A stretch of DNA of 64,000 nt from Rhizophagus irregularis (taxonomy: Eukaryota). Under the pieces are notes generated by a model, which ran no database searches, was not told the DNA's origin, and saw only the letters and a list, made by a program, of their open reading frames with translations. The translations under genes and the position numbers were made by a program. The DNA is taken from assembly GCF_026210795.1 (NCBI RefSeq), contig NC_089430.1, positions 2,108,001 to 2,172,000 of the forward strand, in the 5' to 3' direction. Shown piece after piece: positions 1-64,000 of the stretch. Positions within the stretch are counted from its first letter, which is position 1, and each line of letters begins with the position of its first letter.

Positions 1-1147
1 TATCAATCTTATATGATATTTCACTTGGGTATTTATAATTTAAAAATATATTAGTAAATGATTAATTTATTATACTGATTTATTAATTGTTTTTATTTTA
101 AAAGACTTCAGAATATTCATCGGACAAATTTTGTACATCGAGATTTACATAGTGGTAATATATTGGTAGATTTACCATCTTATTACGAAACTTGTAAAAT
201 CGGGGATCTAGGATTATCGCGACATGCAAATGGTACCTCTTCGGATAATGAAATATATGGAGTAGTACCTTATATTGCACCAGAAATATTTAAAGGGTCT
301 GCATTTTCTAAAGAATCTGATATTTATAGTCTGGGTATGATCATGTGGGAACTTACGACAGGCTGTAAACCTTTTACTGACGTTGAACATGATCATAGTC
401 TTATTTTTAATATTCTTGATGGCGCACGACCTGAAATTACAGAAGATACACCAGAATGTTATACTAATTTAATGAAAAGTTGTTGGGATTCTGATCCCGA
501 AAAAAGACCTTCTATAGTCGAAATTTGTAATATTTGTAATTCATGGATTAAAGATCATGCTAAGAATTTTACTCATGCTGAATTAAAAAGGAAAAAGTTA
601 ATTAAATCAAAGAAACTTGGTCCCAAGTTTGCCAAAAAACCTCATCCAAAATCTATTTATATAAGTAGATCATTAAATTCTTACATTTCTAAATGTTCAT
701 CTATCAATTTTTCATCAAATGGTATGTACGATATTATTTTATTAAAATTATCTTTGGATAATTAAATTAAATATCTTTTTTATAGATTACATTTCAAATG
801 AAATAGAATTTGACATAGATATCGAAAGGTATTTTAAATTAAAATATTGGTTAAATTATTAAATTTAACAACGAAAGCCTTTTAATAAATAAATACAATT
901 TTTATATTAGTAATGGATCCAACGTAATCAAAACTAAGCGAAATATTAAAGAATTAAGTATTAATTCTTGTGAAAATAATGGTAATTATTTTTATTTGAT
1001 TAAATGTTAAAGAATGTTTTTTGTTAATAATTTTTTTTTTATTAATTATTTTTTAATCAATCAAAAATAGGAAAACGCATTAAAATTAATTCCAGTTATT
1101 CAAGGACTTCTTTCACCATCTCTCAAAAAACAATAATGAAGTACTAG
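1..1147 (+). CDS. TKL-type protein kinase, 3' part (5' end outside window)
   Basis: Exons approx. <1-28, 105-721, 786-828, 911-981, 1071-1147 with GT-AG introns. Motifs HRDLHSGN, GDLG, YIAPE, SDIYS. Close paralog of the kinase at 38653-42109. Confidence 0.85.
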
Positions 1148-2520
1148 TAAGAGATAGAATATAATTTTCATATTAAACATGTATTTTATATTATATATCG
1201 ATATGTGTATTTTATTTAATGATTAGCTAGTGATTAAGCTTTTGTAAGAATAACTCATTTTATATGTAGATATCACAAGACGTGTTTGTTACGATAAATC
1301 TTGCCAACACACATATTCTTTCAATATATTAAATTTATAATAAACATTCTTGATCATGATGGTTGTGATGAAGTATTAATGCTAATGAATTATCGTCCAT
1401 GTCATCATTGATTAATAGATGCATAAGTCGTAAAATTATGTCAGGTTGATTTAAAGATGTTCAGCCGGTCTTTCGGTCTTATTCGGTCCTGTACGGCCTT
1501 TATAGAAAAAATCCCTGATCTGGCATCTAAAATTTTTGTGTCGCAGCGGGATTGGCAAAAATTGGTCTCTATTCTGCTTTTTCTAAAGCTAGCAGAGACC
1601 AAATTAGCCAAAGACCGAGAAAAGAAAAAAATAGATTTCGATCATGAAAACTAATCTAATCTTGAATTGGCTGATTGGATTAAAACCAAACTTTACCACT
1701 TTTCAGTCCTTAACGAATCTACTGCGACACAAAAGTTTAGAGGCACAGTTCCTAGAAAATTTCAAGACCGGTCTTTCAAGATATTTGTAGAAAGCTATAG
1801 AATGTTACAAAATAATCAGTTATGATGATTAATAATGTTAATTCATTATTTCATTTTTACCGCACAAAGTAAATACAGCTTAAGTAACTATTACAAAGAT
1901 ATACTAGCACCGAAGCAATAAATGTCATGAGTAAACGGTCCATGTACCAAACACGTGACATTTATCTATTACACGTGACGAATTAAATTTTGATCGAAGC
2001 AAAAGATTCTGGCCCATCTTTCTAAAGTTAAAATAAAATAAATAAAATAAATAACTAATTGAACAAAGAAAAGATTTTTCACGCATTTTTTGAATAGGTG
2101 GGACAAGCAAAAATTACAAATGAGAGGTATATTAAAAATATCGTAATATTAAGATGAGATGTTAGAGTTTGCTAAATCCCACGAATTTTAGGATGATAAT
2201 TTCATAATCAGTAAACTATTTCTTTTGTTTTTTTGTTTTCTAATAAAAAGTTTTTAACATGACAATTAGTAAAGTTGTAAAATAAAATGTAAGGATTTAA
2301 GCTTTAGACAAAATTTAGCATGATTTCTTTTTTCTTATACCATATTTTAAAGAAATTTAAGTAATAACAAGATTTCATCATTATTGATTTTTTAAAAGTT
2401 AGGAAGATTTTTTTGAGAGAATAAACATAACTTTAACTTTTTACAAATTTTCATAATAATAAATAAGTTACAAAAATATCTTTTATTTTTACTTTTATTT
2501 TATTTAGTAATTAATTTGAC

Positions 2521-3225
2521 TAATATTAAATCCATTTTGTAGTAATATTATTATTAGTTTTAACCCAATATAGAAAGCTTTTAGTTTTAATATAATTTCA
2601 ATAAATAATAGAATTTAAAATAAAAAAAATTTTATTTAAGATTTCATATACGTTTATAATATTATCAATGATATTTTCAAATGGTTAATCTGATCATTTA
2701 AAGGTTCGAATTTTTTTCAATAACATAGCGATTCAATAATATCATAATTTGACTTATATTAAATTATTCTCCAATCGGATATGAGTGAAATAAATGAACT
2801 TGAAAAATATAATTTAAGATATAGTATTAAATTTGATATAATGGTCTGGTCATAATTATCACAACTATTACACTATTACATAAACACTTATCACGAATTA
2901 TCATCATGTAATAACAAATTAATCTATTATTATTCGTTATTCAAAAAAATTTATATGATTACTTCATTATAATTAATTTCATTGATAACTAATAATCTAG
3001 TTCTCCAGGACCCCGAGCTATATATATAGAGGTAAGGTGCAGCCAAAAAAAATTACTATTAGCTAGTTCTCCCTATATTCATCTAACCAGCTCTCTGGCC
3101 CGACCTGAATGATATAATAATTTGAAATCAGTTTTCCCTATATTATAAGAAAATTAAATTATACTTGATAATTACTTACTAATACTAGTACATATCTAAC
3201 GGTTAGATTATTTAGATTTTTTATA
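2521..3225. repeat. Segmental-duplication flank, homologous to approx. 21678-22265; includes the stranded original 3' end of the 6721-8937 gene
   Basis: taatattaaatccattttgtagtaatatta (2521) matches taatattaaatccaatttgtagtaatatta (approx. 21678). ctaacggttagattatttagattttttata (3196) matches ctaatggtgagattttttggattttttatt (22236). Confidence 0.8.
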
Positions 3226-4335
3226 AGATAATAAATAAAATACCGAAAGCGAATATGGATTCTAGTAATTCTTAATTTGACACGACATATTGTCGTTTTC
3301 TAATTCTTTTATTATTTCACTTGCTTCGAAACTAATAGTTGCATTATTTTTTTCGGAGCTAATGTTATTAAAATAGAAACTATTACGGAAATTCTGGCCT
3401 GTCATCTTCAAATTCACAATATTTTATGTTATATAAAGATTAGATATATATTTTCGTTACAAATATAGGATATAAATATTTGTTATTAAATTTTATACTT
3501 AATTTGATAAAACTTTACATATTCACCATCTGTGTTTGGCATGGGAAGTTCTCTTTTAAGTTTTACCATTTATAATGCTTTAAACCATCGTCATCTATTT
3601 CGATTCGAAAGGTGATCTACAACCAGAATGATTTTTAAAGCTCAAGCATTAACAATAACCATATGCTATAGTATCGTTGAATTCATATTCGCATCTGGAC
3701 AAGCATATGTCACTAATAGAATATCAGTAAAATAGTATAATAGATTATAACACGATCATTTGGATTTTAGTTTTAATAAATACAAAATTTGATATTTCTT
3801 AATACAATGTATAGTTATTTATTAGTATTATTTATAACAATAAATGTTCAGTTATTCACTTATTCTAATTTTAATTCCAAGTTTCACACATAACAGTTTA
3901 GAACGCCCTACCAAGGACTAAGGCAACTTGCATATATATACTATGATATACTACGTAAATAAAAAATTAAAGATAATAATCTATAAAGCATAATGAAAGA
4001 AAAATAAAAGTAAAATTAACTTCAATATACAAACTAGTAATTTAAACTATTTGACTCTAACTTTCACATAAAAGAAAACCTCATTCAATATTATGTTTAC
4101 TATCTTGATAAATTTCATTTAATTCTATAAAAAAAAAAATAGATTAGATGAATTAGAAAGGAAATATTAGTAAAATTACAAATATGTAAATAGTAACTTA
4201 CTCAATTCACTCAATTGAACATCTAAGCACAAACTGTGCATCATGTAATCATAGTATTAAAATGTTAACAAAATGTAAATAAAATAATTATAATAATGAT
4301 TATTAAGAGAATACTTACTGGATTTGCTGATGTAG

Positions 4336-6731
4336 CATTGCTGAAACCCGTGATTTCATGACATCGCTTTCACTATAGTGTCATGTTGTTATTTTAGTAA
4401 CGTAACAATGTATTGTACGTTAATACGAAATTGCAATACATCTACAATACTGTGATTGCGTTGTTTAATACATTGTGACTATATCATAAATATGGCTTTT
4501 TTTTATATTAAAATTTTTTAAGTATTATTTTTTTTATTTCATAATATTGATGTTGATTATGCGACTACAATGCTTATAATTGCATAGTAACGATGATGAT
4601 ACTATATTATACTGAATAATCAATTGTTTTATGCGCAGATATTTATACTTAAGTATCAGCTAATGTAAAACAAAAAAATTTAATAATAATTTCTTAAAAT
4701 ATTTCTGAATGCCATTTTTTTTTTATTATTTTATATTCCCCTATAGGCACTAATGGATATACATATCTAAAAAAAATTATAAAAAAAATCAAATTTCGGC
4801 CCTTATTTATATGAAATTATGTATCACGTGATTAACGTGACAATTTTAACAGATCAGCCACGTTTTTTTAAACTTTAACAAACCCTTTTCCTTCCTCACA
4901 GTCTCACCCTTCCCTTCCCCGTCTTTTTCTCTTCCTCTTGTTTCGCTCTCTCTAATAAAATCTTTAACTGAACGGTTAGCAACATTTTGATATTTTTCTT
5001 TATTAGACAAAAATCATTGCATTATGCAATGAAAATTGAGTTCATAATGATTTTTTTTTTAAAAAAAAAATAAGTTTATTATAACTTAAATGACAAAATA
5101 ACTACGGTAAAAAAATGGATTGAAAAAAAGCTAGAGAATGAGTACATTCATTATTTCAAATATGATGAATTTAAAATCAATGAAGAAGAAATTGGTAGAG
5201 AAAGGGATATCAGAATTCCGGTAAGATTTTTTTTCTTTTTTTTTCATCTTTATTTTTTTAATGAACGGTTCTAATGGTTCATTTTTTTCCTTTCTTTAGA
5301 TGGTTCTTTTAAATTACCTTGGGAGACATTTTGGTAAAGTTTTTTATTTATTTCTTCCATCTTTTAACAAACGGTTCCTAACAGTTCATTTCTTTCTCTT
5401 TTTAGGCAGTTCTTTTGTATTTCTTGTGGTAAGTTAAATTTTATTTTTTTCTTTCATTTTTTTTATTTGACAAAACGTTAACTGGCGGTTAACTAAAATT
5501 TTATTTTCTTTTTTTTAGATGGTCAGCCTTTGGACATGTGAATTTCTAATGGTTGGTTTCTTTTTACTTTTTTAAATTCTTTTGAATTAAATTTTTTATT
5601 TTGATAAGTTGTTGACTATCATTTCATTTTCTTTCTTTGTTTTTAGACAGGTCACGTGTGAATTTTCAACGGTTAGATTTTTTCCTTTTTAAGTTTTTCA
5701 AATTAAATTTTTTCATTTTTATTTAACGAAACATTTAACTAACATTTCATCTTTTTTTAAAAAAAACAGTCATGTCCTTTTCTTTTTTTATGTTCTACGT
5801 TTCAATACTTCTCTTTCAGATGTCCGGACCTTTTGACATGTGAGACTTCAGTAGTAACTATTTTTGACAGGAATTGTATTACTATTGGCATATAATGAAT
5901 CAAAATGAAAATTTGACTTTGATTCTGGATACAGAATAGTGGATACAAGAACTTAAAATGCTCCCTCATCACGAAAATTATTTTACTTGTTTTACTTATA
6001 GGTTCTGTACAATTTCGAATAGTGGAATAGGGTATTGAAATGGTAAGTTTCGTAATGAAATTTACCATTTTCTTAGTATTGGAAACATCCTTATTTTATA
6101 CATTTTTTTTTGTAGTTATATAAGGGCTTTGGCTGGGTACCTGGAGATTGGAGATGGTAAATTTCTTTGCAAAACTTACTTTTTTTGTTTTCTTTAATTA
6201 GAAACATTTTTGATGTTTAATTTATTTTTTTTTTTTAGATCTCAGCTTCTTCAAAACTTCTTGTTATTAGACAGATTGTTTTTTGGAGTCTTTAAATGTG
6301 TAGAATTTTGGTAGAAGGCTCCCTTTCTTGGGATTATTTCGTTTTAAGGAAAAGTTTCATTTTTTTAGACTTTTTCAAATTACCTTTAGCAAAACATGTT
6401 TATTAAATAATTTTTTTTCAGATACTTTTATACATTTTATATAAAGAATTATATTATCAATACTTAATAATGAATAATTTAATAGTTAGCTAGCGTAGTA
6501 TGTAATATATAACATTGTTTGCTTTATTAAATATATATGCAAATAAAGTGTGTTTACAACATTGTTAAATTACTACATTTTGGCTATATGTTTACAATAC
6601 TAGTAAAATATGTATAGTGAAATTGTTTTTACAGTAAATTAAAAAAGCATAGTGGCGATACATTTTCTCACTTTTGCGTCATATGATGTTCAATAACGAT
6701 GATGGATGAATCACGTGATTTTAGCGCAGTG
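4336..6731 (+). mobile_element. Non-autonomous DNA transposon with CA(T/C)TG...CAGTG ends (CACTA/EnSpm-like), same family as 31905-35036
   Basis: Left end cattgctgaaacccgtgatt nearly equals cattgcagaaacccgtgatt at 31905. Right end atcacgtgattttagcgcagtg is an imperfect inverted copy. Interior has a CT-rich tract then many short exon-like blocks. No clear TSD. Confidence 0.5.
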
Positions 6732-8937
6732 TCAAACGTTGTTTAGAGATACGAATATTCCAAGCATAATACCAAAGATGTTGATTTGGTTTAATTGAAA
6801 TAGTTCCATTACTTTTTAATTCATTAATCCAATTTTCAAGTGGTGTCTCCCCAAAATCTAAAGTTGGTTTCAAATAATCCAACACATATTTAAATAATAA
6901 ATCACCAGTAATATCAGGGATTTCAAGTAAACTAGCAACAAAATCAGCTGATTTAACTTCAATGTTTACTGGTTCCCAAATATTATCTTCAGAACTAATT
7001 CCAAGTACAAATGTATGCTTAGAGTTAAGTTTTGAAAATTTTCCACTGTACCTTATTTGATAAGGATGAATTTTCAATGGATCTTTAAACGAAATACCCA
7101 CATGATCCATGTCAAACGAATCACTGAATTAAAATTGAAATGTGATTTGTGATTAGCATCAAATTATTTTAAAAATAAAATAATTATTCTTGATAAATTA
7201 GAACACATACCTGTCTTCATCTTCATCATCATCACTTAAAATTAAATAATTGTTAAGCATAAATAAATAAAATGCATAAAAATATAATATAATCTATTTA
7301 TAAACTCTACCTTAAGATTTCCAAGTCATTAGTAGGTAAGATTACAACAGATGCTGTCCATCTATCAGTTTTAGACGTATTATAAACATCTCTATATTCA
7401 TTATTTATAATTGTAATAATAGCTGTTATTGATACATCACTATTTATAGGAGAAGTAATCTTAATTCCAGTTCTTTTAACATCAGTGTAAGAATTATCTG
7501 ATTCATCATAATCCCTGATTTCATCAAAGGAAGAAATTGTTTTGGTATATGGACGAATAGACTCAAAAATAGCTTGAGTTTCTGGATCAAGTAATATTAC
7601 ATCTGGCTTTTTTTGTTTTATAGGAAATTTCTCAATTATATTATGAGCAATTGATAATAAATCTTTATCAAGGTTTGAAAGTCGAGGATAATTATCAATT
7701 GCAAATTGATGAAACCAGCCTTTAGTTAATTTAGCACAGAACCTAAAAAGTGCCAATTTATAAGAATTTTCTTGATCATTGGAGATCATTGGAATAAGAT
7801 ATCTTTCAAGTGCAATAACCATCACTACTTCTTTCATACAATTAATTTTTGTTTGATAGTCAAGTTTTTCAAAAAGGGATTTTTTTATCAATTCTTTAGA
7901 CTATATTATAATTATTTAAATTAAACAATTAGTATTTAAATGAAATTTTAATTAAAACACATAATCATTATTTTCCTTAATGTAATTACCTGGCCATCTC
8001 TTAAACCTTGATAAATTGGATGATCACCATATTTTACAAGTTCATATAAATCCTCATGGGAAATACATTTTTGTACAAAAAGATTATCTTCATATTCCAA
8101 GAAATCATCATTGGACATATTTAAATTGATACTATATGCACCTGGTTTACTGTATATAATTTCAGTTTCTTTAATACGAGTTTCTAATATAAGTTCAATT
8201 AACTCATCACGTTGTGGACTATATAAGTCCTCTGCTATATTCTTCTTTTTCGTTTGGGTCAGGGCTACATAATCTCTCAACAAATGTAAATCTGAAATAT
8301 TTTTATGCAAATCTGCTTGACAATAAATTAGAGATGTTTTCAAAGCTTCAAGAATTTTTAATGGAGCGACAATACATAAGAAATTTGACAATAATGGAAG
8401 CATTGTTTTATCTTCAATATTACAACATAATTCTAAAATCATTAGAGCACTCATTTTTGGGTGAACATCATTAAACCTTTCAAATTCAATTTTATTGATT
8501 TCATCATCATCTTGCATATCATCAACTTTCATATTATCTTCAGAATTACCTTCAAAGATGGATTTCATGTTTCTGAAATCCACTTTCTCAGAGACAAGTT
8601 CAATATAAAAGCTAATAAGTTTTTTATCTGCTGTGTATTTATCAATATACTCTCCAGCAAGTATTAGTCCACCTCCTGGATAATAAATTAATTTTATATA
8701 TTTAAAAGTAGCATTATATTCTTTAACTTTATTAATAAATAAAGTTGTTTGTAAAGGAGTTGCCATCAAATCCCAATCATTAGGTTCACGAAAAGAATAA
8801 ATATGCCATTTTGCAGCACGTGAGCCAATAAGAACAGGATAATCTATAAGTGGAATGTTGCCTTCATTCTTGATAATATTATTTAAAATGATTAATATTT
8901 CCTTATAACTATCAGCAATGATTTGAGGTTTAATCAT
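6721..8937 (-). CDS. Uncharacterised protein with Pol-beta-like nucleotidyltransferase motif, copy A (about 654 aa, altered C-terminus)
   Basis: Four exons 8937-7990, 7900-7311, 7234-7211 (24 nt), 7123-6721 join in frame. Motifs LIGSRA...EPNDWDL, IALERYLIP, TKGW. Paralog of 22236-24610 with the same intron positions. Confidence 0.8.
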
Positions 8938-9571
8938 TTTTTTTTTTTTTGAAAATTAGCAGAAATGTAACTTTTTAAAGAAAAAAGTAAAGGTTCAGAG
9001 TTGAAATAGAAGTTATATCTGAAAAAAAAATTATCTTATATATATATATATTATTTTAATAATTATTTGAAGTATGAATCATTATAATAATATGATTTAT
9101 TATTAATCATTAAATGCTTGTCATATAAACTTATTTAGTCAGTACAAACATTACATCATGAAGATTAATAATTACATATTCTTGTCTAGAAATAATTGAT
9201 CAGCTTTTATCTTTGAAAATTCTACTTTATTTTAAACCAATATTGATTTACTCTGTTGCAATACAATAAGTATTTCAATTAAACTTTTACACATTAAAAT
9301 TTATTAATAATGATAAAATTTTGATATTTAATAAAGTATAATAATTATAACCCATTATTTTTGCAAAAAACACATTGTAAGTATGTATTCTACTACTAAT
9401 TATATTATAACTATCTATAATTAAACATGTAAACATATGAATATATGATATATGACGTAACTCTTAGTTAAGTCACGTCATAGACATAACTAAGATGCAA
9501 TAATTGTAACGTATAAAAATTGATCACGTATCTACTCTTCTTCAGAATGAAAACTAGAAAAATGTTTGTAT

Positions 9572-9850
9572 AGGGCATCGGATCTGATCCATATTTCATC
9601 CCTTAAATTTCACCAAAAATTAACACCCAATTATCAAATCCTAGATTAATCCATATTTTATCCCAGATTTGATCTATATTTCATCCCAAATTTAATTTCA
9701 GAATGTTAAATTTATATCACCAGGATAAATCAAATCCAGGATATAATAGAAATCAGATCCGGGATAAAATAGGGATGAAATATGGATTAATCCATTTTTA
9801 CCCCAGATAAATCCGGGATTTGATCTGAGGTTTAATCCCAGACTTAGCTT
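9572..9850. repeat. Foldback/MITE-like element with internal inverted repeats
   Basis: ccatatttcatccc (approx. 9590, variants approx. 9650 and 9675) is inverted as gggatgaaatatgg (approx. 9772). Confidence 0.5.
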
Positions 9851-9898
9851 AGAGAATACTTTGATAATGGAATTATAGAACGATAACACTGTAAAATA

Positions 9899-10478
9899 TC
9901 TATATAATAAGCATTTATCCGAGTGTCCGAAAGATAAGATTAATAATCCCTTTTACACTTATTATTATATTCGATTCTTTTTGCCTTTTTCTTATGATGA
10001 AAAAGTGTATCCTTAATTAGATTAAGGATTGATAGAACATATATGAAGCAGTTTAATTTAATTTGATAGAAATTATTCAAGAGGAAATGTTATTAAAGTA
10101 TAAACATATTAAAGTATGAGATATTTACAAATAAGAAGATGATAAAATTACGAATAAAGAAAACCTCAATTGGAAAAAGAAGAAACTCGATAGAAGAAAA
10201 TCTTTATTCTAGAGATGAGATGAGAGATTTAAAAATGGAAAATCTAAATTAAGAAAAGGACGTAAATGATATATTTAGAAGATGTATAGATTCATTGTTT
10301 TGTATAAATAGTAGATAAATTTCGATTTTAGAAGATTAAGAATCTCTTTTGATTCTTAGATTTAAAGTTAATATAGTTATTTTATATAATTAACATATTT
10401 TATTATTAACTAAAACATTATTTTGTTAACGACTCAACGTGGTGATGACCCACACCACAGGGTTGGGCATTACACTGT
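9899..10478 (+). mobile_element. Possible degenerate non-autonomous Helitron
   Basis: A|TCTATATAATAAG start at 9899. Imperfect hairpin cccacaccacagggttggg at approx. 10449, followed by ctgt rather than CTAG. Confidence 0.3.
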
Positions 10479-11639
10479 ATTTGACTAATTAATGTGGCAT
10501 TTTTTACTACAAATTAATCAAGCGCAGTAACGCTCTTTTTCCTTACATACTATTATTTTCTCTGAGCTGTATAAAAATTCTGATATAGAAAGTAACAATA
10601 TAACGTTATGAACTCAAAAGAAACTGGCCTATCGCAGTGTTGACGAAAAAATTATTGAAGTTCGGGCAACAATTCAGGTAGGATGATTTTTTTTCAAGAG
10701 ATTATCTTTTTTTTTTTATTAAATTAATTTTGAAGATGAAGAATGGCGCTATTGCTTAAGATAACATACTGTACATGGACTTACATCACTAGATGAATAA
10801 TACTGATTTGAGAATAAATGAAATATACTTTTTCGTAGTACTTACAAGAAAACAATTTCGAAGCTTGCAAACTAATATTTTTTCGTACAGATTTCCGAAG
10901 ACCTAATTAATATCACGGAAGTGCTAACAAAAAATTCTCAGCAAGGTATTTACTAAAGTTATGATGCTACTTTATTTGCATCGCTTGTCTTATATAACTG
11001 ACGAACAAATGAAATCGGATTAAAGTTAATGTTTGATAATATGTTAATATATACAAGCGGTGAGCAAAATTATTTGGAAAACTTTAAAGTGAATTTACTC
11101 AACAAATTTGCAAATAGTTTAATATATTTAGTCGCCACTGGTTATAACGAACCTGTTAGTATCAAATCTCATTAGAATATTCAGAATGGATTAAATCCGT
11201 CATCTGTTATCTGAATCTAAATCTGTTTAGTAGTGTTTTGATCCATATGCGGTTTGACCCGGGTCAGCCCAGATAAACCGTGAATATTCAGGTGAATACC
11301 GCGGATTGCAGATTTCGAATAACTTGAAATATTTCATGAACTAGTGATCAGTATTTTATGATTTATAACCTCTTAGTACTACGAATATAATCGTAGTGCT
11401 GAAATTTCTTAATACTCAGGGTTAATCCCAATTTTTACAAAATTAAGTTTTTATCCAAATAAATGATTATTTTATCCAGATGGTGGTTTTCATCTGGATC
11501 GAAATACTATCGTTTAGTCATCTGATTATCTGTGACGAATAATCGGATTATGTTGGATTGATCTCAGATATCCGATTAAATAATATATATGTGTGTGAAA
11601 TGTTATTAATGGAATATTTAAAAGTAACTATGTAAAGGT

Positions 11640-12480
11640 TTCACTGACAGTTTTTTCTTCTTTTTTTCAATAGGGACAGGGAAATGGACTTTCTTTTTCT
11701 TTTTTTACTGGAAATTGGGTTCAGTTCATTCAGATCTTCTCATAGGAGTTCTTTTATAAATATTTTTTTTCTTTTTTACTATTTTAACCCATTATTAATC
11801 ATTTCTTATTTTTTACAGTCTGGCAGACGAACGGTTTGAGGCTTTAGAAGACATTAAAGTTGATGGTTTATTTTGTTCATTTTTGGTTTGACTTTTTGTT
11901 TCCTTGGCCTATTATTAACTATTTATTTATAGGAATGGACCAACAGGTGAATGGTTTGAAACTTTAAAAAACATTAAGGGTAGAGTTTTGTTTTTATTTT
12001 ATTTTATTTGAACGTTTTCTTTATGTCAATTATTAAAGTTTATTTTTTTCTCTCCTTCATTTTACAGGAATGGACTGATAGATAAATTTTTCATCCCATT
12101 GATTTCTTCCTTCCTTTTACCTCTTGAACTTTATTATTCACGCTAACAGTGAAGTAGGTTTTTTTTTCTCCCATATAACCTTATCTCTTTCCACTTCTAG
12201 TTTTTTATTTCCTCTTTTAGATTAGCCGATAGCCAGGTGTGCTAGGGACACTAATCTTTAGAAGTCCCATTTAAGTATTTCGTTTCATTTGTTTATTCGA
12301 GGGTTTCTTGTTCTTTTTGGCCATTACTAACAGTCTTTTTTACAGATATGGATTGATGAACAAATGATTCAAGTCCATTTCAATGTTAAGGTTTGTATTT
12401 CATTTCATTTAAAGAATTTTTTTTGCTCCTTCAACTATTGCTAACCTTTTCTTATTTTTTATAGAGTAGAGCTCTGAAAT
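11640..12480 (+). other. Intron-rich segment with many short exon-like blocks and no ORF (probably TE-internal non-coding)
   Basis: Repeated T-rich acceptors (ttttacag, tttatag, ttttag) with ctaac/ttaac branch-like motifs. Internal similarity between blocks (gaatggac..., gacattaaag). Confidence 0.35.
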
Positions 12481-13470
12481 TATAATAGTAGAATATGGCG
12501 ATATGATAAATTTTGAAACTTAAAAGCAGTTTTCAAATAAAAAATAAAATTTATATTATTTATATTAAGTATATTAAGTTTAAAAGTAGTTACACTAAAA
12601 GTTTATTATATAAAGCCTAAAAAAATTTAAAAGTAATTACGTCAAAAGTTTATGTGAAGTCTAAAAGTCAAAATCCATATGGCAAAAGTCATTTATGATG
12701 TCATATGATAATGTTGACGCTACTGAAGGGACATTGAAAAAAATGACGTAACTACATAAGGTTCAAAAATCTGCACCATAAATAATTACGAGGGCTTTTA
12801 AAATACAGATTTTCAGCAAAATTGATTTCTAATTATTGCTATTATCATAAAGGTGTGACCAATTTATCAGGGATCATAAAAATTGCCAACTAGAATATGC
12901 GATTTGCCGGGGACTTCATCCCCCAAATATAACATTTATAATTAAAAAAATTCTTTGATATAAATAAATTGAATTGTATGTAAAATCACTAAAATATTAC
13001 TGAATAATAAAATTTATTATAATTAGATCCTATAAAAAATCATGTTTTTGATAAGGTTTTATACAATTTTTTCTTAAAAATAATATTTCTAATCTATATA
13101 GGAATACAGAAAATGCACAATTCCATATTACAAAATGCATCATTTGCATGATTTGACCATAATTTATGCTGAATTTATATTGATTTGATCACAGAAATTA
13201 CATACTTTAAGCATAGAATTTACATGATTTGGTTAATGAATTTACTACTTAAATTACAATTATTAATATTAGTTGCATTTATATGAATTTGATTTTAATA
13301 ATATTTTATTAAATTATTAAATCAAATATAAAAATGAAAAAAAATCCTTAGTATCAATGTGATTATAATTAGCCAATAATATAAATTAATTCTTATGATT
13401 TAAAATAATGATGTAAGTTGTAATAAGTGTTTTAAAGTTAATACAGCTACAAAAAAAATGAAATCTTATA

Positions 13471-14780
13471 AAAATTAATATTCAAGTAGAATCAACCCGC
13501 CTGAACAACTTTCAATTAATAAATGAAGTTGATTTCATTTGTCCAAAGTAGATATATTACGCTCTAAATTAAAAAAACAGAAAAGAGAGTTAATATCATT
13601 AAGAAAAATGCAATTTTCTTTAAGCACTACACCTACATTCATGAAAATTAATATTCAAGTGGTTTCAACCCACCTGAACAATTTTTAATTAATAAATGAA
13701 GTTGATTTTATTTGTCCAAAGTAAAGATATTACGCTCTAAATTAAAAAAAAAACAGAAAAGAGAGTTAATATCATTAAGAAAATGCAATTTTCTCTAAGT
13801 ACTACACCTACATTCATGAAAATTAATATTCAAGTAGAATCAACCCACCTGAACAACATTCAATTAATAAATAAAGTTGATTTCATTTGTCCAAAGTGGA
13901 TATATTACGCTCTAAATTAAAAAAACAGAAAAGATAGAGAGTTAATATCATCAAGAAAAATGCAATCTTCTCTAAGCACTACACCTATATTCATGAAAAT
14001 TAATATTCAAGTAGAATCAACCCACCTGAACAACTTTCAATTAATAAATGAAGTTGATTTTATTTGTCCAAAGTGGAGATATTACGCTCTAAATTAAAAA
14101 AAAAACAGAAAAGAGAGTTAATATCATCAAGAAAAATGCAATCTTCTCTAAGCACTACACCTATGTTCGTGAAAATTAATATTCAAGCAGAATCAACCCA
14201 CCTGAACAACTTTCAATTAATAAATGAAGTTGATTTCATTTGTCCAAAGTGGAGATATTACGCTCTAATTAAAAAAAAACAGAAAAGAGAGTTAATATCA
14301 TCAAGAAAAATGCAATCTTCTCTAAGCACTACACCTATATTCATGAAAATTAATATTCAAGAAGAATCAACCCACCTGAAAAACTTTCAATTAATAAATG
14401 AAGTTGATTTCATTTGTCCAAAGTGGAGATATTATGCTCTAAATTAAAAAAAACAGAAAAGAGAGTTAATATCATCAAGAAAAATGCAATCTTCTCTAAG
14501 CACTACACCTATATTCATGAAAATTAATATTCAAGTAGAATCAACCTGCCTGAACAACATTCAATTAATAAATGAAGTTGATTTCATTTGTCCAAAGTGG
14601 AGATATTACGCTCTAAATTAAAAAAAAACAGAAAAGAGAGTTAATATCATCAAGAAAAATGCAATCTTCCCTAAGCACTACATCTACATTCATGAAAATT
14701 AATATTCAAGTGCTTTTAACCCGCCTGAACAACTTTCAATTAATAAATAAAGTTGATTTCATTTGTCCAAAGTGGAGATT
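13471..14780. repeat. Tandem array, unit about 175 bp, about 7.5 copies
   Basis: Unit aaaattaatattcaagtagaatcaacccacctgaac...ccaaagtggagatattacgctc...cactacacctatattcatg recurs near 13471, 13643, 13819, 13996, 14172, 14346, 14520, 14695. Confidence 0.95.
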
Positions 14781-16320
14781 ATAGTGTGTTTGGAAAAAGA
14801 AGTTTAATTTAAAAAAATTTTATATAAAAAAAAATGTAATATAAAAATTAAGAACTGAGTTGACAAAAATTTGAAATAACATGAATTTTAAATTAATTCT
14901 TTCATTAATTATAAATTCAAGTAGTTTAAAAATAAAAATAGTAAAAAAAAATATTTTTTATGAAATATCACAGTATTTTTTAAAAGAAATACACTTATAA
15001 TTTTAATTTGTAATTATGTAATATCCAAATATTTAATCTTACAAATAGAAAAAAATGTAAAAAAAATTTTATGATGTTTTTATAAAAAAAGAAAAAATTT
15101 TAAATTTTTGAAAAAAAATTTCGTCTAACACTTTTTTAATTGATTATCACAAGATCTGCATGATCATCTATACGTTTTTAATTTTTTTAACTTATTTATT
15201 TCTTAAATAAGGGGGACTTCGTCCCCCAAGCATATCATTTGTTCATATATGCCAATTTTTGGAATTAGCACTTTTTGATTCTAAAAAACAAACTTTACCT
15301 AATTACTGGTTGCACAAAATAATAATCTATGAATAAAATTGTTAATCATATTTTTTTTAATACACCATTATTAAAATTTAAATAATCATTATAAAATTCT
15401 TGGAACAAAATTGCAAATAACTTGATGTCTATGTAAGATAAATGGATGAATTTATATTCATCCAAAAGAGAAAAATTAAGACCTATCTAATGAATCCAAA
15501 AACAAATGAATTGATTCACTGGTTGCTGAGCAAATGCATTCAATATATTTTTTTTTAATTTTTATCTTTGATTGTTGATATCACCATGCCTAGTAATGCT
15601 AAAATAAAGTACATTCTTACCTTTCAAATGAGTTTAAAATTATTTGATTAGCATATGTGAATGCCAAGATATTAATGAACTTGTTAATTGCATAAACTGA
15701 TTATTTCTTATCAAAAAAAAAATTTTAGAATCTTATTAACTTAAAAAAAATAAAAAATCTTATATTAAAGCTTATATTTTTAATATTTTATATAAAAAAA
15801 AGTAGGGAACTGAAGTTAAAATAAATAAAAAAAATAATTTTTTCTTATGAATAATAATTTTTTTTTTTACTTACTGTTTAAAATAACCACTTTATATATT
15901 TATTAATTTTTTTTAACAAAAAAGTGATTGAAAAGTGATTGAAAAAAAGAATTGGTTATTATCTTTGTTTTTGAATATAATAAAAAAAATTTTTTTATTT
16001 TCTGATAAATTTGGATTATCTGAACATATAACACATATTTAATTTAGGTTTATAAAAGTTAAATGGATAAAATTTTATGAAAAATTTAATTTTGGATTAA
16101 CTTTACTAACTGAAAGTTTCTTGAAGTTAAATCAGATGACCTTTGATTAAATATGTATTAAATTTTTTGTGAAGTTTAAAAATTGATAAGTATTGAATAA
16201 AAAGTAAAATAATTCTACAAAAAATAATATAGCATTGAACAATACAATGAGCAATTCTTGAGTGAATAATGTTCAGTAAATGTCAATAATCAGTACATAA
16301 TATTATTTTGCGTATTGTTT

Positions 16321-16551
16321 AAAGCTCCTGGCCAAATGGTTCCAATTTTTATTTTTTTTGATAATGTGTCAAAATAACTCGCCATCTATCGATGCTAAAA
16401 TGATGATTTTGGCATCATTTGAAAGCTCTCAATAAGAGGATTCCAATGAGCTCTTAATCGTCTTTCTATGATCACTGGATGGTGAGTTATTACGTGAAAA
16501 CAATTCTGACCAATTAAAAAAGAATTGAAAATTGGAACTGTTCGGAGCTTT
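16321..16551. mobile_element. MITE with imperfect TIRs (possibly Kolobok-like)
   Basis: aaagctcc...gttccaatttt versus aaaattggaac...ggagcttt. TTAA overlaps the left end only. Confidence 0.45.
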
Positions 16552-18217
16552 TTTATTATTCAATGTTTTGATCATTGAAATGATCAATGCACTAGTATTA
16601 TTGGTTTAATTATCAATATATACAGATCACGATACAAAGTTGTTAGCAATCAGATGATCTAAATTTCATAGTGTTATTTATTGTGATTGGCCGTTGTAAT
16701 AATAAGTTGTATTCCAAAAAAGGAAGGAAGTAGGTCCTAGGCTCAATTGCCGATCGTATCTTCCTGATAATTTCATTAACCGTATCAGGTATATCACGCG
16801 TTTCACGTTACACAATTCAATTTATTTATTTATGCAGGAAGGTTATTTTTCTTAGTTATTTAGTTTCACGTAAAAAAATAAACAAATTATATGTGTTTTA
16901 TAAATTTATAAAATTTTATATGAGGACATTATGTAGACTTTATAAGAAATACAATGCCAGGTTTGTGTCTTATCGGGATTCTATCGTCAGGTTCCCTTTT
17001 TCATTTTAGTAAATATAGTACATTTAATGATATTGATTTCGTAATTCATTTCAATAACTTGAATTATTAGTGCTATCATGTATGATTGACACTAGCATGT
17101 CCATTGTAATGCCGGAATTTACCTAGTATAGGGCGCAGTATTATATTTAGTTTAGATACTTAGAAAATTTTGATTTTATTTATTTGTTGCGGTCCGCGAT
17201 GACCTTAAACTATGATGAACGTCCATGCACTTATTTTTATTTAGTTTTATTTGTTTGAGTAAAGGGGTATGTATATCACTGTTAAGATGACAATAGTAAA
17301 AAGATCGACAAAGGAAAGTGATTGTGACAAAGGAATTGTAGATCAGATAATACAATGAACTTCGGAATTGAATGATGCCGGACATCAAGAATTTTTGAAT
17401 TAATAATAAGAAGTTGATTTTGATAATTATGAAATTTAGGAGAATTACAAGTGATCAATAAGAATTTATAAAGGGAAATCGATAATGAAGTATTAAAATT
17501 AATTTTAATTTGGAATATCTAAATCGAGTAATACAGGATACGGAACTACGTGGGAACTTAAAAAGTATAAAAAGTGAATATTTTGGAATTAAAAGAGGCT
17601 TAGTATTTTATTAGAATATGGAGAAATAATCGATAAATATTAATAAGTGGTAAAATTAGTAATATTTTAATGTTTATGTCACTTTGATATTATGTTGTTA
17701 ATGAATTTATGTGAAATGATATACGAGAATTATGGATACTTAGGGGGAATTATCGCAGTTCGAAAGTTATATTTAGGATTTTGGAAATGTTATTAATGAA
17801 TTTATGAAAGGTGCTATACGGGAAATTATGTTACTTAAGGGAAACTATCGAAGTTCGGAATTGTAAATTATGAATAATGTGAATTTAGTAATGATAAAGG
17901 AATTTGGGATTAAGGAATATTAATTTTATTAGTTTATTTTAGGTTTATCTTATATTTTATTTAGCACCAGGCATGAACTCGGGATAATTTTGATTATTTT
18001 GTATATTTTGTTATTATGAATAAAGTTAACAATGTTCAATGACGTGGTGGCAAACGTGCGTAAGCATGGGCGTGTAATTACACCATATAAATTTATTTTA
18101 TTTGAATTCTGATAGTTATTAACTTTCCTTCCTTTGCTAACCGAAAATGAAGAATAAATACTAATAAAAATAAACAGTATTACTAAATGATGTAAGTTGA
18201 AATGATTCATCTGATTA

Positions 18218-18943
18218 CGGCACACTTTGCCGAAAGCCATTTCGCCGAAAATGATAGACATGATAGCGATTATTATTTTATAAAAATATTAATTGCGCAA
18301 TGGAAATAAAAATTTTTTATTATTCATTTATCAAATTACATCAGGAATCTTAATAAATATTCCGAATATACAAATGACAAATGTATAAAATAAAACTTAG
18401 ACGTGAAAATCCTAAAGTTCCTCTTATAGAACATACTGAAAACCATCACACCGTTAAATATATATTAAATGGATGATACACAAGCGTATATAACATTTCA
18501 TTTTTTAGTTTCTATTTATATTCTTTTGCCACGTCACCTATTTTTAAAAATTAAATAAATGTTCAAACAAAAAATTCTTTTTATTTTTGAGTGTCTTTTC
18601 TTCTATGATAATATCACTTTAATATTCAAGTAACTGATATTAATTGTTACGTAATAAATAAATAACTTTATTTTACTGAACACGTTTAAATATTCACGAA
18701 TAGCAATTATATTTGTGTTATAGTCTTCTAATAACATATAATACTTGTATGCACAAAATATTTATATAATATGTATTTATATATATAGTTTTTTTTAAAA
18801 AAAAACAAAACTTTCTTCAATTAATTAAAAAATCAAAAACTTCAAAATCATATAGGCTAATGTTCAAATCTATTTCTGATCATGAAATTTACCAATATAA
18901 GACTTCTTTCTATTCGGTGAAACGGCTTTCGGCGAAATGTCCG
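18218..18943. mobile_element. MITE with about 33-bp TIRs (Mutator/MULE-like)
   Basis: cggcacactttgccgaaagccatttcgccgaa versus ttcggtgaaacggctttcggcgaaatgtccg. Confidence 0.6.
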
Positions 18944-19665
18944 GATGAAATGGAAATGAGAATTTAGTATTATTTACTATAGAATCATTTTGGAAAATGA
19001 TGTTAGTTGATTTATCATTAACCTATTACGTTATATTTTTTTTAAAGTAAATATGATAAACACGCTTTAATTACATGCTTTTCATATGTATAATGGATGA
19101 TGTCTGCTGACCCTAACGCTGTCCGCTTGGTCACGTGTTCGTGCATAACTCCGCATAACTTTGCCAAACCTGACTGGAAAATGTCCTGTCGGGAAGAGAA
19201 ATCGTGCCGCATCCGATCACTTTCTTTCAGACTTAGAATTATTTCCTTTTTAAATTCAAGTGCAATGAATATTAAATTAAAAATAATATAATTTTGACGA
19301 GAGTTCTTTTTGTTTCATATAATGAAAGGTAAAATCATTTCTGATCAGTAGATCAGTCCATAATAAACCCATTTTGGTATAATTAGTTATTAAGGGGTAA
19401 AATTTCAAAAAGTGTTGAATATAGGTTTGAGTTTTAGCATTATTTACTCATATCCATTCGTAATATTCGTAATATTTCAGTTCTATCCAAACAGGGATCT
19501 CTAAACATGTTATTAAATTATACAAATAATGGATGCCTAATATGAATATGATAATCTTTTTCTTATACTCTCAATTCTAAAATGTATAAATAAACTAACA
19601 GAATCACAACTTCCCATGATAGTTATTTTTTTTTCTAATTTCATTATACAAACAACTCATTAATC

Positions 19666-20310
19666 ATGAAACTTATAGTTTTTATTATTGTATTATTTCT
19701 TATGTTCTTCAAAACTTTTGCTTTTGTAACTTACGGCGATTGTGATAGTAAGCTATCTAAAAAAAAACTTTTCTTTATTTATTCAAGATAGCTAATTTAA
19801 TAATTAATTCTTTTTTTTTATACTTACGCTATTCTATTATAATAAAAAGATGATGGAAGTATTGTATCAGAAATTATATTTCCGGCTGCAGGGGTGGTCC
19901 GATTACAATTAGTTCAGCCAGATAAAAGAGATGATCCTAATCTTTACCCATGTTGTTTGCAACAGGGCGTAATGTTACTTGAAAATTATATGATTTATAA
20001 AGATGATGGCTCAAAAGATCCACTTTTTACTTTTGTGGGAGATCGTACATGGGTAAATGGGTACGATGGGAGTAATATCTTACAAAAAGATGATGATTGT
20101 GATAGGAGTAGTTTTAAATGTGATCAACTTTATGAAGGAGACTACGCATATACACGATTTGACAATTTTGATGCTTCAAAATTAACTCCGGGAGATGCAA
20201 TTATAGTGTCAATGACTACATATTCTCATTGTTATTATGCCTCTGAAACAATTTGCGTAGGCTCTTGCAAGCCTTTATTCCATATGCATTATTGGCCACT
20301 ACCCAATTAA
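19666..20310 (+). CDS. Small secreted Cys-rich protein (180 aa), effector candidate
   Basis: Exon 1 19666-19747 encodes MKLIVFIIVLFLMFFKTFAFVTYGDCD (signal-peptide-like). Intron gtaagc...aaaag 19748-19849. Exon 2 19850-20310 is in frame with the listed ORF. 8 Cys. Confidence 0.85.
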
Positions 20311-20659
20311 TCTTTATAAAATTAGGTGTATGATTAATTAATTTAATTTTCGTGTTAAAAGGTTTGATTACAATGTATTATCATCATTTTTGATATCCTG
20401 ATTCTTTTTTATCGCAACGAAATATGAAAATTATTATAAAAACATATATATATATATATATATCAATAAATTATAGGCTTTTTATTCATCCAATTAAAAT
20501 TTCATACATAAGCATTGTAAAAATCTACAAATCTAAAATATTTAAGGTCGGATAAGTGATACCAACTTAATTGATGAGTTTTAACATAATTATAATTAAG
20601 GCAAAAAACCAACTTTCTTGAAATCCCATGTAAGAAACGCAGTTTTGGAATATTCGAGG

Positions 20660-20919
20660 TATACATGTTGCCGAAACTCAGCAATTACGGCATAATTTCA
20701 GGTTTCAGTTTCGTCCAGTCATTCCCGAAAGTCGAAATTCAGGCCGAAATTGTCTGGCCAGCACTATACATTTTGGCCTACATTATAAATTTTGTGTAGC
20801 CTATTCTATGTCACGTGATTTACAACTCTGGCAAATTTGCCCAGAATTACCAAATAATTTCGGCCATGTTTAAATTTCGGCTTCGGCCATATTTTCGGAA
20901 AATTTCGGCAACATGTATG
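20660..20919. mobile_element. 260-bp MITE with 8-bp TSD (hAT or P superfamily)
   Basis: TIR atacatgttgccgaaa / tttcggcaacatgtat. Direct repeat ATTCGAGG at 20652-20659 and 20920-20927. Confidence 0.85.
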
Positions 20920-22235
20920 ATTCGAGGCGATGCTCCGATTGTTACACGAATTACAAATTTAATCAGTTTTTTGCAAATAAACCTAAGTAAATAATAAATA
21001 ATTACGGCATGTAAAATAATATTTTGAAGATATTTAACATGGCTTTAGACACTTTCACTTACGTGAATAAAAAATAGAGCCGTGTGAAGCTTACATTATG
21101 TAGCCAATACAGTAATAATGGAAATGAATTATTTGTCATTTTTATTCAGTAACCTTTACACTCTTAGGTAACGTTTGGTATTCCACGGCTCTTATCCAAG
21201 GAGTCTTCGAAAGATTCAAAGTTATTGGTAATTTAGTCGAATTGCCTAGGTTACTTTTTTGTGAAATCTTATCTTACAAAGCACCCTGCGGTAGTTACTA
21301 TGGCACTTTGGTAACACATACGGGTTAATCGGGGTTATGTCAATTTATGACAATACCAAATTATCGTTTGATAAATCACAGATAAAGCATGTGATATTTA
21401 TCCAATATTTATACATTACACGAGACTTGTCGAGCGAAGAAATTTTGCGCCTTGAAGGCTCCTTCCAAAGCGAATTTTTTGAAAAAATAAAATAATAATA
21501 ATAATAATAATAATAAAATTAATTAATTCGATTGGTTTTGATACGAAATCTCGAAAATCATTTGAACGATATAATGACTTGTCGGGAGTTGAGATTTTGG
21601 ATTGTCGAGATTTTGTTGTCAATCTTGTGTTAGTCGTGCAAGTGGCTGTCAAGATTTTGATCAGATATCAATTCGATTAATATTAAATCCAATTTGTAGT
21701 AATATTATATCTTTAAATTTAACTCAAATACTCAATATAGAAAGCTTTTAATTAAGTATAATTCCACTTGATTTAAATAAATAAAATAATAAGGATGTTA
21801 AAAATATACAAAATTTTTTCTTGAAATTTCATGTACGTTCATAATATTACCAATAATATTTTCAAATGTTTCAAATGATTTCATCTTGTCATTAAAGGTC
21901 CGAATTTTTCAACATAACTGACGATCAACAATAATTTTTTGATTCATGGTTTTATGTGACATAGATGTTCGATCGATCGTTCCGACCAGTAGATTTTTTA
22001 GGTAATAGCTTAGAGAATTTTATATAATTTTTTATCAAACTAATAAACGAGGAACTGGTCAATTATGTTTATCGCAACTACTGTATTACACTATCACATA
22101 CACATATCACAAATCATATAACACAAATTAATCTATTATTTGCTATTTTTTATATAATCACTTTATTATAATTTCATTGATAATCAATCTTGTTCCCCTA
22201 AGAAAATTAATAATTACTTATTAATACTTTCATAG

Positions 22236-24610
22236 CTAATGGTGAGATTTTTTGGATTTTTTATTCAATTTATAATTCCAAGCATTATACCAAAGATGTT
22301 GGTTTGGTACCATTGGAATATCTCCTTTAACTTTCAATGTATTGATCCAATTTTTAAGTGGTGTCTCACCATTATGTTTTAAAGTTGGTTTCAAATAATC
22401 CAATACATATTTAAATAATAAATCACCAGTAAGATCAGGGATTTCAAGTAAACTAGCAACATAATCAGCTGATTTAGCTTCAACACATCTTGATTTCCAA
22501 ACATCTTGTCCTACTCCCCAACTACTACCACTACTTGCGTCAATTGCAAGTACAAATGTATTCTTAGAGGTAAGATTTAAAAATTTTGAACAGTAACTTT
22601 CATAATAAGGATGAATGTTCAATGGATCTATAAATGAAAAATTAGACAAATTTCTGAAATAAAAATTGAAATGTGGTTTATGATTAGCATCAATTTATTG
22701 TAAAAATAATATAATTATTCTTGATAAATAGAAAGCATACCTTTTTTTATTATTTTCATCAACACTTAAATTAAATAATTGTTTAAATACTAAGTAAGTA
22801 TAAATAAATAAAATACATAAAATAAAAAAATAATTTATTAATAAATTCTACCTTAAGATTTCCATGTCATTAGTAGGTAAGATTACAACAGATGCTGTCC
22901 AATCAGCAGATGGAGTGCAAACTTCCTCAGTGATAGATATACACACAGTTGTAATAATAGCTGTTACTGATATGTCATCATTTACAGGAGAAGTAATCTT
23001 AATTCCAGTTCTTTCAATTTCAACTTCAGAACCACGATTATCAATCTCAAATTCATCAAATGAAGAAATTGTTTTGGTATATGGACGAATAGACTCAAAA
23101 ATAGCTTGAGTTTCTGGATCAAGTAATATTATATCTGGCTTTTTTTGTTTTATAGGAAATTTCTCAATTATATTATTAGCAATTGATAATAAATCTTTAT
23201 CAAGGTTTGAAAGTCGAGGATAATTATCAATTGCAAATTTACGATACCAGCCTTTAGTTAATGTAGTACAGATCCTAACAAGTGCCGATTTATAAGAATT
23301 TTCTTGATTATTGGAGATCATTGGAATAAGATATCTTTCAAGTGCAATAGCCATTGCTTCTTCTTTAACACAATTAATTTTTGTTTGATAGTCAAGTTTT
23401 TCAAAAAGTGATTTTTTTATCCACGCTTTAGACTATATTTTAATTATTTAATTAAGCAATTAGTTTTTGAATAAAATTTTAATTAAAACACAATAATCTT
23501 TATTAAGTTCCTTAAACTTTATACCTGGTCATCCTTTAAGCCTTGGTAAATCGGATGATCGCCATATTTAACGAGTTCATGTAAATCATCATGAGGAACA
23601 CGTGTTTGTACAAAAAGATTATCTTCATTTTCTAAGAAATCTTCATTGGACATATTTAAATTGATATGTGCACCTGGATTACCTCGTATAATTTCAGTTT
23701 CTTTAATACGAGTTTTCAACATAAGTTCAATTAATTCATCACGTTGTGGACTACATAGTGGTTGAATTGGTGAAACTTTATTATAATCTAATAAAATTCT
23801 CAACCAATGTAAATCTGAGATATTTTTATAAAAATCTTCTGGCCAATAAATATGAGATGTTTTCAAAGCTTCAAGGATTTTCAATGGAGCAACAATACAT
23901 AAATAATTTGACAATAATGGAAGTATTGTTTTATCTTCAATATTACGACATAATTCTAAAATCATTAGAGCACTTATTTTTGGTTTAGGATCATCAAACA
24001 TTTCAAATTCAATTTTATTGATTTCATCATCATCTTGTGTATTGCCCTTATTATCATCATCCTTATTATTTTCAGAATTTTCAGAATCATCATCATTATT
24101 ATTTTCAGAATTCTCAGAATCATCATCAAAATTATATCTCTTAAAATAACGTCTGTAACGTCTGTAATATTGATCATCATCCTTATCACTTTCATCTTCA
24201 TCATCACTCTCTTCTTTATTCAAACTCATAATTAATTTCATGTTCCTGAGATCCACTTTCTCAGAGACAAGTTCAATATCAAAACTAATAGATTTTTCAT
24301 CTGTAGATTGATCAATATACTCTCCAACAAGTTTTAGACCACCTCCTGGATAATGAATTAATTTTATTTTTCTAAAAGTTGCAATAGATTCTTCAACTTT
24401 ATTAATAAATAAAGTTGTTTGTGAAGGAGTTGCCACCAAATCCCAATCATTAGGTTCACGGAAAGAAGAATTATGCCATTTTGTAGCACGTGACCCAATA
24501 AGAACAGGATAACCTATAAGAGGAGTGTTATCTTCATTCTTGGCAATATTATTTAAAATAGTTAATATTTTTTTACAATTATCAGCAAGGATTATTTGAG
24601 GGTTACTCAT
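22236..24610 (-). CDS. Uncharacterised protein with Pol-beta-like nucleotidyltransferase motif, copy B (about 702 aa, intact)
   Basis: Exons 24610-23525, 23432-22852, 22764-22741 (24 nt), 22653-22236 join in frame. Motifs LIGSRA, EPNDWDL, FDIE, LKTSHIYW, HDDLHELV, IALERYLIP, ICTTLTKGW. Confidence 0.85.
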
Positions 24611-27600
24611 TGTTTTTTTTTTTTTGAAGAAAAAGTAAATTTTGAGAAAAAGTAAAATTTGTAGTGATTTAAAATAAAGGAAAAACTGAAGTTGTTAGAC
24701 CTTGAAAAAAAAAATAAGATTATGAAATATATAAAAAAATTTAGATTGATAATCGATGACTTGTAATATGCAATTAATTTGATTTTAATCTCTCATAATA
24801 GTCATATTGATAAGATTTTAATCATGCCATATTTGGATGCAATCAGTCTAAATTGTACAAGTGAAACATAACTAATTCAGTCATACTTGAGATAATTTTT
24901 GTCATGGTATTAGATTCTAACCAAAAATGTAGAAGTTTATAATAATAAAATTTTGATTTGAAACAAGTTATCAGTACTTTATTTTTTTTTTCATAGTATT
25001 TTATTGAACATATTTATATATTATATGGTAGAAAAAAATTAAAATTACTCCATAATGATTAAATAATTGTATGAAAAATGAGATTAGCATAAATATGTCG
25101 TAATATTTCTTTAAGCAGGAAAGAGAATAATACATGAAGATAATATTGAAGATCCCAATTGATGCAATTGATGGATGTTCTCACTTGCTTTAAAATTTTT
25201 TCTTGTTAATTGTTAATTTATATTCTATTTAATTGAGACAATCAGTACGATGTTTACATTGTCGATAATTAAGGGGCAAGAAAACTAAAATTTAGTCACA
25301 TCTAGTGTCTTTAAAAGTATTATAGTCACGATTCACGAAATAGGTAATTAAGCAATAATAAGTAAAGTTTATTGGATTTTGGAAATCAAGACAATTGTTC
25401 GCAACTATAATTTTATATATACAATAAAAAATGATTTCGTACAGTAATTTTATAATATACACTTTTTATATGAAAATTTATATGATAAAAAAATATACCT
25501 AATATATTAAAGAATTTTTTTTTATTTTGCAATCTCATTTATTCTTTATTTTATTTATCTCAGTTACTTATCATATAACTTCTTCCCTTACCTTAATCTC
25601 TTTCCTTCCCCTAATTAAAGTAGTTAATCCCTGAATCCTGATTATTTCCCAACATTTTCCCTTACATTAATTCCTAACCCTTACCCAGTTCTTTTCCTGG
25701 TTTATACTTCCTTATGTTCATTGTCTAATAACTTCCCTATACCTTACACTAATCCTCTTCCCTTACCCCTATTCTTATACTTTACCCTAATCTCTTACCT
25801 TGTGGTTATGGTATAATGGTGCGATGACTGCGACGTGTGATATGGTGGTTGTGGAGCAGTGGTGAATGTGGTATAATTTTACGTGCGAGTTAGAAAATAG
25901 GCTCTTACTTTTAGTAAGCTCGTTGTTATATTAGACGTTCACGTTAATATAGGATACGAGATTGAAAAGTTTTTATGGTTCTACAAAAAGCTTAACTTAA
26001 AAAAAAAAATTGTAACTTTAAATAAATTTAAGTAAATCAAAATTATAAATGAAGTTAAAGTATGGGATGTTAAGATTTTATAATGGTTTGGGATAAGGAC
26101 GCCAGGTACCAGCATGCTGCGATAGGAGCCATGGGATGGTACGCTACGGCAAGATGCTATGAACAATTTTATGGGTAAACCATGGTTCACTTTTAAAAAA
26201 GCCCCTTACGGACCTTATGAAGGACCGTATCACTTTATAGTATGTATGATGTCAGATGTGAATTTTTCAGTACTTTGTCATTATATGTGTGATGAGACTT
26301 TTCAATTTCTTAGTATATTATTTCATCATTTGTTGCTATCATGTTAACACTAAAAATTAATTACTGTTATTTGTTCAGTCGATTAAGATATTTTTATGAG
26401 ACATCCAATATTGAAATCAGTATTAGTTGCACGTCACTGACCGAACTATAACTGATGAAGTTATCAGTCTTTGACCATTTAATACATACTATATCTTAAA
26501 TCAATAAAAAGTATAATTTGAAGTAATTAATACCCAATAAAAAATTTATTAATTCAAAATAAAAAAAAATATTATATAATTCGACATTTTTAAATCAAAC
26601 CAAATTTAAATTTTGTTTTGTTCGTTATTATAGTAAAATATAATCTATCCAATACTTGTTAAAAAAAGTCATTAAAAGATTTCCGATTTACGATAAAAAA
26701 TATCATAATTAATATTATTAATATAATTTTGACGTATTTGAACTTTTACAATATCTTGGAAGAATTTATTCTTTTTTATTATCCATTTCCTTTTCAACTG
26801 ATATGTAAAACGCAATCATATGAAAAAAGAGTAAGAGTTTCTCTTAATTACATGTAAAAAAAATTATTTTTAATCATTACGTTACAGTATAATAAAAAAT
26901 TACACTTACAAATGTTGTATTATAACAGTGTTAGTATAAAAAGTTTCATTTTCAAAAGAAAAATTGAGCGTATTTACAATTTTGCCGGTATACGTTATTA
27001 GTCAAATAATAGAAAGTTAAACTACCGTTTAATTTATAAATAAAAATACATTGTATTTGAATGAGAATTTTCAAGAATTAAGTTTTCAAAAAAAAAAAAA
27101 TAATAAAATTTTGTAGATTTAGGAAGCTTTATAAGAACAACTTGAACAATATTTGATTATATTTAATTGGTTTAATTTATTTTTATTATTTGCGAGTTTT
27201 TAAATCAATACAAAATTTAAATTTTCCTTTTAAGTATTAAAATTATTATCAGCAGAATTTTGGCATAGTATGTGGGTAGTGGAATAATTTTTTTGTGCGT
27301 TTTATTTCTTTATTGCAAAGACTTAGAATTAAATGTCAAATATTTTTAAACTTGCATATTCGAACTAGATAAATACATAAATATATAAAAATATAATCAT
27401 TGTGATATATCCAATTTTTCTTGTTAACATGCATGAAATTCTATTATTCACTTATCAGCATTACATTCTATCTCAAACCTTCGTTCATTATATCAACTTT
27501 ATGGAGGTTATAATCATATTAAAAGAACAACCTGATCTTGTTTCATAGTTGATTGCTAATTCAAGTTAATTAAGTTAATTGTAATCATATACTCCATACC

Positions 27601-27688
27601 ATCATTTGTGGGATCTTTGAGAATGGTAGTTCATGTATTAACATCGATATATTGAAATGCTTCTCTCACTTCTTCATTTGTATGAAGC

Positions 27689-28641
27689 CATCAGGAGTTT
27701 AAAAAGGGTGTAGATTTGCAAAATTACACGTATGTAAAAAATCACGCAAATTCACGACACCTACGTGGGTATACGGGCGTGTAAAATCACAAATATTCTT
27801 AATAATGAGAATTCCTATATTAATTTAATAAAAAAATTTTTGTATTTTTAAATATAAGGGAATACACGATAAAATTCTTCTCTTCCTTTCTTTTTCTTCA
27901 TGTTCCCTTCACCTCTCTCCTTTCCTTCATTTGTTATTTCTTTCCTTAATATTTTTATTTACTCGGCATAATTTTTTTATATTTATTTATTTATTTTTTT
28001 TTTGCTTACCTTAGGAATCGAACTGATTACCATGAGTTATTTTATTATATATCATATCTCGCAACTTAACCACTATGTTATTTAACTTTTTTTATAATTT
28101 ACAGTATTATATTTTATATTTATCTTAAAAATCATACTTTTTGAGTAAGTTACGCAAAATTGCATATTTACATGTTTTTTTATATCATAAAATGGTGTAA
28201 CTATCTATTTATATAAATCCACACTACTTTTTTAAACGCAAATTTATCAAAATATTTCGAATTGTTGTATTTATGTATGGATTGCTTAAAATCATATGTT
28301 TGTACAATTTTTTAGAATGTGAATATCCGAAACTACTTGTTTATGTAAATTTACACAATTTTTTTTTAGATGGAAATTTGTTGAAATATTTTAGACTGTG
28401 ATTTTATATATAGAATACTCAAAATTATGTATTTATACAATTTTTCAGAATATAGATTTTTGAAAATATCTGTTTATAAAAAATCTATGCAATTATTTTA
28501 GACACGAATTATCAAATACTATATTTTAAGTGTAAATTAAACAATATCGTGTATTTACGAGTTTTTTCAAGGTGTAAATTTTCGGGATTACCCATATTTG
28601 ATAAATCTACATTAATATACACATAATTTAATCTCCTGATG
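27689..28641. mobile_element. Non-autonomous TIR element (about 950 bp)
   Basis: catcaggagtttaaa versus tttaatctcctgatg (14/15 inverted match), plus inner gtgtagattt / aaatctacat. No TSD seen. Confidence 0.55.
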
Positions 28642-29745
28642 AGATTAATACTTCCCTCGGTACTGCCGGATGCACAAAATATTACTTGGTCTTATTAAAA
28701 CAGTAAAAACAATATTATATATATCATGATAATTATTGTGTTATGTTCAACTTTTTTTTTTAATAGCCAACATGAATTCTATTATTCCCTTACCAGTATT
28801 ATGTTCTATCTCAAGCTTTTGTTTCATTATATCAAGTTTATAGTCTTCTAAGTAATGCATATTAAGAGAACAGTTATTAAAATAGATAATTATAGGTGTA
28901 TGATAATTATTTTGATTTTGGTAATTTTTTTTTTTCATTAATTTCATTAGGTATTTGCACAACCTTTCAATTTAATATAATATTTATTATTCACTTACCA
29001 ATAGATTTGGGTAACACAACAATGTGTACGCGATTTTCAACAGGTTATTCAGTAAAGACATCTCCAACTGTATTTGGAGGAATTTCTGGCCATTTAGCAC
29101 ATTTATAATATTCACATTAGGATCATCAAGGTTGTTTGAGTTGAAAGAAATATTAACAATCCATAATCTAGTAAGTAACCTTGCTTTAATTTTATCAAAA
29201 TCAGGTTTTCCCAATTAAATTCTTTTAAGCCTTTCAACAGTGTCATTATTATTTTCTGTAACTTTGAAATAACAATCTATTGTTTCACCATGGACTAGAA
29301 GTTGATTGTGATCCTTCTAGGAGCTATAGCTGACTTTTTAGGAGTAATGTGAATTTTGTAGACTTAGAAGGAACAGCAGTTGTGGACCTTGATTACATCT
29401 TTAGAAAAAAATTTTTTTGTTAATACACTCAGGTAATATGGTATAAGTTGTACAAGCAAATAAATTACACAATTTATCATATTAATTATACCACAGTTTC
29501 TAATGATGATTTTTTTCTTGATATTCTCATGGATGATGTTTATTTAAAAAGATGGGTTAAAAAAAGTCTATCAATATTAAATAAAAGTCTATCAATTTTA
29601 AAATAGTAAGTCTATCATTATTATTTTCAAAAGTACATTAAAAAGTTGGAACTATAATATTCACGGAGTCACTGTAATATCATAATTTTCAATGACTGCC
29701 CTGTGAAAATCACTCATGATATTCCATTACTTATTTGGATGATAA

Positions 29746-30109
29746 GGCTGCTCCAATTTAATAGTTTGTTTAACGTCCTAACTTTATATAAAAATTGAGG
29801 GGGGGAGGGGGTCAAATTAAGTAAACATTTAAAAATAAACATAGTTTTTTCTTTATCACTCAATGCATTTTTACTAAAAATACATCTTAATTTATTACAG
29901 ATAATGCAATTAATAAGTTTACATATATTACTTTTATTAATTATACCATTTTCTTTGGTAGATTCAATTACACTGGAAAGAAATTCTTTTAAATATTATA
30001 CAGATCGGTGATGTTATTATAAGTCACGTGATATAACATATGTTTGTTTATTTTCAAAAATTTTTTGGGGGGTGGGGTACGTTAAACAAACTATTAAATT
30101 GGAGTGGCC
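29746..30109. mobile_element. MITE with about 31-bp TIRs and TAA TSD (Zator or PIF/Harbinger type)
   Basis: taa|ggctgctccaatttaatagtttgtttaacgt ... acgttaaacaaactattaaattggagtggcc|taa. Confidence 0.8.
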
Positions 30110-31904
30110 TAATCTAAATTAAGGTAAAAATGTACTTAAAAGATCTGGATTATTAAAATTTTTTTCAATTAAATAAATTATTTACTGATCATTTCTTACC
30201 ATATTTGGATAAGAAAAGTTTATAATTTGGCTTAATAATATCCAATAAACGTTTTTTTTTTATTTGTGATTTATTTACCTTTATATTTTACAATAAAACT
30301 AAAGAAAATACTTCTAATTTAAGGATTCAATAAAAATTATATAAGACAATTAGTAACTATATTTTTATATATATTATTTAAAGTGGTTTTTGTTAAATAA
30401 AAAACTAATTTTAAATTTAATAAATTTAGATCTTAATATACTTAATATTCAATTATTACCATTTACTATAATGTGTTCTTGTATCTTGTATAGTTTTACT
30501 AACATAGATGAGAATTAGTATAAGGGATAATAGATTATAATAATCTCATAATATTTCCTGTTGAATTCAAATCAATTTAACTCTTTTTTTTTGATTTAAT
30601 AAATAGTTCAATTTTACCAAGATATTTTGAAAGTCTTATTCCTTTGTATTTAATAATTTAATAAAGAAAGAGGTTTCAGTTAATAAAGTAAATTAAATTC
30701 ATGAAAAATTGAACTTAAACTCAGAATCAATATGATAATCAATAAGATAGTGGAATAATACTTAGTTACTATGCAAAATTTTAAAAATGTATAGTTAACA
30801 TTAGTAGAATGAATTCCAAGTAATAAATAAAATCAAAAAAATAAACTTAAGCATAATAATTAAATTATTATAGAGAAACAAGAAACAATGAGTAGTATAC
30901 TAAAAATTGATTTTTGATCAAAAAAACGTCAAACTTGACGTTATTTAACCAAAAAAAAAGAATATTAAAATTAAATCATTTATATAAAATTTTCTATTGC
31001 AATTAAGACTTTTACTTTAAGAAAGCAAGATAATTAAAATTATACTTTCATTTATCTTCAAAATACATTGTTTAAAAATATGACTGAATTAAAATAATTA
31101 TAATTAGTATATAATTAAATCTTCAGGATTTAATAAACTTACTCAGAGGAGACGCTACGACTGAATATTTTTAAGTTGAAGAAAGAAAGATAAAATAAAT
31201 ATTTATTCTAGATATCTTCTTTCTTTTATTTTACTTATGTTATTAAAAAAATAATTTAGATTCTAATTTTTCTTAACTAAAAATATTGAAGTAATAGTAA
31301 CATTACAAGTACTATGGTAGACAACTTAAAAAAGTATTAAAATATGAAGAAATGGCGATATTATTAGTGTAATAACATGTTACACTGTAAACCTTAGAAA
31401 AGTATCAAAATTATATATTATATATTTATCAAGATATGAAAAATTACTATATAAAATTGTTAACTTAGCTTACTCAAGAAAATAACCCAAAAATAATTAA
31501 CTAATTTATGATTGAAACTAAATAATATAGTATCATAGTAAAACTTAGCCTAATAGTTATATTTCTCAGTAATAAACATCATTTCATTATTCCTATGTCA
31601 TGACTAGCTATAGCCTGAATGCATTTCAACACAAATTGAAATAAAATATTTTGGACATATTATACAGCAGAAATGCATATTCTATTATACAAATTCTTTC
31701 AAATTCTTTATTCTTCATAGATATAATGAATATAATAGATTTGAGATTCATAAACTTTATTAAAAATGAAACGAGGATTATCTAAAAAATTGAATTGCCC
31801 GAAAGAATTTAGATGATTGTCTCAGGATATTAAAGAGTTATTTGTAAGGTTCGCCGCAAAAACGAACAAAGAGATGAAAGAATTAGGAATAACATCACTT
31901 AATA

Positions 31905-34900
31905 CATTGCAGAAACCCGTGATTTGTTACCATGCAGTTAAGAAATCGCCATCAAATCACAATGATCTATTGACCAACATGTGACGACATGGTATCAAAC
32001 GATCTCATGAAATTTTCGATAACATATCTTTACGAAGTTGTAAAATGCTATTAAATAGGTGGTGAATAGGTGGTGAATAGATGGTAATTGTCATCAAAAT
32101 TTAGTCAAAAAAACCAATTCAAGATAATTTTTCGATGCATTAAATATTACTTGACAATTTTTTATTTAATCAATATTAATCTTAATAAAACCTTATAAAA
32201 ATTCGGGCCAAAATTAATTATTCGACCTAAATTAGTAATGATCTACTATTTGATCTTGCGGGTAAAATTTTTGCCGATTGATCATGTGAATCATCACGTT
32301 TTTGAACAATGGCAAAATTAAACTTTTTTTACCCTTCCTTTTCGTACTTCCTTTTCACTTTCGTTCTTCCCTTTCCCTTTCGTTCTCCCCTTCCTTTTCT
32401 ATCTTTTTCTCACACCTTTTCCTGCCTTTTTTTAGACTCTTTCATCTCCTTCCCTTTCGTCCTTCCCCTTCCCTTTCATTCTTCCCTTTCCCTTTCATTC
32501 TCCCCTTCCTTTCTACCTTTTCCTCACGCCTTTTTTCCGCCTCTTTTTCTTTGAAGTACTGTAAGTTTCATTTCGAAACTTACATATTTTTTTTTTAATT
32601 TATTTTTTTAAATTTTCTCTTTTTTTTTTGTAGGTATCCAGTTCCTTCAGCATTGGACTTTTTAGTTGGATTTCTTGGCGTTGGACGCCACTTGGCTTCA
32701 GTGTTCTTTTTTGTAGGATGGTACCTTGCTGTAAATCAACATCTTGGAATGAATCGGTAAGTTTTGAAGCAAATCTTTGCTTCAAAACTTTTTAAAATCT
32801 ATTTTATCTTTTTTTTTAATATAAACAACGAACTAACATTTCTTTTTTATTGTTTTATTTTGCAGGAGCTGGTGGTCACAAAATCGGACTTTAAAATAAG
32901 AAACGAAGGAGGATTTATTTTCTTTTTATTTTTAAGAAACAAACTAAATTTTTTTTGTTATTTTTTTTATAGGACGTGTAGGAGGAACATATCAGATATA
33001 AGAAAATTGACCGACATTGATAGAAAGATGAGTAAGGACTTTAAGGTAAGAAATGGGGAAAGGGAAGGAAGAAGAGGATTCTGTTATTTTAAATTTAAGA
33101 AATGAACTAACGTTTCTTTTTCATTGTTTTTTTTATAGGATGCCGGCTTGAACACAAACCAGACTTTAAAGTAAGAAATGGAAGGGGGATTTATTTTCTT
33201 TTTATTTTTAAGAAACAAACTAACATTTTTTTGGTATTTTTTTTATAGGACACATAGGAGTACGTACTTTAAGGTAAGAAATGGGGAAAGGGGAAGGAGG
33301 AAGAGGACTTTTTTTTATTTTAAATATGGGAAACGAACTAACATTTCTTTTCGTATTTTTTGTAGAGTGCCAGCTTGGACTATAAGGAGGGAAATTCGGT
33401 GATGGAGTTTTTTACTTTTTGTAAATAATTCTTTCAACGAAACATATAACGTTCCATTTTTTTCTTCTTTTTGTAGGCTGCTGGTTCTTCAGGATCTGGT
33501 CTTCGAACGCATGGACTCAATGGAGCTTTGCAATTTTTTAAAAAAATTTGTTTTTTTTAAAAATTTTTTTGTCTTTTTTTTTGTGGATGTCAGTTTCTTC
33601 GGGGACTTGAGTCTGGTAAGCTTTGATTCGAAAATTCAAACCATTTTTTTTTTTAATTTATTTTTTTTAATCTCTCTCTTTTTGTATGTATCGGTTCTTT
33701 CAGCTTTAGGACTTGAATATGTGATATGGTAAGTTTCTATTTGAAACTTATCCGTAATAATATTTTTTTAGCTTGTTTTTTTTAAAAAAAATTTATCTTT
33801 TTTTTTGTAGGCTTCCAGTTCTTTTAGCGTTGAACTTTGGAAGTTGGCTTCTTGGATTTCTTCAGTTGGATTTCTTGACGTTGATTTCATTGGCGTTTTG
33901 GAATAAATTGGTAAGTTTCGAAGCAAATCTTTGCTTCAAAACTTTTTAAAATTTATTTATTTATACTGTATATATTTAATTATTTTGATTTTTTTTTGAT
34001 TTTTTTTTCTTTTTTTGCAGGTACCGGTAAATTAAGCTTCCTGGGTCCTGATCAGTAAGTTTCGAAACGGTTCATTTCGAAACTTTTTTTAAGTTTATTT
34101 TTTAATTTTGTTTTGAAGATACTAACCGTTTCTTCTTTTGTCTATTTTGCAGGTCTCTTCAATTTTTTAGTCAGCTTCTTTCATTTTATTCAGTTCATCT
34201 GACATGCAATACATACAATTAGGGGTAAGTTTTGAAGTTCCACTTTACTTCGAAACAATTTTTTTTATTTTTCTTTTAGAAACGTTAACTAACATTTCTT
34301 GTTGCTTTTTTTTGTAGGATCTTGGATCGGTTATATGGGTTTCAAAGGTGTTTTGCATTTTGTAATTTAGACTGCTTTTCGTTTTGAACAGATGTGGATT
34401 TCGGTGAGTGGATTTTTGTAAACATTATTTTTTAACGAAACGTTACTAACATCCTCTCTTTTCTTTTTTTTAGACGGCTATTTTTTGGGAACTTTGGATG
34501 TGTGGGATGAATATCATTCATAGAGTTAATAAGGGATTTTACATTTATAGAATAATTTATATTAATAAAATAACTTTGTTGAATAATAATAGATTTGAGT
34601 ATGATTAGTTTTAGAATAGAATACTTTAATATTTCTTTACAACTTATTTAAAATAAATTAACTATAACTTTACTACAATTTTAATATTTGTTTAATAAAG
34701 TTTATAGAACACTTTACAATATATTTAAAATAAATAAATTATAACTTTACTACAACTTTAATATTTGTTTACTATAACTTATACATATATTTATTATAAC
34801 TTAAATATGTGTTAATTATAACTTTAATTTGTATTTACGATTTCAATACTATTTTTGTATGACTCGATTAAATCAGGTGTCGATTTCCTTAATATGCAGT

Positions 34901-35036
34901 AACTTTATACATACGATTATGTTAAACTTATCGTGGCAGTGTAAAACCATATCGTGACCAAGTCTTGGTTATAATTCCTACGATAAAATTTTGACATGGT
35001 CACGATATGGTTTCGATTTTAAAAGTTTCTGCAATG
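31905..35036 (+). mobile_element. About 3.1-kb non-autonomous DNA transposon, TA-flanked, with intron-rich non-coding interior
   Basis: Perfect inverted repeat aatacattgcagaaac (31901-31916) / gtttctgcaatgtatt (35025-35040), read as ta|cattg...caatg|ta. CT-rich tract at 32330-32550, then more than 10 short AG...GT blocks. Confidence 0.75.
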
Positions 35037-36354
35037 TATTTCTGATTCAAAAGCTGTATTAGAAAACGATGATGTCGGAATATAGGCATTAATTTATTTA
35101 GCCAAAATATTTAAAAACAGGCAATGTTTACCATTATTTTAAACAGAAAGATAAAAATATATGGTAGACTTCTTCTGAAAAATACAAGATGGGTATGATA
35201 TCTTTACTTTATGGTTTGCATCTTCTTTATATGGCTATTGGACAATGCCAAATTAGATGTATAAGATCGAAAAGTTTATTGTAAAAACTTTTGATTGAAA
35301 TCATGTACTGTACTTCACCTTTCATAACACTTTTCCAACTCATACTAAGACATTTTGCATTGTCAATCTCATATGTATATAATGTATTTGTATTTTAAAA
35401 TTGCACAAATTTCACCTAATATGTATAAATTAATTACATAGTACTTAAGTAGTCAGAATGACCAGAATTAAATAAATTCAAATTTTGTTAATTTATAAAT
35501 TTTCTTAGTAAAAAATTACTAATTATTTCTATCTGAACTAATTTAAAATACCGATGAGATTGTTTCTATTATACATAATTTATTTTAATACAAATTTTCG
35601 TTATTAATTATTTTCACTTTTTATTTTTTTGTTTCAATCTGTTCATCAATGTTAAAAACATACATCTATTTCAGTGTTAATAATTCAGCGTAAAATAATT
35701 GTATCCACTTCCACTCAATTTTAACTTAATTTAAAATTTATTCTTCATCCTGACCAAATTTAACAATACTCAAGAACAAGTAAAAGACAGACTTAGAAAT
35801 TGACAAACCAAAATAATTGCGTATCAATAAGCTGATATATACAGGGTTTTCTTAGAAACGAAACAAAAACTGATAATACTTCTATTACTGTATATTCAAA
35901 ATCCTTAATGGTGAAAGGAAGTAAAGATGTTGAATTTATTTAGTTGAATGGAATGTTAGAACCCTTATAGTCAATTCCTACAAACAACATAAACGCATAA
36001 TCATATAATTTTTAATAAGGTGAAACAAAAGTAAAATTAAAAATAATGATTTTTACGTACCAAACTTCGGATTGCGATATTGCATTTTCATCTAATATTC
36101 TGAATAGAAAAATGTATTCTCTACTTATTCACCTATGGATAAACTACCTTGGTCTTCAGGGTTCCACGAAACTAGTATGTACCAATACACTACACTATAC
36201 ATCTCTCAAAAATGTTTCTTCATCCTAAAATGAACGGATTCTAAGTGCTTTTAGTCATTTGAAAACCAGGTAACAACATTCAATGATTATTACAAGTATT
36301 ATTGCGCTTTTCAAAATTGTGCTACCCCCTGCAGGTCATCTAATAAAAAAGATT

Positions 36355-36515
36355 ATGAGATTATGATTACAGGAAGATTACTGGACAAAAACTGGATAAT
36401 TTTGTCCTGTAATTGTCCTGTAATTGTCCTATAATCATCCTATAATCGTCCTATAATCATAATCACTTGGTAATTGTCCAGTAATTGTCCTGTAATTGTC
36501 CTGTAATTATAATCA
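36355..36515. repeat. Short foldback repeat of 11-bp units
   Basis: Tandem tgtcctgtaat units with inverted copies attacaggaag / attactggaca upstream. Confidence 0.6.
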
Positions 36516-36654
36516 TCAAGTAATTATGACGTATACAGAATTCTGAAAACTGCGATAATATATTTATTTTACTAAATGATATGAATAAAATATACAAAAA
36601 TAACAAATAAATAAGATAACAATAAATAAGTAAATAAATAAATATCATTTATCA

Positions 36655-37867
36655 TTATTTCTTATTTAAAATTCTTTCTTGAATTCTATTAAAAATAACA
36701 TTAGAAGCATCTTCCCATTTAAGATCTAACATAACTTCATGACCTGAACCTTCAATCATATCATAACCAACACCATATGCTTCAGCAGTTTCTTCTACGT
36801 GTTTTAAATTATCAGCAAGTGCATCTTCTCCAGCACCAATTACGATCATTGGACATTTAATTTTTTTATAATCAACAAAGGATCTAGAAAATTCAGCAAG
36901 TCCAACAACACTACAATTTTTGTCTAATTTTGGATGAATTTCTTTAGCCATTGAATCAGGAAATGCCTTAGAAAAGAAAGCTTTCTTCATTAATTCAGGA
37001 GTTTCAATAATTAAATATGGATTTAATGTAAGTAATGCTTTAATTGTAAGCCAATCCACTTTACTTGAAAAGATACCAGATTTATTAATTAATGGTGATA
37101 CTGATGCAAGTAAAACCCCTCCTGACACCTTATGATGATTATCTTGAAGATATTTTTGAGTAAGTCCTCCACCCATTGAATGTCTAGTTAAAATTATAAT
37201 TTACTCATTAAATAATTTAATACATTTTAGTATAAAAAAAATCCATATATATATTTTTTATAATTACCCAACAAGGATAGGTTTCTCCTTAGTTTTTTCA
37301 GTGATTTCATCAGTCACAGATGATATATCATTTACCAATTCCTCCAACGTCCAAAATTTATCCCTTATTGGAGTTTTCGTACTTTGCCCATTTCCTCGGA
37401 AACTATATATGAACGAAATCATGTTTTAAATATGTAAAATTTTGAATTAATCATACAATTATGGTACTAACCTCAAAGAAAAACATTCATATCCTTTATT
37501 TGAAAACCAATTAGAAAAATTTTCCCAAGACCAAGCAGCGAGGAATGCTCCATGAATAAATAAGAGTGGCGGATAATTCTAATAAATGAGTAAAAAAAAA
37601 ATTAATAATAAATAGAAAATAAAATTTAATTTTTTTTATTTTGTAATCGTTTTCTTATTATTTTTTTTTTACCGTTTGTTTAGTAGGAGGATAATGTATA
37701 ACTTCAATTTTAACATTATCACTAGAATCAATAAAAATAGTTTCTTTATTAGATGTATTAGATGTATGAAATTGACTTAAATTAAATTTAGTCGTAAATG
37801 ATTTATTGATAATATTTTTATTTAAAAAAGAAAAATTTCTTTGTTTAAAAATTTTTTGTAAATTCAT
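36655..37867 (-). CDS. Alpha/beta-fold hydrolase (lysophospholipase/esterase-like), possibly mitochondrial
   Basis: Exons 37867-37673, 37578-37472, 37402-37268, 37183-36655. Motifs LLFIHGAF, GHSMGG nucleophile elbow, GED (Asp), GSGHE (His). Basic, acid-poor N-terminus. Alternative ATG at 37927. Confidence 0.9.
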
Positions 37868-38652
37868 CGTAAACGAATCAGCAGCAAATACTAAAACAAA
37901 AAATGGTTGTTGAACGTTGATCAACATGAGGTCATTTTAAAGTTAAAATTTAGTTTGTTACACGTTTACCCAAAAAGTATTAATCATATTACTTAATTAA
38001 ACCTAGTTTGTATGAGCTCACATTTCACAAAAGTTAAAAAAAAAAAAAAAATTTCACAAAAGTTCATTCAGGACCGCAGTTTAAAACCATAAAGTATTTT
38101 TAAAAATGTATTAACTGTTAATAATTCTTTAATTCTAGCCAAAATTAATGCACATATCCTTATTAAAATATTCGCTTTGTACGTAACAATAAAATAAATT
38201 TTCTAAAAAAAAAAAAATAATCGATAGAAGAATATGAGAACTTTAGAAAAACCATTAAAAAATAGTCGTAATACAGGAATTATACAGAAATAAAATTTTA
38301 GTCATTTCATGTTTTGTTACTAAATAAAATCAGACTTTTTTAGCTCATGATCATATAAATATATAATTGTCACAAAAAAGAAGTTGTAAACTAATAATAA
38401 ACCAAGAATAAAATTAAATTTTTATTTATCAATTGTGTTTCATTCTTAAAATATATAATAAACTAGACTTTTTCGGATCTGCATTTGCAAAAGTATTACA
38501 GAGACCGACTTGTTTACCATAAAAAGATAATTAATGTATTACTACATATATATCCATTGAATTCTTAAATTCGAAATCTGCATAATGCATAAAAATTCTG
38601 AATTATATTTCCGAAATAGATAAATAAATTTTCGTCTCATTAGTACTTAATA

Positions 38653-41600
38653 ATGGAAGGTTCTTTAGCTAAAAGTGCAAATAAATAGATAAAAGCAAAA
38701 GGATTAAAATCTAGTTCTATACCAATTTCATTTATTCCTTTCAATAAAAACAAGGATAACTGTGATTGTGGAAATAAATATTCTAAAACACTTTTATTTA
38801 ACCAAAAATATTGTAAAAAGTGCATATCTGGATATATTAAGCTTATACTAAATAATAATGACAATATTACTCCCTCAATAGATCAATTACATAACTTCTA
38901 TTTATTTAAATGGGTCATAATCGATGTTATCATATATACGGATAATAGTATTGTATGTAATAATCATGAAGATAAAGATTTTGATAAATACGAAATTCAA
39001 GAATTTCGAGGATGGTGTGAAAATTGCTCCAAAATTTTATATTTTAAACAAGTAATTAGTGATTACTTACCTTCTCCATCTCATATTGATGATAATTGTA
39101 AATTATGTGGAAAAGTAATCGACCAACATTTTCTTTTATGTTCAGATTGTTATCAAATTTCTTGTAGATGGGTAAAATCAACTTTAGCTGAAAATACTGA
39201 AAATTCTGTTCTAATTATTTATTTACCTTGGTGGGATACACACGATCAATGCATAATTTGTAGTTCACAACTAAATTTTACTTCGGATTATCAAAAATGG
39301 TGTTTATATTGCTGTATGTTTTATATTGGATGTAGATATTGTTTAACAACAAATATTATTTTCGGAATTACGAATTAATCTCAATGTAAAAAATGTGAAA
39401 GAACATCATTTATCAAAATCAATGTAACCGATATCAAAGAATCCTTTTTAACTCGGAATCATATTAATCAGATTTCCAATTATATAAGTAACATTGATAA
39501 AAATTCTAATCCATTAGAAGTGTATAATTTTATTAAAGGTCTTAATTGCTTCCCTTTAAAATCATCAACAGATCTAATTTCACATTCTCAAATTACAAAT
39601 TTGGAGAATAATGATGGGAATTCTGCTATGCCAATTATGTTTATTCCTTTTATTAATGAAGAAGAAACCTGTTATTATTGTTATTATTGTAAAAGGAAAT
39701 ATTCTCAAACACTATTATTTGAACAAAAATATTGCAAATATTGCTTATTCATTTATATTAAATATTCAGAAAATAACTATAATATAGATGTATGTGTAAG
39801 TACAAAAAATACTCAATGTGATAAACATGAACCTAGAACCTTGGGTTTTTGTGCAGAAAATATTCAAGAATGGTGTAGTTATTGTTCTGAAATTTCATTC
39901 TTTAGACAAATAGTTACAAAATATAAGTTTGACATAATGAATTATGATCAAAAAATTATTATAAATGATCATTCCCAATTTTTTTTTGAATCATTAGAAT
40001 CATCTTTAATTAAAAAGCCTATTGCAATCCTTTATTTACCATGGTGGGATGCTTATTATCAATGTTTAGCTTGTAATTCACAATTAGAACTTAAATCTAA
40101 TTGTCAAAAATGGTGTTCAAATTGCTTTATAATTTATACTGGATGTAGATATTGCTTGACAACAAATATCATTTTTGGAATTACAAGTCAATCTCAATGT
40201 AAAAAATGTAAAAGATTATTATTTACTAATATTAGTATCAGTGGAAATGATACAATGATACTATAGATAAATTTTTGTGTATTACAAAATTAATTATTGA
40301 TTATGATTTTCAAATTGATGATTATATTAAAAATACCAATCCATTAAAAATATATAGTTATATTAAAGATAAGTTGAATTCTTCCCCTTCAAAATTAAAA
40401 ATTGATTGGATTCCATATTCACAAATTAAAAATTTAGAAAAAATAGCAGAAGGTGGATTTGGTATTATTTATAAAGCTAAAATTGATGGAAAAGTTGTTG
40501 CTGTAAAAGGATTTTTAAATTCTCAAGATCCTAGTAACGATTTTTTAAATGAAGTAAGTAAAAATTATAGTATATTTTTGGAATGTTTTATTATATTAAT
40601 AATTTTTAATTTTAATATTTCTGTATTTTAGTTAAAATCACTATATCAATGTTATGATGAGAAATTTGAATGTATTATTAGATGTCATGGAATTACAAAA
40701 AATCCTTTAACAAATGAATTTATGTTTATAATGAAATTTGCAAATGGAGGAAATCTATATAATTATTTACATGATAATTTTACAAATATTACATGGAAGG
40801 AAAAATTATATATTTTATGGAGAATTTCAGATGGGTACATTATTTATAATTTTAATATCAATATTATGAAGATATTAACTAAAATTTTTTTAATTAGGTT
40901 ACAAACTATTCATGAAAAAGACTTCATACATCGAGATTTTCATAGTGGAAATATCTTGATTGAAATAATTGAAAATGGTTCATGTAAAGTAGACCAATAT
41001 CTGATTGGAGATTTAGGATTATCACAACCTGCAAATAATACTTCATCAAATAATGAAATATATGGTGTAATACCTTATATTGCACCAGAAGTATTTAAAG
41101 GTGCTAAATTTTCAAAAGCATCTGATATTTATAGTATGGGTATGATTATGTGGGAGTTAACGACTGGTTGTAAACCTTTTGCTAATATAGAACATGATAG
41201 TAATTTTATTTATGAAATTATTGATGGAAAAAGACCTGAAATTACGGATGATACTCCTGAAGATTTTGCTAATTTAATGAGAAAATGTTGGAATTCTGAT
41301 CCTAAAAAGAGACCTTTGGCAAAAAAAATTTGCGAAACTGTTAATCATTGGTTAACAACAAAAGATGATGATCATATTTTTAATCAAGCTGAAGAGATAC
41401 GATTAGAATTAATAAAATCAAAATCACTTGGTCCCGAATTCAGTAAACCTCGTCATTCGCATGCAATTTATACAAGTAGACCATTAAATTCTTTGATCTC
41501 CAAATCTTCTGTTATTTCTTCAATGACTTCATTTAATATGAAAACAAAGTATGTACTCTATTTCTTTTACGTTTATAATATCGTTAGCATTAACAATATT

Positions 41601-42109
41601 AGCAATAATTATTTAATTATCTTAGATAATAAGCTTGAGACATTAATTGAAGAATCAAATACTGATATAAATGGTAATTCTTAACAAGTATAATTAATAT
41701 CAAAAGAACTTAATTAATTATTTACCTTCTTGTTTCTTTTAGAATACATTACAAAAGAATATGAGCTAGATATAGATGATACTCAAAGGTACGAATAAAA
41801 AGAATAAAAATTTTGCTAATATTGATGATATTAATTTGAATTATTATATTTTAACCAAATAGAGATTCTATTATTCAAAATTCAAACATTCAGTATTGCT
41901 CAAATTCATTAAATTCAGAAACTAATCCTTTAAGAAAGCGAAATATTGAAGAATTAAATGTTGAAATTCAAGATAATGGTAAGTAAGCTTTTATTTATAC
42001 AATGCAAAAGCAATTATTATATTATATTAATTTTTATTTTTTATTTAAAAAAAAAATAGGAAAGCATATTAAAATAAGTGACGAAATAGACAAAGAAATT
42101 AAAGAATAG
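38653..42109 (+). pseudogene. TKL kinase with duplicated Cys-rich N-terminal domain, disrupted
   Basis: In-frame TAG 38686 and TAA 39376. 8-bp tandem duplication aatgatac (40246-40261) shifts the frame. Kinase motifs GGFG, VAVK, HRDFHSGN, DLG, APE intact. 3' exons parallel those of 1-1147. Confidence 0.8.
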
Positions 42110-43306
42110 TAGATTTATTCTAGTAAAACCAATTACTGTATTTGACTTATTTATTTCATAGTTTTATTTCAATATTTTTATCTTTTTTATTTATTATACT
42201 AGTTTTTTTATCGTGTATTTTCTATTTTGTATGCAATATGAAAAATTTTTGAAAAACAAATATTATACGATTTCTACGTATATGATAATACTGTATATGA
42301 AAGCTATACTTACAACGAGAAGCCCGAGTTTAGGATTCTTATCCTAGACCTGAGAGGTTAGACACCTTATTCTGGATCTTGTGGTGGCACAGCTGATCGT
42401 TATCAGTCTCATTTATTTTTTTTTATTGCTTAATATCATTTTGTTTCACAAAAAATCAACGTTCTTTCTCTTTCTTAGTTCTTGCACTTTGATCTATAAT
42501 CTTCTCTATTTAGTTTTTACATAAATTATAGTTCTTTTTTTTCATACTGAACAAATTTTTTATTACCATTATTTTCGTAATAATGTGCATTAAAACAATA
42601 AAAAAATTTATCAAAATTTTTAAATCTCAGCTTTCTTGCCAATAATTTATTTGACCTTTTGGCGAATATATGATGACTTTAAAAAGCATGTAATACATTG
42701 TTTTCAAAAAAAAAAAAGTTTCTTCAAATGAAATTGTAACTTGAAAACCATCAATTTATTTGTATAGAGAAGTGAGGGAATACATAAGGATATTATTCGA
42801 AAACAACGCTTATAGCCTTATATCATTATATATATTATACCTCAGGTGTCGATTTGTTTCAGTGTGATTACTGACGTGCGTCAGATATATGTAAGGTATA
42901 ATTAGACATTAAATATTCCAGCCTTAAATTTTTATCACATAAAAAAATGTAATCAGAAACATTTCATTCGAAATTATTTTTAAACTACACTTATAAATAA
43001 AATGTTAAAAAAAGTGTTTATTACCGTGTTAGCTGTCAGGCGTCAATTTACATTTGACAAGGCCCCTTAAATCAGCCAAAAAAAAATTACTATTAGTTAT
43101 ACACATTTTTTTCAGGGCCGGAAGGGACGTTAGCTATCACCTGGCGTGGAAACATACAAAATAAATAATAAACACAAATGCGCAGCAATTAAAATCTTTT
43201 TTCCCTTTATAGAAATTTACAGTTACATGATCATCGTAAAATAATATAAATAGGGCTTCGACTTGAAATTTTAAATTTTAAATTTTGCTGCTTTATTATT
43301 TCAACA

Positions 43307-44757
43307 ATGTCTTCAAAATTTTTGGCAGAGTTATCTAGCGATTATGAAAAATTTTTTGAGACAGAAATTGGATATGATGTTATTATTTATGTCGGAGAAG
43401 ATCAAAATGTCAAAGAAATTCATGCTCATTCAAATATTTTATGTGCTAGATCTCAATATTTTCGTTCTGAATTTTCTAACGAACGGGTCGAGAAAAAGGA
43501 TGGAAAATTTATTTTTAGAAAGCCAAACATTTCACCACAATTATTTAATATCATTCTTAGGTAATATACTATGTAAATAATTTAACATTTTTTATTTAAT
43601 AAAATATTTCTAACTATTAATTTTATTAGGTTTATTTATTGTGGAAATATTGAATTGAAGAATTTACAAGGTCCTGATGTATTAAAGTTGTTGATGGTAG
43701 TGGATGAACTATATATCAATTCGTTAGTTATTTATATTCAAGAATTTTTGATTGAACATCAAACCGAATTTTTAAATCAGAGCCCAATCGAAATCTTTGA
43801 AATTATTTATTAACATGAAAAGTTTACAGATTTATGGAATTTTTGTCTTAAAAAAGTTTGTAATGAACCTAAAATTTTATTTGATTCTGAAAAATTTATT
43901 CAATTAAAAGCTTTTTTATTGGAATTATTATTAAAAAGGGAAGACTTAAATATGGATGAAATTGAAATTTGGGAGTATTTATTAAAATGGAGTTTTGCTC
44001 AACAAAATATACAGAAAAATCCAACAGAATGGAATAAAGATGATATTACAAGGATTGAGAGAGAATTGCACAGATTTATTCCTTTTATTCAATTTTATGA
44101 TATTGAACCTACAGATTTCTTTTACAAAGTTTATTGTTACAAGGAAATCTTACCACCAAATTTAATTCATGATCTCTTAGAATATCATATAGTTCCTAAT
44201 GTAAAACCTAAAGTTAATTTACCTAATTCAAGAAAAATAAATTCAACCTTGATTGAATCGAAACACATTCCTCTTTTTTCTTCATGGATTGGTAGAAAAG
44301 AATCCTCCTATTATGATAGAAAAAGTTGTCCTTATGATTTTAAATTATTATATCGTTCAAGTCGGGATGGAATTGACACTAAAACTTTTCATAATAATTG
44401 TGACAATAAAGGAGCAACTATTTGGGTAGCAAAAATTAAAGACTCAACGCAATTAATTGGAGGATATAATCCACTTGATTGGAATGGAAACTCGGGTTAT
44501 AAAGCTGCGAATGATAGTTTTTTATTTAATTTTACAAATGGAAGAAATATTTCCACTGCAAAATTAGGGTATGTTAATAAGACCAATGTAGCTGTTTATT
44601 GTGAATATAATTATGGACCAAGTATGGGTAATTTATTTTGTAAAAATAATAGGTGGTATACTAATTCTTCTGATAATGGAGATCGTTATCCTAGAATAGG
44701 AATTCCAGAAAGTTTGATGTAGAAGATTATGAAGTATTTCAATTAATTAAAAAGTAA
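43307..44757 (+). pseudogene. BTB/POZ-BACK-TLDc protein, disrupted
   Basis: BTB (DVIIYVG...AHSNIL..RS.YF) and TLDc (FKLLYRSSRDG, FH..CD.KG.T, IGGYNP). Intron 43561-43629. In-frame TAA at 43811. Frameshift near 44712 puts terminal DYEVFQ out of frame. Confidence 0.85.
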
Positions 44758-47499
44758 TTTTCAAATAAAAGTATTTTCATAGTTTAAAAAACCATATAGT
44801 ATCTTATGAAAAATTGTTTCACCACCAATAATTACAATTTTGTGCTTTTAAACAAATTAACTTTGTTAGTAAGGAAATGAATATTTTAATTTAAAATTTG
44901 TAGTAATTTCTATTTTTTTTTTTCATATGGTAATTTAGTGAAGGTTAAATAAATTTAGTTTTAAAAGTATTTTTCTGTATGTACGTAATAACTGAGTGAC
45001 AAGGTAATATTAACATATAATGAAGATAATCACGATGTGTAGAATGAGAGGACAATTTATAAAATTATTACTATGTCATTTTGAAATAATTTCAGAAGTA
45101 GAATTGTTGGAAGTAACCGCGCTTTTTTCAGCAATCCTGTGTATGAGTGTATCTATTAAAATTGGAAGAGGAGATATTTGACAATTTTTTTTTTAAACTG
45201 TTTCTAACATTAAATAAATTTTATTCTTTTAATTTAAATAAACTAATATTAAATCAGGAAAAATTGGCTCAAGAATATTACGACTTGAAGATCCCTATAA
45301 AAAATTTTTATCCGAATATTTCCATTATTTCTCCGTGTCTTCCATAAAAATTCTGTGAAAATGATACATTTACGGATATCCGTGTTAGCGAGATGAAAAT
45401 TTCCATGATTTAAGGCTATAAATTCCATTAAAATGATACATTCACGGAAAAAACATGGAAAAATAAAACACGGATCAGATGTTTTACAGGGAGAGTGAGT
45501 TAGAGCTCAAATTAAGATTCAAGATTTCAAGTTGATCTGAAAATCAATAATAATCTAGCCCAAAATCATTCGTATTCATAATTTGTCTGCCATTGGTGTA
45601 TGCTGGCATTATAATAGTTTAGCCAGCATTGCAGATTACTTTAAACCCACACTTTGCTCTGGACTATAGAATTCTAGTCAGGGTAGCACTGATACAAGAT
45701 GCCCGTTGTCTGATCATTTGATTCCTTACGTTGCATAGCTATTTCATTAACTTAGCTAATAATTGTTGATATCCTCACTCTAATATGGTTAAAAAAGATA
45801 ATTCTCCATACAACATGCAGTATGCTTACCTATTGTAATAACTTGATTGATAATTGGACAATTATCTGGTTTGTTATTCCAACATTCTATAAAGTATTGT
45901 AAATTGTATACATCGCTTAATTGATCAAAAAATATATTTTGTATATAAATAATATATTTTAATACCGGTATAAATTTTTACATAATATCAGGAATCTAAG
46001 ATCTTGTAAAATTTCCAAAGCCATACAAAGAATGGATTGGATAGGCATTAGCAAAAGGTAGCCAACTAATGGATAATTCCCATAAGAGTATATCAATGCT
46101 ATAAATTTCGCTCCTTTTATTTAAAGAGCATGGCCTCATCTGATGATGGTTGGTTCTTTTTTTTTCAGAAATTTTTGGATCAACATGAACATCATAATAA
46201 ATAATTATATATATATACAGTATTATATATTCTTAATAATCCGAAATCTCATAATTTGATGTACCTTGATGAAATAATATATCATTTAAGTGCTTTAGGT
46301 ACGTATGATAATTAAAAACATTTAATTAAGGAGAATAAATTGTACATTATACTTTATATTCATAATATAAAAGGAATTAATCACTAAATCATGATGCACA
46401 ATTCTTTCATCATGTAAATACGATACAGCCTTTCCTCGTTCATTAAGTTTTCTGACGTCCTTAAAAAAGTCTGAGGCCAGGTAACGTCGAGACTGCACCA
46501 AGTTTCTTCAGATGGTTGTAGTGATGAAATAATTACATCCCGGTAGCGGTTCAAAAATCCGTGATATGACAGGCACGAGTCAATTGAAGTGCCAAATTTG
46601 ACTTATCATCCCAAGTGAGTTTATCAAAATGTACTTTTAAATAATTTCAATTAATTGGCATATCCCACTACTAACAAATATTTCTTTTTTAAACTACTAC
46701 TTTGATTTTCTTTTAAGGAAAAAAAAATCAATAATAATTAGGGTCTTAATATTTATCTAAAAAAATATTATCAGTTGAGGAATTTTTAGATGACAATGAT
46801 ATCATAAAATTGCATCATGAAATTTTGAATCGAATTTGTGGATCTACGACGAAAATACCACGCGTATTGTCACAAGATATTTGGAAAATTCAGATTTCCA
46901 CATATTTCCACAATATTCGATGTAGATTTCCATGTTAATTTTAAGTGGAAAAAAATTTCCTGATGAGGATAGTGAAGATAAAATTGATAAAAATTATTCT
47001 GAAGAAGTTGAAGTGCAAATTCAAATGTCTTTAGGTGACGCATCCAGACGGGACCCCGAGCTATACATAGAAAGGTGGTCCTGGTTATTTGCTTAGAATG
47101 AGCCACAAAATCATGTAGATCGCTTCCATTTGTGAATAATGCCGACCAGCATTACATAGTGCTGGCCCCGAAGAAATGCGTAGAGCTAATAGTAAATGTG
47201 GCTATCCCCTGACCATATATATAACTCGGGATCCTATCCAAACCCATGCAAAACTTGGTAAAATTTTTTGAACAATAAAAAACAGATGGATTTAATATGG
47301 AAGGTATGTAAAAAATATCTTGAAGATGACTAATTATACCTTGTAAAACCAACCTATAATTTAAGACTAATTTAATAATAGAATAATAAACTATAAAATT
47401 TTCATGGGGTCCGGGACCCTAGCACAAATATTTTATTAACTAATTATATTAAATTATAAAAATTCATATTCTCCCTCAATACCACGCCTTCATTTTTTC

Positions 47500-48330
47500 C
47501 AATGAAGTTGTAGCATTTTCATTTTTTCATGTACTACATAAGTTCCCTATATATTGATTGTTCCATAATTTTTCCTATATCCTATTTGTTACCAACGGTA
47601 CTGTTTATTGCGTGATCTATTAATTTTCTTTTATTATTTTTTATTATTTCCTAATTTTTTTCCATCATTTTTCAACTTTACTATACTCGCCAATCCCTCC
47701 AAATCTACATCTACCCAATCAGATCTAAACTTCCTTTTGTCTTTCCTAAATATATCTGACTCTTTTTGAAATTAATTACCTCATTGCATCTTATTAACCA
47801 AATTTATGATCGCGATCCATCTAAATAACCATTACAAGCCTTAGTAAAATTCATTTTCTCCGCAACTGAGAAGAATTTCGTTTTTATTAATCTACGTGTT
47901 GCTTCTCTAATAATAGAATAACCTATCATTATGGTTGAAGGCATTGTAGGTAATGTTTGAAGAAAATTTTTTTATGGAACGCTCTTATCGTCGTATCCAG
48001 TTCATTAGCCATTAATTTATCAATGATAATTTCATTCTTGATTAATTTAAATGTGACCAATTTACATTGTAGCATACATTCTTAACAAATAAATTTGATA
48101 GTTGATATCTCTGCCTTATTCTTTATATGTTAGATTTTTTACCCATTATCTAAAGCAATCATCAATTTTAATGCTATTCCATTTTAAATTGATAACTGTT
48201 TCATATTAACCCTATATCCTTTAAATCAATTTTCTCTTCCCATATGTTATGTTAAATGAAGAATTGGTGTGGAGTGGCATAAGTAACTCATTACAGATGA
48301 AACTGATGAAACTAATAACCAAGAATGCCT
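47500..48330 (-). mobile_element. Possible decayed 3' fragment of a non-LTR retrotransposon ORF
   Basis: Broken minus-strand peptides CMLQCK and IWLIRCNEVI resemble the C-terminal Cys/IW..RC region of L1-like ORF2. Many stops. Confidence 0.3.
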
Positions 48331-50089
48331 TTTTCTAGTTTTTTTTGTTGATTTATCTTACTATTGAAATGTATAAACTAAGAATATTTTAATCCGATAG
48401 GTCTTTTCTTTTCTTTCATAAAACTTTAACCAATCAAATTTATTTGCTTAATCAAACGCTCAAAGCGAAACATTATCACCGATACCGACACACTGGCAAG
48501 GTGTACGTTATCTACCTTCTCCCCTCCACGAATAAACCGAATAAACCACACAACAGTCTTCTACAAAAAGTATCATTCCGCCCATGACAGTATTTACAGG
48601 CGGCATTTTTCAATGAAGATCAAGATGGGAGAGATTGTAATAATCGTGAAATTAACCAGGATTTTTTTGCTTCACATTGTTAATTATGGGTTTTCTAGAA
48701 CAAGTCATGCCTAAAGTTCTTGGTTTGTATAGGCGGGACGGTCCCACGTGTGGGATTAGGTTTCAACTTCTTAAATGTATAGTTTAGTCTATCATAATTT
48801 AGGGTAGCAACTACATATTTTGTTGTGATTCTATTCTGTCGTTATGCTAAAAATAAAAAAAAAAATTTATTTCTTAATCAATTTGTTTATCAAAACTATT
48901 TAATGATAAAATTTTATAGAATTCTGATCATTAGATCTAATAGGTTACCGCACTGTAAAAATAAAAATTAAATATGAAGACAAGGATTATCACATTTTGG
49001 GGGGACAAGAAACATGACCAGAATTTCAACTTTTTTCTAAATGCCCAGAGTTGATTTACTTTGACTAAAATGTTGAAATTAATTTTTATTGTTTCTACAG
49101 CAGCAATATAGTACATTGATTTGTTGGTGTTATATTATAAAAACAGCGTATGACTATAAAATTTTTCTGGGAAAGGCCACAGACCCATTTTAGGCTTTAT
49201 TATTATTTATTAACTATTTTTATTTTTATTATTATAACCATATAGAAAATTTTTCAAAAAATGACGTTTCTTTGGAATAAAAGGAGTTTTTCCAGAATTT
49301 TCTTTATAGGGTAAATAATAAAATGCCTAAAATAGTGTTGCTTGCTGTAAGTGGCATTTCAGATAACAACTTGGGTCATTGTTTTGTTTTATTTATGATT
49401 ACCTTTTATGGAAAGGTTTGAGTTCAAAGGAAAGCGAGATAGAAAAATATCAAAAAAAATAATAAAACGATAGTGGCTTATACTTTTTTCTCCCGCTTAA
49501 CCTGTTTTTTATTTTGCTCGTTAAAATAAATTTATTTTTGTTCCTAATTTCGGATTATGGCTCGAAATTACGGTACATTCTTAATTTCGGCCAAATTCGG
49601 TCAATTTTGCATTATGTCACGTGATGTTACGCCGATGTCCAAATAAGGAATTTGTTCCAATACATAAAGTTACACAAGTGTCCTAAGAAGGAAAATAAAA
49701 TTTGTCGATCATTTTGGCTATTATACAAGTCACGTGACATGTATTAATTACGGACAACTTTACGGCAAATACGGCACAACCTTTACAAAGTATTGCAACT
49801 ATTACGGCAGGCATTTGACCTCGACATAGATTTAATAATTGGAATGTTAATGTAAAGATTTACTGTATACAATTACCACTTTGTAAATAAGGAAATTTTC
49901 TCTGTTTCGTATTTTTGCTGTACAACAAACAATGAGCGGCAAAATTTGTTTGTTATACATACAATGCTTCAATGTTTTTGCACATAATACATTTGCATAA
50001 ATATTATTACCATATTTACTAATATTTAATAATAATAAAAAAGGAAAGAAAAGATATTTACTTTAACTTGAAAGAATTTTGATATAGTA

Positions 50090-53000
50090 ATGGGTCAATG
50101 TATTAGTAAAGGTAAACATATAGCATTAATATAAAATATAAATTAAAATTATTCAAATTTTTAAAACAACCTTGAAATATAGTAATAGCTTTCAGTAATG
50201 TTAAAGAAATTGAAGAAAATGGCACTGAAGAATTTGAGGAAAGTGGCACCAAGGAATCTAATATCTGTAAATAATTTAATTACTAGCTGGTCTTATATAA
50301 TATGAATAATAATGAATAATAATGGAATTGCTTATTATCTTTGTTATATTGCAAATAAATAAATAATTTATAAATGATTAATAATACTATAGTTTGTAAG
50401 TTAAATCTTTAGTTCTTTATTTATTCATTTTACATGATATAATATTTAAATAACTAATTTCTTTGTTTAATTAATGATTAATTATACTACAGCTGGTAAG
50501 TTACAGTATTTAAAAATTATTTGATATTTTATATAATTCAACTAATTATATTTTCTAATTAAATAACTAGATTGTAAGTAATATATTTAATTTATTAATT
50601 TATATTTATATCTAACTAATTAGTATAATTAATAATACTACAGGGTGTAAGTTACATAATATTTGTATTTCTATTACTTACATATTATTTAAGCTAAAAA
50701 ATTCCTCATTTAAAAAATTATTTCCTTTAGATCGTAAGTTATAATTTATTTATTATTACTTATTTTATATAGTATTTACATATAATTTGAACTAATCATA
50801 TTTAAAAATTATTTAATAATATAGGGTGTAAGTTAATTATTTAATTCTATTATCACATGTTTATATAATATTTACATATAATTTACACTAACTGAATTTT
50901 TATTTATAAAATTATTTTGTAATTTCTTTTAGATTGTAAGTTATAAGCTTATTTAATTTTATTATTACTTATTCACGTTTAATTTAAACTAATTAAATTC
51001 TTTATTTAAAATTATTTAATAATATAGTTCGTAAGTTATTTATCTAATTCTTTATTTATATAATATTTACATATACTAAATTTTGTAATTTCTTTTAGAT
51101 CGTAAGTTATACTTATTTAATTCCATTATAATTTATTCATATAATATTTACATATAATTTAAACTAATAAATTCTTTATTTAAAAATTATTTAATAATAT
51201 AGGGTGTAAGTATTTTTATAATTCTATTATCACTTATTTGTATAATGTTATATATAATTTATACTAACAATTAAAAAATTATTTTGTAATTCCTATTAGA
51301 TTGTGAGTTATAAGTTATTTATTTAATTCTATTTTTACTATTTTATATAATATTTACATATAAATTTAAAAAATTATTTTGTAATTTCCTTTAGATCGTA
51401 AGTTATGTTATTTATTTAATTTATTATTACTTATTTGCATATAATTTTAACTAAATTCTTTATTTAAAACATTATTTAATAATATATATAGGGAGTAAGT
51501 TATTTATTTAATTCTTTTAACACTTATTTATATAATATTTACATATAATTTAAACACCTAAATTTTTTATTTAAAAAATTATTTTGTAATTTCTTTTAGT
51601 TGGTAAGTTATAAGTGATTTATTTAATTCTATTATTACTTATTGTTATAATTTTACATGTAATTTAAACTAACTAAATTTTTTATTTAAATAGATTGTAA
51701 GTTATAAGTTATTTATTATTACTTACTGTTAAAATATTACATGTAATTTGAACTAACTAAATTCTTTATTTATAAAATTATTTTGTAATTTTTCTTTTAG
51801 ATGGTAAGTTATGAGTTATTTATTTAATTCTATTATAACTTATTTATATAATGTTTACATATAATTCAATCTAACTAAATTCTTTATTTAAAAAATTATC
51901 TTTAGATGGTAAGTTATAAACTATTTATTTAATTTTATTATTACCATATAATTAAAACAATTCTTTATTTAAAAATTAATTAATAATATAGGGAGTAAGT
52001 TATTTATTTATACTATTATTATTTATTTATATATTATTTACATAATATTTAAACTAATTTAATTCCTTATGTAAAAAATTATTTTGTAATTTCTTTTAGA
52101 TCGTAAGTTATAAATAATTTATTTTATTTATTTAATATTTTCATATAATTAAAACTAAGTTCTTTATTAAAAAATTATTTAATAATATAGGATGTAAGTT
52201 ATTTATTTAATTCTATTATTACTTATTTATATAATATTCACATATAATTTAAATTAACTATATTCTGTATTTAAAAAATTATTTAATAACATAGGGAGTA
52301 GGTTTTTTATTCAATTCTATTATTACTTATCTATACAATATTTATATATAATTTAAACTAACTAAATTCTTTATCTAATAATACAATAGGGGGTAAATTA
52401 AATATTTAATTCTAGTAGTATTACTTATTTAAATAATATTTATATATAATATAAACTAACTATATTCTTTACTTAAAAAATTATTTTGTAATTTCCTTTA
52501 GATCGTAAGTTATAAGTTATTTATTTAATTCTATTATATAATGTTTACATATAATTTACATCAATCAAATTCTTTATTTGCAAAACTATTTAATAATATA
52601 GGGTGTAAGTTATTTATTTAATTCTATCATTACTTATTTATAATATTTATATAACTAAATTCTTCATTTAAAAAATTATTTTGTAATTTCTATTAGATCG
52701 TAAGTTATAAATTATTTATTTAATTCTAATTTTACTATTTTATATAATATTTACATATAATTTAAACTAACTAAATTCTTTATTCAAAAAATTATTTTAT
52801 AATTTCCTTTAGATCGTAAGTTATGAGTTATTTATTTAGTTTTATTATTACTTATTTATATTTACATATAGTAATTCAAACTGACTAATAAATTATTTAA
52901 TAATATAGGGTGTAAGTTATTTAATTAATTCTATTATCACTTATTTATATAATATTCACATATAATTTAAACAACTAAATTCTTTATATAAAAATTATTT

Positions 53001-56000
53001 TGTGGTTTCTTTTAGTTGGTAAGTATAAGTTATTTATTTAATTCTATTTATCTATTATTACTTATTTGTATAATATTTACATATAATTTATATCATTTAA
53101 ACTAACTAAATTCTTTATTTATAAATTATTTTGTAATTTCTTTTAGATGGTAAATTATTAATTATTTATTTAGTTCTATTATTTATATATAATTTAAACA
53201 ATTAAATCTTTATTTAAAATATTTAAAAATTATTTAATAATATAGGGAGTAAGTTATTTACTTAATTTTTATTATTATTTATTTATTTAATATTTACATA
53301 TAATTAGAACTAATTAAGTTCTTTATTTAAAAAATTATTTTGTTAATTCCTTCTTAGATTGTAAGTTATAAGTTATTTATTTAATTCTATTTTTATTTAT
53401 TTATATAATATTTACATATAATTTAAACTAATTAAATTCTTTATTTAAAAATTATTTTGTAATTTTTTTTAGATGGCAAGTTATAAATAATTTATTTTAT
53501 TTATATAATATTTTCATATAATTAAAACTAAGTTCTTTACTAAAAAATTATTTAATAATATAGGATGTAAGTTATTATTTAATTCTAGTATTACTTATTT
53601 ATATAATATTCACATATAATTTAAACTAACTAAATTCTTTATTTAAAAAATTATTTTGTAATTTATTTTAGTTGGTGAGTTATAAGTTATTTATTCAATC
53701 TATTATTACTTATTGTTATATTTACACATAATTTAAACTAACTAAATTCTTTATTTAAAACACTATTTTGTAATTTCTTTTAGATTGTAAGTTATAAATT
53801 ATTTAATTCTATTATTACTCATTTATATAATATTTACATATTATTTAAACTAACTAAATTCAAATTCTTTATTTAAAAATTGGTTTGTAATATCTTTTAG
53901 ATCGTAAGCTTTAATTTATTTATTTAATTCTATTATTACTTAATTATATAATACTTACATATGATAAAACAATTCTTTATTTAAAAATTATTTAATAATA
54001 TAGGGAGTAAGTTATTTATTTAATTCTATTATTTGTATAATCTTTACATATAATTAAACTAATTAAATTCTTTATTTAAACAATTATTTAACAACATAGA
54101 GAGTAGGTTTCTTATTTAATTCTATTATTACTTATTTATATAATATTTAAATTAAACTATTTTTTTAAAGTTTAAACTAAACTAAATTATTTATTTAAAA
54201 ATTATTTTGCAATTTTTTTAGATCGTAAGTAATAAGTTATTTATTTAATTCTATTTTTATTATTTTATATAATATTTACATATAATTTAAACTAATTAAA
54301 TTCTTTAATTTCTTTTAGATCGTAAGTTATAAATTATTTATTTAGTTCTGCTATTTATTTATATATAATTTAAACTAATTATATTCTTTATTTAAAAAAT
54401 TATTTAATAATATAGAGTGTAAGTTATTTATTATTACCTATTCATGTAATATTTACATTTAGTTTAAATTAACTAAATTCTTTATTTAAATAATAATTTT
54501 GTAATTTCTTTTAGATGGTAAGTTACAAATGATCTATTTAATTCTATTATTACTTATTTATATAATATTACATATAATTTAAACTAATTAAATTCTTTAT
54601 TAAAAAAATTATTTTGTAATTTCTTTTAGATCGTAAGTTTATTCTGTTGTTACATATTTGTAATATTTACATATAATTTAAACTAACTAAATTCTTTATT
54701 TAAAAAATTATAAATATTATTTAATAATATAGCTTGTAAGTTATTTGTTGTTTCTAATTGTTATATATTATATATAATATTTATTTATTAACTGAATTCT
54801 TTCATTTAAAAATTTCTGTCACTTTAGTTGGTAAGTTATGAAATATAGTTTTTTTATTATTATATATATTTATACAAAAACTGATGACATATATTATATT
54901 AAATTCCAATTTAAATTAGAGTAAGTGTTAATTTTAATCTTTAATTTATTATAAACTTTAATATAATTTTAATTGATTAAATTTATAGATTTGGAAAAAG
55001 TGGAAATACAATTATAGATGAATTTATTTTTGAAAAAAAGTTAAAATGGATTCCTTATAATAAATTTAAAAATATTGAATATCTTGATAAAGGAGGATTT
55101 AGTACTATATACAAAGCTACTTGGTTAAATAATAATAATGATAAAGAAATAATTCTTAAATGTCATGATAATTTAAATGATAATTTAAATGAATTTTTAA
55201 ATGAAGTATGATATTATATTATTTATTTCTTTTAATTTAATTTACAATTTATTTATTAATTAATATGTTATTATTTTATAGTGGAAATATCATGAAAGCT
55301 GTTTAGATTCATATGATATTATTTATTTTTATGGATTTACAAAAAAACCGGATACTTTGAAATATATGGTAGTAATGGATTATGCAAACAAAGGTAATTT
55401 AAGAGGAAACCTAACAAGAATAATCAAAAATAATTGGAATCAAAAGTTATATATGTTGTATGAAATTATTTCTGGGCTTATTAATATACATAAACAAAAT
55501 CTTATTCATTGTGATCTTCATGATGGAAATATTTTAAATCATAATGAGAGTAAAATTTATATTAGTGATTTAGGATTATGCAAACCTATAAAATCATTTT
55601 TGAAAAAGTATAGTATTTATGGTGTTGTACCATTTATGGCACCTGAAATTTTAAGAGGCAAACCTTATACCCCAGCTAGTGATATATACAGTTTTTCTAT
55701 GATTATGTGGGAATTTACATCTGGGATACCACCATTTAATAATAGAGCACATGGTATTCAACTTAGTTTAGATATTTGTGAAGGTGAACGTCCTGAAATT
55801 ATTGAAAATACTCCACAATGTTATGTAGATTTGATGAAAAGATGTTGGGATGAAAATCCATTAAAAAGGCCATCTTCTGAAATAGTTTTAAATATTATTA
55901 AAGAATGGATATTTCTTCCTTATGACAGGAAAATTGAAGATATTAATGAAGAATTAAAATGCAATATTATGGAATTCATAAATGCACCAATAGGGCATAA

Positions 56001-56175
56001 CAATCTTACTACTGAATCTCATCCACAGGCTTGTTATACAGGTCGCTTACTTGATTTTACTAGTAAAAAATTGAATGAAATTCTTGAAAGTAAAAACTCA
56101 CAAGCTAGTATAAAATTGAATGAAATGTCATTAAGTGAAGATTTGAATGAGTATAAAATTGAAGATTTGAAGTAA
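50090..56175 (+). CDS. Predicted N-myristoylated TKL kinase with a microexon-encoded N-terminal segment (50 coding exons, 450 aa)
   Basis: Exon 1 50090-50111 (MGQCISK), exon 2 50183-50266, 45 x 3-nt exons 50393-54830, 1-nt exon 54920, then exons 54989-55205 and 55282-56175. Total 1353 nt with no internal stop. Kinase motifs KWIPY, GGFSTIY, IILK, HCDLHDGN, DLG, APE. Confidence 0.85.
50393..54920 (+). repeat. Tandem array of about 100-bp intron+microexon units
   Basis: 46 occurrences of YAG-(NNN or N)-G(T/C)RRRY about every 70-130 nt. Shared intron body gtaagttat...ctaa(c/a)taaattctttatttaaaaaatta. Confidence 0.95.
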
Positions 56176-57988
56176 TTAGGTATGCAATATAGTATATACA
56201 AAAATTAATTTTGAAAATTGTTTATATGAAATTAATTTCACTTATTTAATTATTTAGATATTAAAACAGATGAAAATTTACTTGTGTTTTAAAAAAGTTT
56301 TATAGTTTTTTATAAGTGATATTTGATATTATGCATTTAACAAAAATTGTTCTTTATTTTATTCCTTTAGATTTATTATTTATTCATTAAAGGCTAGAGT
56401 AGTAAAATTCTTAGTTTGTAATTTAAATAATTCCTTTTTTTTATATTTTATCAAAATATTAAATATATGTATTCTCTTAGAATTATTTAAACACTAAGGC
56501 TATCATAGTAGTAAATATTTTACAAATTAATTAGTTTGTAATTTAAATAAATCTTTTTTTAATTATTTTAAAAATATAAATTATCATTTATCAGAATGAT
56601 TAAACATACAAACAATTTTCAATATATAAAATTAAAATAGATAATTTGTAAATTTCTTATGTTTATTTTCAAGACTGATGATAATATTAATTAAAATTTC
56701 AGTTAGTACCAAAATTTCTAAATCAGGTAAAAAATTTTACAGATCGTTAACATAAAAATCAGACGTTTAGCTCATGGGTTGAACCGGTTGATTTCAATCA
56801 CTGACTAAAATAAAATTTAAATATAAAAAAAATTCTAAAACGACAAAAAATTGGCTAAAATAGTAAAATGTATTTTCTAAATAAAATCTTTTAACTTTAG
56901 TTCTTTACATATAGAAATTAATAACTTATAAAATTTTCTTTAAAGTTCCAGATACAAACTATGTTATATAATTTTTATGCTCCAATTCTACATAATCTAA
57001 TTCCTTTAAATACAACTTATGATGAAAACTACTGTAAATCCAGTGCGAAAAAAGATAAAATAAAATGTGCATTTTTATTGGCTGGAGATCATGTGGCGGA
57101 CAGAGTCAGGTGATCATTTTTTTTTTGTAACAGACAAACTTACATTATGGTCAAAATCTGACATAAAACAAATAAATAAATTAAGGTCAAAATCGGTTCT
57201 ATACTTGTTTTATTATATCCTTTAAATATGATGAGAATAAATATTATATTGCAGAAATGAATAATTACGTATACAAAAAATGTTTCAGGAGTTTTTTTTT
57301 TGGCAAATAGGGTTAGAAAATTTCACAAAATACAGAATAATTTTCATTGTAAATTATTCCCTATATTGATGTTATCAAAGTTTAAATAAAATTACTAAAG
57401 TATACGTTCATATTTTATAATCAATGACCGTATCTTATTTTAATTCAAAGGTCCTATTTTAACTTTAAATAAATAATCCTTTACAATACATATTTGAATC
57501 ATGATATAAAATTTTCGGGTTTATGAACTCGAGGAATACTATTTAATTTTTTGTTTTTCGTCATAAAGGTTATATCTATCTAAATTGCACGTGTTGTGCG
57601 ATCTGTGGACGTGAACTTTATTGTTGTATATCTTTGGTATTTGGTATGTGCACTTTATAAATATCTGTACCACTGTGCAGAAAATACTCATTAAAGAGAG
57701 TTTAAAAAACAAATTATATATCATGCTAAGAATACACACGCTTTACAATAGTATACTGCTAATTGCTACATAATTAACGAATAGTAATAATTTATTAAAC
57801 AAACATTAGTATTTACGATTGCAAATTTATGTATTCAACAAATATAATATTTCACCCAGTATATATTGAATGAGATTTTTGTCCTCGATATTTAAATTAA
57901 ATTAAACTAAATTTAAACAAAATCCGTATAAATATACAGGATATTTTATATTTTTCCAAATCACTAAATATAACTGAAAATAATATTA

Positions 57989-58993
57989 CTAGGTGTAACC
58001 TGTCGCGTTGCGCCGGGATAATACTTGCCCATCAAGTAAGAGAGTAATAATAACACACTTATCAGTTATATTTTATTTACCATGCAGTGTGAATAGGTCT
58101 AGTTTTTACTATTAGTCGGAAATAATTTTAATAAATTACAAGTTTTATACAGTATATGAAATATTATTTATTATTAAATGCAAATTTTATTTCACGAAAC
58201 AAATGTTGCAGTATTGCGAAATTTACAAATTCATTACAAAAACAATTTTTGTATAAGTAGTTTATTGTTACATTGTTACAAAAAAAACTTTTTTTTTTAT
58301 CTTAAAAAATTCCATTGTAGCATTAAAAAAATTACATCCTCTGTTGAAATTTGAAAAAAAATACATATATATTGTTAGTTATCATATCTCAAAGAAATTC
58401 ATTATAGCAATCTATTGTTATAGAAAAAAAAATCTAACTAATTAAAATGAAAAAAAAAATTCCCAGGAAAATTAATTATAACGATCTATTACAAAAATAA
58501 ATAAATAAGTAATTATGTTTGAGCTTGATACAACCTAAAAAATGATATTATTAATAATAAGAATCGGAAAAAAACCATGGCGCCACAACATCGATCTGAT
58601 CACTGATCCAAACCTAAATGGTGAAAGAATGTATTCGGAAAAAAAATAAAGCCAAACCGAAAAAAGAGAAGGGGAAAAAAATTTTCGGATTTGAAAAAAG
58701 CCAACCGGGAAAAAAAAAAGGTGTTTCGAAAGAGAAAAGACGAAATTTGAAAAAAAAGAAAGAACCAAAAGTAAAAGATTGGTTCAAGAAAAAAAAATGA
58801 AAATTAAGAAATAATAAATATTTGGAAAAAAAAAATTCTGATTAAAAATTTCATTAACCGGAATTGGATTAGATGTACAACATGACTTTGCCGATCAAGC
58901 GGGTCTTAACTATAAAGAATACGGATCAGCAATTCAAAATTAATTTATAAAGGCTAATCAATTACAGTATATAGATTTTTTTGATTATATAGA
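57989..58993 (-). mobile_element. Complete non-autonomous Helitron (about 1.0 kb)
   Basis: Minus strand starts A|TCTATATAAT and ends cccggcgcaacgcgacagg (hairpin) ttacacCTAG|T, so it is inserted in an A|T site with canonical termini. Confidence 0.85.
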
Positions 58994-60486
58994 TTAATAA
59001 TATTCGTAATTGACCGATCGACTGCGAATTTTTTTTAAAAAAGATTTTTACTGTAATAAAATTATTTCTGATTAATAGTTCAACGCCCGTTTGATTATCA
59101 AGCTGAAATGGTTATCTGTTAAAAAAGAAAAATTAATTTCGTAAAAAATCACTTTGACCGGATCCTTAAATTGTTTAGCTGAAAAGAATTTTTAATAAAT
59201 ATACACGTACAGTATTTTCATAGAAACAACTTTTTAAAAAATAATGTATTTTAATTAACAGCAGGTTCATACATAGAAAATAGCTAAGATAAGAGTAGCA
59301 GGTCAAAAGAAATAATTTATAGTTCAAGTTTTATGATAAAATTGGATAAAAAAAATTTGTAAATTTTTTACGCATTTTTTAAGTAATTATATTTTGATTT
59401 TAATGACCGTAACCGTAATTGTCAGATTTTTTTTAAAAAAAATGAATTGAAAGAATTAAAATTTCTATTCTTAATTTTTTTTTTTTTACTAAACAATTTT
59501 TGGTTATACGCTATTATTTCTTTACAATTATGATTCACCTATTTTAATTTCTTATGCGAAACTGCGAATATTTTATATTTTGAAACATTTTTTTTTGTCC
59601 TATAAGTCACGTTTTATTTAATAAACGACGATGAGATTTTATATAATAAAAAAAATTCAAACTTAAAAGGTTAATAAAAAGAATAAACAAAAAAATAAAA
59701 AAAAGTGATTATTGTGAAAAGTAACTTAAACATAAATGGAAATCATAAACACGATCCATACGAACCAAGTTTTTTCTTCGACTTTTCATTAAGAAAATGA
59801 AAGAAATTTTTTCAAATAAAAAATGAAAATTAAAAACGTGCAAATGAATAATAATAACATGGCTATATCGTTTAATAAATTTTACCAAGAATTAAAAAGG
59901 ATTGAATATATTATTTATTCATATATCCTGAAACAAATAATGAAAGAGATCATAGGTATTAAAATATTTACAACATGTATCATTTAAAAAGTGTTCATAA
60001 CCTACTCATATTTTTCAGAATTTCTTTTAGTTAGTGTAAATTGGTGACACGTAGTTTATTTTTAAATGTAAAGTATGACAGTGTCAATGACTTACTAAAA
60101 TGGTAATCATTTATACATTGAAGTAACAAATCACCGTTTGCCAAGAATTTTGTGTAATACAACTTACCGTTACTGCGCTCAGTGCGCTGAAATGCTAAAT
60201 TAAAAATTTTCTTTCTTTTTTTTTTTTGTTATGGGAAGAGCTCGAAATTTGTGGAGGACCAGGTTCTATACCTTATTTCAACGCCGAATGCATAATTCAA
60301 TCGTATTACGCAAATCCAACAATGTAAGTCACATGACATGCATATCACGTGATAATTTACATTTTCTATTTATATAACCTCGGTCCGAAACAATATCTTT
60401 TCCACTTTTTAACCCGCACAACTTGTTTTAGCTTTTTTTATATCCCCTCAATTTGAATTTGTTTATAAATTACAAAAGTTCTGCTC

Positions 60487-63400
60487 ATGGATTCTTTTGG
60501 GCTAATTAAGCCATCAGATGCTAGCGAGATATGTGAAAAATGTTATTACATATGTTATGCAATGCGATTTCAACAAAATTTCAAAAATTGGACTAGTGGT
60601 AATGATAATATTGATAAATTTATTCAAGATACTCAGTTATCAGCTCATGAAGATGTAAGGGAAGTATTGGAATGGATACCTTATGATAGGTTGTATAATA
60701 TTAAATATATTGCAAAAGATGAGTTTGGTAAAGGTAAAGTATATAGAGCAAATTGGATTGATGGATATATAAGTGATTATGAAGACGATGAAAGTTTGGA
60801 TAGTGAAAGCAAAAATTGGATAAGAGAAGGATGCAATATGTTTGTGAATTTGAAGAGTTTAAATACTCCAAATATTCTTACATTGGAATTTATAAATAAG
60901 GTATATATAAGTTTATGTTAATTACATAACAAAATTATGAATATTTTATTTTTCTAAATATTATTACATTTGTAGATTAAAATTGAACATGAATTTTATG
61001 GAATAACTTTGGATTCAGAAACAAGAAATTATATGGTGGTTTTGAATAATAAATGTAAAGAGTGTAATGAAATGTGTAATTCAATATACTTTCAACAAAA
61101 TTTTGAAAATTGGACTAGTGGTAATGATAATATTGATAAATTTATTCAAAATACACAGTTATTAGCTCATAAAGATGTAAGAGTAGCATTAGAATGGATA
61201 CCTTATGATAGATTTCATGATATTAAATATATTGCAAAAGATGAAGTATATAGGGCAAATTGGATTGATGGAAATATATATTATTATTACTATGGTACTA
61301 GTAAAAGTTGGGATAATAAAAATCAAAATTGGATAAGAAAAGGATGCAATATGTTTGTGAATTTGAAGAGTTTAAACACTCCAAATATTCTTACGTTAGA
61401 ATTTATAAATAAGGTATAAGTTTAAGTTAATTACATAACAAAATTATAAATATTTTATTTTTCTAATATATTATTACATTTGTAGATTAAAATTGAACAT
61501 GAATTTTATGGAATAACTTGGGATTCAAAAACAAAAAATTATATAATGGTTTTGAATAATAAATGTAACAAGTGTAATAAAATGTGTAATTCAATATACT
61601 TTCAACAAAATTTTGAAAATTGGACTAGTGGTAATGATAATATCGATAAATCTATTCAAAATACACAGTTATTAGCTCATATAGATGTAAGAGTAGCATT
61701 AGAATGGATACCTTATGAAAGATTGTATAATATTAAATATATTTCAAAAGATGAGTTTGGTAAAATATATAGAGCAAATTGGACTGATGGATATATTTGG
61801 TATTGGGTTAATAAAAATCAAAATTGGATAAGAGAAGGATGCAATATGTTTGTGAATTTGAAGAGTTTAAATACTCCAAATATTCTTACATTAGAATTTA
61901 TAAATAAGGTATAAGTTTCAGTTAATTAGTACATAACAAACTTATAAATATTTTATTTTTCTAATATATTATTACATTTGTAGATTAAAATTGAACATGA
62001 ATTTTATGGAATAACTTGGGATTCAGAAATAAAAAATTATATGATGGTTTTGAATAATAAATGTAAAGAGTGTAATAAAATGTGTAATTCAATATACTTT
62101 CGACAAAATTTTGAAAATTGGACTAGTAGTAATGATAATATCGATAAATCTATTCAAAATACACAGTTATTAGCTCATAAAGATGTAAGAATAGCATTAG
62201 AATGGATACCTTATGATAGATTGTATAATATTAAATATATTTCAAAAGATGAGTTTGGTAAAATATATAGAGCAAATTGGACTGATGGATATATAAGATA
62301 TGATAAAAGTTATGAAAGTTGGAATAATAATAATCAAAATTGGATAAGAGAAGGATGCAATATGTTTGTGAATTTGAAGAGTTTAAATACTCCAAATATT
62401 CTTACATTAGAATTTATAAATAAGGTATAAGTTAATTACATAACAAAATTATAAATATTTTATTTTCTAATATATTATTACATTTGTAGATTAAAATTGA
62501 ACATGAATTTTATGGTATAACTTGGGATTCAGAAATAAAAAATTATATGATGGTTTTGAATAATAAATGTAAAGAGTGTAATAAAATATGTAATTCAATG
62601 TACTTTCAACAAAATTTTGAAAATTGGACTAGTGGTAATGATAATATCGATAAATCTATTCAAAATACACAGTTATTAGCTCATAAGGATGTAAGATTAG
62701 CATTAGAATGGATACCTTATAATAAATTGTATAATATAAAATATATTTCAAAAGATGAGTTTGGTAAAATATATAGAGCAAATTGGACTGATGGATATAT
62801 TTGGTATTGGGTTAATAAAAATCCAAATTGGATAAGAGAAGGATGCAATATGTTTGTGAATTTGAAGAGTCTAAATACTCAAAATATTCTTACATTGGAA
62901 TTTATAAATAAGGTATAAGTTTAAGTTAATTTGTACATAACAAAATTATAAATATTTTATTTTTTTAATATATTATTACATTTGTAGATTAAAATTGAAC
63001 ATGAATTTTATGGAATAACTTGGGATTCAGAAATAAAAAATTATATGATGGTTTTGAATAATAAATGTAAAGAGTGTAATAAAATGTGTAATTCAATATA
63101 CTTTCAACAAAATTTTGAAAATTGGACTAGTGGTAATGATAATATCGATAAATCTATTCAAAATACACAGCTATTAGCTCATAAAGATGTAAGAGTAACA
63201 TTAGAATGGATACCTTATGATAGATTGTATAATATTAAATATATTTCAAAAGATGAGTTTGGTAAAATATATAGAGCAAATTGGACTGATGGATATATAA
63301 GATATTATGAAAGTTATGGAAGTTATCAAAGTTGGAATAATAAAAATCAAAATTGGATAAGAGAAGGATGCAATATGTTTGTGAATTTGAAGAGTTTAAA

Positions 63401-64000
63401 TACTCCAAATATTCTTACATTGGAATTTATAAATAAGGTATAAGTTAATTACATAACAAAATTATAAATATTTTATTTTCTAATATATTATTACATTTGT
63501 AGATTAAAATTGAACATGAATTTTATGGAATAACTTGGGATTCAGAAATAAAAAATTATATGATGGTTTTGAATAATAAATGTAAAGAGTGTAATAAAAT
63601 GTGTAATTCAATGTACTTTCAACAAAATTTTGAAAATTGGACTAGTGGTAATGATAATATCGATAAATCTATTCAAAATACACAGTTATTAGCTCATGAA
63701 GAGGTAAGTGTAGCATTAGAATGGATACCTTATAATAGATTGTATAATATTAAATATATTTCAAAAGATGAGTTTGGTAAAATATATAGAGCAAATTGGA
63801 CTGATGGATATATAATATATGATAAAAGTTATGAAAGTTGGAATAATAAAAATCAAAATTGGATAAGAGAAGGATGCAATATGTTTGTGAAATTGAAGAG
63901 TTTAAATACTCCAAATATTCTTACATTGGAATTTATAAATAAGGTATGAGTTTAAGTTAATTACATAACAAAATTATAAATATTTTATTTTTCTAATATA
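60487..64000 (+). CDS. Kinase-associated protein built from tandem symmetric exons, each a CxxC...WTSGN...EWIPY kinase N-lobe-like module (continues past window)
   Basis: Exons 60487-60900, 60976-61413, 61486-61908, 61984-62424, 62490-62912, 62988-63437, 63503-63943. All lengths are multiples of 3, introns are phase 0 and nearly identical, and there are no stops. Confidence 0.85.

What the first reader, a model, noticed from the sequence alone, without database searches (positions are those of the whole stretch)
50090..56175. Kinase gene with 45 consecutive 3-nucleotide exons: one amino acid per intron
Seen: 4.5 kb of apparently non-coding AT-rich DNA is a regular array of AG|NNN|GT. Exon starts and sequences: 50393 TTT, 50493 CTG, 50571 ATT, 50644 GGT, 50731 ATC, 50825 GGT, 50933 ATT, 51028 TTC, 51099 ATC, 51203 GGT, 51300 ATT, 51395 ATC, 51492 GGA, 51600 TTG, 51694 ATT, 51801 ATG, 51906 ATG, 51992 GGA, 52100 ATC, 52191 GAT, 52295 GGA, 52390 GGG, 52502 ATC, 52602 GGT, 52697 ATC, 52813 ATC, 52909 GGT, 53016 TTG, 53147 ATG, 53246 GGA, 53358 ATT, 53473 ATG, 53564 GAT, 53672 TTG, 53784 ATT, 53901 ATC, 54004 GGA, 54100 AGA, 54222 ATC, 54319 ATC, 54416 AGT, 54515 ATG, 54630 ATC, 54733 CTT, 54828 TTG. 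Every unit keeps both splice sites while intron bodies diverge (68-128 nt). Joined in phase 1 after exon 2 they give MGQCISKVIAFSNVKEIEENGTEEFEESGTKESNI-FSDWYRYFHRYYRIDYDGNRWRDRYHRFDGNYGFDYRKNHQYDPF-EFGKSGNTIIDEFI...kinase, with no stop. Known: Schistosoma micro-exon genes use runs of short symmetric exons. Inference: this is an extreme version fused to a signalling kinase that gene predictors would miss. I know of no description in fungi but could not search.
Basis: partly seen in the sequence, partly recalled or inferred. Interest (0 to 1): 0.97.

Follow-up and report, generated by a model that had tools for sequence, protein, structure and literature searches.

The report
Kinase spelled in 45 three-base exons
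A kinase gene of a root-symbiotic (Rhizophagus-type) fungus holds 45 three-base segments and one single base, each between intact splice signals, that are likely spliced in to write a 46-residue stretch one residue per intron; probable RNA from sister genes shows the last few joined, and reshuffling of the repeats would likely vary this peptide residue by residue, a design reported before for truffle immune-type genes.

Summary
Confirmed: 45 of 45 listed triplets lie between AG and GT (one GC), and a one-base exon at 54920 follows. Joined, 50 exons give one 450-residue kinase frame with no internal stop; skipping the whole array gives a stop or frameshift. Splice sites survive in every repeat copy (about 22-32 of 45 expected at intron-body rates). 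Contigs of a spliced, probably RNA run stop at the kinase exon, and their consensus continues with letters matching the last three triplets plus the single base at 9 of 10; these come from paralogs or other alleles. Splicing of this copy's array was not seen. New here: acceptor type, triplet and donor type are linked across the exon (p=9e-7) but not across the intron (p=0.23), so the array likely evolves by swapping exon-centred cassettes, not by intron insertion. Public models miss or mis-frame the segment. [quoted passage not shown] Ten searches found no report for mycorrhizal fungi or kinases. This scan noted the same layout before at many other loci of this genome.

The parts
50090..50111 (+). 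First coding exon (22 nt): start codon, Gly2-Cys4-Ser6-Lys7 N-terminus; ends in phase 1
   Evidence: Sequence; similar N-termini in homologs P0034, P0052, P0069; that this pattern is a myristoylation/palmitoylation signal is recalled, not tested
50183..50266 (+). Exon 2 (84 nt), acidic Glu-rich stretch; donor GTAAAT at 50267 in phase 1
   Evidence: Glu-rich homologous stretches in P0010, P0019, P0021, P0033, P0034, P0040, P0069
50267..54919 (+). Chain of 46 short introns (68-128 nt) and 45 three-base exons (first 50393-50395, last 54828-54830); two cassette types (21 and 24 units) differing in acceptor, triplet class and donor context
54920..54920 (+). One-base exon (A) that carries the frame from phase 1 to the phase-2 kinase exon
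   Evidence: Needed for an open frame; same AG-A-GTAAGT in metagenome contig L002; present at the end of the loose-end consensus of run X18
54989..55205 (+). Kinase N-lobe exon (Gly-rich loop, Lys of the ILKC motif, helix-C Glu); no Met in it
   Evidence: contigs of X19 begin exactly at 54989 and X18 has its loose end there; joint 55205 to 55282 in X18, X19, X20
55282..56175 (+). Last coding exon: rest of the kinase domain (HCD catalytic loop, DLG, APE) and C-terminal tail to the stop
   Evidence: Pfam PF07714 E 6.7e-33, PF00069 E 4.9e-32; motifs

Best explanation
The 4.5-kb AT-rich repeat is a chain of short intron copies with intact splice signals that are likely removed one after another, joining 45 three-base exons and one single-base exon into a 46-residue Tyr/Arg/Asp/Phe-rich linker between a likely membrane-anchoring acidic N-terminus and an intact-looking kinase domain, and the linker likely changes residue by residue as exon-centred cassettes are copied, lost or swapped by recombination in the shared intron bodies. 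Shown: the architecture, the open frame, the need for the array to reach the kinase frame from the first ATG, the excess conservation of splice letters, the cassette linkage. Shown for sister genes only: the last three triplets and the single base joined to the kinase exon in probable RNA. Inferred: splicing by intron definition, one intron at a time, because two spliceosomes cannot sit three bases apart (the argument made for the one-base exon of APC11, PMC4674806 Discussion); unequal crossover or gene conversion as the shuffling mechanism; lipid anchoring. Most speculative (about 0.35): the variable linker serves as a recognition or partner-binding peptide of a non-RD kinase family, diversified between paralogs and strains.
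For: Frame: 450 residues, no internal stop; skipping all microexons shifts the frame (stop at residue 45), skipping only the triplets makes a stop at residue 36, leaving out the single base shifts the frame; no Met lies in the N-lobe exon, so a downstream start would lose the ATP-binding lobe. Conservation: 45 of 45 units keep their splice letters against 22-32 expected, and all 45 exons are exactly 3 nt while introns vary from 68 to 128 nt. RNA: X18, X19 and X20 bridge 55205-55282 (GT..AG; 3, 4 and 1 contigs) and have little intron depth, while X2 covers introns and has no such joint; 19 X18 contigs (median 91 letters loose) stop at 54989 and their consensus matches the predicted junction at 7 of 7 and 9 of 10 letters, against 4, 5, 4, 3 and 4 of 10 for the 5-nt-exon, no-single-base, genomic-intron, exon-2-direct and exon-2-plus-single-base models; a 9-of-10 match occurs at 17 of 63990 window positions and in 0.4% of random draws of three triplets from the array. 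Cassettes: acceptor type and donor type are linked across the exon (17,2,3,20; p=9e-7) but not across the intron (7,13,12,10; p=0.23); all 15 purine-purine triplets sit behind one acceptor type (p=2e-7). The triplet base that sets the residue (third base = first codon position) has pairwise diversity 0.62 and 0.65 in the two classes, above every flanking intron site scored (at most 0.41). Family: five annotated Rhizophagus homologs (P0016, P0034, P0038, P0046, P0062) carry Gly/Ile/Leu/Met-rich stretches ending Leu-Ser-Lys before the N-lobe exon, which is what such triplets give when read in the wrong frame (inference, their DNA was not seen).
Against: No read or contig of this copy was seen across the array; the stretch laid began at 54900, so the first 42 triplets are untested in RNA. 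The loose-end consensus has agreement 0.58, beyond 10 letters it departs from this gene (10 of 14), it appears for one run of four in the rows shown (489 rows hidden), and only 35 of 440 X18 records are 99% alike or more. The runs are only guessed to be RNA. Freedom from stops is weak evidence: 15% of shuffled orders are also stop-free. A strict branch-site pattern lies 15-55 nt from the acceptor in only 29 of 47 introns (looser patterns 34 and 39 of 47). 0 of 78 homolog rows show a linker of the predicted kind before the N-lobe motif (one short ambiguous case, P0043). The diversity of the third base could come from a few founder cassettes and CpG decay (12 C-G and 16 T-G donors) rather than selection. 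No second strain's array was compared.
Confidence: 0.72

Rival explanations
1. Combinatorial alternative splicing is the main point: each message skips a different subset of triplets, so one gene makes a large library of linker variants, as reported for Tuber nank genes and schistosome MEGs. Compatible with the best explanation; it differs in where the diversity arises (per message rather than per allele).
For: All 45 exons are frame-neutral; only 52 of 990 possible skip junctions among exon 2 and the triplets make a stop; 83% of simulated messages stay open at 90% inclusion per exon and 55% at 50%. Low agreement (0.58) of the loose ends would fit mixed isoforms. Precedent in a fungus (PMC4986451, PMC13449251).
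Against: Splice sites are uniform and strong (38 of 49 donors GTAAGT), introns are short, and fungi show low exon skipping in general (PMC6142364 passages). Skipping to the single base from any of the 16 triplets ending in T, or from exon 2, makes a stop. Mixed paralogs explain the low agreement equally well. No isoform of this gene was seen.
Confidence: 0.3
2. This copy is silent or dead: the array is a satellite that grew out of a real intron-exon unit, recent enough to keep its splice signals, and no full protein is made from this locus.
For: No RNA of this copy across the array was seen; laid contigs are mostly 85-95% alike. Processing 49 introns without error may be inefficient.
Against: Intron copies are only about 81% alike pairwise with many indels, yet none of 45 has lost a splice letter or changed exon length; the 450-codon frame and the kinase motifs are intact.
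Confidence: 0.12
3. An introner-like mobile intron inserted itself every three bases into an ordinary exon.
For: The introns are homologous to each other; introner-like elements are known in fungi (title seen in the reference list of PMC6142364).
Against: A mobile intron would carry its own donor and acceptor together; here donor and next acceptor are unlinked (p=0.23) while acceptor, triplet and donor around one exon are linked (p=9e-7). The exon alphabet is as repetitive as the introns (22 of 45 begin AT, 11 GG), as expected from duplication of whole units.
Confidence: 0.05
4. The triplets are whole codons (phase 0) that write a hydrophobic Gly/Ile/Leu/Met segment, joined through a five-base exon, as several public models have it.
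For: Phase 0 is stop-free and almost wholly hydrophobic or Gly, and the variable base would be the wobble base; 16 of 78 homolog rows end in Ser-Lys before the N-lobe motif.
Against: The loose-end consensus matches the five-base model at 2 of 7 and 4 of 10 letters. In this gene the five-base model gives a stop at residue 82, the only phase-0 GT in exon 2 is a poor GTTAAA, and the donor after a five-base exon differs between the window and L002 while the donor after the single base is the same.
Confidence: 0.03

Closest known systems
Codon-sized mini-exons of Tuber melanosporum nank (NACHT-ankyrin) genes (Iotti et al. 2012, PMID 22289772; paper not held; seen only as passages in PMC4986451 and PMC13449251)
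   Same: Mycorrhiza-forming fungus; expanded gene family; tens of codon-sized exons in a row; proposed source of protein diversity.
   Different: Host protein is a kinase, not a NACHT-ankyrin receptor; a distant fungal lineage; a terminal one-base exon sets the frame; codons are split across exons; alternative splicing is reported there and not shown here. Exon number, phase and intron homology in Tuber could not be compared.
Schistosoma micro-exon genes (MEGs) (bioRxiv 10.1101/2023.06.21.545858, passages)
   Same: Runs of very short, mostly frame-neutral exons that annotation misses.
   Different: MEGs have 10-20 exons of mostly 15 nt, introns of 0.1-5 kb, a signal peptide and no kinase domain; here 45 exons of exactly 3 nt, 68-128-nt homologous introns, no signal peptide.
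One-nucleotide exon of Arabidopsis APC11 (PMC4674806; abstract and Discussion read)
   Same: A single A between canonical introns, needed for the frame and missed by annotation; sequential intron removal proposed.
   Different: There it stands alone in a conserved single gene; here it closes a 45-unit array and recurs in a large family.
Expanded Rhizophagus kinase repertoire, Pfam PF07714/PF00069 (2,533 members stated in PMC10234402, passages)
   Same: Kinase exons are 45-82% identical to 92 listed proteins, 90 of them named Rhizophagus.
   Different: 0 of 78 homolog rows show the linker in the frame supported by RNA; models start at the N-lobe exon, read through introns or mis-frame the triplets. 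The eight passages with exon, intron, kinase or splic in that paper do not mention microexons.

Membership tests
Protein kinase, PK_Tyr_Ser-Thr / Pkinase (Rhizophagus expanded kinases) | Kinase domain above Pfam cut-off | tested here: met
   PF07714 114.5 bits (cut-off 23.1), PF00069 111.8 bits
Protein kinase, PK_Tyr_Ser-Thr / Pkinase (Rhizophagus expanded kinases) | Gly-rich loop, ATP-binding Lys, helix-C Glu, catalytic Asp/Asn, DFG-like and APE motifs | tested here: met
   All located; catalytic loop reads HCD (non-RD), as in 54 of 62 homologs that show the motif among 92
Protein kinase, PK_Tyr_Ser-Thr / Pkinase (Rhizophagus expanded kinases) | Phosphotransferase activity | not testable with these tools
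   Needs an assay
Tuber nank mini-exon genes | NACHT and ankyrin domains | tested here: not met
   Only kinase-type families on the two large exons; the remaining 81 residues leave no room
Tuber nank mini-exon genes | Tens of codon-sized exons in tandem | tested here: met
   45 three-base units
Tuber nank mini-exon genes | Extensive alternative splicing of the mini-exons | tested here: inconclusive
   Only mixed paralog contigs at the 3' junction; no isoforms of one gene seen
Schistosoma MEG | Run of short exons of length divisible by three | tested here: met
   45 of 45 are 3 nt
Schistosoma MEG | Long introns (0.1-5 kb) and 10-20 exons of mostly 15 nt | tested here: not met
   Introns 68-128 nt, 45 exons of 3 nt
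Schistosoma MEG | N-terminal signal peptide, secreted protein without a large enzyme domain | tested here: not met
   By inspection the first 35 residues are acidic with no long hydrophobic core, and a kinase domain follows; no signal-peptide predictor was run
One-nucleotide exons (APC11 type) | Single base between canonical acceptor and donor, required for the frame | tested here: met
   same context in L002
One-nucleotide exons (APC11 type) | The base is present in the spliced message of this gene | tested here: inconclusive
   Present in the consensus of 19 paralog or other-allele contigs of run X18; this copy not resolved

The most novel reading that the evidence does not exclude
Arbuscular mycorrhizal fungi run a residue-level diversifier: a repeated intron serves as a recombination spacer around each split codon, so that crossover between intron copies (and possibly exon skipping on top) rewrites a recognition peptide one residue at a time in a large family of membrane-anchored non-RD kinases, giving these fungi a variable receptor repertoire for self/non-self or microbe sensing that all current gene models miss.
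Probability: 0.3. Interest if true: 0.92.

Novelty: new variant of a known kind. Interest (0 to 1): 0.76.

Why it matters
If spliced as modelled, 46 consecutive exons of 3 and 1 nt are near the limit of what a spliceosome can process, and the gene is a natural test of sequential, intron-defined splicing. It means that DNA read as satellite in arbuscular mycorrhizal genomes is coding, and that N-termini of many kinases in the roughly 2,500-member repertoire of R. irregularis are missing or mis-framed in databases. The exon-centred linkage gives a testable way in which a genome can edit a peptide one residue at a time without frameshifts. That bears on the open question of what the kinase expansion of these symbionts is for. 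The truffle precedent makes it a variant rather than a new kind, but suggests convergence in two mycorrhizal lineages.

Tried and rejected
No whole genome is held for this window, so other arrays could not be counted here. Run search: no RNA holder on record; best holder 0.51 of words. The metagenome scan with an N-lobe motif gave 2 loci: L001 is a chance match with no kinase context, and L002 ends about 50 nt upstream of the single base, too short to show an array. Protein searches for a transcript-derived linker found none: 92 and 70 hits, 150 listed of 829, and an N-terminal query that found only itself. One search used exon 2 off by one base; its whole-gene translation and counts that touch exon 2's borders were discarded and redone (its triplet-only tests are unaffected). 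The MAFFT alignment of introns misplaces their ends, so splice-site conservation was taken from end-anchored counts, not. No clear higher-order period among units, though units 19 and 32 of 45 are near copies. Stop avoidance in triplet order: not significant (15% of shuffles). Two papers were not held (Iotti 2012; a recalled paper on non-RD kinases), so the link between non-RD kinases and immune receptors is recalled only. No fold or complex was predicted.
Full report
OBSERVATION. All 45 triplets are at the stated places. Each is preceded by YAG (45 of 45) and followed by GT (44) or GC (1, unit 53473), mostly as GTAAGT. A single A at 54920 lies between TAG and GTAAGT. The region has 12-13% G+C against 17-32% in the other 1-kb bins of the window, and a tandem-repeat finder reports it as overlapping arrays of about 100, 200 and 310 nt, so it would pass as satellite. 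It is the only periodic run of such sites in the window on either strand.

GENE MODEL. With exons 50090-50111, 50183-50266, the 45 triplets, 54920, 54989-55205 and 55282-56175, there are 49 introns (48 GT-AG, 1 GC-AG) and one frame of 450 residues with no internal stop. The 46 residues written by the array are rich in Tyr (9), Arg (8), Asp (7) and Phe (5). The triplets are in phase 1, so each codon takes its first base from one triplet and two bases from the next. From this ATG the array cannot be bypassed: exon 2 joined to 54989 is out of frame, exon 2 joined to the single base makes a stop at residue 36, and leaving out the single base shifts the frame. The N-lobe exon has no Met. The last exon matches Pfam PF07714 and PF00069, and the catalytic motifs are all present, with HCD in the catalytic loop as in 54 of the 62 homologs that show the motif. 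Of the 92 hits to the N-lobe exon, 90 are named Rhizophagus (R. irregularis, R. diaphanus, R. clarus), which places the window in or near that genus.

MORE THAN CHANCE. The intron copies are about 81% alike pairwise, with many indels. No intron is of double length, so no copy has lost its sites. At the rates at which intron-body letters are kept (77% for six C columns, 92% for A/T columns), 22 to 32 of 45 units would keep all four splice letters; 45 do. Copies are related, so this is a strong hint of selection and not an exact probability. All exons are exactly 3 nt. A strict branch-site pattern is found at a plausible distance in 29 of 47 introns, looser ones in 34 and 39. Absence of stops in the triplet order is weak evidence (15% of shuffles).

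RNA. No run on record as RNA holds the stretch. Four runs guessed to be RNA were laid as contigs on 54900-56200 at 85% likeness. X18, X19 and X20 behave as spliced RNA: 3, 4 and 1 contigs bridge 55205-55282 with GT..AG ends, and intron depth is low. X2 covers introns and has no such joint, so it is likely DNA. Nineteen X18 contigs stop fitting at 54989, the exact exon border, with a median of 91 further letters. Their consensus (agreement 0.58) ends in letters that match this gene's last three triplets plus the single base at 7 of 7 and 9 of 10 positions. Five other models match at 3 to 5 of 10. A 9-of-10 match arises at 17 of 63990 window positions, and in 0.4% of random draws of three triplets from the array. 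Two X19 contigs also begin exactly at 54989, with 193 and 10 unplaced letters whose sequence was not shown. Limits: most contigs are from paralogs or other alleles (35 of 440 X18 records are 99% alike or more); 489 loose-end rows were hidden; further upstream the consensus departs from this gene (10 of 14). The RNA therefore supports the single-base exon, phase 1 and the last triplets for the family. It does not show this copy's array spliced, nor all 45 in one message.

FAMILY AND ANNOTATION. Metagenome contig L002 has the same single base with the same donor, but ends too soon to show an array. Among 78 homolog rows with the N-lobe start motif, 16 end in Ser-Lys, 9 in Cys/Gly/Arg-Lys and 7 in Leu-Glu just before it. 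These are what a predictor gets by sliding the donor four bases into GTAAGT or by reading intron sequence up to the single base (inference). Five models carry Gly/Ile/Leu/Met-rich runs ending Leu-Ser-Lys, which is the phase-0 misreading of triplets like these; their DNA was not seen. None of the 78 shows the linker in the RNA-supported frame, apart from one short ambiguous case.

HOW THE ARRAY CHANGES. The units fall into two classes by acceptor (21 and 24). All 15 triplets beginning GG, GA or AG follow one class (p=2e-7). Acceptor and donor class are linked across the exon (p=9e-7, 42 units classified) and not across the intron (p=0.23) (classes set by consensus motifs that I chose). The inherited unit is thus half-intron, exon, half-intron. 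That fits unequal crossover or conversion with breakpoints in the shared intron body, and does not fit insertion of a mobile intron. Each such event adds, removes or replaces one residue and keeps the frame. The base that decides the residue is the most variable site scored in both classes (0.62 and 0.65 against at most 0.41 at flanking intron sites). This may reflect selection for variety, or a few founder cassettes and CpG decay; it cannot be told apart here.

MECHANISM. Most likely (0.72) the introns are recognised across their short length and removed one at a time, as argued for the one-base exon of APC11 (PMC4674806, Discussion read), giving a kinase with a likely lipid-anchored acidic N-terminus (motif recalled), a variable linker and a non-RD kinase domain. 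Whether diversity also arises per message by skipping is open (0.3): most skips keep the frame open (52 of 990 junctions make a stop), but fungi skip exons rarely (PMC6142364 passages). A role in recognition is my best guess for function (about 0.35). It rests on the truffle parallel and on the recalled link of non-RD kinases to immune receptors; nothing here tests it.

PRIOR WORK. PMC4986451 and PMC13449251 (passages) cite Iotti et al. [quoted passage not shown] Schistosome MEGs differ in exon and intron size and in being secreted (passages). Ten searches (terms pairing Rhizophagus, Glomeromycot-, arbuscular mycorrhizal or fungi with microexon, micro-exon, mini-exon, short exons, codon-sized, kinase, plus searches on nank and MEG genes) listed no report of such arrays in arbuscular mycorrhizal fungi or in kinases; I saw listings only, except where stated. 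The passages of the R. irregularis long-read annotation paper do not mention them; its supplements were not seen and may bear on this. Most subscription papers are outside the library. Earlier notes of this scan describe the same layout at other loci of this genome, with 12 to 81 triplets, also at a kinase C-terminus and in a GTPase gene; they gave me the leads to Iotti 2012 and APC11 and are otherwise unchecked.

VERDICT. Real feature; gene model well supported; splicing shown at the 3' end for sister genes; purpose open. New variant of a known kind. Interest 0.76.

Noticed in passing
window 60469-64000 (+): Tandem repeat of 498 nt, 6.7 copies, 89% matches, each copy an open frame of about 145 residues resembling the segment that precedes Rhizophagus kinase domains, followed by an intron-like gap; runs off the window end. 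No Pfam hit for the two copies scanned.
   Followed up: partly
window 13471-14779: Tandem repeat of 174 nt, 7.5 copies, 93% matches; not examined.
   Followed up: no
window 5802-8955 and 22236-24694 (-): Two similar multi-exon genes; the frame at 23519-24694 matches DUF7275 and DUF7277 and has an Asp/Tyr/Arg/Asn-rich low-complexity insert in an ordinary exon. The first gene was not scanned.
   Followed up: partly
window 79-765 and 38689-41684 (+): Two further kinase-like genes; the second has long Cys-rich N-terminal frames instead of a microexon array (no periodic triplet run there).
   Followed up: no
window 43250-44722 (+): Gene with a TLDc domain (PF07534) and an upstream frame that looks BTB-like by eye (not scanned).
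   Followed up: partly
window about 56370-56560 (+) and the matching end of L002: A duplicated unit of about 120 nt downstream of the stop codon, each copy with TAG, three T and a weak GTAATT; present twice in L002 as well. Could be untranslated mini-exons or chance.
   Followed up: no
proteins P0012, P0016, P0034, P0038, P0046, P0047, P0062: Public Rhizophagus kinase models with odd low-complexity N-terminal stretches that likely come from microexon arrays read in the wrong frame; such stretches could serve to find further arrays in protein databases.
   Followed up: partly
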